Translations under genes and position numbers: made by a program
Part shown: positions 1 through 64,000 of the stretch, one piece after another
How the letters are laid out: the number at the start of each line of letters is the position of its first letter
Position numbering within the stretch: position 1 is the stretch's first letter
Origin: a candidate division WOR-3 bacterium
GTDB taxonomy: Bacteria > Hydrothermota > Tepidihabitantia > Tepidihabitantales > Tepidihabitantaceae
Length of the DNA stretch: 64,000 nt
Assembly (NCBI GenBank): GCA_965649295.1
Contig: CBFGKH010000001.1
Coordinates: 96,001 to 160,000 of the forward strand
Direction of reading: 5' to 3'
The notes under the pieces: model-generated
Seen by the model: the letters and a program-made list of their open reading frames with translations, nothing else
What the model was told of the DNA's origin: nothing
Databases searched by the model: none

Positions 1-412
1 CCAGCAGCTCAGCCAGCGCCGGGCCAACCTGCGAGTTACCATCATCGGTAGCAATGGCACCGCAGAATATCAGGTCAAACTGGTGCTCTCGAAAGAACTC
101 AGCCAGGACCCGGGCCAGCGCTATGCCATCAACATGACCCAGATCGGCATCGTCGATTCTAACTGCTGCACCCGCTCCCTTGGCCAGACCCATCCTGAGC
201 ACTTCCTCACTTGCCTTTGGTCCAACTGAGACGAGGGTAACATTGGCACCGAGCTTTTCCTTAGCCAAGAGTGCTTCTTCTAGCGCGTAGTTGTCGGCCT
301 CGTTGATGGTAAACGCCAGCTTGTCCTTGACTATGTCTTTGCCGGTTGGGTCAACCCGAACCTCGGCCTCGGCCGTGTCCGGCACCCGCTTGAGACAGAC
401 CGCAATCTCCAC
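1..412 (-). CDS. etfB: Electron transfer flavoprotein beta subunit (5' part; runs off window start)
   Basis: Own translation from GTG 412 (SD GAGGAGG upstream): MEIAVCLKRVPDTAEA...INEADNYALEEALL...FDLIFCGAIATDDGNSQVGPALAELL, typical EtfB/FixA motifs. Not in the ORF track because it is truncated. Confidence 0.92.
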   Translation of the reverse strand, partial: MEIAVCLKRVPDTAEAEVRVDPTGKDIVKDKLAFTINEADNYALEEALLAKEKLGANVTLVSVGPKASEEVLRMGLAKGAGAAVRIDDADLGHVDGIALARVLAEFFREHQFDLIFCGAIATDDGNSQVGPALAELL

Positions 413-531
413 TACTACCTCCTCACTCGCCGCAGCCGTACCCCAAAGCACGGCTCTTAGCGCTGGTAATCAGGTAAATCAGCAGGTATTGGTTACTAGA
501 CATTAGCAGAACTTGCTCTTTCGGGACGCAT

Positions 532-559
532 ATCGTAGCGCAAAACCCCTGCCGGTCAA
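532..559 (-). promoter_or_regulatory. Putative sigma70 promoter of etfB (TTGACC-N16-TACGAT)
   Basis: Hexamers read directly, about 120 nt upstream of the etfB start. Confidence 0.6.
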
Positions 560-849
560 GCAAGATGGTTCGGCTATCATCAGCCAGACTGTAACTGAGT
601 CCAGCCAACCCATCAATCTGGATCAACCAACTCCTTTCCCAGGGCTCGACTTCGAACCTGAGCCGGCACCTTCCTATCGAGTGGCGTGGTCGCTGGTTGC
701 CGCACCGACAGCAACCATGCCTACCCCGCCGACGCTTAGCAAGTGATGCTTTATCTGAGAGTACGCAGGGCTTGCGCCCGCTGGGCGCCACCACTAGACT
801 ATTCAGTAGTCGAGATACCCTAGCCAGACTGCCACAGGAGGCATTCTTG

Positions 850-3800
850 ATGAAATTGGCCCGCTTGCTTCTTCTCCCCGCATTCGCTCTGGCGGGAACC
901 TTGATTTACACCGCAGAAGTTAATCCGCAAGAGCTTCTGTTCTCGCGCCATGGTGACTACGACTTGGTCCAGCTTGCCAATGGCGTGTTTGTTCCTAGGC
1001 CAGGTTACCCCAGCCTGCCCGAACTGCCGCTCACGCTCGTTGTTCCAGCCGGCGCACTTGTCACCAAGGTCTCTGCCGAACCACTGGCAATCATTGAACT
1101 GGGTAACTACCGTATCATGCCGTCCCAACACGCCCACCCTATATCCAAACCTCCGACTCACTACTTCACTCCGCCCATCCCTGCAATCTACAGGACAGAC
1201 AGACCCTTTCCGGGTACCTACTGTCGTGATTTCACAACCGGCCTTGCCTCCGGATTCCAGTTGGTGAGCATTAGCCTCTGCCCGCTGCAGTACCAGCCGG
1301 CATCAGGCCGTCTTAGTCTCGCCAACAAGTTGCTGGTAACCATCAGCTATGCGGACAATGTCTCAAGAACAACTGTCCTAACCCCTAGTCAGCGTGACAG
1401 GGCACTGATGTCGCTAATACCGCTTGTGGCCAATTCCCGTGACCTGAACCGTTTCGCACCCCAGACACTCGAATGTGATCTTCCCGAGATCAACTATCTC
1501 ATCATCACCAACAACGCACTGGCTCCCCACTGGCAGGAGTTTGCCGACTATCGTTCAGCCCGTGGTCTGCGCGCCGAAATCAGAACCGTTGAGTGGGCGC
1601 AGCGCAGCTACCCTGGCCGTGACGCTCAGGAGTGCGTCCGCAACCTCATCATCGACTACTATCAGCACCGGGGTCTCTCCTACGTCCTGCTGGCTGGCGA
1701 CAATGCCCAAGTTCGCTGCCGCAAGATTCGCCTGAACGTTGAAGACGAGCAGGGTGACATCCCCACCGATCTCTACTACGGTGGGCTCGACTACTCCTGG
1801 GATTCGAACAACAACAATATCTTCGGCGAGATGGCCGATTCAATTGACCTCTATGCCGATGTTCTGGTCGGCCGTGCCTCCGCCGATAACGTCCGTCAGA
1901 TTGAGAACTTCATCCGCAAAGTTGCGATCTACGAAAACAGCCCAGCACCTGACTATCATCGCCGCAGCCTCCTTCCTTCTGGCTGGCTTTGGCGCAGCAT
2001 CGGCTATCATGGCAGTTTTCTCAACGACTCGATTGCCGATTTGACACCAGCTCCCTGGGTTGACCGCAAGCTCGTCAATCCGCGTAACTCGGCGGTTGTT
2101 GCCGAATCACTCGACCACGGCTTTGTCATTTTCGATCCTGCCGGGCACGGCAACGCCAGCGGCGTTTACGACGAGGACGGTACGCCCATCTATCTCGCCA
2201 GCAATGCCGCTTCTCAGCGCAACTATCGCCGTTACGCGATTATGACCTCACTTGCCTGCGACCCCGGCGACTTCGAGGCTGAGGACTGCTGCGCTGAAGC
2301 TGCGCTCAACTGTGACACTGCCGGCTGTATCGGCGTAATGATGAACTCCCGCTACGGCTGGGGCACACCACCAAGCATGGGACCATCTGAGAAGCTATGT
2401 GTCCGTTTCTGGGATTACTACCTCGTACGCAATCACACTGTCATTGGTGCGGCCCACAACCGCTCCCGCGAAGTCTATGCTGGCCAGGCCCGTACTAGTT
2501 CACTCTGGCGCTGGTGTGTCACTGAGTTCAATCTTTTCGGTGACCCAGCGCTCGACATCTGGACCCAGGCGCCAACACCACTCACGATTGAAGCACCGGT
2601 CTCGGTTCCAACCGGCGCTCAGACAGTCGTGGCCACAGTACGTGCCAACGGCTCGCCACTCGCTGACGCCATCGTGACCGCTTGGAAAGCAAACGAGGTA
2701 TTTGCTACCGCCAACACCAATGCCGCTGGTCAGGCCACCCTCCCAGTTCATGCCGTCACCACCGGCAGCATTCTCGTCACAGCCCGAAAACACGACTACC
2801 TTGCTGCCCAAGCCAGTGTTACCGTCACCCCAGGAGCGCCTGAACCGCTGATTCGCTACTCGTGCAGCAGTATTGATGATACCGGTGCCCAGAATCCAAA
2901 CGGAATTCTCGAGCCCGATGAGACCGCTCGCCTGACTCTCACAATCCGCAATGCCGGCACTGGTGCGGCCACGAATACCCGCATCGTGCTGCGACCACTT
3001 ACCGCCGGTGTCACCGCACCAGAATCAGTTGCCTGGTATGGCACTGTTCTAGCTGGTGACTCGGCGGCTGCCTCCAACCTGCTCATCACATGTGGTGGCA
3101 ATGTTCTTCCCGGCGCGATAGTTCAACTGCTGGCGCTGGTCTCAAGCGATCAGAGATACGACGAGTTTATCTTCGGTATCGAAATTGGTTACCCCGGCCG
3201 GGTCGCTGCTGATATTGACACTGGCGACTGCGCGCTGACGGTAACTGCCCGCGGAGCAATCGGCTTCGACCGCACCGGTACTATTACCGGTCTCGGATTC
3301 CGCTATCCCAAGAACGACACTTCTACTCTAAACACCGCCAGCTTCGCCATTAGCAATGGGCCGAACTACGTTGTTGACCGCTTCTACAGCCAAAACGACC
3401 GGCTGGACACTGACTGGACACTTGCCGACTCCGTCCGGCAGCGCTATCCGCTTTGGAGCGCCGATGAGATGCTGACTGCCGCATTCAACGACGCCGGCCA
3501 TGTTGACCCACGGTCAGTCACTGTTGGCCAGCGAGCCCTGGCAGCCCGTGCCGTCCCTGGTGCAGTCGTCCTCGTCTACGATATCACCAACCAGAATGGC
3601 ACCACCCTTGAAAACGCCTATGCCGGCATCCTTGCCGACTTTGACGTCGATGCCCGCGACCGTTTTCACGACGATGCCTGGGTGCGACATGACCTTAGCG
3701 CAGTAATGATGCGCAATATCCTGCGCCCTGACCGCTACTGCGGCATCAAACTCCTGACACCGGTCGCTCCGTTCCACGGCACCTGTCTCGACAACTCAGT

Positions 3801-4308
3801 TTACATCACTTCCGACTCAGGCATGAGCGAAAGCATGAAACACCGCGCCCTGACCGCTGAGATTGGCCTGCCTCAGTCGAATCGGACTTACAACTGGTCG
3901 GTTGCCATCGCGACTGGGCCACTGACCATTCCCCCCGGCTCGACCCAACGCGTTGCCTTCGCTTTTGTCGGGGCGGCCGGCTCGACTGCCTTCGAACAAA
4001 CATGTGCTGCAATTCAGGACTGGTATGATGCCAATGTGGGGATCAAGCAGACACCTACCCTTAGCCATCGCCAATCTGAAATCACGGTTCTACCCAACCC
4101 AACCCGTGGCACTCTACGGATCAACAGCTCGCCCCATATGCACCTGTGCGCTCTGACGCTCTATGATTGCTCCGGTAATCTTGTCCGCAAGCTGGACACG
4201 AGAAGCCTAATGATCGATCTTTCCGACTTACCAACTGGTGCCTACGTCCTCAAGCTCGTGACTGACACTGGTCAGACAAGCACTGTCCGAATAGCCGTTT
4301 TGCGCTAG
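850..4308 (+). CDS. Secreted C25 (gingipain-like) cysteine peptidase with propeptide, Ig-like domains and T9SS-type C-terminal domain
   Basis: Signal peptide MKLARLLLLPAFALA; YVLLAGD, PTDLYY, VGRAS, GHG and SLAC (His-Cys dyad), NSRYGW, FNLFGDPAL; C-terminal PNP...YD.SG.LV...LPTGAYVLKL. ATG 850 follows CAGGAGG. Confidence 0.88.
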   Translation: MKLARLLLLPAFALAGTLIYTAEVNPQELLFSRHGDYDLVQLANGVFVPRPGYPSLPELPLTLVVPAGALVTKVSAEPLAIIELGNYRIMPSQHAHPISKPPTHYFTPPIPAIYRTDRPFPGTYCRDFTTGLASGFQLVSISLCPLQYQPASGRLSLANKLLVTISYADNVSRTTVLTPSQRDRALMSLIPLVANSRDLNRFAPQTLECDLPEINYLIITNNALAPHWQEFADYRSARGLRAEIRTVEWAQRSYPGRDAQECVRNLIIDYYQHRGLSYVLLAGDNAQVRCRKIRLNVEDEQGDIPTDLYYGGLDYSWDSNNNNIFGEMADSIDLYADVLVGRASADNVRQIENFIRKVAIYENSPAPDYHRRSLLPSGWLWRSIGYHGSFLNDSIADLTPAPWVDRKLVNPRNSAVVAESLDHGFVIFDPAGHGNASGVYDEDGTPIYLASNAASQRNYRRYAIMTSLACDPGDFEAEDCCAEAALNCDTAGCIGVMMNSRYGWGTPPSMGPSEKLCVRFWDYYLVRNHTVIGAAHNRSREVYAGQARTSSLWRWCVTEFNLFGDPALDIWTQAPTPLTIEAPVSVPTGAQTVVATVRANGSPLADAIVTAWKANEVFATANTNAAGQATLPVHAVTTGSILVTARKHDYLAAQASVTVTPGAPEPLIRYSCSSIDDTGAQNPNGILEPDETARLTLTIRNAGTGAATNTRIVLRPLTAGVTAPESVAWYGTVLAGDSAAASNLLITCGGNVLPGAIVQLLALVSSDQRYDEFIFGIEIGYPGRVAADIDTGDCALTVTARGAIGFDRTGTITGLGFRYPKNDTSTLNTASFAISNGPNYVVDRFYSQNDRLDTDWTLADSVRQRYPLWSADEMLTAAFNDAGHVDPRSVTVGQRALAARAVPGAVVLVYDITNQNGTTLENAYAGILADFDVDARDRFHDDAWVRHDLSAVMMRNILRPDRYCGIKLLTPVAPFHGTCLDNSVYITSDSGMSESMKHRALTAEIGLPQSNRTYNWSVAIATGPLTIPPGSTQRVAFAFVGAAGSTAFEQTCAAIQDWYDANVGIKQTPTLSHRQSEITVLPNPTRGTLRINSSPHMHLCALTLYDCSGNLVRKLDTRSLMIDLSDLPTGAYVLKLVTDTGQTSTVRIAVLR

Positions 4309-4327
4309 CCGCCTATCACTCATTCTG

Positions 4328-4359
4328 ACCCGGCAGTAAGACCAATCTGCTGCCGGGTC
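4328..4359 (+). terminator. Hairpin after the C25 gene, probable terminator
   Basis: GACCCGGCAG...CTGCCGGGTC 10-bp stem followed by a T-rich run. Confidence 0.55.
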
Positions 4360-4411
4360 TTACCTTCATTGCGAGTGGTGCCGATAGCTGTGCCAGAATT
4401 GCGGAGACAAA

Positions 4412-4439
4412 TTGACAGAAGTGGGTTCACTTCTATAAT
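4412..4439 (+). promoter_or_regulatory. Consensus sigma70 promoter of tRNA-Leu/deoB/cdd (TTGACA-N16-TATAAT) with palindromic spacer
   Basis: Perfect hexamers; AGAAGTG-ggtt-CACTTCT inverted repeat at 4417-4434. Confidence 0.8.
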
Positions 4440-4498
4440 GACTTGTCTAGCAAGCTGGTGGCAGGTAGTTATCAGCCGTCAGTATGCTGGCAAACGAT

Positions 4499-4580
4499 GC
4501 CGAGGTGGTGGAATTGGCAGACACGCTTGGTTGAGGGCCAAGTGCCTAACAGCATGCAGGTTCAAATCCTGTCCTCGGCA
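4499..4580 (+). tRNA. tRNA-Leu (GAG), CCA not encoded
   Basis: GCCGAGG/CCTCGGC acceptor stem, D-loop GGAATTGGCAGAC, anticodon arm CTTGG-TTGAGGG-CCAAG, long variable arm, T-loop TTCAAAT. Confidence 0.96.
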
Positions 4581-4591
4581 TGCCTCTCCTG

Positions 4592-5767
4592 ATGACCAAT
4601 TCCCGTGTCATTGTAATAGTCCTCGACGGTGTCGGTTGTGGGTTTGCGCTCGACGCTGCTCGCTTCGGCGACGAAGGCTCAAACACACTTCAGAACCTAA
4701 GTCTCGCAACCAAGCTCAGCCTCCGGAACTTGACCCGACTCGGTCTTGGCAACATACTGCCGCTGCGTGGCGTGCCGTTCAACGAACGCCATACCGCAGC
4801 AGTAGGAATGATGGCCGCACAATCCTGCGGCAAGGATTCAACCTGCGGCCACTGGGAGCTGGCCGGAGTCATCGTGACCGAACCATTCCCTGTGTTCCCG
4901 AACGGTTTTCCGACCGAGCTACTGCGGCAATTCGAAAAACAGATTGGTCGCCAGACGATCGGCAACTGCGCTGCATCTGGGACCGAGATAATCAACCAGC
5001 TCGGTGATGAGCACGTCCGTACCGGCTCACCGATCGTTTACACCTCGGCCGACAGTGTTTTCCAAATTGCCTGTCACGAGGAAGTAGTGCCACGATCGCT
5101 ACTCTACGATTACTGCGAAACCGCCCGCCGGCTGCTGGACGGCCCCAACCGCGTGGCTCGCGTAATCGCTCGACCTTTTGTAGGCTCCTCTGGAAACTAC
5201 CGTCGAACTGATGGTCGCCGTGATTTCTCCTGTGCAGCGCCCAAACCAACGCTCCTTGACAATGCTAAGAGCGCCGGTCTACCAGTCATCGCCATTGGCA
5301 AGGTTGACGACCTTTTTGCCGGCCGCGGATTCACTCAATCCTATCACTCCGTTCGGAACGACGAATGCATACAACTCATTAGTAAAGCGATGAGACAGAC
5401 AGATAACGGTCTCATCTTTGCCAACCTCGTCCAGTTCGATATGGACTGGGGCCATCGCAACGACGTCGCAGGATTCGCTGCCGGTCTCACCAGGTTCGAT
5501 AGACAACTACCCGCCATCCTTAGCCTGCTCCGCCAAGGAGACCTGCTTTTCATAACGGCTGACCACGGCAACGACCCAACCACCCCATCAACCGATCACT
5601 CGCGCGAGTGCGTGCCGCTCCTTGCACTTGGTCCCGGGCTGCGCGGTGGGCTGAACCTCGGCACAAGACCGACATTCGCTGACCTAGGCCAGACCGCTGC
5701 CGAACATCTCGGCATCTCGCCAACCCCGGATGGTACAAGTTTCCATGGCGAGCTACTTCCCGAGTAA
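4592..5767 (+). CDS. deoB: Phosphopentomutase
   Basis: IVLDGVG, GKDSTCGHWE, YTSADSVFQIA, RVIARPF, WGHRND, TADHGNDP, DHSRE. The alternative ATG at 4580 overlaps the tRNA discriminator base. Confidence 0.95.
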   Translation: MTNSRVIVIVLDGVGCGFALDAARFGDEGSNTLQNLSLATKLSLRNLTRLGLGNILPLRGVPFNERHTAAVGMMAAQSCGKDSTCGHWELAGVIVTEPFPVFPNGFPTELLRQFEKQIGRQTIGNCAASGTEIINQLGDEHVRTGSPIVYTSADSVFQIACHEEVVPRSLLYDYCETARRLLDGPNRVARVIARPFVGSSGNYRRTDGRRDFSCAAPKPTLLDNAKSAGLPVIAIGKVDDLFAGRGFTQSYHSVRNDECIQLISKAMRQTDNGLIFANLVQFDMDWGHRNDVAGFAAGLTRFDRQLPAILSLLRQGDLLFITADHGNDPTTPSTDHSRECVPLLALGPGLRGGLNLGTRPTFADLGQTAAEHLGISPTPDGTSFHGELLPE

Positions 5768-5780
5768 CCGCAGGTGGGAA

Positions 5781-6170
5781 ATGAGCCCTAGCCAGAGACG
5801 GCGGCTGATTGCTGCCGCCCGTCGCGTCGCCACCAATGCCTATGCGCCATACTCCCGTTTCCAGGTTGGCGCAGCAGTGCTCGCAGATGACGGACGCACC
5901 TATTCAGGCACGAACGTCGAGAACAGCTCCTACAGCCTGACCATCTGTGCTGAACGAGCCGCCATCGTCCAAGCTGTGGCTGCTGGCTGTCGTGAGATTA
6001 GGGCAATTGTGGTCTTTGCTCAGACAACGAAACTCACGCCACCCTGTGGCGCCTGCCTGCAGGTAATCCACGAGTTTGGTCAAGACGCACTAGTCATCCT
6101 TACCAACGGTCACGAAGTAGTTGAGTATCGGATTGGCCAACTGCTGCCGCTCGCTTTCCGCTTGAAGTAG
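5781..6170 (+). CDS. cdd: Cytidine deaminase (homotetrameric type)
   Basis: AYAPYSRFQVGAA, NVENSSY, ICAERAA, PCGACLQ. Confidence 0.95.
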   Translation: MSPSQRRRLIAAARRVATNAYAPYSRFQVGAAVLADDGRTYSGTNVENSSYSLTICAERAAIVQAVAAGCREIRAIVVFAQTTKLTPPCGACLQVIHEFGQDALVILTNGHEVVEYRIGQLLPLAFRLK

Positions 6171-6215
6171 CCACGAGACGAACGTTGCCTGGCCTGGCTC
6201 TATGCTTTCGGCCAG

Positions 6216-7466
6216 CTAACCAATTCGTTCGAGCCCAGCCATGTACGGTCGTAGCTTCTCCGGAACGACTATTGAGCCATCAGCCTGCTGATAGTTTTCA
6301 ACAACCGCTATGAAGACTCGCGGTAATGCCAACGCGGAACCGTTCAAGGCGTGCGGGAAATAGGTCTTGCCCGTGACCGTCTTGACGCGGATGTTTCCCC
6401 GACGAGTTTGGTAGTCTTCACAGTTGGATACCGAAGAGACCTCTAGCCAGCGGTCAACTCCCGGGGCCCACGCCTCGAGGTCGTATGTCTTGGCCGACTG
6501 AAATGCGATGTCCCAGGCTGCCAGCCGCTTGACGCGATAGGGAATTCCCAAATCCCGCAGCAGGCTCTCAGCCTCGCCTCGCATCTCCTCTAGCGCCTGA
6601 TACGAATCCTCTGGCCGAACCAGACGGACATTCTCAACTTTGTCAAACTGATGGATGCGAATCATCCCGCGCACATCCTTGCCGTAAGAACCGGCTTCTC
6701 TGCGAAAGCAAGGAGTGTAGGCGGTATACTTGATCGGCAGCCTCGACTCTGGCAGGGTCTCACCTCGGTGGTAGTTCACAAGCTGCGGCTCGGCAGTCGG
6801 CACCAGATAATACTCTTCATCGCGCGTCGCATACATCTCGCTTTCCATGTGCGGAAGCTGACCAGTCGCTTCTAGCGTCTGAGCATTGGCGAGCACCGGC
6901 GGCGCAATCTCGGTGTAACCGTGGCGACGGACGTTAGTGTCGAGAAAGAAGTTGATCAGTGCCCGTTCGAGTAATGCGCCCTGCCCCTTGAAGACAACGA
7001 ACCGTGAACCAGCCAGTCGCACGGCGGCCTCAAGGTCGATAATCTGCAGCGCTGCTCCCAAGTCCCAGTGTGCCAACGGCCTAAAGTCGAAAGTCCGAAT
7101 TGAACCCCACTGGGCAACAATCTCCTCCTCGGTCGTTACTGACGGATGGACAACATTGGGCAGCCCTCGGGCTAGCTCCAGCTGTTCGGCCTCAACTCTA
7201 GCCACCGCGGCATCAAGCTTCTTGACCAGCTCTGCAACTTCTTTAGCCCGTGCCACTTCTGTCGCGCACTCACGTCCTTCCTTTCTCGCACGACCAACGG
7301 CTTCCGAAAGCTGCCGTTGCCTATGCCTGGCCTCGTCGCGTTCACGTGCTAACCGACGTCGCTCAGTATCGAGTGCGACAAGCCGATCAATGTTGGCCGG
7401 CTTGCGTCGCAACTCAAGGATGCGTCGCGCCTCCTCGGGATTCTCACGTATTAGCCGAATGTCCAT
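6216..7466 (-). CDS. serS: Serine--tRNA ligase
   Basis: N-terminal coiled coil; PTAE, CFRREAGSYGKD.RG.IR.HQFDKVE, EVSS.SNCEDYQ.RR, LNGSALA. Confidence 0.97.
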   Translation of the reverse strand: MDIRLIRENPEEARRILELRRKPANIDRLVALDTERRRLARERDEARHRQRQLSEAVGRARKEGRECATEVARAKEVAELVKKLDAAVARVEAEQLELARGLPNVVHPSVTTEEEIVAQWGSIRTFDFRPLAHWDLGAALQIIDLEAAVRLAGSRFVVFKGQGALLERALINFFLDTNVRRHGYTEIAPPVLANAQTLEATGQLPHMESEMYATRDEEYYLVPTAEPQLVNYHRGETLPESRLPIKYTAYTPCFRREAGSYGKDVRGMIRIHQFDKVENVRLVRPEDSYQALEEMRGEAESLLRDLGIPYRVKRLAAWDIAFQSAKTYDLEAWAPGVDRWLEVSSVSNCEDYQTRRGNIRVKTVTGKTYFPHALNGSALALPRVFIAVVENYQQADGSIVVPEKLRPYMAGLERIG

Positions 7467-7497
7467 TGGCGGATTCTACAACTAGTACCGTAGCTGG

Positions 7498-8100
7498 TCA
7501 AACCAGCCGCGTCCGACGTTGCAAATTGGCCTGCTGCGCCGCCTTGGTAAGCACATCGTATTCGATATTCACCCTCTCACCGGCCCGACGGAGTCTCAGA
7601 TTGGTATTCTCCCAGGTCAACGGTATGACGTTGACGCTGAATTCGGCGGACCGGCACTCGGCAATTGTCAAACTGATGCCATCAAGACAGATCGCCCCCC
7701 TGCGCGCTAGCAATTGCTGGTATTCGTGACTGACAGTTACCACTATAGTCCAGTGCCCACCGCGCCTTTGGATACGCCTGATTCGCCCTACGTCATCCAC
7801 GTGTCCTAGGACAAAGTGCCCGCCAACCCGCTCACCGAACTGAAGCGCCCGCTCAAGGTTAACGCGACTACCAATACGAAGTTCACCAAGCGTGGTAATC
7901 CCCAGGGTTGCCGCCACGGCCTCGACAGTGAACGTTCGCCTATCGTTCGCAATCACGCTCAGACAGACGCCATTCACTGCCACACTCTCACCGGTCTTCA
8001 GTCCGCGTGCAAACTCGGCAGCCACCGTAAGCTGCCGATTCTTTCCTTTTACGTCAACCCGTTCGACCCGACCAACTTCTTCAATCAACCCGGTGAACAT
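7498..8100 (-). CDS. ribE: Riboflavin synthase (alpha chain)
   Basis: MFTGLIEE, SVAVNGVCLSV, VNLERAL, GGHFVLGHVD. Confidence 0.95.
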   Translation of the reverse strand: MFTGLIEEVGRVERVDVKGKNRQLTVAAEFARGLKTGESVAVNGVCLSVIANDRRTFTVEAVAATLGITTLGELRIGSRVNLERALQFGERVGGHFVLGHVDDVGRIRRIQRRGGHWTIVVTVSHEYQQLLARRGAICLDGISLTIAECRSAEFSVNVIPLTWENTNLRLRRAGERVNIEYDVLTKAAQQANLQRRTRLV

Positions 8101-9169
8101 AACCCGTGACCAAAAAATCGCTACTAAGACACGTGCGCTCGACCCGCTTCAATATGACCGCATCCGAAAGTGACCGAGGTTTCATCGCTGCACTGAAGGA
8201 CTTGCCCGACCCAAGCATCTTCGGCGACTGAAAAAGATAGACCTTGTCCACCACACCGGCTTCCAGCGCTGAGCCCGCTACTGTGGGGCCGCCTTCCAAC
8301 AATACCGACACAATCTGCCTCTTGTGGAGCTCCGCTAGAATCGCTGGCCAGGACAGTAGTCCGTCGTGTTGGACAGGAACAGCAACCACATCAATCCCGA
8401 CAGCTTGCAAGTGCCGGGCCCGGGCCGTTTCGTTCGACCGAGTGAAGATGAGTATCGGCCCGCTGGCGCGGAACAAACGGAGATCGGTTCTAATCTGAAG
8501 GTCCGAGTCCAGCACAACCCGAAGAAGTCGCTTCCCCGGGATGGTTCGGCAAGTCAGCAGCGGATCATCGGCGAGCACTGTGTTGATACCGACTACAATC
8601 GCATCGGCCGTCTCCCGTAGCCGATGCCCCCACCGTCGCGCTGTCGCCCCAGTAATCCACCGCGAACCTCCCTGCCGATCTGCCATCATCCCGTCCAACG
8701 TAACTGCAGCCTTGAGAACAACAAAAGAGCGGCGTTTGCGCATGAAAGTGAAATAAGCTTCGTTCAATAACCGAGCCTGTTTAACCAGCACTCCAACTCG
8801 CGTCCGGATTCCACTTTCGGCCAGCAACCTGATACCCCTACCGCGGACGCGCGGATTCGGATCAAACGTGGCCGCAACGACCTCGCGAATACCAACTGCC
8901 CGAACTGCGCCGGTACATGCCGGTGTCTTGCCCTGAAAACAGCATGGTTCCATCGTCACATACAACGTCGCGCCTTTGGCCCTTTCCCCTGCGTCGCGGA
9001 TAGCCTCAATCTCAGCATGCGCCCCCCCGAACCGACGGTGCCAGCCGCGGCCAACAACCCGATTGTTTTTAACTAGCACCGCACCGACCAACGGATTCGG
9101 CGACACTAGGCCCCTTCCGCGCTCGGCTAGTCGCAGTGCCTCAGCCATGAACCGTTCAGATTGAACCAT
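8081..9169 (-). CDS. ribD: Bifunctional riboflavin deaminase/reductase
   Basis: SPNPLVGAV, HAE, EPCC..GKTPAC, LLEGGP. Confidence 0.95.
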   Translation of the reverse strand: MVQSERFMAEALRLAERGRGLVSPNPLVGAVLVKNNRVVGRGWHRRFGGAHAEIEAIRDAGERAKGATLYVTMEPCCFQGKTPACTGAVRAVGIREVVAATFDPNPRVRGRGIRLLAESGIRTRVGVLVKQARLLNEAYFTFMRKRRSFVVLKAAVTLDGMMADRQGGSRWITGATARRWGHRLRETADAIVVGINTVLADDPLLTCRTIPGKRLLRVVLDSDLQIRTDLRLFRASGPILIFTRSNETARARHLQAVGIDVVAVPVQHDGLLSWPAILAELHKRQIVSVLLEGGPTVAGSALEAGVVDKVYLFQSPKMLGSGKSFSAAMKPRSLSDAVILKRVERTCLSSDFLVTGYVHRVD

Positions 9170-9233
9170 TGTCAGTTCGAGACTAGTGACCGACGAACTG
9201 CCACGTCACATCCCGGCGTCGGGCTGGCAGTAA

Positions 9234-9515
9234 TCAATCGTAAGCAATTGCAAAGTCGTCGTATTCGTGCGTGTATTCCTCCCACTCAACGGCTACCTGA
9301 GACACAACCGCTGCTGGCGGCCCCTTGTGTAACTTAGCTACAAGCTGTTCAAGCAAACTACGCTCACCCTCAGCAACGACCTCAACTGTGCCATCGGCCC
9401 GGTTACGCACCCGACCACAGAGCCCCAGAGCCTGCGCCTCCCGCAGCACGAACATCCGATAGAAGACTCCCTGGACGCGGCCGCTAACAACTGCGCGCAC
9501 TGCTGCTTTGACCAT
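9234..9515 (-). CDS. acyP: Acylphosphatase
   Basis: VSGRVQGVFYR, GRVRN..DGTVEV, GPPAA. Start ATG 9515 lies 5 nt after a TATTCT -10 box. Confidence 0.93.
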   Translation of the reverse strand: MVKAAVRAVVSGRVQGVFYRMFVLREAQALGLCGRVRNRADGTVEVVAEGERSLLEQLVAKLHKGPPAAVVSQVAVEWEEYTHEYDDFAIAYD

Positions 9516-9587
9516 GAGGTAGAATACGCCTCTCCCCCTTGCAGTCAAGCAACTTTCCCTCTCCTCGACAGCGACTCAATTCACTGG

Positions 9588-9617
9588 TTGACAGTCAGTT
9601 GCCGTGTTCGCTATAAT
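9588..9617 (+). promoter_or_regulatory. Putative promoter of pilB-pilC (TTGACA-N18-TATAAT)
   Basis: Perfect hexamers about 90 nt upstream of SD AGGAGGAGG. Confidence 0.65.
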
Positions 9618-9708
9618 GAATCGTGCGTCGGAGTGTCTTCAATCCTATCACCATACTGACGTGCTGTAGCTATAAGAAGCAGTCCCGCTCTAGGAGGAGG
9701 TGACCCGT

Positions 9709-11307
9709 ATGGCAGACGAGCAGCAATCCCAAACACCGGGCGGCGAAGAATCGGGTGCGGCACTAGAACAACGCTACGGTGTGCCGTTCGTTGACCTGAC
9801 TAACTTCCGCGTCGATTCCGAAGTTCTCCAGATGTTTCCAGAACAATTCATGCGCCAGAATCATCTGATCCCGCTATTTCGCTCCGGCAACACGCTGGCA
9901 GTTGCATTCGCTGATCCTGGCAACATTTTCATCGTTGACGAAGTCCGTCGAATGACTGGGATGGACGTCGAACCGATGGTCTGCCGCGAGATCGACTGCA
10001 TTAATGCAATCAACCAGTACTACACGGCTCCTGAGCAACAGGACCTGCCCGATGAACCCGAGGTAACGAGCCTCGACGATCTCCCGGAAGAAGAAACAAC
10101 TGCCGCTGATGCTGAAGCAACATCCGCTCCACGCAAACTTGAAGAAGCAGCGTCCGAAGCCCCGGTTGTCCGTTGGGTGAACCAGATGATTATCCGCGCC
10201 GTCCGCGAGCGCGCCTCTGACATTCACATTGAACCGACGCGCGAAGGACTTACCGTCCGCTTCCGTATCGACGGTGTCCTTCACTCGATCGTCTCGCCTA
10301 AGAAAGCACTCCAGCTGGCCGTCGTTTCGCGTATCAAAATCATGTCGCGGATGAACATCGCCGAGAAGCGAATACCCCAGGACGGTCGCTACGGTGCTCT
10401 AGTCGATGGCCGCGAAATCGACTTCCGTGTCTCAACGTTCCCCACCACCTACGGCGAGACAGTCGTAATGCGTATCCTTGACCGGATGCGGCTACTCTCG
10501 CTCGACGAACTCGGTCTCATGGGTGACGCAGCGACACTGATGCGCGAGATGATTGCCAAACCTCACGGTGTGCTGCTCGTGACTGGCCCGACCGGTTCCG
10601 GCAAGTCCACAACCGTGTACGCCATCCTCGGCGAGATTCGGTCTGCTGATAAGAACATCATCACGATTGAAGACCCAGTCGAATACGATATGGACAAAAT
10701 CTGTCAGTCGCAGGTCAACGAGAAGGCCGGCTACACCTATCTCGTTGGGTTGAAACACATTCTGCGACAGGACCCGGACGTGATCATGATCGGTGAGATT
10801 CGTGACGGTGAGACCGCTGGTGTTGCGATCCGGGCTGCCCTCACCGGCCAGCTCGTCTTCTCGACCATTCACACGAATGACGCTCCTGGTACTATCACTC
10901 GTCTTATCGACATGGGTATCGAACCCTTCCTTGTCGCTTCGGCAACTGAAGGCACTGTTGCCCAGCGATTGGTTCGCAAAATCTGCCCCAAGTGCAAGGA
11001 GCCATTTGACCCGCCAGCCAAGCTGCTTGAGGAACTGGAGCTCCCGCCTGGAACCAAGTTCTATCGTGGCCGAGGCTGTGAACGTTGCCGCAACACCGGC
11101 TACACTGGTCGAATCGGCATCTTCGAAGTGCTGAAAATGAACGACCGTATCCGCGAACTCGTGGTCACCCGCCCACCGACATCAGCCATCCGGGCACTTG
11201 CTCGTGAGTACGGCATGAAAACCCTCTGGGAAGACGGCATCGCCAAAGTCGTGGCGGGAATAACGACTATCGAAGAAGTTATGGACGAGGCCGAGAAGGT
11301 CGACTAA
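9709..11307 (+). CDS. pilB: Type IV pilus / type II secretion assembly ATPase (PilB/GspE family)
   Basis: ASDIHIEP, Walker A GPTGSGKST, TIEDPVEY, LRQDPDVIMIGEIRD, CxxC...CxxC. Confidence 0.9.
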   Translation: MADEQQSQTPGGEESGAALEQRYGVPFVDLTNFRVDSEVLQMFPEQFMRQNHLIPLFRSGNTLAVAFADPGNIFIVDEVRRMTGMDVEPMVCREIDCINAINQYYTAPEQQDLPDEPEVTSLDDLPEEETTAADAEATSAPRKLEEAASEAPVVRWVNQMIIRAVRERASDIHIEPTREGLTVRFRIDGVLHSIVSPKKALQLAVVSRIKIMSRMNIAEKRIPQDGRYGALVDGREIDFRVSTFPTTYGETVVMRILDRMRLLSLDELGLMGDAATLMREMIAKPHGVLLVTGPTGSGKSTTVYAILGEIRSADKNIITIEDPVEYDMDKICQSQVNEKAGYTYLVGLKHILRQDPDVIMIGEIRDGETAGVAIRAALTGQLVFSTIHTNDAPGTITRLIDMGIEPFLVASATEGTVAQRLVRKICPKCKEPFDPPAKLLEELELPPGTKFYRGRGCERCRNTGYTGRIGIFEVLKMNDRIRELVVTRPPTSAIRALAREYGMKTLWEDGIAKVVAGITTIEEVMDEAEKVD

Positions 11308-11322
11308 AGGAGTTGCGAACCC

Positions 11323-12552
11323 ATGCCGATTTTCGCGTACAAGGTCAGAGACAAAGAAGGCAAGATCATCTCCGGAACGCTTGAGGGCACTGACGTCGCG
11401 AGCGTAACCGAGAAGCTCGACACGCTCGGCTATGTGCCCATAACCATCCGGGAGGAAAAGGCTGGTGCCGGTGGTGGTGGTTTCAACATCTCCCAGTACT
11501 TCGAGAAAGTAAAACCTGTCGATCTTATCAACTTCACTCGTCAGTTCGTCACATTGCACCGCGCTGGTCTTCCGCTACTCTCGGCCATCGGCGCTCTTCA
11601 GGGCCAGACCCGATCTAAACCACTAGCCAAGGCGCTCGACGCCATTCGCAAGGACCTGATGGGCGGAGCCTCCCTATCGGCCTCGATGGCCAAATACCCA
11701 CGCGTTTTCGGTGAACTCTACGTCAATTCGATCTGGGCCGGTGAAACTGGTGGTGTGCTCGACGACATCCTCGACCGGCTCTGCTCCCTGCTCGAACACG
11801 AACGCAAACTCAAGTCCGACGTCGGTTCGGCCCTACGCTATCCTGCCATCCTCGGCGTTGGTTTCGTCGTGGCCATCGTCGTCATGGCCGCGTTCGTTCT
11901 GCCGAAGTTCACAATGCTACTGACGACTGTCGGTGGCAAGATGCCGTTGCCCACCAAGATTCTAATCATGTTCACCGACTTCATGGCGAAGTTCTGGTAC
12001 GTGATTCTCCTCCTGCTAGCAGGCGTGGGCGTGCTCTTCTACGTCTTCGTTCGCACACCCGCGGGCAAACTCTGGTGGCACCGACTCCAGTTCCGCATCC
12101 CGATTTTCGGGCCGATTCTCTATAAAATGGCGCTCTCGCGCTTCGCTCGGATGTTCGAGACACTGGACCGTACCGGTCTACCCATCCTGCGCAGCCTAAG
12201 CCTAGTATCAAAGACCGTCGGCAACGTCTATATGGCTGGTGCCGTGGACCGGCTGGCTGAAAGTGTCCGGCGCGGCCGCGGACTCGCCGCGCCGATGCGG
12301 GAAATTGGTGTCTTTCCGCCCATGGTCATCCAGATGGTCGCCACTGGCGAGGAATCGGGTGCGCTTGACGACATGCTTCGCCAAGTCTCTGACTACTACG
12401 ACGCTGAAGTCGACTACGCCGTCAAGAATCTCACCGCGATGCTCGAACCGATCATTATCCTCTTCATGGGTGGCGCTGCCGTATTCCTGATTGTGGCAAT
12501 ACTGATGCCTTACATGGAAATCCTCAGCAGTTTCGGCGCATCAGGACACTAG
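11323..12552 (+). CDS. pilC: Type IV pilus / T2SS inner-membrane platform protein (PilC/GspF)
   Basis: FTRQFVTL..AGLPL, AGE.GG.LD, GEESG.LD.ML, LEP.II, three TM segments. Confidence 0.9.
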   Translation: MPIFAYKVRDKEGKIISGTLEGTDVASVTEKLDTLGYVPITIREEKAGAGGGGFNISQYFEKVKPVDLINFTRQFVTLHRAGLPLLSAIGALQGQTRSKPLAKALDAIRKDLMGGASLSASMAKYPRVFGELYVNSIWAGETGGVLDDILDRLCSLLEHERKLKSDVGSALRYPAILGVGFVVAIVVMAAFVLPKFTMLLTTVGGKMPLPTKILIMFTDFMAKFWYVILLLLAGVGVLFYVFVRTPAGKLWWHRLQFRIPIFGPILYKMALSRFARMFETLDRTGLPILRSLSLVSKTVGNVYMAGAVDRLAESVRRGRGLAAPMREIGVFPPMVIQMVATGEESGALDDMLRQVSDYYDAEVDYAVKNLTAMLEPIIILFMGGAAVFLIVAILMPYMEILSSFGASGH

Positions 12553-12570
12553 ACCCAACGTTCAGCAATC

Positions 12571-12607
12571 ATCCCGCCGCGGCGGCTGCCGCGGCGGGAT
12601 TCTTTCT
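12571..12607. terminator. Intrinsic terminator between convergent pilC and gyrB
   Basis: ATCCCGCCGCGGC-ggct-GCCGCGGCGGGAT followed by TCTTTCT. Confidence 0.8.
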
Positions 12608-12634
12608 GGCGCTTTCAAGCGAGAACAATCTCAC

Positions 12635-14557
<1,923 letters not shown>

Positions 14558-14603
14558 CTATCAAGTCTCGACTCCGCCCAGCCAGCTCGACTTGTCTGAA
14601 TTC

Positions 14604-14933
14604 TTACCCGAAATTCGGATTGCTTCCCGGCAGTATGAAACGAAAGCCACGAACCGCGGCACCACCAGTGCGAGCCTGGATACGACTTAGCAATTGGGGT
14701 GCCAAGTAGTCAAGCTGCGCCACCCAGGCCGGACTGTCAACAACGACTACCAGCCTGCCTTCCTCGATCGTCAGTGCTCGCGAGTGCCGAGCAATCGTTG
14801 GGCCAACCAGCTCTGGCCAGGCGCTGACAATCGGAGCCGCTGCAACTACTTCGGCAAGTCGCAGCTTCTTGACGACGCTGGGTAACACGTCACCTAATCG
14901 CCTAAACTTCAGTGATTTGGCCCGCTTCAACAC
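14604..14933 (-). CDS. DUF721/DciA family protein
   Basis: W.ELVG..IA.H, L.V.VDS.AW..QL pattern; lies between recF and gyrB; GTG 14933 after AAGGAG. Confidence 0.8.
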   Translation of the reverse strand: MLKRAKSLKFRRLGDVLPSVVKKLRLAEVVAAAPIVSAWPELVGPTIARHSRALTIEEGRLVVVVDSPAWVAQLDYLAPQLLSRIQARTGGAAVRGFRFILPGSNPNFG

Positions 14934-15954
14934 TGAACTCCTTCGTATCGCCTCGTCCCAGCGGTTCGAGCCGCCGCGCTGCAACATAAACAAACTGACC
15001 GCGCTGACTGACAAGGTCAAGTACCAATGCACTTCGGCTACTATCGAGTTCTGACGCCACCTCATCGAGCAAGAAGATCGGCCGGTGCCCGGCTCGATCA
15101 ATCAGCTCTGCCTCAGCCAACCGCAAAGCAATGCTGGCCAGCCGTTGCTCTCCGACTGATCCAAACCGACGCAGGTCCCTACCTCCACGGGTGATGGCAA
15201 TCTCGTCACGGTGCGGTCCAACCAACGTCATGCCCACCGCCAGCGAACGAGCCCGAGTACGCACGAGCTCGGCCTCAAAAGCCTGCCGATCAGCTTCGAC
15301 ACTGGGCCGGTATTCAACCGTCAACTCATGACCAAGCAAGTCTCGGCCAAACCTTCTGACACCAGCCAGCAGCTCTGGTACGACCTTACCGCGCCGCTGC
15401 CACATCGCCAAACCAGTGCGCACGAGCTCCTCATCCCAGGGTCGTAGCAATTCATCCCTCACTGACTGCTGCAGCAACCGATTGCGCTGCGCTAGCACCC
15501 TGCGGTAGGCAGTAACCAGACTAATGTAACCACGGTCGAGCTTGGCGATTGCCATATCGAGGAAGTTCCGACGCAGACTGGGCGCGCCGCGGACAAGCTC
15601 AATGTCGTCGAGCGCCAACACTACTACCGGCAGCCAGCCGAAGTAGTCCGATAATCTCTCCAACAATCGGCCGCCGAGCAGAAGCCGCTTCTCTCGTCGG
15701 TCGAACCTGACCTCAGCTTCAAGACCAGCATCATCCCTGCCAGCGACCAACAGCATATCACCACCAAAACCAATCAAGTCTGGCTCGCTACAACGACGGA
15801 AAGAACGCCCGACCGCTAGATAGTGAATCGCTTCGAGCAGGTTGGTCTTGCCGGCTCCGTTTGGGCCGAAGACGAAGTTGGCTCCGGCCGCAAGGTTGAT
15901 CGTCTGACTGACAAGATTGCGAAAGCCACGGACCGATAGGACTGCCAGCGCCAT
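14902..15954 (-). CDS. recF: DNA replication/repair protein RecF
   Basis: FRNL, GPNGAGKTNLLEAI, GPHRDE, S.GEQR, LLDEVASELD. Confidence 0.94.
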   Translation of the reverse strand: MALAVLSVRGFRNLVSQTINLAAGANFVFGPNGAGKTNLLEAIHYLAVGRSFRRCSEPDLIGFGGDMLLVAGRDDAGLEAEVRFDRREKRLLLGGRLLERLSDYFGWLPVVVLALDDIELVRGAPSLRRNFLDMAIAKLDRGYISLVTAYRRVLAQRNRLLQQSVRDELLRPWDEELVRTGLAMWQRRGKVVPELLAGVRRFGRDLLGHELTVEYRPSVEADRQAFEAELVRTRARSLAVGMTLVGPHRDEIAITRGGRDLRRFGSVGEQRLASIALRLAEAELIDRAGHRPIFLLDEVASELDSSRSALVLDLVSQRGQFVYVAARRLEPLGRGDTKEFSVEAGQITEV

Positions 15955-15996
15955 GGGGCAATCTAGAAGAAAACCTGCTATCGGTCAAGCCGGCAG

Positions 15997-16031
15997 AAAA
16001 GCAGAGGCGACGGTCGGACCGCCGCCTCTGC
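15997..16031 (-). terminator. Intrinsic terminator after the Kelch/CARDB gene
   Basis: GCAGAGGCG...CGCCTCTGC stem with a U-tail on the minus strand. Confidence 0.7.
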
Positions 16032-16049
16032 CATCAACCGATTCGTCTG

Positions 16050-19000
16050 TTACTCGATTGCCAGCTTCTGAGTCGAACTGAACCGGTCGGCACTGAACCG
16101 AACCAGATAGACACCGGCTGACAGGCCGCCCAGGTCCAGTCTCGCTGTCCCGGTACGGCCGACAGCCAGCGACTGCTTGACCAACAACCGGCCCGCAACA
16201 TCATGGACAGCAACGTTCAGGACCCCAGCGCTAGGCAGTGAATACTGAACAATCGCAGCCTGACGGTTCAGGGGACTCGGCCCAATCCGAGCAAACAGAA
16301 CCCCAGCCGGTGCTAGCTTTCCAGCGACACCACCACCCTTCGGAACAGAAGCCATCAACGACGATACTGGTCGGACATAGCGCCAGAACTCAGTGGTCTT
16401 GTTGCCTTTTAGGGCGAAGAACACAGAGTCAGCCCAGGCAACAATGTCACCACCAGACTTGACCTTCTTCTTACGTCCGCCAGTTCCAACTTGTGGCATC
16501 GTCTCTAGTGGCGTCCAGCTATCTCCATTAGCGTGATAGCGCCAGAACTCCTGGGTATTGGCTCCCTTCAAGGCGTAGATGCCGCCTGGGCCCCAGGCAC
16601 CGCAGCTGCCGTCTCCGGGTTTGGAGCGCCGACCGGTTATCGGGCTAGTAAGCGGCATACCCCGCAATGCAGTTACGCTCCAGCCAAGGGTAACGTCGTA
16701 AGCGTAAAGTTCGCCAAACTTCGCCCGGTGGGCGTAGATTGTCCGGTCGTTGTCATAGACAAGGAACGACCCCTTGTCCCACTTCGCGTCGGTTCCGCCC
16801 GGTGCCGACGGTAGCACCTGCCACTGACCAGAAACCGTGTTGTAACGGTAGAACTCGTTGCGACCACCCTTGAGTAGATAGACGTAACTCGAATCACCCT
16901 GAGCAACATAGACCATGTCGGTGCCGCCCTTGATACGTTGGCGGCGTGGTCCGGCCGGCACTGTCTCCAGCGGGGTCCATGTGTTACTCCCGATATCGAA
17001 CTTGTAGAACTCCAGGGTATTGTTTCCCTTCACGGCATAGATTGTCCCGTTGCCGTCGCTGCAACCGACGCCACCCTTGCCGGGAAGCTTACTTCCGGTT
17101 GGAACCGGCATGCCCCGCAGGTCATGCCAGGTGTCAGCCAACGGATCATATGAGTAGAAGTCCCGGGTCTTGTTGCCCTTGGCCGCGTAGATGATACCAT
17201 TGTCAATTGCGAGCCAGCCGCCTTCTTTCACCGGCCGTACCGAAGGCAAGAGCCGCACTTCTCGCGCCCGACTCCAGCCTGTCGGCCATGGCTGCTGCTG
17301 GGGCGGTGCGTAGATCCGGAAGGATTCGGTTAGCGTGTCGTTCTCGCGATTGCCGTCGCCAACCATAAACGTCGAACAGCGCACAGCATAGTTACCGACC
17401 GGATGCGGCCCAGGCCAGGGAGCAAACTGCAGCTGACGCGGTGCCCCCTGCGGCAGGTTGATGACCGTAGCCGTGTCAGTATAGACAAGCCCGGCACCTT
17501 CGTCGCGAATGCCCACCCAGACACGGAACGTGGCAGGCAGTTGGCCGTAGTTCTGGACCGCTACTGTCGGCACAATCGTCGCGGTCGAGTCAACGCTGTC
17601 AGTCGGAGCAACGATTGCCACAACACCAACGTCGAGCACTGACGGCGGAATTACCCGTGTCGAGCCATAGACGGTGTCGTTCTGTCGATGGGTGTCGCCT
17701 GGCAGCGTCGTGAATGCCCACAACTGATGGATACCCTGATTGCGCGCGGTCCAAGCTGAATCGAATCGCACCTGCAGACTTTCACCGGCATTGATGCTCA
17801 CCTGTCTGGTCAGAACGAAGTTCATTGGGTTGTCCTGAATCACGAATGTCAGGTTACAGACTTCATTCGTAGTCCCATAGTTTCGCACCTTGACCTCTGG
17901 TCGCACCTGGGTGAACTCGCGAATTGACTCGCGCGGCGCGACAATCTCGAATGCGCCGACGTCAATGAAGTCAGGCGGCCGCACTGTGAAGGTCCCTCGT
18001 GCCGTATCATTGCCCGGATGCGGGTCCTCTGGCATTATCGTGAAGGCAGCACAGCTGTAGTCGCCAGCTGGGCTAGCAGTGAAGCGCCTTGTGAAGTTCA
18101 CTACCAGACTGTCGCCCGGCGGAACGACAACGCCGGTGTGGGTCGTATCATAGACGATACTACCACCCGAGTTGCGAATCTGGAACCGGACGTTGCAAGT
18201 TCCACCCAACGTCCCGTAGTCCCGTATCCGTACTGCTGGCTGCACCTGAGTGTCCTGAACAATAACGCCGGTCGGTGCAAGAACCTGCGTAGCACCGACA
18301 TCGTAGAGGTTAACACGGGTCGAGCCCCAGGCCGTGTCGTTACCCGGCACCTGGTCGCCGACGAGTTCGGTCCAGCAAGCAGTTGTGAACGAACCGGAAT
18401 CGGTCGTCCAGCTCGCGAAAGTCACATTGGTCTCACTTCGCGCCCCAAGCGTTGCCACCACGGTGCTATCCCGATACACTGTCGCTGCACCACGTCGGAT
18501 GAGAAACTTCACCATCAAATTTGAGGTCTGCTGGTTGCCGTGGTTGCGAACTGTTGCGGTCGGCGTCACAACTACGCCATAACCAACATTGCTGCCTGGC
18601 TGAAGGATGGCCGTTGCACCGGCATCGGTGTATCGGACATAGAACGGCGTACCGCTCAACGTGTCGTTGGTCGGGTCAAGATCGAGCTGGAAGTTACGGA
18701 CTGAACACCGCGGCGTGTAGGTTGTGTTCAGCGGCCCGGGCTGAGCAATCCAGGTTGGGAAAACAAGCAACGATTCACGGCCCCGCAAAATCACGATCGA
18801 ATCAATGGTATGACTGTACACAAGCTGCCCGTTCTGGTCACGGAGAGTGAAAGTCACGCGCGCCGTATCACGAGCATAGGTACTGAAAGACCGCAGAATT
18901 GCCCTCGGGGTAATGGCTGTGCCCGAATCATAGACTGCCAAGACTGGCTCCACGATTGAGTCGATCCCCAGGTTGTGGGTCGCAAAGCCTTCCCGCACCT

Positions 19001-20570
19001 TGGCCCGAATCAGCATATCCTCGGTCTCAACCGAACGTTGTGGTGCCCAGTCACCGGTCCATTCCCAGCCTTGGCGCGAGAAAGGACTGGTTCGATCCAC
19101 CCCGATGCTGGGTGATGACCCGAAGGTCTTGTACCCAACGTAGAATGCACCTGACTGGATGCTGATCGAATCAAGACTGATGTCCAGTGCCTTCCAGCCG
19201 GTACCTGGGTCTGGAATCCAGTAGATACTGTCCAGAACCGGACCTGGCCGGTTGTTATTGTCACCATAGATGAAGACGTTAACCGGCGCGACGCTGCCGA
19301 AATAGAAGTACAGGCTTTCTATCCATACCGGGTAACGTGGCGGTTCGAACTTCATCGCATACCCATGGGTATCAGCAAGAGATATCGAACCACTGATTTG
19401 TCGGTCGAAACGGAGAATCGTTGGCAGCGCGTAATCGACCACCATAATCTCTACCAGCACAGAGTCGTTGGCACGATACTGGTCACCCGGGTAGTCAACC
19501 TTGACTTTCAGGGTGAATGTTCCCGTATCGCCGAGCTGCGGTGTCCAGGTGCCGAAGTCAACATAGTAGTTCTCGCCGACGGTCAACGACGGAATCGTCG
19601 TTGAGTTGAACCAGACAGTCGTACCAGTCTGCTTCTTAATCTCGCCGGTCACTTCTACCTGCCCGACCGGATCAGTGCTGGCATTCTTCACCCAAAGCCA
19701 GATTGGCCGAGGCAGCCCACCAAACTGATAGGTCATGAAAAAGCCACCCGAGTTCCAGGACATCGCGTTGCGAACCATCACATCAGTGAACGAGTAAGTC
19801 CGTGTCTGGGGCGGGATGAACCGAACCGCCAGTCCGGCATGAGGAGCATTCATCGCCTGCCCTGGATTCGACCCGTAAAAGTAACTCAGCCCAACCAAAC
19901 CGGTCACATTCTCGATGCCGATTGTCCCGTTATTACCCCAGCCATTGCGCGGCGTGCCGCTCTGTTCCTTGTATTGAAAAGTTATGGTGCTGTCCGGCTT
20001 GGATAGGATAATCTGAAAGGTGTTGTTGCCACCCGCGCTCCAAAACGGAACACTCTCACACTGCATTACGAAAGTGTCGCGGGCCGGGTTAGTCCATATC
20101 CAGCACCCCTTGTTGCCATAAAGACCGGTGAAGTCGAGGTCACAGAGCAAGGCCGCGATCATGTCATTGGGGCGCCGACTGTCAGGGACGTTAGGGAAAG
20201 GATGAGATTCGTTGTATTGATCCTCGAAAGCGATATAGCCGTTCGAGCCGATATAGAACTGACTGTAGCGCAACCAGTAGAACGGGAACTCAAACCCAAG
20301 CGAGAATGGTCCAACGACGTTGTCGTCCACCAACCCGGTTACGCGCTGCGCACCGGGCAGGAGACGGATATCAATCCAGTTGAATTCCGGCCGGCCTGGC
20401 ACTCCGGGTGTCGTGTCGCTATCAACATAGGTGTAGCCCCACGGATCAGGTCCGCCGTCAGTGATAGGGAAAATCTCTGGCTTTGTCGGTTGAAACCCAG
20501 TCTCGATTGATGCGGCTGCCAGACTCGCTGTCACCAGCAGGCAGCCCAGGAAAAGGACTCTGCGGTACAC
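16050..20570 (-). CDS. Large secreted protein: N-terminal GGPD domain, about 6 CARDB/Ig-like repeats, Kelch-like beta-propeller, T9SS-type C-terminal domain
   Basis: Signal peptide; repeats DVGxxxIxAP...VxNYG...D....NDT; repeats IYAxKGNxTxEFxxY; LSAGVYLVRF...KLAIE; GTG 20570 after GGGAGG. Confidence 0.8.
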   Translation of the reverse strand: MYRRVLFLGCLLVTASLAAASIETGFQPTKPEIFPITDGGPDPWGYTYVDSDTTPGVPGRPEFNWIDIRLLPGAQRVTGLVDDNVVGPFSLGFEFPFYWLRYSQFYIGSNGYIAFEDQYNESHPFPNVPDSRRPNDMIAALLCDLDFTGLYGNKGCWIWTNPARDTFVMQCESVPFWSAGGNNTFQIILSKPDSTITFQYKEQSGTPRNGWGNNGTIGIENVTGLVGLSYFYGSNPGQAMNAPHAGLAVRFIPPQTRTYSFTDVMVRNAMSWNSGGFFMTYQFGGLPRPIWLWVKNASTDPVGQVEVTGEIKKQTGTTVWFNSTTIPSLTVGENYYVDFGTWTPQLGDTGTFTLKVKVDYPGDQYRANDSVLVEIMVVDYALPTILRFDRQISGSISLADTHGYAMKFEPPRYPVWIESLYFYFGSVAPVNVFIYGDNNNRPGPVLDSIYWIPDPGTGWKALDISLDSISIQSGAFYVGYKTFGSSPSIGVDRTSPFSRQGWEWTGDWAPQRSVETEDMLIRAKVREGFATHNLGIDSIVEPVLAVYDSGTAITPRAILRSFSTYARDTARVTFTLRDQNGQLVYSHTIDSIVILRGRESLLVFPTWIAQPGPLNTTYTPRCSVRNFQLDLDPTNDTLSGTPFYVRYTDAGATAILQPGSNVGYGVVVTPTATVRNHGNQQTSNLMVKFLIRRGAATVYRDSTVVATLGARSETNVTFASWTTDSGSFTTACWTELVGDQVPGNDTAWGSTRVNLYDVGATQVLAPTGVIVQDTQVQPAVRIRDYGTLGGTCNVRFQIRNSGGSIVYDTTHTGVVVPPGDSLVVNFTRRFTASPAGDYSCAAFTIMPEDPHPGNDTARGTFTVRPPDFIDVGAFEIVAPRESIREFTQVRPEVKVRNYGTTNEVCNLTFVIQDNPMNFVLTRQVSINAGESLQVRFDSAWTARNQGIHQLWAFTTLPGDTHRQNDTVYGSTRVIPPSVLDVGVVAIVAPTDSVDSTATIVPTVAVQNYGQLPATFRVWVGIRDEGAGLVYTDTATVINLPQGAPRQLQFAPWPGPHPVGNYAVRCSTFMVGDGNRENDTLTESFRIYAPPQQQPWPTGWSRAREVRLLPSVRPVKEGGWLAIDNGIIYAAKGNKTRDFYSYDPLADTWHDLRGMPVPTGSKLPGKGGVGCSDGNGTIYAVKGNNTLEFYKFDIGSNTWTPLETVPAGPRRQRIKGGTDMVYVAQGDSSYVYLLKGGRNEFYRYNTVSGQWQVLPSAPGGTDAKWDKGSFLVYDNDRTIYAHRAKFGELYAYDVTLGWSVTALRGMPLTSPITGRRSKPGDGSCGAWGPGGIYALKGANTQEFWRYHANGDSWTPLETMPQVGTGGRKKKVKSGGDIVAWADSVFFALKGNKTTEFWRYVRPVSSLMASVPKGGGVAGKLAPAGVLFARIGPSPLNRQAAIVQYSLPSAGVLNVAVHDVAGRLLVKQSLAVGRTGTARLDLGGLSAGVYLVRFSADRFSSTQKLAIE

Positions 20571-20778
20571 GTTACCTCCCTCAACTAACACTTAGTCGCT
20601 CACTAACCTCGGCTACGGGTGCCACTGCACCCGCTACTGACCGTCTGCGTCTCATCAGCCTGCCAGTAAGGTGCCACCCGCCCCCGCAGCTTGAATAATT
20701 CTACCAGCAATGTCCCAATTGTCAACAATGCCAAACGACATACCTATCGTTAGTTATCGCGACCGAACCGAGATTAGT

Positions 20779-21417
20779 TCAGTGAAAGGCGAAGTAGTAG
20801 AGGATGTTGATGCCCATCCGGAATGCCTGTTCGCGCACTTCCGGCGGGTCCTTGTGAGCAGCGGTCCAGCCGTCGCTCACATTACTGTTGTAGGTGTAGT
20901 AAACCACCATCCTACCGCCAAGATACATCCCAAAACCACGAGGCGGACCCTCGTAATGTTCATGAATCTTGGGCGGGCCGGCAGGAAATCGATAGGGCTC
21001 CTGGTAGATTGGATGGTCAAAAGGAAGCTCGACCAGCTCGCTATTGGGCAACACCTTACGAATCTCCCGGCGAAACGACTCGTCGAGACCATAGTCATCG
21101 TCAACGTAAAGGAAGCCGCCAGCCTCAAGAAACCGCCGCAGCCTGATCACCTCCGCATCTGAGAACGAAACATTGCCGTGTCCGGTCATGAACAGAAACG
21201 GGTACTCAAAGAGCCGATCATCGAGCAGGCTGACCTGTGCTTCCTCAGTCGCCAACCGCATTGTGCTCCGCCGATTTACCTCCAGAGCGAGATTGGGAAT
21301 AGCATCCTGATCATTATACCAGTCACCACCACCCGAATACTTTAGCCGCGCAATCTGCCACTGTCCCCAAGCTGTGCCTGTCAGTGCTAAGAGCAGCAAG
21401 CCGTCAATCAGCCGCAG
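20779..21417 (-). CDS. DUF4159 domain-containing protein (secreted)
   Basis: ARLKY.GGGDWY, YPFLFMTGHG, GGFL.VDD.YG, PKIHEH, AFRMGINI. Start uncertain (TTG 21399 or CTG 21417). Confidence 0.8.
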   Translation of the reverse strand: MRLIDGLLLLALTGTAWGQWQIARLKYSGGGDWYNDQDAIPNLALEVNRRSTMRLATEEAQVSLLDDRLFEYPFLFMTGHGNVSFSDAEVIRLRRFLEAGGFLYVDDDYGLDESFRREIRKVLPNSELVELPFDHPIYQEPYRFPAGPPKIHEHYEGPPRGFGMYLGGRMVVYYTYNSNVSDGWTAAHKDPPEVREQAFRMGINILYYFAFH

Positions 21418-21419
21418 AA

Positions 21420-22307
21420 TCAGACCTCCTTTGCGAGCCAGCGCTCGCGCCGCTGCCGGAGGGCACGCAGATATGAGTATGGCACAGTCACCTGCCCAAG
21501 GTAAATCCGGCCGTGCTTGCGGCCGCCATGACAGTCACTGCCGCCGGTCATGACTAGCCCATTCTTCTGAGCAATCTCCCGCAGATGGTCGCTCTCCTTG
21601 TCAGTGTGGTCAGGGTGCCAGACCTCGATGCCATCGGCTCCCGCCGCAATCACCGAGTAAAGAGCGGCCTCGTTTTCATAGGTCCCCGGGTGCGCAACCA
21701 CCGCGACGCCGCTGTGCCGATGAATGAAATCAACCGCCGCGCTGGGCGTGAGCTGCATCTTCGGGAAATATGCTGGCCCGTCGTAACCGATGAAGCGACT
21801 AAACGCCTCATCGGTCGAGCTGACCGCCCCAATCTCAACCAGTGCCGAAGCCACATGCGGCCGACCGATCGCTGCGTTGCCAGCCAGTTGTTCGACCCTG
21901 GCCATCCGGACAGCAATGCCCAGCTCGTTCAGCTTGGCAACCATCTTCTCGGCCCGTTCCCGCCGATGGTCACGCACTAGCCCTAAGAACTCTTGCACTG
22001 CGCTCGCACCATAATCAATGTAATAGCCAAGCACATGGACATCAGTTCCATTCGTCGTGCAGCTCAGCTCGACCCCGGGCACAACCTCGACTCCGAGTCG
22101 ACGACCGGCCGCAACCGCCCGTTCGACGCCGTCCATCGCATCGTGGTCAGTGATGCCAACTGCTGCCAGGTTCAGTCGCTTTGCCTCGGCCACCAGCTCC
22201 TCTGGTGAGAACAGTCCGTCCGAAAATGTCGTGTGGGCATGCAAGTCGCACCGGCCGTCCTCAAGCCGCGGCGTCGGCTCATCACGCCGCCGACCGCTAA
22301 CTGCCAT
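21420..22307 (-). CDS. PHP-domain phosphoesterase (TrpH/YciV-like)
   Basis: DLHAHTTFSDG, ITDHD, GVELS, HVLGY, GRPH, AHP, GGSDCHG. Confidence 0.9.
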   Translation of the reverse strand: MAVSGRRRDEPTPRLEDGRCDLHAHTTFSDGLFSPEELVAEAKRLNLAAVGITDHDAMDGVERAVAAGRRLGVEVVPGVELSCTTNGTDVHVLGYYIDYGASAVQEFLGLVRDHRRERAEKMVAKLNELGIAVRMARVEQLAGNAAIGRPHVASALVEIGAVSSTDEAFSRFIGYDGPAYFPKMQLTPSAAVDFIHRHSGVAVVAHPGTYENEAALYSVIAAGADGIEVWHPDHTDKESDHLREIAQKNGLVMTGGSDCHGGRKHGRIYLGQVTVPYSYLRALRQRRERWLAKEV

Positions 22308-22352
22308 CGGCAGTCTCCATCACTCTCGTCGCCAGATGCGCTAACATCACTA

Positions 22353-23867
22353 CTACCCCATCCGCTTGGCCACAACCGCCAGATAGTGACTGACCAACCT
22401 ATCGCATTCCGCCGCGAGTTCATCAAGCAGCTCGCGCTTCTCCTGCACCCACTTCTCGTCCAGAATGCCACCAAGGTTGATAAGCACATTGAGCCGCGCA
22501 CCCTTGAAACAGGTATCGAGATTGAGCGCAGCCACGCCCGCGTCAGAAATCGAGTTCTTGTTGCCGTATTCAACAACCGGCTTGGCCAGCCGCAGTACTT
22601 CCAGAGCCAGCGACAGCGTTCGGAATGGAACTTCGGCGGCTGCCTTCAGGGCCTCACTCACTGCCCGGTTCCGTTCCTGCCTATCCGCCTCGGTCATCTT
22701 TGGCAGCTTATACGCTGCCATCACCTTCTTGAACGACTCTGCATCCTCATCAACCAACGCAAGAAAACGCTCGCGCAACGGCAGCAGGCTGTCCCGGACG
22801 CCTTTCAGTTCATCCTCGAACTCCTCATAACCCTTCTTCCCCACAGTCAGATTGGCCACCATCGTCAACAGAGCAGTTCCCAAGGCGCCGTTCAGGGCAG
22901 CACACGATCCTCCACCCGGCACCGGCGCTGACGATGCAAGGTCATTGAGAAAGTCAGGCAGGCCCTTGGCCGGCACCAGCCAGTTCTCAAGAATCTGGTC
23001 GCGTTTGAAAGAGTTGAGCTGCAGATAGTAGCGCGCGCAGGCATTGAGCGCTCCCTGCGGGACCAGCCCGACGATCTCTGACTCAAGCACGGTTACACCC
23101 CAGCGCTGAGCCTCGCGGCGCACCGTCTCAAAGACCCGGTATAGCGGTGTCTTGGTGTAATCGGTCATATTGATTGAAACCTGGACACAGCCCTTCTCTT
23201 TCACCGCAAAACCGAGCGCTTTGACGTAACGGAACCCGCCATCGCGGAACCGGATTGCCTTGGCAATCCGTTCTGCAACCTTCACATCGGTTGTTGCCAG
23301 ATTAATATTGAACGCAATCAACGGCGCGCGCACACCGACCACCGTTGCGCCCGCTGTTGGATGCAGCTCGGGCCGGCCAAAGTCCGGAGCCCGATCGGGA
23401 TCGGTTCGGATTGCCTCGCGCAACCCCTCAAACTCGCCTTTGCGGATAACCGCGAGATCGGTACGGTCTGGCCGGGTTGCGGCTAACTCGTAGAGATAGG
23501 TCGGAATTGACAACTCGTCGGCAATCTTCTTGGCCAGCCGTTTGGCCAACTCGATGCACTCCTCCTGCGTCACGCCCGAGATCGGCACAAATGGCACGAC
23601 ATCAGTTGCACCAATCCGCGGATGCTCACCCTGATGCTTGTTCAGGTCAATCAGCTCAGCCGCGGTCTTCACTGCCTTGAACGCCGCCTCAAAAACTGCC
23701 TCTGGCTCGCCCACAAACGAGAGCACTGCTCGGTTGTGGTCCTTGTCCATCTCCTGATCCAACATCGAGACGCCATTCACACTCTTGATAACGTTGACAA
23801 TCTTCTCGATGATTTCGGGCCGTCGGCCTTCACTGAAGTTGGGGACGCACTCGACTATCTTCCGCAT
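22353..23867 (-). CDS. ftcD: Bifunctional glutamate formiminotransferase / formiminotetrahydrofolate cyclodeaminase
   Basis: ECVPNFSEGR, DHNR, H.GEHPR.GA.DV.PFVP; C-terminal PVPGGGS..A and GN.NSISDAGVA. Confidence 0.93.
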   Translation of the reverse strand: MRKIVECVPNFSEGRRPEIIEKIVNVIKSVNGVSMLDQEMDKDHNRAVLSFVGEPEAVFEAAFKAVKTAAELIDLNKHQGEHPRIGATDVVPFVPISGVTQEECIELAKRLAKKIADELSIPTYLYELAATRPDRTDLAVIRKGEFEGLREAIRTDPDRAPDFGRPELHPTAGATVVGVRAPLIAFNINLATTDVKVAERIAKAIRFRDGGFRYVKALGFAVKEKGCVQVSINMTDYTKTPLYRVFETVRREAQRWGVTVLESEIVGLVPQGALNACARYYLQLNSFKRDQILENWLVPAKGLPDFLNDLASSAPVPGGGSCAALNGALGTALLTMVANLTVGKKGYEEFEDELKGVRDSLLPLRERFLALVDEDAESFKKVMAAYKLPKMTEADRQERNRAVSEALKAAAEVPFRTLSLALEVLRLAKPVVEYGNKNSISDAGVAALNLDTCFKGARLNVLINLGGILDEKWVQEKRELLDELAAECDRLVSHYLAVVAKRMG

Positions 23868-24040
23868 GACGAAAAGGCTCCTTTCAAAATGAAATGATTA
23901 CCCGGCAGGTACAGCTCAGTATCTTAGCCGGGCCACGCACCAAGTCAAACAAGCTATCCGCAGTCAGCAGTTCAGAATGTAAGACACTAGCAGAGATGAC
24001 ATTCCAAGCTGTCAGACCCAACATCACCCCCGCCCTTACA

Positions 24041-24402
24041 ACAAGTAACGATGGGACAAACAGTTAGGCCTTCGCTTCGATTCTCGCCCGCCCACCCCCT
24101 GGGCTGTCCCGGGAGTAGTCTCCTTGTCTGCGAGCGATACCGCTTGCGACAATACCTTGACTACTGCCCGCCGATAAGCTCGTAACGCTCTTTGGAGTTG
24201 AATCCGCAAGACCGTCGCCCATGCAGTGAGCAGAGGTATTCCCGGTCAGCTACGCCATATCCTCTCCAGTTGACTTGTAGCCATTGCTAGGTAACTGGCT
24301 TCGTAACCTCCTATCGCCCACGCTGCCAGGTAGATTTCGATCGCTGTCCTGGTCCAGGTTTAGGAGAAAGCCCTTGCCCGTATTCTGACAGAGCCTCTGT
24401 AG
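24041..24402 (+). repeat. Dispersed element copy B: 27-bp head, CCCGGG box, degenerate 12-bp tandem units
   Basis: Head ACAAG-N17-GTTAG at 24041-24067; CCCCTGGG/CCCGGG at 24096-24113; units such as ccgcttgcgaca, aagctcgtaacg, ctctttggagtt, tcctctccagtt, acgctgccaggt. Confidence 0.6.
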
Positions 24403-27400
24403 CTAGCGAGCTACGACTATCTTCTTTACCGTTCGATCGCTGCTAGCGGCTGAGCCGCGCAGGAAATAGACCCCAGGGCTGAAACTGCTCAAATCATTCC
24501 TGCCCGGCTGCACTTCCAGAATCTTCCTGCCTGATGCATCGAGCAATATGGCATCAGCCTCCAAGTCGGCAGTGACGGCCTGCCAGTCAATGTACCCGCG
24601 CACCAACGTCGCTGTCGGCAGAAGCTCACGGACAATGGGCAGTGACCGTTCGGCAACCGCCACCGCTGGTGGTCCGCCGCCAGTCACCCGCACGTCATCA
24701 ATGTAGAATCCTTCACCGACCGTGTCTCGGTCGCTACGAAAGACTAGTTGCACTTGAATCGTCTCCCCCAACCCCAGCCACGACAGGTCATAGCGCTCCT
24801 CTGCCCAGCCACTCTGGATACCAAGGACCCCTTCTCCCAGAGCCCCGCCCGTCCCGACAAAATCGAGTGTGTCAGCCCGACCAGAATGAAGCACGATTGT
24901 ATAGATGCCATCTACTCCGTAGTTCGGCACTGAAAACCACCGCCAGTATGAGAGCGAGCAGTTCTGGTTCACGATGAGCGGCACCGAGGTCAGCGCTGCG
25001 TTCATATTGTTAGCATACTGCCGGGTAGCCTCACTGCCGCAGTACCACGACCAGCCCCCCGAATGGGCACGGTAATTAGAGTGATGCCACATGTCACCCT
25101 GGCCGCCATGAGTCCAGAGACTCGTACCCTGCTCCATATCGTCAAAGAACCCGCTCGGCCCAACTAGCACCGGCAATCGGTACTCATCAACCGTCGTATC
25201 CGCAGCGACATGCAGTTCGAGATTGGCAAGATACGAAGCTGGACAATCAGGCAGCGCCCGGAGCGAAATGCTCTCTGGGCTCGTACTGGTTGTGCGCGGG
25301 CCAATCTCGCCGAACCAGAGTGTCTCACCACCGACCTGAACCAAGCTGTCCACGCCCACTGCCCATGCCCGGACGTTATGAGCAATGCCGTTGCCCCGGT
25401 TACGCAGTTGAACTCGCAGATGACTTGTTCTCCCGGGATGAAGGGGTGCCACAAGCCAGTGCCGCTCTGGTCCCAGTATGCCACCCCTAACCAGTAGCGG
25501 TACGGAAAAGACCTGGCTGGCGCTAGCAGTCTGCGCTGAAACTTCCAGTCGCACCAGCTCGCCATCAGCAAGGCACCAGTCCAGGACAAGCCTAAATGCA
25601 CCGGCGACAAGAACCGAATCACCCGGCCCCAGCCCAGGATGGGCTGCCACCGAATCAAGCAATGTTACACCGGCTGAACCCACCCGCAGCCTCAACTCGA
25701 CTGGACCCGAGGCCAGTCCTCCCTGATTCGTCAGCCAAAGCCCCAGTTCGAGCGTCTCGCCAGGATTGGCAAGGCCATCGCCATTGCCCAAGGCATCATC
25801 AACAGCCCAGCCGCCAAAACCCAGCCGCTGGGCTGCTCGGCAATCAATCTGCCGCACAACTGGCCGACAGTTGTCAGCGGTGACGGTTAGAGTGAACTCA
25901 CCATCACTCACCGGCGTAGCCGTGAGCCAGACCTGACCACTGGGGTCAGTGCGGCCCCGGCTGTAGGACTCACCCGGCTTCAACAGGCAGACCAGCGCGT
26001 TTTCAACCGGCCGACCTTCGTGCTCGACGCTGATAAGATAGCGACCATGCCTACGCGGAATCAGGTCTGGCCCCCGCACCAGCAGCGTCTCCGGCTGAGC
26101 TGACCAGACGAGTAGTTCAGGATCGCCCATCAGATTGATACAATACTGGTGCCAGCGATAGACATTTCGGTCGTGTGAAAACGGCACGTAGTATGCCTTG
26201 GCCCGGTTTAGGGCGTCGCCAAGCCGACGATAGCCCTCGCGCGTGACAGCGTGCCAGAACCGGTTGTCGAACTTATCGGAATACCCGAAATCAGGATTGC
26301 CTGGCGAACCCCAGCCATAGGATGAGTTGCCGATAGTTGCCACTGTGCCGCCGTTTGGGTTCGTGACAAACGCCTCGCCGATACTCTGGTAGTCGAAGGC
26401 CGTGGTCCAGCAACCGATCGAATATAGCACACCCCAGCCGCTGTTGGTAATCGTGTCGGCATCGGCAGTGACTAGCCGATTACCGCCACCGCCACAACTC
26501 ATCACGTCAATCCAGCCGTGGCCGTCGTGGTTGAGAAAGTTCTGGTTCTGCCTGATTGCAGCCATCACCGCCTCGCGGGTCTCATTACCGAGGCTCTGAT
26601 ACAGCTTGGTCACCTCGTAGCCAGGCCCAAACGAGCGCTGTTCTAGCCGGTTCTTGTGCACGCCCTGATCAGTGTATGGATTCTGCCAGAGAATCTCAGC
26701 AAAGAAGAGCGCTCGCTGTTGATAACCGCTGGTCTGACACTGTTCGTAATCTAGCACCTTGCGCACAAACGCCTGGGCCTGAATCGCATTGTTCACCGGC
26801 GCCCGGCCTACCGCAATGTCCGCATAGAGATCAACCCCATCGTCAGTCTCGCCAAACACGCTGTTACCGTTCGCGTCCCAATCGCCCTGCAGGTCGGCAA
26901 AGTAGAGGTCGCACGGCAACGAGTCTTCCCGTTGCATCGCGCCCCACTCGCAGCTCATCGCGAACGCCTTACGGAAAGGAATCACGCCGACATCTCCACC
27001 CAGTAGCACATAACGCACGCCCGAATCCGGCAAAGTCTTGAGATAGTTGCGCAACCTCTCAGCATCGTCTCGGCCCGGGTAATTAGCTGTCACCCAGCCG
27101 ATGTTGCGCACTGCTGCCCGCACCCCTTTCTGGGTCTTCCATTGGGCCAGCCGTTCGAAGACTGAATCGAGTCCGGCACCGGTCACAATAACATAGTCAA
27201 GCTCGGCCGTGGGCAGCACCGGTCGCTGCGACAGCCGCTCGTATGTCACCTCCACCTTGATGCGCGGACAGTACTCCAGTCGCTGCCTCGCGCCAACAAA
27301 TCTCACTGGATAGAGTAGCAACTGCACGAGCGTGCTATCCGGGCTCACGCTTGTCCCGGTCCAGCGACCTGGCAGCGAAGGATGAGTAGTCGAATAGCAG

Positions 27401-27744
27401 GCAGCATTGGGAGAGGTGAACCAGTCGCGCAGCCGCTGATCGGCCAGCACGTGCTGCTCCTGCGCCGGATAGGGCGTGACCGCGGCTGCTAGCTCTTGCC
27501 AGTCGGCCGCATCAATCAAAACACGACTCGCCCGACATTCCCCCGGCAGGGCCAGAACCGCCGGTACCACTGGCAGTTGCGGCGCCCCCGGGTCATCAGT
27601 AACTTCCTGGTCAACCCCCAGCACGAGCACAAAACGCCCAGCCTGTTCCAGTTTGAAGCGGCTCGATTCGAACTCAAACTCTCGCACAAGCTGGGCCCCG
27701 GCTGCCAAACCAAAGAACGTTGCCAGCAGCACCACTCGTTTCAT
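24403..27744 (-). CDS. Second secreted C25 (gingipain-like) peptidase with Ig, MAM/immune-inhibitor-like and T9SS-type C-terminal domains
   Basis: YVLLGGD, PCDLYF, VGRAP, NHDGHG, SIGC, NSSYGWG, NLMGDPEL; HSG..SWYCG, G.GFYIDDV; SPGVYFL. Confidence 0.88.
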   Translation of the reverse strand: MKRVVLLATFFGLAAGAQLVREFEFESSRFKLEQAGRFVLVLGVDQEVTDDPGAPQLPVVPAVLALPGECRASRVLIDAADWQELAAAVTPYPAQEQHVLADQRLRDWFTSPNAACYSTTHPSLPGRWTGTSVSPDSTLVQLLLYPVRFVGARQRLEYCPRIKVEVTYERLSQRPVLPTAELDYVIVTGAGLDSVFERLAQWKTQKGVRAAVRNIGWVTANYPGRDDAERLRNYLKTLPDSGVRYVLLGGDVGVIPFRKAFAMSCEWGAMQREDSLPCDLYFADLQGDWDANGNSVFGETDDGVDLYADIAVGRAPVNNAIQAQAFVRKVLDYEQCQTSGYQQRALFFAEILWQNPYTDQGVHKNRLEQRSFGPGYEVTKLYQSLGNETREAVMAAIRQNQNFLNHDGHGWIDVMSCGGGGNRLVTADADTITNSGWGVLYSIGCWTTAFDYQSIGEAFVTNPNGGTVATIGNSSYGWGSPGNPDFGYSDKFDNRFWHAVTREGYRRLGDALNRAKAYYVPFSHDRNVYRWHQYCINLMGDPELLVWSAQPETLLVRGPDLIPRRHGRYLISVEHEGRPVENALVCLLKPGESYSRGRTDPSGQVWLTATPVSDGEFTLTVTADNCRPVVRQIDCRAAQRLGFGGWAVDDALGNGDGLANPGETLELGLWLTNQGGLASGPVELRLRVGSAGVTLLDSVAAHPGLGPGDSVLVAGAFRLVLDWCLADGELVRLEVSAQTASASQVFSVPLLVRGGILGPERHWLVAPLHPGRTSHLRVQLRNRGNGIAHNVRAWAVGVDSLVQVGGETLWFGEIGPRTTSTSPESISLRALPDCPASYLANLELHVAADTTVDEYRLPVLVGPSGFFDDMEQGTSLWTHGGQGDMWHHSNYRAHSGGWSWYCGSEATRQYANNMNAALTSVPLIVNQNCSLSYWRWFSVPNYGVDGIYTIVLHSGRADTLDFVGTGGALGEGVLGIQSGWAEERYDLSWLGLGETIQVQLVFRSDRDTVGEGFYIDDVRVTGGGPPAVAVAERSLPIVRELLPTATLVRGYIDWQAVTADLEADAILLDASGRKILEVQPGRNDLSSFSPGVYFLRGSAASSDRTVKKIVVAR

Positions 27745-27819
27745 TGTTGGAGAATCGTTCGGTAGGTAATGATCTTTTCCACCGCGGTCAGAGACTGTTC
27801 GAATACGACTAACAAACCG

Positions 27820-29028
27820 CTAGGACTGCCGCTCGTAAACGATACGACCATGTCTGATTGTCATCCGAACCGGGTTATGGCCAAGCCGATAGGCCAAATG
27901 ACGATAATCTGGAACATCGGTCACGACGATATCTGCAAGCCGTCCTGGTTCGATAGTGCCGGCATCGAGCCGCAGGGCCTTGGCCGCGTTCACAGTAATG
28001 CCCCGTAATGCCTCGGTTACGCTGAGGCCATAGTAGATGCAAGCATACTGGGCTGCCAATGGCTGTGCGAGCAGCGGGCACGAACCAGGATTGAAATCAG
28101 TGGCCACTGCCATCACAATCCCCAGTTCCCGCATTCGGGCCACTGGCGAGCGATGCTGCTCCCGTAGAAAAAAAGAAGTGCCCGGCAACAGCACTGCCAC
28201 TACTCCCACATCAGCCATTGCCTCAAGCCCGTTGTCGGATGGCTGCAGCAGATGGCTGGCCGAGACTGCCCTGACCTTTGCCGCCACCAAAGCTCCGCCA
28301 GAAGACTCGATCTCATCGGCGTGAACTGTTGGCAGCAACCCATGCTCCTTGCCAGCCATAAGAATCGCCTCACTCTCGCTGGCATTGAAGACGAAATTCT
28401 CACAGAAGACATCACAGAATCGAGCAATACCCTGCTCCTTCACTGCCGGCAGCATCTCCTCAATCAGCAGCCTGATGTAATCCGCTTTGGCCACACCCTT
28501 GGGCACACTGTGTGCACCAAGAAAGGTTGGGACGACCGTAACAAGACCGGTCTCGCCCAAGCGCTGAGCAACCCGCAACATCTTCAACTCAGTAGCGGTA
28601 TCAAGACCATAGCCAGACTTGACTTCCACCGCAGTCGTGCCCCAGCTTACCATTTCCTCCAACCGAGCCAGTGCCGTGGCATACAACTCATCTTCAGTCG
28701 CTGCCCTTGTGGCTTGGACTGTAGAAAGGATACCACCACCAGCCTCAGCAATCTCCTTGTAGGTTCTGCCGCCAAGCCGCATCTCGAACTCATCCGCTCG
28801 CCAGCCACCGAACACCAGGTGTGTGTGAGGGTCAACGAATCCGGGAAGAACAACACCGCCTTGACAGTCAATCACCCGCTCCCCCGGCTCGCGTTCGAGC
28901 GCAGCCCCGACCGCTACTATCCGGCCACCAGCTACCCGGACATCACCCTGTTCCACCAAACCCAGGCCATCGCCAGTCATCGTCAGAACCTGAGCACAAT
29001 TGGTCAGTAGGAAACTCTCATCGCTCAC
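27820..29028 (-). CDS. hutI: Imidazolonepropionase
   Basis: PGFVDPHTHLVFGG, GGGI..TV, EVKSGYGL, DVFCE, HADE, ATDFNPGS; GTG 29028 lies 6 nt after TATAGT. Confidence 0.94.
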   Translation of the reverse strand: MSDESFLLTNCAQVLTMTGDGLGLVEQGDVRVAGGRIVAVGAALEREPGERVIDCQGGVVLPGFVDPHTHLVFGGWRADEFEMRLGGRTYKEIAEAGGGILSTVQATRAATEDELYATALARLEEMVSWGTTAVEVKSGYGLDTATELKMLRVAQRLGETGLVTVVPTFLGAHSVPKGVAKADYIRLLIEEMLPAVKEQGIARFCDVFCENFVFNASESEAILMAGKEHGLLPTVHADEIESSGGALVAAKVRAVSASHLLQPSDNGLEAMADVGVVAVLLPGTSFFLREQHRSPVARMRELGIVMAVATDFNPGSCPLLAQPLAAQYACIYYGLSVTEALRGITVNAAKALRLDAGTIEPGRLADIVVTDVPDYRHLAYRLGHNPVRMTIRHGRIVYERQS

Positions 29029-29124
29029 AGAAAGACTATATCCCAGCACCAAGTCACTGCAAGGCCTGACAACGCTCTGCTCAGAGCTTGCATCTCGGGA
29101 TGTTTAGTGCTTCAATCTACTGCT

Positions 29125-30159
29125 GTGCTTGCCTATCGCATCACCAGTCCGGCACCTGCTGAGCAACGTCGGCTGACTGCGACCGAACTGCCTGTGCCCG
29201 AACCTGGGCCTGGTGAGATACGTGTCCGCGTCGAAGCCTGTGGCGTCTGTCACACCGACCTCCATGAACTCGAGGGCGACATTACGCTCCCCAAGCTACC
29301 GGTCACTCCTGGCCACGAAATAGTCGGGGTTGTAGATAGGCTCGGCCCAAGCGTCAGTGCACCAGCGCTCGGCACGCGCGTCGGGATTCCCTGGCTTGCA
29401 TCAACCTGCGGCGGGTGCCGTTTCTGCCGTTCCGGTCGCGAGAACCTCTGCCCTACAGCACAGTTCACTGGCCTGCACACTGACGGTGGCTACGCCGAAT
29501 TCACCGTCGCCCGGGCCGACTTCGTCTATCCCCTACCAACCGGGATCGCACCAGCCCAGGCTGCGCCGTTGCTCTGCGCCGGCGTCATTGGCTTCCGCGC
29601 TCTTCGCCTTGCCCTTGCCGCCTTCCTGCCTCGATCCGGTCAACCGACCATTCCGCCGGCCCTTCCCGTTCGCCTCGGCCTCTACGGCTTTGGCGCCTCG
29701 GCCCACATCTGCTTGCAGATTGCCCGCTACTGGGGCTGCGACATCGCCGTCTTCACCCGTTCCCCGAACCATCAGCAACTCGCCCGTGAGCTTGGGGCCA
29801 ACTGGGTCAGCACCGCTGCCGAACCGCCACCCAGGCCACTCGATGCCAGCATCATCTTCGCACCGGCTGGCGAACTTGTACCAGTCGCGCTGAACCATCT
29901 TGACCGTGGCGGCACTCTGGCGCTAGCCGGTATTCACATGACCACCATTCCGGCAATCGAATACAGCCAGCTCTACTTCGAGCGCGAACTCCGTTCCGTC
30001 GCCAACAGCACCCGTCAGGATGCCCATGACCTACTGGCGCTGGCTGCCGCCATTCCCATCCAAAGCACAGTCGAAGAGTATCCGCTCACCAAAGCACCCG
30101 ACGCCCTGCTGGCCCTCAAGAGAAGTCACCTTCGAGCCGCCGCTGTGCTCCGACCCTAA
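29125..30159 (+). CDS. Zinc-dependent alcohol dehydrogenase family protein
   Basis: CGVCHTD, GHE, C..C..C.......C, LLCAG, YGFGAS. Confidence 0.9.
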   Translation: MLAYRITSPAPAEQRRLTATELPVPEPGPGEIRVRVEACGVCHTDLHELEGDITLPKLPVTPGHEIVGVVDRLGPSVSAPALGTRVGIPWLASTCGGCRFCRSGRENLCPTAQFTGLHTDGGYAEFTVARADFVYPLPTGIAPAQAAPLLCAGVIGFRALRLALAAFLPRSGQPTIPPALPVRLGLYGFGASAHICLQIARYWGCDIAVFTRSPNHQQLARELGANWVSTAAEPPPRPLDASIIFAPAGELVPVALNHLDRGGTLALAGIHMTTIPAIEYSQLYFERELRSVANSTRQDAHDLLALAAAIPIQSTVEEYPLTKAPDALLALKRSHLRAAAVLRP

Positions 30160-30229
30160 TCACCTCCCCCTCGTTTGGCCGGTGCTATTTGACCGCAGAA
30201 CATCAGCCAATAGAGTGTCTAATCATTGT

Positions 30230-32653
30230 ATGAGAAGCTATCAACTGCTGTCTGTCCTCTGTTTTGGGCTTGTCACCATTCTCAGTGCTCAACCACCACC
30301 AGCCGGTACGATAACCGGCCGCGTATATGACGCCGACCTCAACGTCCCAATCGAATATGCCAACATCGTTGTCCGCTCCCAGCGCGACAGCACGCAGGTC
30401 ACTGGTGGCATCACCGATAAGGACGGCCGCTTTGAACTCACCGGTATTCGGCCCGGCCGCTTCTTTGTTGAAGTCTCATTCATTGGCTACCGCCAGTACA
30501 CCGTCAATGACGTTCAGCTCGGGCCGGGTGGCCGAATCGACCTCGGTCGCATCACGTTGCGCCAGACCGCCGTCGCTGTCGCCGGCGTTGAAGCTACTGC
30601 TGACCGGCCCCGCCTGACCTACCAGATAGACAAGAAGGTTGTTGATGTTGCCAATCAACCGACTCCGCCCACTGGCACCGCAGTTGACGTGCTCGAGAAC
30701 GTCCCCTCAGTCAAGGTTGATGATGACGGCAAGGTCACCTTGCGTGGCTCCGGCAACTTTCGTGTACTCATTGATGGCCGACCATCACCGCTTGAGGGCA
30801 GCGAGGCTCTCGAACAAATCCCGGCCAGCACCATTGATAACATCGAGATTATCACCAACCCGTCAGCCAAGTTCGACCCTGAGGGCCCAGCCGGCATAAT
30901 CAACGTTGTGCTCAAGAAACAGCGCCAGTCCGGCACCAGCGGCATTGTCAACCTTCGCGGCTCAACCGAAGGCAGCTACGGCGGCGACTTCCAACTCGGC
31001 TGGCGCGATGGCAATCTCAATCTCTTTGCCGGCGCCGACTTCAACCGCCGGGCTTTTCCTGGCCAGCGTCGCGCCGAAGCCTGGACTCGCGATACGTCCG
31101 GCGACACGACCTACGTCTATTCCACCGGCTCGATGCAGCGTGGCGGCTATCCGTTCGGCATCCGGGCCGGCGGCGACATTGGGCTTGGCCAGAACGATCG
31201 CATCAGCATCACCGGTAATCTCGGCCGGCGCTCTGGCGGCGGCGTCTCGACCTCGATCGACACCCAGATAGTTCGTCCGGCCGCCGACACCAGCATCTTC
31301 GCAACTGGCGACACTAACCGGCGGGGCGGCTGGTTCTGGTCGCTCAACGCTGACGAAAGCCACAACTTTGGCCGCCAGGGCCACGACCTCATCACCCGGC
31401 TTGAGTTCCGGCGCCGCGATATTGGCGAGTACTCAACCCAGTATCAGGAATCAACCGGAGTGATTACTAGCGGCCAGAAGACAACCGAAGACGGTCCGAG
31501 TAACCGGCTCAACATCACCGTTGATTACACACTGCCGCTGCGTGAAGCCGACCGCCTCGAGGCTGGCTGGAGCTCTGGACTGCAACGGAGTCGCGACTCT
31601 ACCACCAACTATCGCTACAACCCAGCCACCGACTCCTATGAGCTTGCGCCTGCCTACAGCCATCAAGTTATGAGTGCCGACGATGTCCACGCCATCTATG
31701 CTACCTACGCCGCCAGCTTCAAACCCTTCGGCATCAAGCTTGGTCTTCGCGGCGAGCGGTCGCTGCGCAACATTCGCGTAGTTGACCAAGACAGTACTGT
31801 TCGCGTTACAGCGATTGACCTGTTCCCGAGTCTCCACGCCTCATACTCATTTGGCGAACAACACGAAGTAATGGCCAGCTACACCCGCCGTATCAACCGG
31901 CCCGGCCCCTGGCAGCTGCAGCCACTGGCGGTCTGGTGGAATCCCCGGCTCATCCGTCAGGGCAATCCGGCGCTCTTGCCCGAATACATTGACGCTTTCG
32001 AACTGGGCTGGCAGGTGCCGCTGCCGATTGGCCGCCTGACAATCGAGGGCTACTATCGCCGCACCAGCAACGTCATTGACGAACTGACATCGGTCTATGC
32101 GCCCCAGGTCTTTCTGCGCCAACCGGCCAATGTCGGCAGTAGCCAAGCCACTGGTGCCGAGCTTGTAGCCTATGTGATGCTTAACCGGTGGCTTGGTCTA
32201 AACCTGACCGGTGACATCTCCAACTATCGTCTCGCTGGCACCGCCAATGGTCGCTCCTTCGACACAACCAGCCTCAACTGGCAGACCAATCTCGGCTTCG
32301 AAATCCGACCGCTGCCCGACATGCGAATCCAGCTTTTCGGCCGCTATTCCGGTCCCAGCGCCACTGCTCAGGGAACCCAAGATGGCTTCCTGATGACTGG
32401 TGCCTCAATTCGGCAACAACTGCTCCAACGCCGGCTCTCACTCACGCTCCAAGCCCAAGACCTCCTCGGCACATCCGGCCACGGCGGGACCGCTGGTGGC
32501 GATGGTTACGACTTCTACACCCGGTTCCGCTTTCAGCGCGCTCAGGCCCCGAGTTTCTCGCTTGGCCTCACCTGGAACTTCAATAACTACCGGCCTGAAC
32601 GGCGCCGCACCACAACCGAAGAAATCGACGAACCCGATGACCTAATGCGCTAG
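30230..32653 (+). CDS. TonB-dependent receptor / outer-membrane beta-barrel family protein
   Basis: Signal peptide from ATG 30230, carboxypeptidase-regulatory-like domain, plug IEIITNPSAKFD.EG..GIIN.VLK, GNP.L.PE barrel motifs. Confidence 0.85.
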   Translation: MRSYQLLSVLCFGLVTILSAQPPPAGTITGRVYDADLNVPIEYANIVVRSQRDSTQVTGGITDKDGRFELTGIRPGRFFVEVSFIGYRQYTVNDVQLGPGGRIDLGRITLRQTAVAVAGVEATADRPRLTYQIDKKVVDVANQPTPPTGTAVDVLENVPSVKVDDDGKVTLRGSGNFRVLIDGRPSPLEGSEALEQIPASTIDNIEIITNPSAKFDPEGPAGIINVVLKKQRQSGTSGIVNLRGSTEGSYGGDFQLGWRDGNLNLFAGADFNRRAFPGQRRAEAWTRDTSGDTTYVYSTGSMQRGGYPFGIRAGGDIGLGQNDRISITGNLGRRSGGGVSTSIDTQIVRPAADTSIFATGDTNRRGGWFWSLNADESHNFGRQGHDLITRLEFRRRDIGEYSTQYQESTGVITSGQKTTEDGPSNRLNITVDYTLPLREADRLEAGWSSGLQRSRDSTTNYRYNPATDSYELAPAYSHQVMSADDVHAIYATYAASFKPFGIKLGLRGERSLRNIRVVDQDSTVRVTAIDLFPSLHASYSFGEQHEVMASYTRRINRPGPWQLQPLAVWWNPRLIRQGNPALLPEYIDAFELGWQVPLPIGRLTIEGYYRRTSNVIDELTSVYAPQVFLRQPANVGSSQATGAELVAYVMLNRWLGLNLTGDISNYRLAGTANGRSFDTTSLNWQTNLGFEIRPLPDMRIQLFGRYSGPSATAQGTQDGFLMTGASIRQQLLQRRLSLTLQAQDLLGTSGHGGTAGGDGYDFYTRFRFQRAQAPSFSLGLTWNFNNYRPERRRTTTEEIDEPDDLMR

Positions 32654-32674
32654 CCACCGCTTCTGCTTGACTTC

Positions 32675-32700
32675 GCGTCCATTCCTGCTTGAATGGACGC
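32675..32700. promoter_or_regulatory. 10-bp inverted repeat upstream of the ODC-DHS operon (operator or terminator)
   Basis: GCGTCCATTC-ctgctt-GAATGGACGC, no U-tail; overlaps TTGACT-N16-TTGAAT. Confidence 0.5.
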
Positions 32701-32750
32701 TATCGTGTAATCGCCACCCGGCAGTCCGACAAGACCAAACGGAGTAACCA

Positions 32751-33881
32751 ATGGTATCGCGCACCTATCTGAGCCAGCTCCGCAAATCATTCCCTAAGCT
32801 GGCCCAAAAGCACGGCACACCGCTCTTTGTCATATCCCGTACCCTGCTGCTTGCCCAGGTCGCCCGCTTTCGCAAGCTGCTACCGCGGGTCGAGCCGTTC
32901 TATGCGGTCAAGGCCAATCCTAATCCAAACGTGCTCAAGCTGCTGGCCGGTGCTGGCCTTGGGTTTGATGTTGCCTCAGTGCCGGAAATCGAATGGGCGC
33001 TGGCAGCCGGCGCTACGCCGGACCGACTCATCTTCGCCAACACGATGAAGAGCGACGCCGCTATCGAGTTTGCTGCCAAGCAACGGGTCAACCTGATGAC
33101 GTTCGACTCCGAGTATGAGCTCCAGAAGATTGCCCGTCATGCACCCAAGGCCCGAGTGCTGGTGCGCATCAAGGTGCCCAATGTTGGCTCGATTGTTGAG
33201 CTCTCGCTCAAGTTTGGCGCTGAGCCGGCTGACGCGGTCCCGCTTTTACTCAAGGCCAAACGACTCGGTCTGCAACCGGTCGGCGTCTGTTTCCACGTCG
33301 GCTCCCAGTGCACCCATGGCTCCAATTACCTTGAAGCCTTCGAGTTGACCAAGATAATCGTCAACGACGCAGCCCGCAAGGGTCTGCCCATTGAACTGAT
33401 TGACATTGGTGGTGGTTTTCCCATTCGCCATTTTGACAGTGATGACGACTGGTTTGCTGCCATGGCCCCGGCCATGCGCATGGAGATGGACCGACTGTTT
33501 GAGCCGAATCTCCGCATCATCGCTGAGCCGGGCCGGGCCCTAGTCGGCCCCTCGTCATTCCTGCTGCTGAGCGTCATCGGCAAATCAATCCGTAACAACA
33601 AGCACTGGTACTTCCTCGACGACGGCGTCTATGGCGCGCTCTCTGGCACTATCTTTGACCACTGCAAGTACCAGTTCAATGTGCTCAAGCGCGGCCCCAC
33701 CCAGTTGAGCACCCTTGCCGGCCCGACCTGCGATTCGCTCGACATCATCTCCAGCGACGAGGAACTGCCCGAACTTGAACCCGGTGACCTGGTCTATGCC
33801 CAGAATATCGGTGCCTACTCTATTGCCCATGCCACGAGTTTCAACGGCATACCACCAGCCAAAGCAATTCTTGTTCCTTGA
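32751..33881 (+). CDS. Fold-type III PLP ornithine/lysine decarboxylase
   Basis: YAVKAN (PLP lysine), FDVAS, KFGA, FHVGSQ, DIGGGF, EPGR, GPTCDS.D, GAY. Confidence 0.9.
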   Translation: MVSRTYLSQLRKSFPKLAQKHGTPLFVISRTLLLAQVARFRKLLPRVEPFYAVKANPNPNVLKLLAGAGLGFDVASVPEIEWALAAGATPDRLIFANTMKSDAAIEFAAKQRVNLMTFDSEYELQKIARHAPKARVLVRIKVPNVGSIVELSLKFGAEPADAVPLLLKAKRLGLQPVGVCFHVGSQCTHGSNYLEAFELTKIIVNDAARKGLPIELIDIGGGFPIRHFDSDDDWFAAMAPAMRMEMDRLFEPNLRIIAEPGRALVGPSSFLLLSVIGKSIRNNKHWYFLDDGVYGALSGTIFDHCKYQFNVLKRGPTQLSTLAGPTCDSLDIISSDEELPELEPGDLVYAQNIGAYSIAHATSFNGIPPAKAILVP

Positions 33882-33890
33882 AGGAGCAAC

Positions 33891-35099
33891 ATGAGCAAAC
33901 GTCGTCTATCGAGTCAAGGCGCCGCCAGCAAGCCGGCGGTTTCTCCGCGCATGCGCCGTGACCTCTCTGAGGTTCCGGAGTGGCTGCGCGAACGCGAGTG
34001 TCCCCACAAGCAGCAATACCTGAGCGGCCAGCGCATCCTGCCCAAAGGCATCACCGGCAAGGAGAGCATTAGCCGGCTGATGGACGATGCCTTCCTTGCC
34101 TACAATGCTGCCCGGCTGCGTCAGGGCTGCCGGCTCTTCGTCGAGAAGATGCTCGCCCCGGACACAACCGTCGGCATGAGCCTGGCCGGTGCCCTTACCC
34201 CGGCTGGCCTCGGCTGCTCCTGCATCGTGCCGCTAATCAAGGCCGGCTTTGTTGACTGGATTGTCGCCACTGGCGCCAACATGTACCACGACCTCCACTT
34301 CGCCTTCAACCTGCCACTTCACGTCGGCTCCCACATTGTTGACGACACCGACCTGCGCCAGAACGACGTCGTCCGCATCTACGACATCTTCCTCGGCTAT
34401 ACCGACTGCTTGATGGAGACCGACAAGATACTGCGCACAATCCTGGTCCAGCCCGAGTTTCAGAAAGAGATGGGCACCGCCGAGTTCTACTATCTCCTCG
34501 GTCGCTACGCTGCCGAATGGGAACGTAAGAGCGGCAACCGTGACGTCTCGGTACTCGCTGCCGCCTACCGCTGCGGCGTTCCAATTCACACGAGCTCGCC
34601 AGGCGATTCTACCATCGGCATGAACATCGCCGGCCTCGAACTGAAGGGCTTGAAGCTCCGCATCAACCCTTCGATTGACGTCAATGAGACCACCTCCTAC
34701 GTGCTGGCTGCTAAACGCTCTGGTGGCAAACACGCGGTTGTACTGATTGGCGGCGGCAGCCCCAAGAACTTCATGCTCCAGACCGAACCCCAGATTCAGG
34801 AAGTCCTAATGATAAAGGAATACGGCCAGGACTATTTCTTCCAGGTTACTGATGCTCGGCCCGATACCGGCGGTCTGTCCGGTGCCACCCCACACGAAGC
34901 CGTAAGCTGGGGCAAGGTTGATCCAAACCAGCTGCCCGATGCCATTGTCTGCTACGCCGACTCAACTATCGTCCTACCGATTCTGACGCACTACGCCCTT
35001 GCCAATCACAAGAAGCGGAAGCTGCGCCGGCTCTACGACCAGCGGCCCAAACTGATGGAGAACCTTCGGCAGGAGTTCTTCGCCCACACTCACTTCTAG
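33891..35099 (+). CDS. Deoxyhypusine synthase-like protein (probable homospermidine synthase, SpeY-like)
   Basis: [39 protein letters not shown] (catalytic Lys), DST..LP. Confidence 0.88.
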
Positions 35100-35130
35100 C
35101 CGACACTTATCCATTTCCGATTACCGACTT

Positions 35131-35152
35131 GCGGGCCGGTCACCCGGCCCGC
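35131..35152. terminator. Hairpin between the convergent DHS and gate-protein genes
   Basis: GCGGGCCGG-tcac-CCGGCCCGC. Confidence 0.55.
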
Positions 35153-35187
35153 CTCATTTCTAGCTACGGATGCTGCTCGGCTGCGGT

Positions 35188-36192
35188 CTATCCCTGCTTA
35201 CCGGCTGGGTTCTGACGGTCAGCCTCTACTGGCACCGGCTCTTTCAGCACTTTGCTCAATACCCAAGTAACAATTGCGGCCAGCACCAGCCGCGGCACGA
35301 TTATCCAGAACAACCGAACAAGCTTGTCGTGGAGAGTGTCAGTGCCAATGACCATGAATATCGCGGTGTCCTCGAACAACCCGTGACAGAGAGCGAGGAA
35401 CGTGGCGACGAGGGTCACCTGCTTTGAGTCGAGTTGTCCTTCGCGCACACTTTCAGTGATAACTCCAGCTCCAAAGACAATGCCGAACACATTACCCGCG
35501 AGCCACGGCATTCCGGCTTCCTTCTTCAGGCCAAAGAAACGAGTGACGCGGCTGATTGCCCGCAGGATGCGCTCAAGCCAGTCGTAGCGCCGCGCCCACT
35601 CCAGCACCACAAAGATGGCCACCAGCACCAGCAACATCTTCAGACCGGTATCAAACAAGCCACGTGCCCAGCCACTCAGGGCCGGGCCCAGCCCAGAGAA
35701 ACGCAACTGGGCCATCGCCGCCAGGCGGGCTGCATCGGCTGAGCCCAGCACGTCAGTGCGCACGAGTATCCGAGAAAGACCGATGCCAGCAGCAAACGAA
35801 ACAGCAAGTCGAATTGCCCAAAGCAGCCACCACTTGGCCCTAATTTGAAAGAAAACCGCAGTCTCAAGTATCTGGGAATGCGATAGCAGCAGCATCAGAC
35901 TGAGCACGGTCAGTTGCGAGCTGTTGATATGAAGGGCAGTGATTGCACCAAGCCCGGCATAAAGGTTGATGACGTTGCCGAGAATCATCGCCAGTGCTGC
36001 CTCACCAGGCAGACCAAAATACTTCATGAACGGGGCCATGAACTGGGCAAAGACGCGAATCACCGGCGTGTACTTGAGGAACGTGACCAGCGTATAGACC
36101 GGCCCGACGATCAGCATCAGCTTCAGAAATGCCCTTGTTCCGTGCCAAGCACCGTCCCGAGTAGCCTTGGCAAACGAACCGGTGACCGCCAT
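35188..36192 (-). CDS. Nucleoside-recognition (gate) domain membrane protein, two repeats
   Basis: PFMKYFGLPGEAA, LSHS..LET, LCHGLFEDT; multiple TM helices. Confidence 0.75.
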   Translation of the reverse strand: MAVTGSFAKATRDGAWHGTRAFLKLMLIVGPVYTLVTFLKYTPVIRVFAQFMAPFMKYFGLPGEAALAMILGNVINLYAGLGAITALHINSSQLTVLSLMLLLSHSQILETAVFFQIRAKWWLLWAIRLAVSFAAGIGLSRILVRTDVLGSADAARLAAMAQLRFSGLGPALSGWARGLFDTGLKMLLVLVAIFVVLEWARRYDWLERILRAISRVTRFFGLKKEAGMPWLAGNVFGIVFGAGVITESVREGQLDSKQVTLVATFLALCHGLFEDTAIFMVIGTDTLHDKLVRLFWIIVPRLVLAAIVTWVLSKVLKEPVPVEADRQNPAGKQG

Positions 36193-36893
36193 CAGCCGTC
36201 GAACTCCATTAATTGGAACTGGCCGTCGCAGAGCAGGCCATAGCTCGAATGGACTATCCAATCACCGGTGTTTAGGTAAATGCCATTGCCGAGCCGACGC
36301 AACAGAGGTGCATGCGAGTGTCCAAGTACGACCGCATCAAAGCCGGCCGCCAGCTTGGTCTCGGCGAACACAGTCATTGCCTGGAGCAGATAAGGTTTGG
36401 CCGTCAGTTGCCGACTTCGCTCGGCCACTCGCTGGGCCAGACCAATCCCCAGGTCAGGATGAAGCAGCGAGTAGAGAAACCCGTTCACCGGGTTACGCAC
36501 TAGCCGGCGAAAGAAACGAGGAACAAGACCCTTGTCCAGGGCGTCGCCATGAGCAAGGTAAAGCCGCTTGCCGTCGAGCGTGATATCAAGCTCGTCCTCA
36601 GCCCGGGCCCCGAACTCGCGCCAGAGAAAGTCCTTGAACCAGAAATCGTGGTTACCTTTGAGGTAACCAATCGTCGTCCCTGATCGGTGCAGCTCATCGA
36701 GCAACGACAGCGCCCGGAATCCGACCTTGGGTATTGCTCGACCATACTCAATCCAGAACTCGAAGAGGTCGCCAAGAATGTAGAGCGAGTCAGCCCGACC
36801 GCAAAGTGAGTCGAGGAACCGAAAGAGCTTCTGCTCCGTGTTGCCGGTTCCGGCGCCAAGGTGAGCGTCAGATATGAAGTAGTGCTTGCTCAA
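36192..36893 (-). CDS. lpxH: UDP-2,3-diacylglucosamine hydrolase-like metallophosphoesterase
   Basis: FISDAHLG, LGDLFEFW, GNHDFW, AHGD, GHSH, NTGDW; start uncertain. Confidence 0.75.
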   Translation of the reverse strand: MSKHYFISDAHLGAGTGNTEQKLFRFLDSLCGRADSLYILGDLFEFWIEYGRAIPKVGFRALSLLDELHRSGTTIGYLKGNHDFWFKDFLWREFGARAEDELDITLDGKRLYLAHGDALDKGLVPRFFRRLVRNPVNGFLYSLLHPDLGIGLAQRVAERSRQLTAKPYLLQAMTVFAETKLAAGFDAVVLGHSHAPLLRRLGNGIYLNTGDWIVHSSYGLLCDGQFQLMEFDG

Positions 36894-38442
36894 TCTTGGC
36901 CAGTGAGACGGACAACGGTTGGGTTGTGTCAATCCGAACCAGATGGCGGCTGGGCCGAGGTGGCCGGAACCGACTCTTCATCGCCCGATAGACCTCCAGG
37001 TTGGCGTCGGAGAACGAATGCTCGATTGAGCGGTGGCGAAGCCGAGAGCGAACGATGCGCTCCGGACAGTCGGCGAGCACAAAGAGGTAGGGCACCTTGT
37101 GTCGTTTGGCCAGCTCGACCGCCCGCCGCCGCGAGTCGGGATGGAGAAATGTCGCATCCATTATCGTGCTGTGCCCGGCGGCAAGATAGACTCCTGCCCG
37201 CCGCATCATCTCATCGTAGGTCTTCTTGCCGATGTTCCCCTTGTAGATGCCCTGGTTATAGCCCTGGAACCGCTTTGACTCAATCGGTATGCCGAGCAGT
37301 TGCTTGCGCACCGAGTCAGAAAGGACATGGAACGCGCCAATCCGGTCAGCCAGCTTGCGCGCCACATAGGTCTTACCCACACCTGGCAGGCCCATCATCA
37401 CCACCAGCCGGGGCTGGGCAAAAAGGGCCTGGGCATAGCGATGGGAAAGCTCGAAGTAACGTCGCGCGGTCTTGCGTGCCTGCTCCTTCTGATCAGCCGA
37501 TATCCCCGGATCGTTGAGGTTGAAACTAGTCACCTTGCCCCGGACATAAGCCCGGTAGCACTTGTAGAAGTCAAGCAACCGCAGCAGGCCGGTATCCTTA
37601 GTATAGACGAGATAGCGCTCGACAAAGTAGCTGGCCAGGTCCTTGCGGCCGGCATATTCAAGGTCCATCACCATGAAGGCAATCTCTGCCGCCACATCCG
37701 AACAGGAGAAACGGGGATTGAACTCAATACAATCGAAGATGTACACTCGGTCGTCAACAAAGATGTTCTTAGAATGGAGGTCACCGTGGCAGCGCCGGAC
37801 AAATCCTGCCTCGCGCCGCCGCCGGAAGAACCCACGGTGCTCGCTGACGAACCGATCAACTGCCCGCTTAATCTCATCGAACTGACGATAGGTAATTGTC
37901 TTGCCGCGAAACTCCAGTGTCTGGGCAAAGTTCTCATCCCAGTTGAGTTTGATAATCTCCGAACTGCCGTATTGTGCAACCTGCGGGCCGCGCTCGGCCC
38001 GGGAATGGAACTCGGCAATCGAACGGGCAATCTGGTCAATGTGCTCATAGCGCACCCGGCCGCGGGCCAGTTGCTCGGTCATAATCCATTCCTGCGGCAG
38101 CTCCTTCATCGCCAGACAATAGTCAATCACTCGGCCCGAACCACCCAGCCGCACCTGTCCGCGCCTGACCACCAGTGGCAATACCGCCAGGTAGATATCG
38201 GGTGAGAGCGTCTGATTGAGCCGGAACTCCTCGTGGCAGAAGAACTGCCGCGCGGCCAGCGTCGTATAGTCAAGAAAACCGAAGTTGACCGGCTTCTTGA
38301 CCTTGTAGGCGTGAGTGCCAGTAAGGAAAACCCACGAGGTGTGAGTCTGAATCAGCCTGACCTTAGCTCCGGGCTCGTTCCAGACCCGACCGACCAACAG
38401 TTCGTTTACACGGCCCTGGATTGTCGGCTCGGGCCGGCTCAT
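36868..38442 (-). CDS. Bifunctional aminoglycoside-phosphotransferase-like / AAA_33 kinase protein
   Basis: THTSWVFL, KKPVNFGFLDY, CHGDLH..NI, FDCIEFN; GLPGVGKT, SD.VRK, DATF. Confidence 0.85.
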   Translation of the reverse strand: MSRPEPTIQGRVNELLVGRVWNEPGAKVRLIQTHTSWVFLTGTHAYKVKKPVNFGFLDYTTLAARQFFCHEEFRLNQTLSPDIYLAVLPLVVRRGQVRLGGSGRVIDYCLAMKELPQEWIMTEQLARGRVRYEHIDQIARSIAEFHSRAERGPQVAQYGSSEIIKLNWDENFAQTLEFRGKTITYRQFDEIKRAVDRFVSEHRGFFRRRREAGFVRRCHGDLHSKNIFVDDRVYIFDCIEFNPRFSCSDVAAEIAFMVMDLEYAGRKDLASYFVERYLVYTKDTGLLRLLDFYKCYRAYVRGKVTSFNLNDPGISADQKEQARKTARRYFELSHRYAQALFAQPRLVVMMGLPGVGKTYVARKLADRIGAFHVLSDSVRKQLLGIPIESKRFQGYNQGIYKGNIGKKTYDEMMRRAGVYLAAGHSTIMDATFLHPDSRRRAVELAKRHKVPYLFVLADCPERIVRSRLRHRSIEHSFSDANLEVYRAMKSRFRPPRPSRHLVRIDTTQPLSVSLAKIEQALLHI

Positions 38443-38447
38443 CTTCG

Positions 38448-38990
38448 CTACCGCTTGGCCAACGCCTGTTCGGCAATCTCCCAGCCGCGCCGCAGAGCCT
38501 GGTGGTTCACTTCCAGCGTCTTCGGCGGCACCCGGCTGGCCACTGCCCGTTCCAGCGACTGTAGCCTGACAACATTCGTCACTCGGGCAAGCGCTCCCAG
38601 CATGACGATATTCGTGAAAAGCTCGCGCCCGAGTTCACGCCGCGCCGTCTCCGCCATCGGCAGACAGATGGCATTCTCACGTGGACATTCGCGGACGTAG
38701 AAACTGTCGGTGATGGCAGTGCCGCGCAGCTTGAGGTCCTCGATGTAACGGTCAACCGCCTGCTGACTCAGTAGCACCAGCACATCGAGCTTGCGGCACT
38801 TGGGAAAGAGAATCGGCTCATCGGCGATGATAACATCAGCCTTCGACGCGCCACCCCGCGCCTCCGGCCCGTAGCTCTGAGTCTGAACAACCTGCCGACC
38901 CTCGTGGACGCCAGCGGCCTCGGCCAGAATCACGCTCGCTAAAATCACACCCTGCCCACCAGTCCCAGCCAGCCTGATTTCGACCTTCAT
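38448..38990 (-). CDS. korC: 2-oxoacid:ferredoxin oxidoreductase gamma subunit
   Basis: IRLAGTGGQG, SYGPEARGG, NIVMLG. Confidence 0.9.
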   Translation of the reverse strand: MKVEIRLAGTGGQGVILASVILAEAAGVHEGRQVVQTQSYGPEARGGASKADVIIADEPILFPKCRKLDVLVLLSQQAVDRYIEDLKLRGTAITDSFYVRECPRENAICLPMAETARRELGRELFTNIVMLGALARVTNVVRLQSLERAVASRVPPKTLEVNHQALRRGWEIAEQALAKR

Positions 38991-39051
38991 TGTTGTTTCG
39001 CCGCCGCGACTCGGCGCTTCGTCTTCGGTACTCTCGCCACTGGCTTTATCC

Positions 39052-39939
39052 TCATTCCTTGCCCTGGGCCTTCCGGCGCACCTGCTCGTACAACTGAGTA
39101 TAGGGCGGCACCTCTTCCCGGTCGTGGAGCACGCCGATGACAAACTTGTCCTGCACCTGCCACGGGTCAGCAACCTTGCTCACATCAACACTTCGGTCCC
39201 GAATCCACTCCAACATCTTCACCGCGTCGCCCAGCCCCTGATGCCGCCCATACAAAGTCGGGCACTGCGAAATAATCTCGACGACGCTGAAGCCGCGCTT
39301 GCCAATCGCCAGTTTGGCCATCTTCTTCAGATGCGCGACATGGAAGGTTGTACTGCGGGCAACAAACATCGCCCCTGTTGCCCGCGCCATAAAGCAGGTA
39401 TCAAAGTCACGTTCGACATTGCCGAACGGCGCAGTAGCCGCCTTCTCGTTTGTCGGCGTCGTCGGCGAATACTGGCCACCGGTCATCCCGTAAGTGAAAT
39501 TGTTCAGCACGAACACGGTCAGGTCGAGATTGCGCCGGGCCGAGTGGATAAAGTGGTTACCGCCAATCGCCAGCATGTCGCCATCACCGCCGAATACGAC
39601 CACCTTCAGCTCTGGCTTGGCCAACTTTACCCCGGTCGCTGCAGGCAAGGCCCGGCCATGCAGGGTGTGGAAAGTGTCGCAGTCAAGATAGCCAGAAATC
39701 CGCGACGAGCAGCCAATACCCGAGACAACGCAGAGCTCGTCCTGGCTGATTCCGAGTTCAATGAACGCCCGCACCACCGTGTTCATTGCCGTGCCGATGC
39801 CACAGCCCGGGCAGAGGATATGCGGCAGGCGCTCATCTACCCGAAAATAGCGCAGCAGGTCGAGCGCTTCGCCACACTCGCTACCCAGTCCCTCGATACC
39901 GTATCCGTCGTTCGCCATGTGCCCTTCTGAGCCCGTCAT
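39052..39939 (-). CDS. korB: 2-oxoacid:ferredoxin oxidoreductase beta subunit
   Basis: CPGCG, SGIGCS, HGRA, GDGD...IGGNH, YGMTGGQ.SPT. Confidence 0.92.
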   Translation of the reverse strand: MTGSEGHMANDGYGIEGLGSECGEALDLLRYFRVDERLPHILCPGCGIGTAMNTVVRAFIELGISQDELCVVSGIGCSSRISGYLDCDTFHTLHGRALPAATGVKLAKPELKVVVFGGDGDMLAIGGNHFIHSARRNLDLTVFVLNNFTYGMTGGQYSPTTPTNEKAATAPFGNVERDFDTCFMARATGAMFVARSTTFHVAHLKKMAKLAIGKRGFSVVEIISQCPTLYGRHQGLGDAVKMLEWIRDRSVDVSKVADPWQVQDKFVIGVLHDREEVPPYTQLYEQVRRKAQGKE

Positions 39940-39942
39940 CCT

Positions 39943-41049
39943 CTAGATTGCCTCGATTATCTCTTCCGGCGTCAGCATCTCGCCGTCATAGCGGAGCACC
40001 GATATCACCGGCACATTACGACTGACCGTCCGCTCGATTGTCCGCCGCAACTGCCCCTGATTCATCTCCGGCACAATCACCCGCCGCGCACTGCGCAGCA
40101 GTGAAATCAGCCGGCCGGTTGGAAACGGCCAAATCATCCGCAACCGCAGAATCCCGACCCGCCGACCGGTCTTCTGCTCGAACTGCCGCTTAGCCTCCAT
40201 TGCCGAACGGGCCGCGCTGCCGTAGCAGACAATCACTGTCTCCGCTCCGATGTCCTCATAGGCGATGTCCCAGAGCCAGCCGCGATTGTCGTCAATCTTC
40301 CGACGCAGCCGGTCCATGTTCCAGCGAATAATCTCCGGGTCGTCAGTAGGAAAGCCGTCCTTGCGGTGCGTCAGGCCGGTCAGATGAATCCGGTACCCCT
40401 CGCCAAAACTGGCAATTCGGGCATCGTAGTTGTTCGAGTCGTCGTAATGATAATACTGGTCTGCTGGCACCTTCGGCTTATCTGACTGCCAGACCGTCAC
40501 CTGCTCGGGCAGCTCCACCGCCTCGCGCATGTGCCCAACAATCTCATCCATCAGGACAATCACCGGTATCCGCAGCCGCTCTGAGACATTGACCGCAGCC
40601 ACGGTCAGGTCAAAACACTCGCGCACACTCCAGGGACAGACCGCCACAATCGGATGGTCACCATGCGTGCCGTGCCGCGCCTGCATCACATCGCCCTGTG
40701 ATGTCCGCGTCGGCGTACCGGTTGCCGGCCCACCGCGCATCACATTGACAATCAGACACGGCAGCTCCGCCATAATTGAATAGCCAATCCCCTCCTGCAT
40801 CAAAGAGAACCCCGGCCCGGAAGTTGCCGTCATTGCCTTGACACCAGCAGCAGTCGCCCCATTCATCGCACAGATTGAGGCAATCTCGTCTTCCATCTGG
40901 ATGAACGTGCCACCAATCCTCGGTAGCTCCCGCGCCAAATACTCGGCAATCTCGGTTGAAGGCGTAATCGGGTAACCGGCAAAGAACCGCACGCCAGCTC
41001 GCACCGCACCAATCGCGCAGGCCTCGTTACCCGACAGTAGCTGCGTCAT
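39943..41049 (-). CDS. korA: 2-oxoacid:ferredoxin oxidoreductase alpha subunit
   Basis: GNEA, GYPITPSTE, QMEDE, ATSGPG.SLM.E, RGGP.TG, EMN.GQ. Confidence 0.92.
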   Translation of the reverse strand: MTQLLSGNEACAIGAVRAGVRFFAGYPITPSTEIAEYLARELPRIGGTFIQMEDEIASICAMNGATAAGVKAMTATSGPGFSLMQEGIGYSIMAELPCLIVNVMRGGPATGTPTRTSQGDVMQARHGTHGDHPIVAVCPWSVRECFDLTVAAVNVSERLRIPVIVLMDEIVGHMREAVELPEQVTVWQSDKPKVPADQYYHYDDSNNYDARIASFGEGYRIHLTGLTHRKDGFPTDDPEIIRWNMDRLRRKIDDNRGWLWDIAYEDIGAETVIVCYGSAARSAMEAKRQFEQKTGRRVGILRLRMIWPFPTGRLISLLRSARRVIVPEMNQGQLRRTIERTVSRNVPVISVLRYDGEMLTPEEIIEAI

Positions 41050-41495
41050 GCCCTGTCCCCTCCAGCACTCGGCAGTCTCGCATCTTGCCTCTCGCCTCTC
41101 TCCTCGCCCTCACTTTGACTTTTGGCTTCTGCATCTCGGCCCTTGACTCCCTCCGCCCTTTCTCCCTTCCGCACATATATCGCCGCATCCGGACACCGCA
41201 GCTCGCACATCCGACAGCCGATACACCGGTCCGGATGGAGTGCCGTAACCTTGAACCGGTCATCGAGATCGAGCGTCCCCGTTGGACAGAAATCAACACA
41301 GATGCGGCAGCCCTTGCAGAACTGCTTGATAATGGTAAACCGGTGCCCCTTGGGCGTAACCAAACAGACTGGCTCGGCGCGCAGAAACTTCTTCACCGGC
41401 GCCCTCGCCGGTGGCTTGCCAATTGCCTTGAATAGACGGGAAGAATCTTCATCGGTCTGCGCGTGCAATTCTAACCGAGCCGCCTCCACCGTCAA
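41046..41495 (-). CDS. korD: 2x[4Fe-4S] ferredoxin, delta subunit
   Basis: CKGCRICVDFCP and CIGCRMCELRCP; C-terminal tail encoded by short repeats. Confidence 0.85.
   Translation of the reverse strand: MTVEAARLELHAQTDEDSSRLFKAIGKPPARAPVKKFLRAEPVCLVTPKGHRFTIIKQFCKGCRICVDFCPTGTLDLDDRFKVTALHPDRCIGCRMCELRCPDAAIYVRKGERAEGVKGRDAEAKSQSEGEERGERQDARLPSAGGDRA
41075..41170. repeat. Degenerate 7/8-bp tandem repeats inside the korD 3' end
   Basis: tctcgca|tcttgcc|tctcgcc|tctctcc ... tttgact|tttggct|tctgcat|ctcggcc|cttgact. Confidence 0.6.
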
Positions 41496-41512
41496 CTTCC
41501 GACACCCCAGCC

Positions 41513-42736
41513 TTATCCATCTTGCCGCTTGCCCCCTGCCTCTTGGCCCTTGACTTTTGGCTCTTGGCTCGTGTCCTCTGCCTCTCCTGCTTCTCCTCTT
41601 GCCGGCGGAACCGGCCGCCTGTCGCGTATCTCCTCGAACTTCGCCACCAGCGCCGCTGCGACCCGCTGCACCAGCTCAGGCCGACCGGTTGTCCGGCCAA
41701 GCTCAGCCAGAGTCTGCTCCATCGTCGCACTCTCCGGGTCAGAGTCAACCAAGAGCCACGCTAGCGTCCTCGCCAGCCAGTCCCGCGCCGGCTCATCAGC
41801 ACTCTCAACCCCCACCGCCTCACCAGCCTGCCGTAGCGCAAGCTGGAATAGATACCGCTTTCGGCCGTATTCCTCCATTGCCGCCTTCACCTCCTTTCGC
41901 TCCTGGTCTCGCCGCAATGCGGCCGCGCTCCGCAGCCCATTCCCGGCAATCCGAATCGGCGGCCCTGACCGCAGCTCCTCCACCAGCCCAGCCGCCTGTA
42001 GGTCAGCATACACCTCTTCAGCCAGCTTCCGTGCCAGTTCCAGCTCCTTCCTACCTGCAAACCCAACCCGCACCGCTGCCCGCTCCAGTGCTCTCCAGCG
42101 CCGCGCCGAACCCGGCCTGAGCCGCACCGCCAGCACACCTACCGCCTGCCGTAGCAGAAACAACCGGTCTGCCGGCGAAAGCGATGCCCAATACGGGGCC
42201 AGCACCCTTTTCAACTCCTGCTCCAACTCATAAGCAATCAACCGACTGTTCGCCATCCGTCGCACCCGGGCCAGCCGCTGCTCTGGCAGCTCATACTGCA
42301 ACCACACCCGTCGCCCTGGCGGTAACTCATAATCCGGCACACGCAACCGACCATCGTTTCGAAACAGAAGCGCCGTCTTACGGTCATACTTCAGCACTGC
42401 TGCCCGCACCGGCTCTGGCAATCCGGCAACCAGCGCCTGCACTTCCTCCTGAGCCTGCTCCTGTCCAGCCACTGGCCGACGGCAGTAATCATTAAGAATA
42501 TCCAGAATCGCCCCAACATCAGTCCGACACGCCCGCAGGAAATCAAGCACGAGCCCGAGCGAAGGATACCGGACGCGCCCGCTCTCCAGCCTCGCCACCA
42601 CATTCCACGCACCACGGCCCTGTCGGCCCATCAGCATTGCAACCTGCGCTTGCGTCAGCCCAGCAGCCAGCCGCACCTGCCGCAGCCTCGCTGCCAACTC
42701 GGCCGGAAACTCAAACATCACTCGCGCACGCGCCAC
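41513..42736 (-). CDS. XRE-family HTH protein with a long uncharacterised helical C-terminal region
   Basis: LAARLRQVRLAAGLTQAQVA...VARLESG...PSL..VLDFL.AC; GTG lies 5 nt after TATAAT. Confidence 0.75.
   Translation of the reverse strand: MARARVMFEFPAELAARLRQVRLAAGLTQAQVAMLMGRQGRGAWNVVARLESGRVRYPSLGLVLDFLRACRTDVGAILDILNDYCRRPVAGQEQAQEEVQALVAGLPEPVRAAVLKYDRKTALLFRNDGRLRVPDYELPPGRRVWLQYELPEQRLARVRRMANSRLIAYELEQELKRVLAPYWASLSPADRLFLLRQAVGVLAVRLRPGSARRWRALERAAVRVGFAGRKELELARKLAEEVYADLQAAGLVEELRSGPPIRIAGNGLRSAAALRRDQERKEVKAAMEEYGRKRYLFQLALRQAGEAVGVESADEPARDWLARTLAWLLVDSDPESATMEQTLAELGRTTGRPELVQRVAAALVAKFEEIRDRRPVPPARGEAGEAEDTSQEPKVKGQEAGGKRQDG
41521..41576. repeat. Eight 7-bp tandem units inside the XRE gene 3' end
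   Basis: cttgccg|cttgccc|cctgcct|cttggcc|cttgact|tttggct|cttggct|cgtgtcc. Confidence 0.75.
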
Positions 42737-42783
42737 AGACTATTATACTAAATCTTATAGCCACCGTTCAACTTTCTCTGCGT

Positions 42784-43111
42784 CTAACCAACAGCAAACA
42801 AATCAGTTAGCCAATTACAGCCGTTGAGATATCCCTAGTCCCCCGGGTCGCTCTCTAGGCTCTTTGTCTCGGCCTCTGCCACGAACCTCCACCAACCCTC
42901 TGCAGGACTCATCCCCAATCCCTGATCTGGCCTACTCTCCGGGGCTCTCTCCAGACTAACTCCCAAACTCCTATCCACAGTCCCTGCCACTGACTGGTCC
43001 CAAGCCCTATGCCGGAACTTCCAACCGGCCCTACCCCCGACCTCCGCCAAGCTCCCTGCCCGAGCCTTGTCCCATCTCAAAACCAATCTCAACCGAGAAC
43101 CCATTCCCGCC
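42784..43111 (+). repeat. Dispersed element copy A: 27-bp head, CCCGGG box, about 23 degenerate 12-bp units
   Basis: Head CTAAC-N17-GTTAG at 42784-42810; TCCCTAGTCCCCCGGG ends at 42847; units gcctctgccacg, ccctctgcagga, ctactctccggg, gctctctccaga, ctcctatccaca, gtccctgccact, ctccctgcccga. Confidence 0.75.
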
Positions 43112-43146
43112 CTTCTCCCATCCCGTCACCAGCACCACCTCTACCC

Positions 43147-43240
43147 CTTTGTGCCTTGGTGTCCTGGTGGTGCATGATGTCTCTCCTGCTCCTAACCCTC
43201 ACTTGGTCTTCTTGGCGCCGTCTTGGCGACCTTAGTGGTC
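43147..43240. repeat. Short repeats of about 9 bp (cttTGTGcc-like)
   Basis: ctttgtgcc|ttggtgtcc|tggtggtgc and cttggcgccg/cttggcgacc/ttagtggt; related copy at 43526-43546. Confidence 0.5.
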
Positions 43241-43289
43241 AGTCGCGGCGGCGGCTTGACTTCGCCGGCCATTCAGCAATACCACTTAC

Positions 43290-43499
43290 GTGGTCAAGAA
43301 GACGCCCGCGCTGGAGCGGTTTGAGGTTGAGCAGTTGTCCGAGCCGGCCGACTTTCGGCGCAATCTAGCGATATTCGAAGCGCTCGCCCAGCAAACGGTG
43401 AAACTCGGCGTGTTCCGCCGTGCTGACCCACTCTCAGACATCAAGCACGTCATCCGCCTTGCCCGCGACCTCAACCGTGTTTGCGGCGCTGCTCACTAG
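43290..43499 (+). CDS. Small 69-aa hypothetical protein, possibly the antitoxin-like partner of a nucleotidyltransferase
   Basis: L.RFE...; N..IFEAL......LGV....DPL..I...IRLAR.LN pattern, recalled from small genes that precede NTase genes. Confidence 0.55.
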   Translation: MVKKTPALERFEVEQLSEPADFRRNLAIFEALAQQTVKLGVFRRADPLSDIKHVIRLARDLNRVCGAAH

Positions 43500-43545
43500 A
43501 ATCGCCCGCGTGGCCAGCCTGCGGCCATTAGTGTCTTGGTGGTGA
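43477..43545 (+). pseudogene. Possible 5' remnant of a nucleotidyltransferase gene
   Basis: GTG overlapping the upstream gene end gives (M)FAALLTRIARV, then runs into the repeat and stops after 22 codons. Confidence 0.3.
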
Positions 43546-43553
43546 ATGCGCGC

Positions 43554-44597
43554 TCAGGCGAGCGCGGTGCGGGCGGCTGCGGCAAGGTCGAGACCGGACG
43601 GGCCGAAGCGGTTGAACCGCTCAACCCCAGCCGCGGCAATCATTGCCGCATTGTCGGTGCAGTACTGCACCCTGGGAATTACAAGCTGAACCCCGTAACG
43701 GTCAGCAATATCGGCTAGCTGCTCGCGCAGGTAGCCATTGGCCGCCACCCCACCGGACACGCCCAGCGTTCCCAGTCCGGTCTGTTTCAACCCCTGCACT
43801 ACGCGCCTGGTGATGGAAGCAACCGCTGCCCGCTGGAAAGACGCGGCGACGTCGGCCTTTGCTGCCCCGGGATTGTCGCGCAGGTAGTAGAGCACCGCAG
43901 TCTTCAGTCCGGAGAAGCTCCAGTCCAGCCCGCCTGGGTCAGGAATCGGGAACTCGATCGTGCACCGGCCTTCCCGCGCCAGCCGTTCAACCTGCACCCC
44001 ACCCGGATAGGGCAGCCCCAGTAGCTTGGCCACCTTGTCGAACGCTTCACCACAGGCATCGTCAATCGTCGAGCCAAGCTGCCGGTACCGGCACCAGTCC
44101 TCAACGACCAGTAGCTCGGTGTGCCCACCCGAAAGCACAGCAGCAAGAAACGGCGGCCTAAGCTCTGGCTTCTCAAGCCGGAGGGCAAAGATATGGCCCT
44201 CCAGGTGATTGACGCCCACAAACGGTATTCCCAGGCCAAAGCTCAGCGCCTTGGCAAATGGTAGTCCGACCAGGAGCGCACCCATCAGCCCGGGCGTATA
44301 GGTGACGGCCACGAGCCCGATGTCTGCAAGCCGCACCCCGGCCTGCTCCAGGGCCGCGTTCATCACCGGCAGTATCATCCGCATGTGGGCGCGGGCTGCC
44401 AGTTCGGGCACAACCCCACCAAACTCCGCATGGACGTATTGGGACGAGACGACGCTGGAGCGAACATTGGTAAGACCATCGAGGACTGCTGCCGCAGTCT
44501 CATCGCACGAAGTCTCGATACCGAGCGTCAGCTTGGTATTTACGTCTTGGTCCGTTATCGTCTGGTATCCGCAGTCGTCAGTTCTACTTCGAACCAC
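43554..44597 (-). CDS. tsaD: tRNA N6-adenosine threonylcarbamoyltransferase
   Basis: LGIETSCDET, GGVVPELAAR.H, HLEGH, SGGHT, GEAFDK, SFSGLKT, GGVAAN, TDNAAMIA. Confidence 0.96.
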   Translation of the reverse strand: MVRSRTDDCGYQTITDQDVNTKLTLGIETSCDETAAAVLDGLTNVRSSVVSSQYVHAEFGGVVPELAARAHMRMILPVMNAALEQAGVRLADIGLVAVTYTPGLMGALLVGLPFAKALSFGLGIPFVGVNHLEGHIFALRLEKPELRPPFLAAVLSGGHTELLVVEDWCRYRQLGSTIDDACGEAFDKVAKLLGLPYPGGVQVERLAREGRCTIEFPIPDPGGLDWSFSGLKTAVLYYLRDNPGAAKADVAASFQRAAVASITRRVVQGLKQTGLGTLGVSGGVAANGYLREQLADIADRYGVQLVIPRVQYCTDNAAMIAAAGVERFNRFGPSGLDLAAAARTALA

Positions 44598-44599
44598 GC

Positions 44600-45505
44600 T
44601 TACCGGACCGTGACGTCAAAGAGCTGCGGCTCGCACTTGACGACTCGGTATCCGGGCGGCAGGAGGATGTCGGCTGCCAGCCGATAGTCACCCGGGCCCA
44701 GGCCGGCCACTTTCACCTGAGCGGTTATCTGCTCATTTTGCAGCGAGTCAATACTGTGCGCTGGGCCGGCGATTGCAATCTGAGCCTCGTTCGGCTCAAT
44801 TTCGACCTGGCGACCGGCCGGCCCCACGACTCGCACCGGCACCCCGAGAAAGATGCGAGCTGCTTCTTTCTCAACCACTACCGCTATGTCAGCCGACTCC
44901 GGCTCAGTGACAAAAGCCGGACCAGGTGGCACAACTCGCAGCCGCACCGTGCCCGGTCCGCTGACTCGCGCCAGGTCTAACGTCTCGGTGTTCACGCTGG
45001 TTATCGTCCGCAGTTCGCTCTCTGGCCCAAGCAATCGGACTGTTGCTGGTGGCCGGTTGACTGTCACCATCGTGTTGCTCGCTGGCTGACCCTTCAACGG
45101 CACCTGGACCGGCACGACCCGCACCGACGCCTCATTGACGTGCAGCTCGACATACTCCGGTTCGATTGCCGTCAGGGTGACACCTGGCGGCAGGTTCAGC
45201 TCGGCCGCAGTAAGCTTCACCTGCTTACGGCCCAGCCGCGACTCAACTCGGCCTAGTAGAAACCGCAATTGCTTTGGCCGCAGATTGACGAGGTCCTTGC
45301 CCCGTCCAGACAGTGTCACCGTGGCCTCGCTTGGTTCAACCGCTACCAGTATCTGACGAGCATCGGTCTTCGTCAGCACCACCGGCACTGCCAAAGCCAC
45401 GGTGTAGGTTCGGTCGAGCGCGGCATAGGCCCAGACCAAAAGCGAGAGCAAAAGGGCCGTCACCTTCAAGGGAATATCGGCTGCCAGCCATTGGAGGAAT
45501 CGCAT
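44600..45505 (-). CDS. YbbR/CdaR-like membrane-anchored protein
   Basis: N-terminal TM K..ALLLSLLVW, repeated P..V.V.L.G beta domains. Confidence 0.75.
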   Translation of the reverse strand: MRFLQWLAADIPLKVTALLLSLLVWAYAALDRTYTVALAVPVVLTKTDARQILVAVEPSEATVTLSGRGKDLVNLRPKQLRFLLGRVESRLGRKQVKLTAAELNLPPGVTLTAIEPEYVELHVNEASVRVVPVQVPLKGQPASNTMVTVNRPPATVRLLGPESELRTITSVNTETLDLARVSGPGTVRLRVVPPGPAFVTEPESADIAVVVEKEAARIFLGVPVRVVGPAGRQVEIEPNEAQIAIAGPAHSIDSLQNEQITAQVKVAGLGPGDYRLAADILLPPGYRVVKCEPQLFDVTVR

Positions 45506-45616
45506 CACCGCTATCTTAGGCAGACTCCGGAAAGTGTCAATCCGACGCCAGTCTTGACTTACGCCCGGTTTGGGCAAGCATTACTCTTGCTCTCAGCACC
45601 AAACAAAGGAACTAAC

Positions 45617-46864
45617 ATGTGGGACCAACCAACACTCGACCGGCTGCGTCAGCGCATTGCCGAGCTGGAACCAGAGATGATCGAACTGCAGCGGCGACTT
45701 GTCGCGCTGCCCGCCATCAGTCCGGCTAATGGTGGCGAAGGCGAGAAGGCCAGAGTTGACTTTCTTCTACCGCTGCTCACCAGCTTCGGGCTGGAAGTGA
45801 CCGAGTACCGCGCTCCTGACCAACGCGCTCGCTGTGGCTATCGCCCCAGCCTTGTTGCCCGGCTTCCTGGCCAGCAGCGCAACCGCACCCTCTGGATAAT
45901 GACCCACCTTGACATCGTGCCCGCCGGCCCGGCCGAACTTTGGCACACCGACCCATTCGTCGCTACGGTCAAAGACGGCAAGATAATCGGTCGTGGCGTT
46001 GAGGACAACCAGCAGGAGATGGTTGCCTCCATCTATGCGCTCAAGGCCCTGATTGACCTCGGGCTGACGCCGGTTCACGACGTTGCCCTGATGCTCGTCG
46101 CCGACGAGGAAACTGGCTCTGACTATGGCGTCGGCTGGCTCCTTGACAACCATCGGCTCTGCCAGCCTACTGACCTAGTGCTGGTTCCTGACGCCGGCAA
46201 CGAAGATGGTAGCCTGCTGGAGATTGCCGAGAAGTCCATCGCCTGGCTCAAACTGACAATCATTGGCCGCCAGACCCATGGCTCAACGCCCCATCACGGC
46301 CGCAATGCCCACCGGGCTGGCGCTAACCTGCTCGTTCGCCTCGACCAGGAGCTACACGAGAAATACAACGCTGAGGATACCCTCTTTTCACCACCGGTCT
46401 CGACTATCGAGCCGACCAAGAAAGAGGCCAACGTTCCCAACATCAACACGATTCCCGGCGAGGATATCTTCTATCTCGACTGTCGAATGCTGCCCTGCTA
46501 CCAGCTCGCTGACCTTTTGGCCGATACCCAACGGATTGCTGCACAGGTTGCGGCCCAATTCGGTGTTGAGATACGGGTTGGCACCGAACAGTTTGCCCAG
46601 GCCGCACCACCGACCAGTGCCGACGCACCGATTGTTCGCCTGCTCGCCCAGGCTGTCCGCACCCTGCTCGGAGTTGAGCCTTTCACTCGGGGCATCGGCG
46701 GTGGAACTGTCGCTGCGCTCTTTCGCCGCCGTGGAATCCCAGCCGTGGTCTGGGGTCGCTGTGCCGGCCAGGCCCACCAGCCCAACGAATACTCACTGAT
46801 TGCCAATATGACCGGCAATGCGCTGGTCTATGCTTGGCTCGCCGGCATGGAAGCGCCCGACTGA
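45617..46864 (+). CDS. M20 family metallo-hydrolase (DapE/ArgE-like)
   Basis: THLDIVP, GRGVEDN, ADEETGS, HGSTP, GGGT, AHQPNE; ATG 45617 after AAAGGA. Confidence 0.88.
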   Translation: MWDQPTLDRLRQRIAELEPEMIELQRRLVALPAISPANGGEGEKARVDFLLPLLTSFGLEVTEYRAPDQRARCGYRPSLVARLPGQQRNRTLWIMTHLDIVPAGPAELWHTDPFVATVKDGKIIGRGVEDNQQEMVASIYALKALIDLGLTPVHDVALMLVADEETGSDYGVGWLLDNHRLCQPTDLVLVPDAGNEDGSLLEIAEKSIAWLKLTIIGRQTHGSTPHHGRNAHRAGANLLVRLDQELHEKYNAEDTLFSPPVSTIEPTKKEANVPNINTIPGEDIFYLDCRMLPCYQLADLLADTQRIAAQVAAQFGVEIRVGTEQFAQAAPPTSADAPIVRLLAQAVRTLLGVEPFTRGIGGGTVAALFRRRGIPAVVWGRCAGQAHQPNEYSLIANMTGNALVYAWLAGMEAPD

Positions 46865-46905
46865 CCAGTGCTTGACTAGGCGCAATCCGCGGCTAGATTG
46901 AGGCT

Positions 46906-47280
46906 GTGATGGAACCGTTCCCGCTCTCGTCGCTCCGGCAGCTCGTTGACGTTGACCGGGCCACAGTGGTGGACTCCCGTGCGCACGGCGGTGAGGTAAT
47001 CCGTATCCCGATCAAAAGCCAGATGCTGCTCGCCAACATCCTCAGCGCTGTCGCCGACAATCTCGCTTGGTTTATGGAGCAGGTGACCGGTCGTGGCTAC
47101 CAGAAAGCTGAAGAAGTTTACGAAACTGGCTTTACCGTTCGCGAACCTGGCCACCAGGCCTATGGACTGAAGGTCCACGCCGAGCCAGGCATGGTCATTA
47201 TCTCCCGCGTCTCGATTCTCGAAGACGAGACAATCTTCCGCCGCTACGTTAACTACCTGCACACCGGCGTCTATCTCTAG
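46906..47280 (+). CDS. Hypothetical protein (124 aa)
   Basis: Protein-like composition and its own promoter TTGACT-N16-TAGATT; no family recognised. Confidence 0.7.
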   Translation: MMEPFPLSSLRQLVDVDRATVVDSRAHGGEVIRIPIKSQMLLANILSAVADNLAWFMEQVTGRGYQKAEEVYETGFTVREPGHQAYGLKVHAEPGMVIISRVSILEDETIFRRYVNYLHTGVYL

Positions 47281-47287
47281 CCTCGAC

Positions 47288-49177
47288 TTAGAGCAGCAGC
47301 AGTAGCTCCAGAGCCCAGGCCAGCGCGGCGAGATAGAGCAAGAGCACGGTCAGGTCCGAGGCACCTTGCTCGATACCGGTCCTGACCAGGAAATTGCGTT
47401 TGGCCAGCTCAGCGGTTGACGCCCGTTCAAGATTCCCTTCCTCAGCCAGCACGTTCACGGCCAACAGCCGATTGCCGAACTGATACGGCCCCGGTTCGTC
47501 GGTCCGGTCGAACAGAATCTCGGCCCTGCCTCCCACCCACTGCGGCTCGACAGCGTAGCGCCGACTTGGCCCAGTCACTGCCGCCTCATCGCCTGCAATG
47601 ACCGCTCTTATTGTATCTCCAACAAGATACTCGGCCGCCAGGTCTGCGCTTGCCAGCCAGGCCAAAGTCCGATGCAGCAACGGCACAAACGCCGCCTTAT
47701 AGACCAGATCGGTTCCCTCCGGAACCGGCGCCGCTGCCAGAACCATTACCCTACCGGTGGCTAACTGAACCATGAACGGCTCACCATCGCTCAACCGGGC
47801 CAGCACTCGCCCAGCCCCGATTCTCACCCGGGCATGAGCAAAAATCCTGGCGCTGGCCAGGTCAGGCCCGCGCAGCAGTTCCAGCGCCGGATGGAGCGTA
47901 TCCCACTCAGCAATCGTCGCAAATCCGGCCGACCGCACCGTACCGGCAAAACTGACCAAGCCCTGGCCGGCCAACGAGTCTTCTGGCGCGGTTCCAGCAA
48001 AGACCAGCAGCCCTACCCCTGATTCGACCCCGAACCGCAATCTAGCCCAGTCAGCCGCCGCCAGTGCTGCCGCATCGGTGACGACAACAATACCGTACCG
48101 ACTCAGGTCCTGCCGGCCTAGTTCGGCACTATTGACAACGGTCAGGTCAAACAAGGCTGCCGAGTCATCGCCCAAGGCACTGACAACATATCGCGCCGGC
48201 ACTGCTGGCGACTGGACAACCAAAGTTCGCACCTGCCGTAGCGGCGTCACTGCCCGCCAGCGCCGATCATCAGCAACCAGCGAGTCCGTAAGCAGCTCGA
48301 CCCTAGCCACCGTCGGCACGCTTTCCTGATAGCTGGTCTCGAACTCAACCTTCACGCTGCCGCGCGCCGGAATCCCGACAACCTTCTCCTCGCTCCGTTC
48401 GCCGACGTGCAGCACCGCCGTACGCGTCACCGCCACCGCTCCGTAGTTAGCCAGCTCTGCCCGGAACCGGACTGGCCGACCCGCCAATGCCAGCCTCGGC
48501 TCGATCAATACTCTGGCTACGCCGGCGTTGTCGAAACTCTCTGACCCAACATCAACGAGCGTCACCTGCCTACCGACAGGCACACGCCAAGTGTCGCCCA
48601 ACGCCCGCCGCTGCCGGTCAGTGATAACGATAACCTCCACATCCTGCCAGCCGCCGACCTGTTCGAGCACCGGCAGCAGACCGACCGCTGCATACGACGG
48701 CTGCAGCGAGTCAACCCGGCCAAGCCAGGCTCGACCTGACCGCCAGTCCCCATCCTCCTTGCGGCCAAGAACCCTGCTGCTTGCGGTCAGCACCACTGCG
48801 CGCTGACCACTGCCCATCCCGCTCAACACCCCTCTCGCTGCCGCCTGTGCCCGCTGCCAGCATCCGCCATAGCCCATGCTGTAGGAATCGTCAATCAGCA
48901 ACACCACATCACCGGCTCGTCCCAGCCCAGGCAACCGCACCCGCAGAAACGGCCGCGACAACGCCAGTAACAGGAATAACAAGGCCAGTGTCCGCAGAAG
49001 TAGCAACAGCAATTCTTTTAGCCGCAGCCAGGAGAATCGCTCCCGCTGAACACTTGCCAGAAGCAACAGCGACGGAAACTCAGCCCGCCGCAGCCGCAAC
49101 CGACTGAGGATATGAATGATAAGCGGGACCGCGGCCAACGCGACGAGCGGCAGGTAGCCAGCAGCACCGAAACCCAT
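47288..49177 (-). CDS. BatA-domain / vWA membrane protein
   Basis: PLIIHIL...FPSL..L, LLLLLR...LALSRP, LIDDSYSM (MIDAS), ITD, C-terminal TM. Confidence 0.82.
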   Translation of the reverse strand: MGFGAAGYLPLVALAAVPLIIHILSRLRLRRAEFPSLLLLASVQRERFSWLRLKELLLLLLRTLALLFLLLALSRPFLRVRLPGLGRAGDVVLLIDDSYSMGYGGCWQRAQAAARGVLSGMGSGQRAVVLTASSRVLGRKEDGDWRSGRAWLGRVDSLQPSYAAVGLLPVLEQVGGWQDVEVIVITDRQRRALGDTWRVPVGRQVTLVDVGSESFDNAGVARVLIEPRLALAGRPVRFRAELANYGAVAVTRTAVLHVGERSEEKVVGIPARGSVKVEFETSYQESVPTVARVELLTDSLVADDRRWRAVTPLRQVRTLVVQSPAVPARYVVSALGDDSAALFDLTVVNSAELGRQDLSRYGIVVVTDAAALAAADWARLRFGVESGVGLLVFAGTAPEDSLAGQGLVSFAGTVRSAGFATIAEWDTLHPALELLRGPDLASARIFAHARVRIGAGRVLARLSDGEPFMVQLATGRVMVLAAAPVPEGTDLVYKAAFVPLLHRTLAWLASADLAAEYLVGDTIRAVIAGDEAAVTGPSRRYAVEPQWVGGRAEILFDRTDEPGPYQFGNRLLAVNVLAEEGNLERASTAELAKRNFLVRTGIEQGASDLTVLLLYLAALAWALELLLLL

Positions 49178-49265
49178 CAGCCCTGCCCCTGACCCTGACT
49201 TGACCGAAACATCATGCCTCCGCCGCTCGCTATGACTAGGTAATGAAAAAGGTCACTGCACGCCT

Positions 49266-50165
49266 CTACCTGATACGGCGCCGGTGTTCCAGATAGCTGA
49301 ACAGCGCTCGGTCGAACGGTGCATCGGTTGTAATGCGATGGTAGTCAATACGCGCCTCGCGGCAGCCCCGCTCAAACTGGGTGAAGAAAGCGTCGAAGGT
49401 CCGCTGATACTCCTGCCGCACAATCCGGCCATCAACAGTCAACTCCTGACCTGACTCCATATCGCGCAGCAACACTGGCCCACGGAAGTCGAACGCCCGT
49501 TCATTCGGGTCCTGGATATGAAAGACCAGCACCTCGTGCTTGCGAAACCGAAAATGGCGTAAGGCCGCGAGCACTGCCGCCGGGTTGTCCCACAGGTCCG
49601 AGATGACAATCACGAGGCCACGCCGCTTCAGTCGCTCGGCCAGACCGTGCAGCGTGCCCGCAATGTTCGTATCGCCGCCTGGCTTTGTGTCCGCAAGCTG
49701 GTGCAATAGCACATTAAGATGCGAACCGGACGAACGTGGTGGCACGTAGCGGTCAATCTTGTCCGAGAACGTCACGAGGCCGCATGAGTCTTTCTGGTGC
49801 AAAAGCAGATAGGCCAAGCTTGCGGCCAGCCAGCCTGAGTACTCGAGCTTCGTAACCCGGCCCTTGCCACCAGACCGGTAGGCCATCGAACCTGATGCAT
49901 CGAGCAGGAGATACGCCCGCAGGTTTGTCTCTTCTTCATACTCGCGGACCACAAACCGGTCGGTCTTGGCATAAACTTTCCAGTCAATCCGCTTCGGCTC
50001 ATCGCCCGGCTGGTACTGACGATGCTCGGTGAACTCGACCGAGAAACCCTTGTACGGCGACCGGTGCAGCCCGGCCAGAAACCCTTCGACCACCAGCCGC
50101 GCAACAAGGTCAATTGACCGGAGTTTGGCCACAACCTCGGGTTTGAGCAGTTCCGTCGGTTTCAA
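49266..50165 (-). CDS. DUF58 domain-containing protein (MoxR-associated vWA-like)
   Basis: GLHRSP..G.SVEF.EHR.Y.PGD...IDWK, EEETN, LDASGSM, ISD; start uncertain. Confidence 0.9.
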   Translation of the reverse strand: MKPTELLKPEVVAKLRSIDLVARLVVEGFLAGLHRSPYKGFSVEFTEHRQYQPGDEPKRIDWKVYAKTDRFVVREYEEETNLRAYLLLDASGSMAYRSGGKGRVTKLEYSGWLAASLAYLLLHQKDSCGLVTFSDKIDRYVPPRSSGSHLNVLLHQLADTKPGGDTNIAGTLHGLAERLKRRGLVIVISDLWDNPAAVLAALRHFRFRKHEVLVFHIQDPNERAFDFRGPVLLRDMESGQELTVDGRIVRQEYQRTFDAFFTQFERGCREARIDYHRITTDAPFDRALFSYLEHRRRIR

Positions 50166-50280
50166 GGGAAGGTAATTAGGCCACACCGCTCGCGGTCTGT
50201 CAATTTCGCCCCTTACCGAGGCAGTCACAGCGCTGTCATTGGAAGCTTGACGGTCTCCTGCCATTGCTCATAATCACGTC

Positions 50281-52113
50281 GTGGCGCGATGCTGGCTCGG
50301 CTTGCTGCTGCCGGCACTGGCACTGGCCCGCATATCGGTACCGTCAGTGCAAAGCACGGTGGACCTGGCGCCGGATGGCAGCGCACGGGTCATCGTCGAG
50401 ATAATGTGCCGGTTCGAGGGTCGGCACCCAAAGACACAGCTTGCGCTTCCGACATCTTCGCCGCGCATCCACATAAGACTAAACCGCCTCACCGAGCAGA
50501 GCGCTAGCTTCTCCGGCCAGATTCCGGATGTGATTGTCACCAAGCAAGAAGGTGAACTGGTAGTGCGTTGGAGCCCGCGCGCCAGCGATGAGACGCGGCA
50601 CTACGTCATTGACTACACGGTCGAGAATGCAGTCCGACGCTACGAGGACCTGGCGCGTATCACCTTGCCTCCTGTTGCTCGCGTGGGCGGCCCGATCGAC
50701 AGGGCACGCATCGAGCTGCACCTACCCAAGCCAACGCGCACGCTTGAACTCAAGGACAGCTCGTCAATCAGCGTAAGTCCGGACTGCCGCTCGGCGGTAA
50801 TCGAACATCGCAACGTTCCCAGAACCGACCCGCTCTGGCTTGACATCGTTACCGACGCGGACCTGTTCGACCAAGTGCCAAGGCACACCGGCAGACTGGC
50901 GGAGAACGAACAACCGGTTAGCGAGTCTAGCAGCTACCCATTCGGGCCGGTGACGACGGCGCCGCTCATACACCCGCATTTCATCCTCGTGCTGCTCCTA
51001 CTACCTTTGCTGCTCCTCGGTGTGCTCTATCTTGCCTACGGCCGCGAGCCGAGAGTACCTGGCCAGGGCCAATATGAGCATGAACCGCCGGGCCGGATTC
51101 CTCCGCTCGCCGTGCCGCCGATAATGCGCCAGCAGCCGGACCTCACCGAGCTCCCGGAACAGACTCTTGACGCAACCCTTGCCACCCTGCTCGACGCAGC
51201 CCGCCGCGGCGCACTCGAAATCGTGCCGGGCGATGCTCGAACCGGCCAGGGCCGCGGATTCCGGCTCGCGCGGCTGGACAAGTTGAAGGAACTCGACGAC
51301 CTGAGTCGTCGGGTTGTCAGCTACTACTTCGAGTGCGTTGGCGCAGGCCGGGACATCGTGACGGCCGAAGACATCCGCCGTCACGCGGCCGAACAGCCAG
51401 AAGGATTCCTGGCCTGGCTTAAGGAGATAAGCATCGGCGGCCGAGACTGGTGGTGGCATAATCTCAAGGTTGACTTTCTCGAACCACGCAGCTCCGCTGC
51501 TTACCAGTTCTTCTGCTACTCGAGCATCGCTCTGACCGCCATTGCTGGATTCCTGCTACCGCTGAGCCAGAGCTACAGCGTTCTGCGCGGCTCAGTCCGG
51601 CTGGGAGTCCTGCTCGGCATCGCCAGCGGCTTCCTTGCTGGAATCGTCTATGGCCAGCTTGGCCGCGTCATCTTGCGCTGGAGTCCGCCAGCCTACCACG
51701 AACACCGGCGCTGGCAGCGGTTCCGCCGCTTCCTTGTTGACTTCTCAGCCATCGAACAGGCACCCATCGGGCTGTCTGCCATCTGGCAGGAGTACTACGT
51801 CTATGCCGTGGCTCTCGGTATCGGCCAGAAGTTCATGCAGGGCCTGGCGAACGTGGCACCGAAGCTCAGTCTCACCGATGACCTGCTCGCTCAGACATCA
51901 GCCAGTACCGGGCAGGCGCCGCTCATTCGCTGGGGCTCAAGCTCGTCCACAGCCGTCATGCTCGGTCAGGGCATCGCTCTGCTAGTTGACTCCTTTCGAA
52001 CGGGTTCCGGAATAGTCGGCAAGCGCCTCGACCCAATGCAGCAGCTATTCTTCTGGCATGTCGGCCACAGGGGACACGTCCAGCCTGTGCCTCCCTCACC
52101 GCCGTCCATCTGA
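50281..52113 (+). CDS. DUF2207-like membrane protein
   Basis: Signal peptide, DGSA.V, Y.V.NAV..Y.D, GREP, ATLLD.ARRG, W..FRRFL.DFS, W..Y.VYA.ALG. Confidence 0.75.
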   Translation: MARCWLGLLLPALALARISVPSVQSTVDLAPDGSARVIVEIMCRFEGRHPKTQLALPTSSPRIHIRLNRLTEQSASFSGQIPDVIVTKQEGELVVRWSPRASDETRHYVIDYTVENAVRRYEDLARITLPPVARVGGPIDRARIELHLPKPTRTLELKDSSSISVSPDCRSAVIEHRNVPRTDPLWLDIVTDADLFDQVPRHTGRLAENEQPVSESSSYPFGPVTTAPLIHPHFILVLLLLPLLLLGVLYLAYGREPRVPGQGQYEHEPPGRIPPLAVPPIMRQQPDLTELPEQTLDATLATLLDAARRGALEIVPGDARTGQGRGFRLARLDKLKELDDLSRRVVSYYFECVGAGRDIVTAEDIRRHAAEQPEGFLAWLKEISIGGRDWWWHNLKVDFLEPRSSAAYQFFCYSSIALTAIAGFLLPLSQSYSVLRGSVRLGVLLGIASGFLAGIVYGQLGRVILRWSPPAYHEHRRWQRFRRFLVDFSAIEQAPIGLSAIWQEYYVYAVALGIGQKFMQGLANVAPKLSLTDDLLAQTSASTGQAPLIRWGSSSSTAVMLGQGIALLVDSFRTGSGIVGKRLDPMQQLFFWHVGHRGHVQPVPPSPPSI

Positions 52114-52241
52114 CAGCACGACGCTGCCGGTAGATGGCCAGAAAGGCTCATACTCCCGAAACGCGTGAACCATTGCTCTCAGACCAACGCGTCTTGGCAC
52201 GAGGCCAAATTGACCTATAATGCGGCTCAAAAGGAAGTGTC

Positions 52242-53672
52242 ATGAAAGTCAAACTGCGGTCGTTGCTGTTCTTGTCCGCTGTGTTCCTGCTCGCGCTGAC
52301 CGGCTGCCGCAAGAGCGGCGGGCCCGAGGGCAACTGGCAAGGCAGGCTCAAGACGCCTGGCGGCGAGCTGACTCTAGTATTCCACGTGACGCGCGATTCG
52401 GCAGGCAGGCTTGCGGCCACGATTGACAGCCCGGATCAGGGTGCGCTAGGCATCATGGTTGACACAATCCTGTTCGATGGCGGCAGGCTGCTGCTCAAGG
52501 TCAACCAGATTCGCGGTCTCTTTGAGGGCACGCTTTCGCAGGACGGCAGCCTACTCAAAGGCTGCTGGCGCCAGGGCCCATTCTCGCTGCCCCTGACAAT
52601 GAAACGCGCTGACAAAGCTACTACAGAACTGAAGCGACCGCAGGAACCGAAACCACCCTACCCGTACCGCGAAGAAGAAGTCACCATTGCCAATCCAGCA
52701 GCCGGGCTGAAGCTTGCCGGTACGCTCACCCTGCCTAACTCAGGCGGGCCGTTCCCGGCAGTCGTGCTCATTACTGGCTCAGGCCCCCAGAACCGAGATG
52801 AGGAGGTCTTCGGGCACAAACCCTTCCTTGTCATCGCCGACTACCTGACTCGTCGCGGTATCGCGGTGCTACGCTGCGATGACCGGGGTATAGGCGGGTC
52901 CACCGGTGACCACCAGAGCGCCACGACCCAAGATTTCGCCAGCGACGTACTTGCCCAAGTCCGGTGGCTCAAGAGCCGCCAGGAGATTGACCCGAAGCGC
53001 ATCGGTCTGCTCGGCCATTCCGAAGGCGGAGTCATCGCGCCGATTGTCGCAAACCAGTCAAAGGACTTGGCCTTCGTTATCCTCATGGCCGGGACTGGAC
53101 TGCGGGGCGACTCGGTGCTGGTGCTGCAGGCTGGACTCGTTGCCAAGTCACAGGGGATTGACGACTCTGCTGTCGCCAGCGTCAAAAGGAACCAACGGCG
53201 CGTGCTGGACATACTGCTGGCGGGCAAGGATAGCGCTGCCACGGTCGCGGCCTTGCGAGCGGCGATGACCGAGATAGTGGCATCAATGGGTGAGAAAGAG
53301 AAACAGGCGATGGGGATATCCGCAGCTACTATTGACCAACAGATTGACGCCGTGATGTCGCCCTGGTTTCGCTACTTCGTCGCTTACGACCCGGCACCCG
53401 CGCTTCGCAGCCTGCGGATACCAGTTCTCGCGGTTGCCGGTGAACGCGACGTTCAGGTTGCTCCAACCGAGAATCTCACTGCTATCGAAACTGCACTCAG
53501 GACTGGCGGCAATAAGAACTACCGCGTCCAGGTCCTGCCCGGTCTCAACCATCTGTTTCAGACCGCCACGACCGGCGCCATCACCGAATACGCGAAGATT
53601 GAGGAAACAATTGCGCCAGCGGCGCTCCAGCTCTTCGGCGACTGGATTCTCGCCATCACTGGGCAGCGTTGA
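52242..53672 (+). CDS. Alpha/beta hydrolase lipoprotein (S9/S15-like)
   Basis: Lipobox LTGC; DSPDQGA, RPQEP, GSGPQNRDE, DDRG.G.S, GHSEGG, D.QV, NHLFQ. Confidence 0.88.
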   Translation: MKVKLRSLLFLSAVFLLALTGCRKSGGPEGNWQGRLKTPGGELTLVFHVTRDSAGRLAATIDSPDQGALGIMVDTILFDGGRLLLKVNQIRGLFEGTLSQDGSLLKGCWRQGPFSLPLTMKRADKATTELKRPQEPKPPYPYREEEVTIANPAAGLKLAGTLTLPNSGGPFPAVVLITGSGPQNRDEEVFGHKPFLVIADYLTRRGIAVLRCDDRGIGGSTGDHQSATTQDFASDVLAQVRWLKSRQEIDPKRIGLLGHSEGGVIAPIVANQSKDLAFVILMAGTGLRGDSVLVLQAGLVAKSQGIDDSAVASVKRNQRRVLDILLAGKDSAATVAALRAAMTEIVASMGEKEKQAMGISAATIDQQIDAVMSPWFRYFVAYDPAPALRSLRIPVLAVAGERDVQVAPTENLTAIETALRTGGNKNYRVQVLPGLNHLFQTATTGAITEYAKIEETIAPAALQLFGDWILAITGQR

Positions 53673-53702
53673 CTTGCGACAAGAGCGAACTACAATCGGC
53701 TT

Positions 53703-54326
53703 ATGGCGAACATTGGGATTGCTGTGCTTGCTTCCGGCCGAGGCTCAAACTTTGAGGCCTTGGCCAAGGCATTGCCGCACCGGAACGTCGAAGCCGAACT
53801 ACGCCTGGTCATCGCCAACGTACCCGACGCACCCGTGCTCGGCCGGGCTGCCAAACTCGGCATCCCCGCCAAGGTCATCAATCACCGCGACTACCGAAAC
53901 CGGGCCGACTTCGAAAAGGCCCTGATTGCTGAACTGGAACGCTTCGACATCAACCTCGTCTGCCTGGCCGGCTTCATGCGCATCCTTTCTCCGGTCTTTG
54001 TTGACCGCTATCCCAACCGGATTCTCAATATTCATCCCTCACTGCTACCGGCTTTTGCTGGCCTGCAGGGAATGCAGGTGCATGAGGCGGTAATCGCTGC
54101 TGGTGTCAAGATTACCGGTTGCACGGTTCACTTTGTCACCAACGACCTTGACGCCGGACCGATTGTCGTGCAGCGAGCAATACCGGTGCGCGAGGACGAC
54201 ACCCCCCAGTCACTGGCAGTGCGGGTTCTGGTCGAGGAACACCAGGCCTACCCGGACGCGGTCGAGCTTTTCTGCGCTGGCCGGCTAGTTGTCGAAGGAC
54301 GGCGCGTGCGGGTCTTGCCGGCATGA
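53703..54326 (+). CDS. purN: Phosphoribosylglycinamide formyltransferase
   Basis: SGRGSNF, LAGFMRILS, NIHPSLLP, GCTVHFV...D.GP. Confidence 0.96.
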   Translation: MANIGIAVLASGRGSNFEALAKALPHRNVEAELRLVIANVPDAPVLGRAAKLGIPAKVINHRDYRNRADFEKALIAELERFDINLVCLAGFMRILSPVFVDRYPNRILNIHPSLLPAFAGLQGMQVHEAVIAAGVKITGCTVHFVTNDLDAGPIVVQRAIPVREDDTPQSLAVRVLVEEHQAYPDAVELFCAGRLVVEGRRVRVLPA

Positions 54327-55345
54327 ATCGGCCGGTCCGAGTGGCGATTGTCGGCTGTGGTGCTCAGGCCCAGCTTGCTCATATCCCAGTCCTCAAAGCC
54401 AGCCCTGGCGCCCAGCTCGTTGCCCTTTGCGACAACGATGTCCGCAAGCTCAACAGCCTCTGCGACCTGCACAACATCCCCCGCCGCTTCACTGACTTCG
54501 ATGACCTGAAAGAGGCTACGGACATTGACGCGGTCATCATTGCTACTCCCAACCACCTTCACGCGCCGATGGCAATCGCTGCCCTGCAATACGGTAAAGA
54601 CGTGCTCTGCGAGATGCCCCTTGGCCTCGACCCAACTGAAGCCGAGAGCGTCGTCGCCGCCGCTGCCCGGCACGGTCGGCACCTGATGCCTTGTCTGCCC
54701 ACCCGGCTGCGACCTGATGTCCAGACCATTCGACGCTTCATTGACGGTGGCGAGCTGGGCCGTCTCCATTACTGTAAGGCCGGTTGGCTGCAGGGTCGCG
54801 ACTCGTGGTCATTGTCCGGCTGGCGCGCACACCGGTTGCGAGCTGGCGGCGGTGCGTTCCTCCTGCTCGGTGTGCCGGTACTCGACGCCGCGCTAGCCCT
54901 GCTTGCGCCGGCCCGGCCGGTGTCAGTTGTCGGCAGCGCCCACCATCGCAGTTCCCAGTCTGACGTCGAGGACACTGCCTTCGCGATGATCCGCTTTGAG
55001 AATGACATTCTGCTCACCGTCGAGGTTGGCTGGAGTCTGCTTCAGGAAAAGGACTTCACCTATCTCAACCTGATGGGAAGCACTGGCGCGGCTCTTCTCA
55101 ACCCGGTCCAGATTCACAAAGAGATGCACGGCCATCTAGTGGATGTCACACCGCGAATGTCAACAAGGGAGCTCGACCGCGCTGCCCATCGGCTGCTTAT
55201 CAATCTATGGCTCGACGCCCTTGTTCGTAACGCCGTACCGGCGGTCTCACCGAACGAGGCTGTACTCATTAGCCGCATTGTTGCGGCCTTCTACGAATCA
55301 CAGAAGTCCCGGTGCGAAGTCCCGCTGCCACCAGCCAGGCCCTAA
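54323..55345 (+). CDS. Gfo/Idh/MocA family oxidoreductase
   Basis: IVGCG, DAV.IATPN..H, VLCEMP, AGGGA, VED.A. Confidence 0.85.
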   Translation: MNRPVRVAIVGCGAQAQLAHIPVLKASPGAQLVALCDNDVRKLNSLCDLHNIPRRFTDFDDLKEATDIDAVIIATPNHLHAPMAIAALQYGKDVLCEMPLGLDPTEAESVVAAAARHGRHLMPCLPTRLRPDVQTIRRFIDGGELGRLHYCKAGWLQGRDSWSLSGWRAHRLRAGGGAFLLLGVPVLDAALALLAPARPVSVVGSAHHRSSQSDVEDTAFAMIRFENDILLTVEVGWSLLQEKDFTYLNLMGSTGAALLNPVQIHKEMHGHLVDVTPRMSTRELDRAAHRLLINLWLDALVRNAVPAVSPNEAVLISRIVAAFYESQKSRCEVPLPPARP

Positions 55346-56847
55346 TTCTCGCCCTGGCCGGGCTTTGCCTTGGCCTTGCCTTCGCACCATTCCCCTGTCG
55401 GTTTTTTGCCTTTGGGGCGCTGGTGCCGCTGCTCTGGGTGAGCCAGCGTGCTACGCCAGGCCGCGCCTTTCTCTGGGGCTGGTTTTTCGGTTCGGTCGCG
55501 GCACTGTTCCACTTCTTCTGGCTCTGGTTTCTTGTAGTTCCAGTCGAGCCGATTACCCGCCTGCTGCTCAACGGCGGCGTGGTCTTGCTGTTTGCCTACC
55601 TTGGGCTCTATCCGGCCCTGTTCAGCCTCGCGGTGCGCCGGCTAGGCATCTGGTCTGCTCCCCTGGTCTGGCCGCTACTCGAATACGGCCGGTCCCGACT
55701 TCAGATTGCGTTCCCCTGGGACCTGCTCGGCTACACGATGACACCCTGGACACCCTTCATTCAACCCGCTGCCCTCGGCGGCATCTACCTTGTCTCCGCC
55801 TGGCTCGTGCTAACCAACGTCCTCCTCTATCATGTCCTGTTCTCGACACCGGCAGTCAGCACTTCCAATCACCGGTCAGCAGTCAGGCTCCGCGCTGCGA
55901 TTGCGCTTGCCGTTGCTCTGGTCGTCCCGTTCTTTGCCGGCCTTGTCCGGATGAAGCCGCTGCCAGACTGGTTCCGAGTCGCAATCGTCCAACCCAACGT
56001 CTCGCCGCTCGACAAGGGTGACTGGTCGTCCCGCGAAAGAATCCAGGCTGACCTTATCCGCCTCACCAAAGAGGCCGCTGTCAGCCGACCTGACCTGATT
56101 CTCTTCCCCGAAACTGCCACCTTGGTTGACGTCACTCGTTCCGGCACGATTGGCACGGCCCTGCAGGAACTAGTTGACTCATTGCGCATCGAAATCCTTA
56201 CCGGCTCACCGCTTCAGGACCGCCAGACCAATGCCTGGCACAACGGCGCGGTTCTGCTCCGACCCGGCGAGTGGCCCCCGGCTCAACGCTACTACAAAAT
56301 GCGACTCACCCCGTTCTCAGAAAAGATTCCCTATGCCGATGAACTGCCCATCCTCCGTCGCCTGATTGGTACTGCTGACATGGGCGACTGGCAGCGGGGC
56401 CACGACCTGACCGTCTTCAACTGGCGCTGCGGCACACTGGCTGCGCTCATCTGCATCGAGGCTATTCATCCTGACCATGCCCGGGCCCTAGCCAAGGCTG
56501 GTGCCCACCTGCTTGCTGTCATTACCAATGACGGCTGGTTTGGTCGCATCCTCGGTGCCCAGCAGCACGCTGAACTCCATCTCCTCCGCGCTGTCGAGAA
56601 CGGTCTGCCAATGATTCGCAGTGCCAATAACGGCATCTCCTACATTGCCGATCCGTATGGCCGCATCACCGCTGCCACCAAGCTCGAGGTCCAGACCGTG
56701 CTCGTCGGCACAGTCAAACAGCCCTTGGCCCAGACTCCCTATCGCCGCTATGGCGACTGGTTCATCATCGTCTGTCTCATCGCCACGCTGGTGCTCGCTA
56801 TCAAAGAGGTAGCGGGCAGCATCGCTGCCCGCCGCCGCTCGCACTAG
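55312..56847 (+). CDS. lnt: Apolipoprotein N-acyltransferase
   Basis: LAFAP, FPW..LGY, VQPN, FPET, YYK..L.PF.E, LICIE, TNDGWF, RAVE, RSANNGIS. Confidence 0.92.
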   Translation: MRSPAATSQALILALAGLCLGLAFAPFPCRFFAFGALVPLLWVSQRATPGRAFLWGWFFGSVAALFHFFWLWFLVVPVEPITRLLLNGGVVLLFAYLGLYPALFSLAVRRLGIWSAPLVWPLLEYGRSRLQIAFPWDLLGYTMTPWTPFIQPAALGGIYLVSAWLVLTNVLLYHVLFSTPAVSTSNHRSAVRLRAAIALAVALVVPFFAGLVRMKPLPDWFRVAIVQPNVSPLDKGDWSSRERIQADLIRLTKEAAVSRPDLILFPETATLVDVTRSGTIGTALQELVDSLRIEILTGSPLQDRQTNAWHNGAVLLRPGEWPPAQRYYKMRLTPFSEKIPYADELPILRRLIGTADMGDWQRGHDLTVFNWRCGTLAALICIEAIHPDHARALAKAGAHLLAVITNDGWFGRILGAQQHAELHLLRAVENGLPMIRSANNGISYIADPYGRITAATKLEVQTVLVGTVKQPLAQTPYRRYGDWFIIVCLIATLVLAIKEVAGSIAARRRSH

Positions 56848-56853
56848 AAACTC

Positions 56854-58476
56854 CTAGTTCAGCTTCACTGCTAGCACAACCGGCTTTGTGACTGTCTCAG
56901 TCCTACCGTCCCCACGCGCGGCCTTAGCATTGACCAAGTAGATACCAGCTGGCTTGGGCCGACCCAGCCGGTCGGTCCCATCCCAACGCAGTTCATAGAA
57001 CCCGCCTGACCCATTATCAAGCAGCTCGCGCACCAGCCGACCCTCCCGATCAAATATGTCAACGTCAATTCGATAGCCACTGGTCGGCGAATTAACGTAG
57101 ATCTTCGCAGTCTGACCAAGCTCGCGCACAAACGACTGCGGCACAATCGAATCGATGACCAGACCCAGTGTCTCCTGTGGATACGAAGCAGCCACATCAA
57201 CCACGTCCGACAGAAAACGTGGCATCAACTGATAACCACTCGTATAAGGCTCGCTACTGTCATACTGGCCGACAATACCGGTCACCCGCACCCGCCTTCC
57301 CCTGATGCCAAGCCAAGACGGCGGCACGAATGCGGTATTGTTGATGCGCAGGGCAATCGCCGCTGAGCCATTCTTTACCGTCATATTGTAGCCCGGCCCA
57401 GACTGATACGGCGCCTGCACGACATCAGCCGTCACCCAGACAAGGTCACTCTCCATCCGCTCGGTCAGACTCACATTGAACGGCAGCTCGCGCGGTGCGA
57501 TGATATTCCTGGTCGTATCAACCAGCACCATTGCGCCGTTGGCCAGTTCGGTCAGACCGTTATACTCAGTGACCGTGCCGATGACCTCCCAGTAGGCACC
57601 AAGCGAGTCAAGCCACCCGACCTGACCGGAATCATAGCTGCCACCGTAAACGTTCACCCCAGCAGTTGAGTCCTGCAGGTACCAGCTCTTCGCTCCGCTG
57701 GTGAAAACATAGGCTGGCCCGCTAACCCAGCCACGCACCCGTACCATCTGGCCGATGCGGGCCGGTGTTACGCCGTCCGGTCCAGCCGCCTGCACCGATT
57801 CAATCGGCAGAATCGGCATGTCCATCGCCGTGCGCGAAAAATCAGACCGGTAGCGCGGCAGCATCTGGTATCCGGTCAGCGGCCGGGTTGTGTCTGAGCA
57901 ATACTGGCTCTTGATTGCGGTCAGCGTGAAGGTGTCGTTCAGCAGCACTAAGCCAGCCAGTCGCGTGTCGGCGTCAATCCGCATCTGCGTCGTCCCTGTC
58001 TGGTCCTGGATGTTGTAGTTAGTGTTCGCCGCAAGAATCAAGGCCGTCGTTGTCACGCCGACAAACCTCACTAGCTCGCCCTCATACTGCTCGCCATTTG
58101 CGTCCGCACAGGTCAGGATGCGCGGCTCGGGCAGGGGCCGGTCGCTGGCCAGACGGGTGATAACGGCATTATCAACCTCGGTCTTGCCCCGATACCACTG
58201 AACCCGGCCTGTAACCAGTACGCTGTCGCCAAGATTCGCATCCTGCATCGTGAAGCTGAACACGTTCACCCCGGCCGAGGTGTCCTGGACATAGATGTCA
58301 GTGTAACGCTGATCAAAGAGACTGTCCGGTGCGGTCACGATGCCGGTGATGGTGACTGTCTGTCCGCGCCGGTCTGGCTTACCGTCGCCGTTGGCATCAA
58401 CGATAACCGCCCGAATCGGCTCCTGTGCCAGCACCACACCGGCCAGCAGTAATGTCAGGAATACCCATCGCTTCAT
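56854..58476 (-). CDS. Secreted protein with about 4 OB-fold-like repeats and a C-terminal FlgD-Ig/T9SS-like domain
   Basis: V.V.G.V.....YxQD.TAGVNV, V.EY.G.TE, E.ELV, G...QY......GYQ..PR...D (duplicated); IFD.EGRLV, WDG.D..G...PAG.Y. Confidence 0.7.
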   Translation of the reverse strand: MKRWVFLTLLLAGVVLAQEPIRAVIVDANGDGKPDRRGQTVTITGIVTAPDSLFDQRYTDIYVQDTSAGVNVFSFTMQDANLGDSVLVTGRVQWYRGKTEVDNAVITRLASDRPLPEPRILTCADANGEQYEGELVRFVGVTTTALILAANTNYNIQDQTGTTQMRIDADTRLAGLVLLNDTFTLTAIKSQYCSDTTRPLTGYQMLPRYRSDFSRTAMDMPILPIESVQAAGPDGVTPARIGQMVRVRGWVSGPAYVFTSGAKSWYLQDSTAGVNVYGGSYDSGQVGWLDSLGAYWEVIGTVTEYNGLTELANGAMVLVDTTRNIIAPRELPFNVSLTERMESDLVWVTADVVQAPYQSGPGYNMTVKNGSAAIALRINNTAFVPPSWLGIRGRRVRVTGIVGQYDSSEPYTSGYQLMPRFLSDVVDVAASYPQETLGLVIDSIVPQSFVRELGQTAKIYVNSPTSGYRIDVDIFDREGRLVRELLDNGSGGFYELRWDGTDRLGRPKPAGIYLVNAKAARGDGRTETVTKPVVLAVKLN

Positions 58477-59735
58477 CGCTTCAACTCCTTTTCGACCAAT
58501 GCTGCTGCTTCATCCAGCGCTGCCTTGGCCGTAGCCTCACCGCGCATCACTTTCTCCAGGGCGTCGCCGAGAATCCGCCGACCGCCGAACCAAGCCTCGC
58601 TCTTCGGCTCGAAAGAGACATACTCAAGCTGCTCCAGCACTTCGCTCAACCCAGACGTCGTCCGCAGCACTTCCTGATAGACCGGCAGCCCGATTGACGA
58701 CCGCCGGGCCGGCACATAGAAGGTTCGGACTGCCCATTCGGCCTGCTGCTCGGGTGCCGTGAACCACTTGATAAACTTCCAACCAGCCGCAACCTGTTCT
58801 GGTTTCGCTCCCCGGAATATGCCGATGTTGGTGCCAAACGAGAGCACATTCGGCTTGTCCCAACGTGGCACTCGGGCCATGCCAACCGGAAAGGTCATGC
58901 TCTGCTTCATAAACACCCACGAGACTGACGTCCCCCAGATGCAGCCGAGCTTACCGGAAAGGAAATCGTTTTGCGGGTCATAGCCCGTGCTGAAGGTGGC
59001 AACTGAATCACGGGCCACCAGGTCATGCATAAACTGGGCCGCCCGCACCCCGGCTGCCGAATTGAACAGTGCCCGGCCTGCCGCCTCGTCCAGGAAATCA
59101 CCGCCCAGTTGACGCAGCATGCAGCCAAACATCCACTCGTTCACTCCGCCGGCCGTACCCCAAACTCCCTTCTGGCGATCAGTCAGCTTCCGGCACATCT
59201 CCCGGAAATCCTCCCAGGTCTCGGGAAAACGGTCATACCCGGCCTGCCGGAGCATCTCGACATTATAGAAGAAGACCGGCACTGACTTGTTGAACGGCAG
59301 TGTTATCAGCTTTCCGTCCCACGAATTGTCATCAATGAAAGCCGGATAGAAATCAGCCAGCTCTGCGGCACCAAGCCCGTCTGGCCCATGCACGAGCGAG
59401 TCAAGCGGCACCAGCTTGTCTAGACCAAGAAACTGGGTTGTCCAAGATTCATACATCTGGGCAATCACCGGCGGCGCATTGACCTGCACTGCGCCCATTA
59501 GCTTCTGCGACAAGGTCGAGTAACCGCCCATCGAGACCGGCACGATGTCAATATCGGGATGGGCTGCTTCAAAACGCTGCACCATCGAGTCGAGCGCATC
59601 GCCCAGCGGCCCACCCATCGCGTGCCAGAAGGTCACCTCGACCCGCCCTTTTGGGCTTCTACCCGAACCGCCGCAGCCGAACAAAAAGGCCGCAACCAAG
59701 GCGGCCCCCAATAGCCTGAAGATGTTAGATTTCAT
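58473..59735 (-). CDS. ABC transporter substrate-binding lipoprotein (UgpB/SBP_bac_1-like)
   Basis: Lipobox LFGC, VTFWHAMGG, LPFNKS, P.TWE, W.FIKW. Confidence 0.88.
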   Translation of the reverse strand: MKSNIFRLLGAALVAAFLFGCGGSGRSPKGRVEVTFWHAMGGPLGDALDSMVQRFEAAHPDIDIVPVSMGGYSTLSQKLMGAVQVNAPPVIAQMYESWTTQFLGLDKLVPLDSLVHGPDGLGAAELADFYPAFIDDNSWDGKLITLPFNKSVPVFFYNVEMLRQAGYDRFPETWEDFREMCRKLTDRQKGVWGTAGGVNEWMFGCMLRQLGGDFLDEAAGRALFNSAAGVRAAQFMHDLVARDSVATFSTGYDPQNDFLSGKLGCIWGTSVSWVFMKQSMTFPVGMARVPRWDKPNVLSFGTNIGIFRGAKPEQVAAGWKFIKWFTAPEQQAEWAVRTFYVPARRSSIGLPVYQEVLRTTSGLSEVLEQLEYVSFEPKSEAWFGGRRILGDALEKVMRGEATAKAALDEAAALVEKELKR

Positions 59736-59801
59736 CCGGCCATTCTAACCCTCACCTTCTGTGAGTCAAATCACCGCCGGTCGCGATTCCGAACCAGACG
59801 C

Positions 59802-60359
59802 TCAGCGTCGGTATGTCCCCATCACGCTCGCCTGACCGAGGATATGGCCTGCCATCGCCTGCATTAGCTGGCCGGCAGTGGCCGACTGCCCCAGTTCAAG
59901 CTTAGTATCCAGCGCATAGATGTCAAAATAGTAGCGATGAGTCCCGGCTGGCGGCCGCGGCCCGCCATAGCCGACACGACCAAAATCGTTCTGCCCCTCA
60001 ACTATGCCAGACAACAACCGCGCCGAGCCTGACACCCCCTCTTCCAGCCGCTGCAGGTCCGGCGGGATATTGAAAATAATCCAGTGAGTGAACGTCCGGC
60101 CCGGTGCATCCGGGTCTCGGCAGACGATCGCCAGACTCTTCGTACCAGCCGGCACATTCTCCCAGTGCAGCTCGGGCGAGATATTCTCGCCGTAGCTGGA
60201 AAACCGTTTCGGTATTGGCTGGCCCGGCGTAAACGAGGCCGACGCAATGCTCATACTCGTCGGCGACGTAGCCCTGACTGCCGGTTCGACCGACTTCGGG
60301 CCCGGCGGCGCACCGCACCCAGCCAGCAACAGAATCACAAGCAGCAGTCCTAAAGCCAT
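59802..60359 (-). CDS. YbhB/YbcL (PEBP/RKIP-like) lipoprotein
   Basis: Lipobox LAGC, SP.L.W, DPDAP, HW, Y.GP.PP.G.HRY.F. Confidence 0.9.
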   Translation of the reverse strand: MALGLLLVILLLAGCGAPPGPKSVEPAVRATSPTSMSIASASFTPGQPIPKRFSSYGENISPELHWENVPAGTKSLAIVCRDPDAPGRTFTHWIIFNIPPDLQRLEEGVSGSARLLSGIVEGQNDFGRVGYGGPRPPAGTHRYYFDIYALDTKLELGQSATAGQLMQAMAGHILGQASVMGTYRR

Positions 60360-60420
60360 TATGCCTCCTCGAATCAGGCTAATCCTCAATACCAGTCTGT
60401 CAATAGCAGGGAACAACCAA

Positions 60421-60742
60421 AGCAGCAGAGCAAACCCCGCTACTAGCCGCGTACACAGGCCCTCAGACCAGGTTCTGTCTAGGAGTGTCGCTGGCCTGGG
60501 ACCGAGCCTATCTGGAGACCCCCCTTCCCACGCTACTCAGAGTAGCTCATCAATCTCATCTCGGAGCCTAATCGGCAGCCCTGACCGAAACCTGGTACAG
60601 AACAGGCTTGCAGACCGAACGACAAGGAACCCTGGAAAGCTTTCCCCTAGCATCTTGGCAAGGCCACTAGCGAACAGTCCCGGGGACAAGGGAGGGGTAG
60701 CAAGCCAAGAGTCAGCTATCAGATTGTTGCAGCGCGACTTAA
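60421..60742 (-). repeat. Dispersed element copy C: 27-bp head, CCCGGG box, about 22 degenerate 12-bp units
   Basis: Minus-strand head TTAAG-N17-GATAG (60742-60716); TCCCTTGTCCCCGGG ends at 60679; units ggccttgccaag, agctttccaggg, cggtctgcaagc, gggctgccgatt, aggctccgagat, gggtctccagat. Confidence 0.7.
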
Positions 60743-60988
60743 GACCCATAAGCCAGAACTGGCCCCGCACCTTGAAAGGGGTGCAACGAGCGATTCTCAC
60801 CCGAGACAAGAATCCTCATTCACTTGGGCCTTATGGTGCTCTGAGCTAGAGCCGGTCGCGGTTGGCTGTTTGTTCAAGACTAACCACAGCCATGCCGTTT
60901 GCGCCCTGATGGAAAAACCGCGGCGATTGGGTCGCACCGAGACCGCAGTTGCTTGACTGGTTCACTAGAAGCCCTAGAATCCACTTTC

Positions 60989-62047
60989 ATGACCAGCAGA
61001 ATCAGGCAGTTGCGCAACAAACTGGCAGCTGGCCGGCTCGACGGCCTGCTAGTAACCGACCCGCTCAATGTCCGCTACCTATGCGGCTACACCGGCTCGA
61101 ACGGTGCTATGCTTGTCACGCGCGAGACCGCCTGGTTCTTCACCGACTTCCGCTACAAGGAACAGATTCGCACCGAAGTCACTGGCTGCCGCAAGCGGAT
61201 CCTCAAACGCCACCTACTTGCCGAGTTTCCTACTGACGTTCTCCGTGGCCTACACCGGCTTGGATTTGAACAGCATCACCTGACCGTCGGCTCATACCGC
61301 CTACTCCGAAAGCAAGTCAGCAGGATTCGACTTGTGCCAACTGCCGACCTGGTTATTGGCCTTCGCCGCACCAAGGAGCCTGCCGAGGTGCGAACGATCA
61401 TGAAGGCACAGGCAGTAGTGGATGCCACCTTCAAGGCCGTGCTGCCGCTGCTGCGGCCGGGCACCAGCGAAAAGGAGATTGCCCTGGCGATCGAGTCACG
61501 TTTTCGCGAGGCCGGTGAGGTCGCGTTCAGTTCGATTGTCGCCTCCGGACCGAATGGCGCCAAGCCTCATGCCGGGTTCAGCGACCGCAAGCTGCGCAAG
61601 GGCGATGCCGTTACCCTTGACATCGGCTGCCGCATCAACGGCTACTGTTCGGATATGACCCGAACCGTCTTCATCGGCAAGGCGCCAGCCCGACTCCGCC
61701 AGGTCTATGAAATCGTGCTCGCGGCGCAAGGCTTGGCCCTGGCTGGCCTGGGCCCAGGTGTCCGGGCCGCTGCTGTTGATGCCCTTGCCCGTGACCATAT
61801 CAAGCGCCACGGCTTCGGCAAGGAGTTCGGCCACTCACTCGGTCACGGTGTCGGCCTGGCCGTGCACGAGCTACCAACCCTGGCCGGGACCAGCAAGGAT
61901 GTGCTCCAGCCTGGCGACATTGTAACAGTTGAACCCGGCATCTACCTGCCTGGGCAGGGCGGTGTCCGGATCGAGGATATGGTTCTCATCACTCCCCAGG
62001 GCTACCAGAACCTAACCCACAGCCCCAAGGAGTTGATCGAGCTCTAG
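60989..62047 (+). CDS. Xaa-Pro aminopeptidase (M24B)
   Basis: TDFRY, IVASG...A.PH, DIG....GYCSDMTRT, HSLGHGVG, HE, EPGIY, GVRIED. Confidence 0.92.
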   Translation: MTSRIRQLRNKLAAGRLDGLLVTDPLNVRYLCGYTGSNGAMLVTRETAWFFTDFRYKEQIRTEVTGCRKRILKRHLLAEFPTDVLRGLHRLGFEQHHLTVGSYRLLRKQVSRIRLVPTADLVIGLRRTKEPAEVRTIMKAQAVVDATFKAVLPLLRPGTSEKEIALAIESRFREAGEVAFSSIVASGPNGAKPHAGFSDRKLRKGDAVTLDIGCRINGYCSDMTRTVFIGKAPARLRQVYEIVLAAQGLALAGLGPGVRAAAVDALARDHIKRHGFGKEFGHSLGHGVGLAVHELPTLAGTSKDVLQPGDIVTVEPGIYLPGQGGVRIEDMVLITPQGYQNLTHSPKELIEL

Positions 62048-62068
62048 CCCACCAAGGAGAGAGTTGCG

Positions 62069-62626
62069 ATGATAACACCCAACGAATTCAAGTCCGGTAC
62101 CCTCATCCGTTACAACGGCGAGATGTACGAGGTTATGACCTACTCGCGTACTCGCACTGCGCAGCGCCGGGCCCGGGTGCTGGCCCGGATTCGCAACCTG
62201 AAGACCGGAGCGATTATCGAGGAGTCGTTCGAGTCGGAGATGAAACTCGAAGAACTCGAGGTGGAACGTCACCGCTGTCAGTACATGTATCAGGACGACC
62301 TCGGCTATCACTTCATGGACACCGGCAGCTATGAGCAGATAACCCTCTCCCCTGAAGTCCTCGGCGACAAACGCCTCTATCTCACTGAGGGTCTCGAACT
62401 GGACATAGACTATATTGACGGCCAGCCGCTTGTCGTCGAGCCGCCGATGTTCGTGGTACTCGAAGTCGTTGATACCGAACCGAACTTTCGCGGTGACACT
62501 GCCACTGGCGGCGGCAAGCCGGCCCGACTGCAGACCGGCCTGGTCGTGACGGTTCCCTTCTTCATCAAGAACGGTGACCGGGTGCGCATTGACACCCGCA
62601 CCAACACCTACGTCGAGCGGGCCTAG
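62069..62626 (+). CDS. efp: Elongation factor P with non-canonical loop
   Basis: RNLKTG, FMD..SYEQ, GDTATGG.KPA.L.TG..V.VP.FI..GD...IDTR...Y.ER; follows the M24 peptidase gene. Confidence 0.93.
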   Translation: MITPNEFKSGTLIRYNGEMYEVMTYSRTRTAQRRARVLARIRNLKTGAIIEESFESEMKLEELEVERHRCQYMYQDDLGYHFMDTGSYEQITLSPEVLGDKRLYLTEGLELDIDYIDGQPLVVEPPMFVVLEVVDTEPNFRGDTATGGGKPARLQTGLVVTVPFFIKNGDRVRIDTRTNTYVERA

Positions 62627-63988
<1,362 letters not shown>

Positions 63989-64000
63989 TTGCAAATCAAC

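Follow-up and report, generated by a model that had tools for sequence, protein, structure and literature searches.

Phase-locked 12-bp arrays and genes for SIRV2-type capsid-like proteins on the chromosomes of one bacterial order

The window, a 64,000-nucleotide stretch of DNA from a candidate division WOR-3 bacterium, contains three copies of a non-coding element that occurs about 80 times in the 2.28-Mb genome, each time without a gene and over roughly 400 bases. The elements are arrays of 12-bp units, and they are found in the same bacteria as a family of small proteins which, by the agreement of sequence profiles and predicted structures, have the fold of SIRV2-type major capsid proteins; within the phylum, both the proteins and the arrays are restricted to one order. 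It is likely that the arrays are bound by members of this capsid-like family. We lean slightly towards a more specific account, in which each copy would be a nucleation-and-wrapping track for the bacterium's own Adnaviria-capsid-like proteins, making short nucleoprotein nodes about every 26 kb. An earlier note on this DNA had raised several options for the arrays, of which a phased protein-loading array is the best supported, with a candidate protein now named.

Anatomy and register of the arrays

The window lies on contig C1 of a genome (G000) assembled in 19 contigs and rated 100% complete. Three of its regions had been described as sharing one architecture, and their coordinates and geometry were borne out when the sequence was re-read: copies A and B run on the forward strand from 42784 and 24041, respectively, and copy C runs on the reverse strand from 60742 to 60421. 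In copy A, a CTAAC-N17-GTTAG dyad (42784..42810, +), which matches 10/10 consensus positions and has an offset of -54 from the anchor, is followed by a C/G-tract box (42826..42849, +) that makes up units -1 and 0, the anchor unit starting at 42838, and by 23 phase-locked 12-bp units (42838..43113, +), 16 of which have a pyrimidine pair at positions 2-3. Further out, an imperfect dyad (42740..42760) is centred 88 bp before the anchor, where operators of the TGCA class are centred (-87/-88), and it is a putative site of the adjacent helix-turn-helix (HTH) protein. Copy B, which lies between ftcD and a C25 peptidase gene, has a long head geometry, with an ACAAG-N17-GTTAG dyad (24041..24067, +) at offset -65 and no recognisable operator in the head; its C/G box (24094..24117, +; anchor 24106) leads into 23 phase-locked 12-bp units (24106..24381, +). 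Copy C, between a ybhB-like gene and pepP, is composed of a TGCACC-N8-GGTGC operator (60766..60785, -) common to 18 other copies, including one before the HTH paralogue on contig C4, a TTAAG-N17-GATAG dyad (60716..60742, -; offset -55), a C/G box (60676..60699, -; anchor 60687) and 23 phase-locked 12-bp units (60412..60687, -).

The distance from dyad to box also proved as described, the box ending 37 nt after the dyad in copies A and C and copy B having two boxes that end at 36 and 46 nt. The 27-bp dyad, which had been taken for the end of the element, is not its end, as a palindrome that differs by class is found about 46 bp beyond it. The loose 12-bp pattern of the units stood, with its signature corrected to S-Y-Y-(T) in the phase of the box. 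Copy B indeed lacks any open reading frame of 60 aa or more, its longest having 57 aa, and the view of the three regions as intergenic and otherwise unexplained has to be qualified for a 200-aa open frame over copy C and a 119-aa frame over the tail of copy A, neither of which has a match in Pfam.

Among the genes of the genome are many for C25 peptidases that carry type IX sorting tails. A 76-gene cluster encodes large secreted proteins, their sorting tails being of the type IX or FlgD-Ig kind, and has members in the window at 697-4308, 16050-20591, 24403-27744 and 56854-58476. At 32751-35099 and 62069-62626 the window also has genes of the deoxyhypusine synthase family and for an ornithine/arginine decarboxylase side by side, and EF-P is encoded elsewhere in it; this is unusual in bacteria and could reflect homospermidine synthesis.

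The 12-bp period is real in all three copies when their autocorrelation is compared with that of 1000 shuffles. Copy A has z values of 3.8 at lag 12 and 4.6 at lag 24, with negative values at lags 3, 9 and 15, and copy B has values of 3.2, 2.2 and 3.9 at lags 12, 24 and 36; the period is weakest in copy C, with 2.6 at lag 12 and 3.2 at lag 13. A genome-wide scan, in which lags 12, 24 and 36 were scored over other multiples of 3, returned only family members among its top 20 windows, copy A being fifth. Matrix scans confirmed that the family is dispersed, the box matrix finding 57 sites in the genome and none when the DNA was reversed or complemented. About 10 further copies came from a unit matrix, which is not specific alone, reversed and complemented controls scoring up to 56, and was used only for extending the set. 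The typical copy has a head of about 100 bp, with a palindrome (in 42/66 copies), a CTAWC-N17-GWTAG dyad and a C/G box, and then about 23 gap-free 12-bp units.

Aligned on the box without gaps, 66/66 copies keep the phase in both halves of the array, as scored with a unit matrix that was trained on 57 of them. In these copies, the pyrimidine pair is found at unit positions 2-3 in about 80-90% of units, and the array signal stops sharply after unit 22. No fewer than 1183 of 1185 units are distinct, no unit position exceeds 0.71 bits, and the identity between same-numbered units of different copies is 0.326 versus a phase-matched background of 0.321. Because identity is at background and the phase is unbroken, array length and register have been kept while sequence was lost, in agreement with the earlier note, which had held that phase rather than sequence is conserved. 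Among younger copies in a related genus, the length is a multiple of 12 for 35 of the 51 gaps in the alignments, and the signature positions rarely show transversions; these counts come from 38 non-independent pairs, and periodic sequence itself favours gaps that are multiples of 12. The same unit diversity, together with the lack of an Rfam hit, upholds the earlier statement that the arrays are not CRISPR, and TIGR arrays are rejected likewise, as no conserved repeats alternate with variable spacers.

A second class of arrays (class II), with at least nine members, has a different box, which is a doubled G/C palindrome, and reversed polarity, the pyrimidine marks lying on the opposite strand relative to the head. 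In G000 they are located at C1:373238, C2:64779, C2:103061, C3:170015, C4:7778, C4:122372, C5:24849, C7:55943 and C11:14415, and two of them precede stand-alone capsid-like genes; the matrix of the main class (class I) is unsuited to scoring them. None of 40 relatives has the exact G000 box, their boxes being different, and no close strain was found in metagenome contigs searched by protein and by box pattern.

Some arrays of genus g9 (L017, L054, L058) are near-perfect 12-bp tandem repeats with up to about 40 units, which is possibly the birth state of the degenerate tracks. In another genome, G004 (L264-L271), scaffold gaps coincide with arrays and the copies are 76-90% alike, so young array expansions may be under-assembled in other genomes. 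Two features of G000 lie beside array heads: a short lysine-rich ORF near position 30130 of contig C13, whose doubled motif we take to recall SWIB/MDM2-like proteins, and repeated text in the translation at the start of contig C10 (1-330), which suggests a CRISPR-like repeat.

In the heads, the CTAWC-N17-GWTAG dyad was confirmed, with 17 as its best spacer and positions at -54/-55 or -65 from the anchor, and the centre of the outer palindrome moves with it (-87 or -98). This palindrome defines three operator classes, TGCA (19 copies), GTAC (17) and TATA (6), and the remaining 24 of the 66 copies, A and B among them, have no operator of these classes. Genome-wide, 19/20, 17/17 and 6/7 matches to the operator patterns, which were themselves derived from heads, fall inside heads, and the seventh match of the last class heads another array. 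Each class includes one HTH-linked copy, before the C4 paralogue (TGCA), the C9 paralogue (GTAC) or the C8 paralogue (TATA). Other genomes have their own variants of the palindrome upstream of the HTH gene, which recur at 23 sites in G046 (control 2), 14 in G006 (control 1) and 6 in G001 (control 2); the enrichment is absent in G047 and G002, and the pattern ATGATA-N6-TATCAT, whose spacer is probably wrong, has no match in 5 genomes. When 16 operator sites were examined in related genera, a C-run box was present 75-82 bp on in 12 and a clear long array in only 6; in genus g9, 14/14 operator sites lead to arrays, at least 8 of which are HTH-linked. Similarity between operators follows that between HTH domains more closely than that between tails (partial r 0.17 versus 0.10; 0.10 versus 0.02 for distant pairs), a modest effect among kin that are not independent, with a mid-head control at 0.06 and -0.02.

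The HTH fusion and the stand-alone capsid-like proteins

Copy A is arranged head-to-head with the gene of a 401-aa XRE-HTH protein (41513..42718, -; Pfam HTH_31; alternative GTG start at 42736), which is the candidate loader of the arrays. A sigma-70-like promoter, TTGAAC-N18-TATAAT (42742..42771, -), points into this gene and overlaps the operator-like dyad; it has 10/12 consensus bases, and 0.2 such sites are expected in shuffles. The gene has four paralogues in G000. In four of these five genes the start is 82-118 bp from a box and the reading direction leads away from the array. The fifth (C4:146666-147370) has a proline-rich linker and no array upstream, and only its second capsid-like domain was weakly matched (E=0.003). 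Among HTH-fusion homologues, the top lag is 12, 24 or 36 in 60/64 upstream flanks versus 9/58 downstream flanks, and a lag z of at least 3 is reached in 53/64 versus 0/58; this comparison is based on the best-scoring 69 of about 300 matches, weighted to genus g9, and on the 64 rows that had enough flank. The four HTH-linked copies have genes of unrelated enzymes as neighbours, and most copies are without a partner gene.

The tail of the fusion is predicted to consist of two Adnaviria-capsid-like helical domains, at about residues 101-240 and 250-363, in an AlphaFold2 model of the 401-aa protein with a pLDDT of 85. Residues 101-234 match the profile of the stand-alone family (P=85.7, E=5.5e-6), and residues 250-363 match it more weakly (P=55.6). 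In VIA, the latter domain aligns to AFV1 ORF140 with Z 9.0 (rmsd 5.6, 107 aligned), a score that falls within the range of generic helical bundles. Foldseek with the whole fusion model returned HTH proteins only, and the best score for PF12193, 23.4 bits, is below the curated cut-off of 25.2. From the two domain matches, long forms of the protein appear to be an HTH followed by two capsid-like domains and short forms an HTH followed by one. Profiles and models thus give moderate support to a fusion tail that shares the SIRV2-type capsid fold.

A profile of the tail matched two 125-aa stand-alone genes, which belong to a family of five in G000 with 13 conserved basic positions. The sequence profile of the stand-alone proteins ranks eight Adnaviria capsid chains first (best E=9e-7). 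For their predicted structure, which has a pLDDT of 92.7, the top ten matches in Foldseek are Adnaviria capsids (3J9X, E=7.9e-4, TM 0.77), as are the top six in VIA (6WQ0, Z 13.3, rmsd 5.0, 120 aligned), where the next and unrelated match has 7.9. In a viral structure library the top three matches are again Adnaviria capsids, the second of them unnamed, and the sole matches in a phage collection are rudivirus capsids at E=0.5. Complex prediction for a stand-alone protein with the fusion tail gave a median of 0.10 versus a mark of 0.32, which speaks neither for nor against an interaction. The capsid-like genes are dispersed over bacterial contigs, with cellular genes around them; there is no array upstream of the closest stand-alone genes, and 3/5 of those in G000 are near an array. 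Clusters of two or three divergent capsid-like genes are found in relatives (L098, L107, L112, L113), suggesting heteromeric filaments.

Distribution in the order and spacing on the chromosome

Stand-alone capsid-like genes are present in 43/43 sampled genomes of the order and in 0/158 others of the phylum. The HTH fusion is found in 35 of these 43 genomes and in none outside the order, and the HTH protein family occurs in 43/44 genomes of the taxonomic family. At E<=1e-15, the fusion was not detected in families f3 and f4 of the order, the first of which nevertheless has tracts. Abundant phased tracts, defined as more than 40 hits to a 14-unit pattern, occur in 15/43 genomes of the order versus 0/158, with never more than 32 hits outside; some members escape the pattern, among them G006, in which arrays are present.

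Spacing was computed in G000, where 79 elements give 64 within-contig gaps with a mean of 26 kb, a smallest gap of 11.3 kb and a CV of 0.39; three of these elements were added by eye, and about seven weaker candidates, each at least 13 kb from its neighbours by coordinates, were left out. For random gene junctions the CV is 0.88, and 0/2000 draws were as even as observed; gaps below 10 kb number 0, versus 20 expected. The spacing is likewise even with 67 elements, and the class II arrays fill places where the main class leaves its even spacing open. Such spacing suggests a chromosome-scale job. Tail-to-tail neighbours are 21.6 kb apart (n=21) versus 30.0 kb for head-to-head neighbours (n=16; p=0.008), a difference that was noticed post hoc and hints that the elements act in a polar way. 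Arrays are without positional conservation between genera, and in relatives they lie upstream of 1/29 ftcD loci and 2/27 pepP loci, which makes them rare at these positions in other genera, as judged by an insensitive test in which copy C of the window itself scored 2.5 against a threshold of 3.

A proposed loading track, its rivals and related systems

It speaks against a loading role that viral capsids of the SIRV2-type fold package whole genomes, with no need for phased signals known among them. In PFV2, a dimer and 12 bp of A-form DNA make up the asymmetric unit of a right-handed solenoid (PMC7189273), and in AFV1 and SIRV2 each dimer likewise covers 12 bp of such DNA, with 9.3 and 14.7 dimers per turn (PMC5517147). 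By arithmetic from the PFV2 data, a surface repeat of 12 is larger than the twist of free DNA, as a right-handed wrap requires. The 12-bp register of the arrays, the viral relatives that step 12 bp per dimer and the HTH fusions that share palindromes with the tracks together make loading the simplest account.

In this account, the XRE-HTH fusion would bind its own palindrome, also repressing its own gene where one sits behind the head, and its capsid-like tail would seed assembly over the head and the C/G box. Stand-alone dimers would then join, one per 12 bp, guided by the recurring pyrimidine pair, which would act as a shape or bending signal and not as a base-read site. Some 23-25 dimers would make up a right-handed solenoid of roughly 1.5-2.5 turns, probably with its DNA in A-form, and the fixed array length suggests a finite particle. 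The resulting nodes would be evenly spaced chromosome organisers or supercoil barriers; that chromosome organisation is the job of the arrays is a proposal to which we give an even chance. Just as evenly balanced is the wider proposal that the whole order has domesticated the coat protein of an archaeal filamentous virus as chromatin, with sequence-specific HTH-capsid loaders placing right-handed A-form "capsid nucleosomes" of about 300 bp on polar, evenly spaced 12-bp tracks and so dividing the chromosome into domains of about 26 kb.

A rival account, which we consider unlikely, draws on the same capsid-fold and array-linkage evidence and takes the arrays for packaging-initiation sites of a domesticated filamentous particle, either GTA-like or a protective A-form coat, that would coat whole chromosome segments under stress or for transfer. 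The mean spacing of 26 kb is near the genome sizes of Adnaviria, such as 24 kb in BaiyanV1 (PMC13700489) and 34-35 kb in three rudivirus records, and the ECF-like sigma gene that adjoins stand-alone capsid-like genes in 18 of the 44 loci examined, and in G000 at C5:144123-144656 and C8:6467-7138, suggests a regulated programme. However, no conserved viral, nuclease or egress gene was found among the neighbours in these 44 loci, no close relative of the capsid-like proteins was found in viral contigs, and the sharp end at unit 22 suits a finite particle better than an open-ended filament.

Rather less probable again is that the cassettes are selfish non-autonomous elements, marked and coated for copying by the HTH-capsid protein and spaced by insertion immunity or by recombinational loss of close repeats. 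That cassettes have spread, as the earlier note's suggestion of a non-autonomous element implied, is supported in several ways: the ftcD-C25 junction occupied by copy B is empty in two relatives (about 85 bp versus 535 bp in G000), HTH-fusion matches reach about 25 per genome in genus g9, and the young copies of G006 are 69-88% identical, with homology that runs from the outer edge of the operator to the end of the array, so that cassettes must have been copied whole. The mobilising enzyme, by contrast, was not found. Y1/RAYT transposases (PF01797) are absent from 5 of 5 genomes searched, with the control matched in 6/14, G000 has no reverse transcriptase, and tyrosine recombinases (PF00589) are limited to two genes in each of 5 genomes, G000 included, which are presumably XerC/D and do not adjoin copies A-C. 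The flanks show neither a terminal inverted repeat nor a target duplication (longest flank repeat 5.7 versus 5.8 in shuffled pairing), and in copies this old a short target duplication could have decayed. Nor is the idea of a head like a tyrosine-recombinase or dif core supported: the dyad is internal, occurs at two offsets and has the form 5-N17-5, unlike an Xer/dif or integron att core, which measures about 28 bp, with two 11-bp arms and a 6-8-bp spacer, and sits at the boundary. It also weighs against selfish copying that 66/66 copies, gene-less and gene-linked, hold register and length with their sequence at background level; keeping these long after insertion needs ongoing selection on the copies.

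Local transcription control, in which an operator and a spreading repressor would act on neighbouring promoters with autoregulation of the TubR-tubC type, is improbable. It fits the overlap of operator and promoter before the HTH gene, and TubR is known to bind one iteron and spread on another upstream of its gene (PMC6009700). However, the orientation of neighbours is unbiased (18/13/12/11 over the four arrangements), the neighbours are unrelated genes that differ between genera, and even spacing is not predicted by gene regulation alone.

There is very little left to recommend the arrays as RNA, whether as Rho-loading rut sites, which pyrimidine pairs about 12 nt apart recall, or as the structured repeat RNA once suggested, or as decayed tetrapeptide-repeat genes, for which a few arrays within long open frames and one frame with fewer stops than the null (150 versus 184) might speak: with C at 0.28 and G at 0.30 the strand is not C-rich, and it has more YT than YC (654 versus 421 of 1320), the upstream gene is co-oriented in only 25/54 cases, with no strand bias, there is no Rfam match, mean folding z over 66 copies is -0.4 and -0.6, and each of the six frames has 102-190 stops in about 4700 codons. 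With stops in every frame, a coding role is rejected, and copy B in particular is not the remnant of a C25 C-terminus, as relatives without the array can be aligned with the C25 gene right up to its end.

For the loading account, the closest comparison is with the nucleocapsids of Adnaviria (SIRV2, SSRV1, AFV1, SFV1, PFV2), which have the same fold as the protein partner proposed here and whose virions hold 12 bp per dimer, equal to the DNA repeat of the arrays. Further likenesses are the several paralogues per genome and the tandem two-domain forms; single-gene double capsomers, or tandem two-domain capsids, are described in some archaeal rod-shaped viruses, and there for archaeal viruses only (10.1101/2025.08.23.671958). 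Unlike in Adnaviria, which a 2026 paper describes as archaea-specific (PMC13700489), the genes here are on bacterial chromosomes of one order, without recognisable viral neighbours. They also differ in being fused to a sequence-specific HTH and in being associated with dispersed, fixed-length phased tracks instead of a whole genome.

The tubC-TubR and parC-ParR systems resemble the arrays in having a repeat track upstream of the binder gene, nucleation with spreading, and autoregulation (PMC6009700). Here, in contrast, about 80 copies are dispersed and their units share only the pyrimidine pair, the candidate binder is neither a winged-helix nor a ribbon-helix-helix protein, and there is no adjacent NTPase gene.

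The matS/MatP and parS/ParB systems are dispersed protein-loading sites like the arrays, and nucleosome-positioning sequences, with a periodic dinucleotide signal of period about 10.3, are similar in that such a signal replaces a base-read motif. The arrays differ from all of these in their period of 12, their fixed track length and their separate operator, and the wrapper would be capsid-derived. REP/REPIN, MITE and PATE elements are likewise intergenic and multi-copy, with a palindrome at one end and empty sites in relatives. In the arrays, however, RAYT/Y1, terminal repeats and target duplications are lacking, the copies are evenly spread and not clustered, and register is kept while identity is lost. 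By this comparison, the system would work like an Adnaviria nucleocapsid on a centromere-like track and be a member of neither family. In a literature search of freely accessible articles and preprints, neither the element nor any bacterial protein of the SIRV2 type was found described.

The SIRV2-type capsid fold is regarded as the hallmark of an archaea-only virus realm. Its presence as a core, multi-gene family in a bacterial order is therefore relevant to where that realm came from and to the recruitment of capsids by, or from, cells. The parts are all small, and rebuilding the system in vitro would be possible without culture of the host. The arrays also allow a test of whether a bacterial chromosome can have domain boundaries at fixed and even intervals. 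Should the wrapping model hold, the particle would join histones and the bacterial nucleoid proteins already known as a third kind of DNA-wrapping chromatin. Its positioning code, a pyrimidine pair in every 12 bp, would be readable, and it would have a dedicated loader and possibly contain A-form DNA in a living cell. A loading track for capsid-like proteins would be a new way of organising bacterial DNA.
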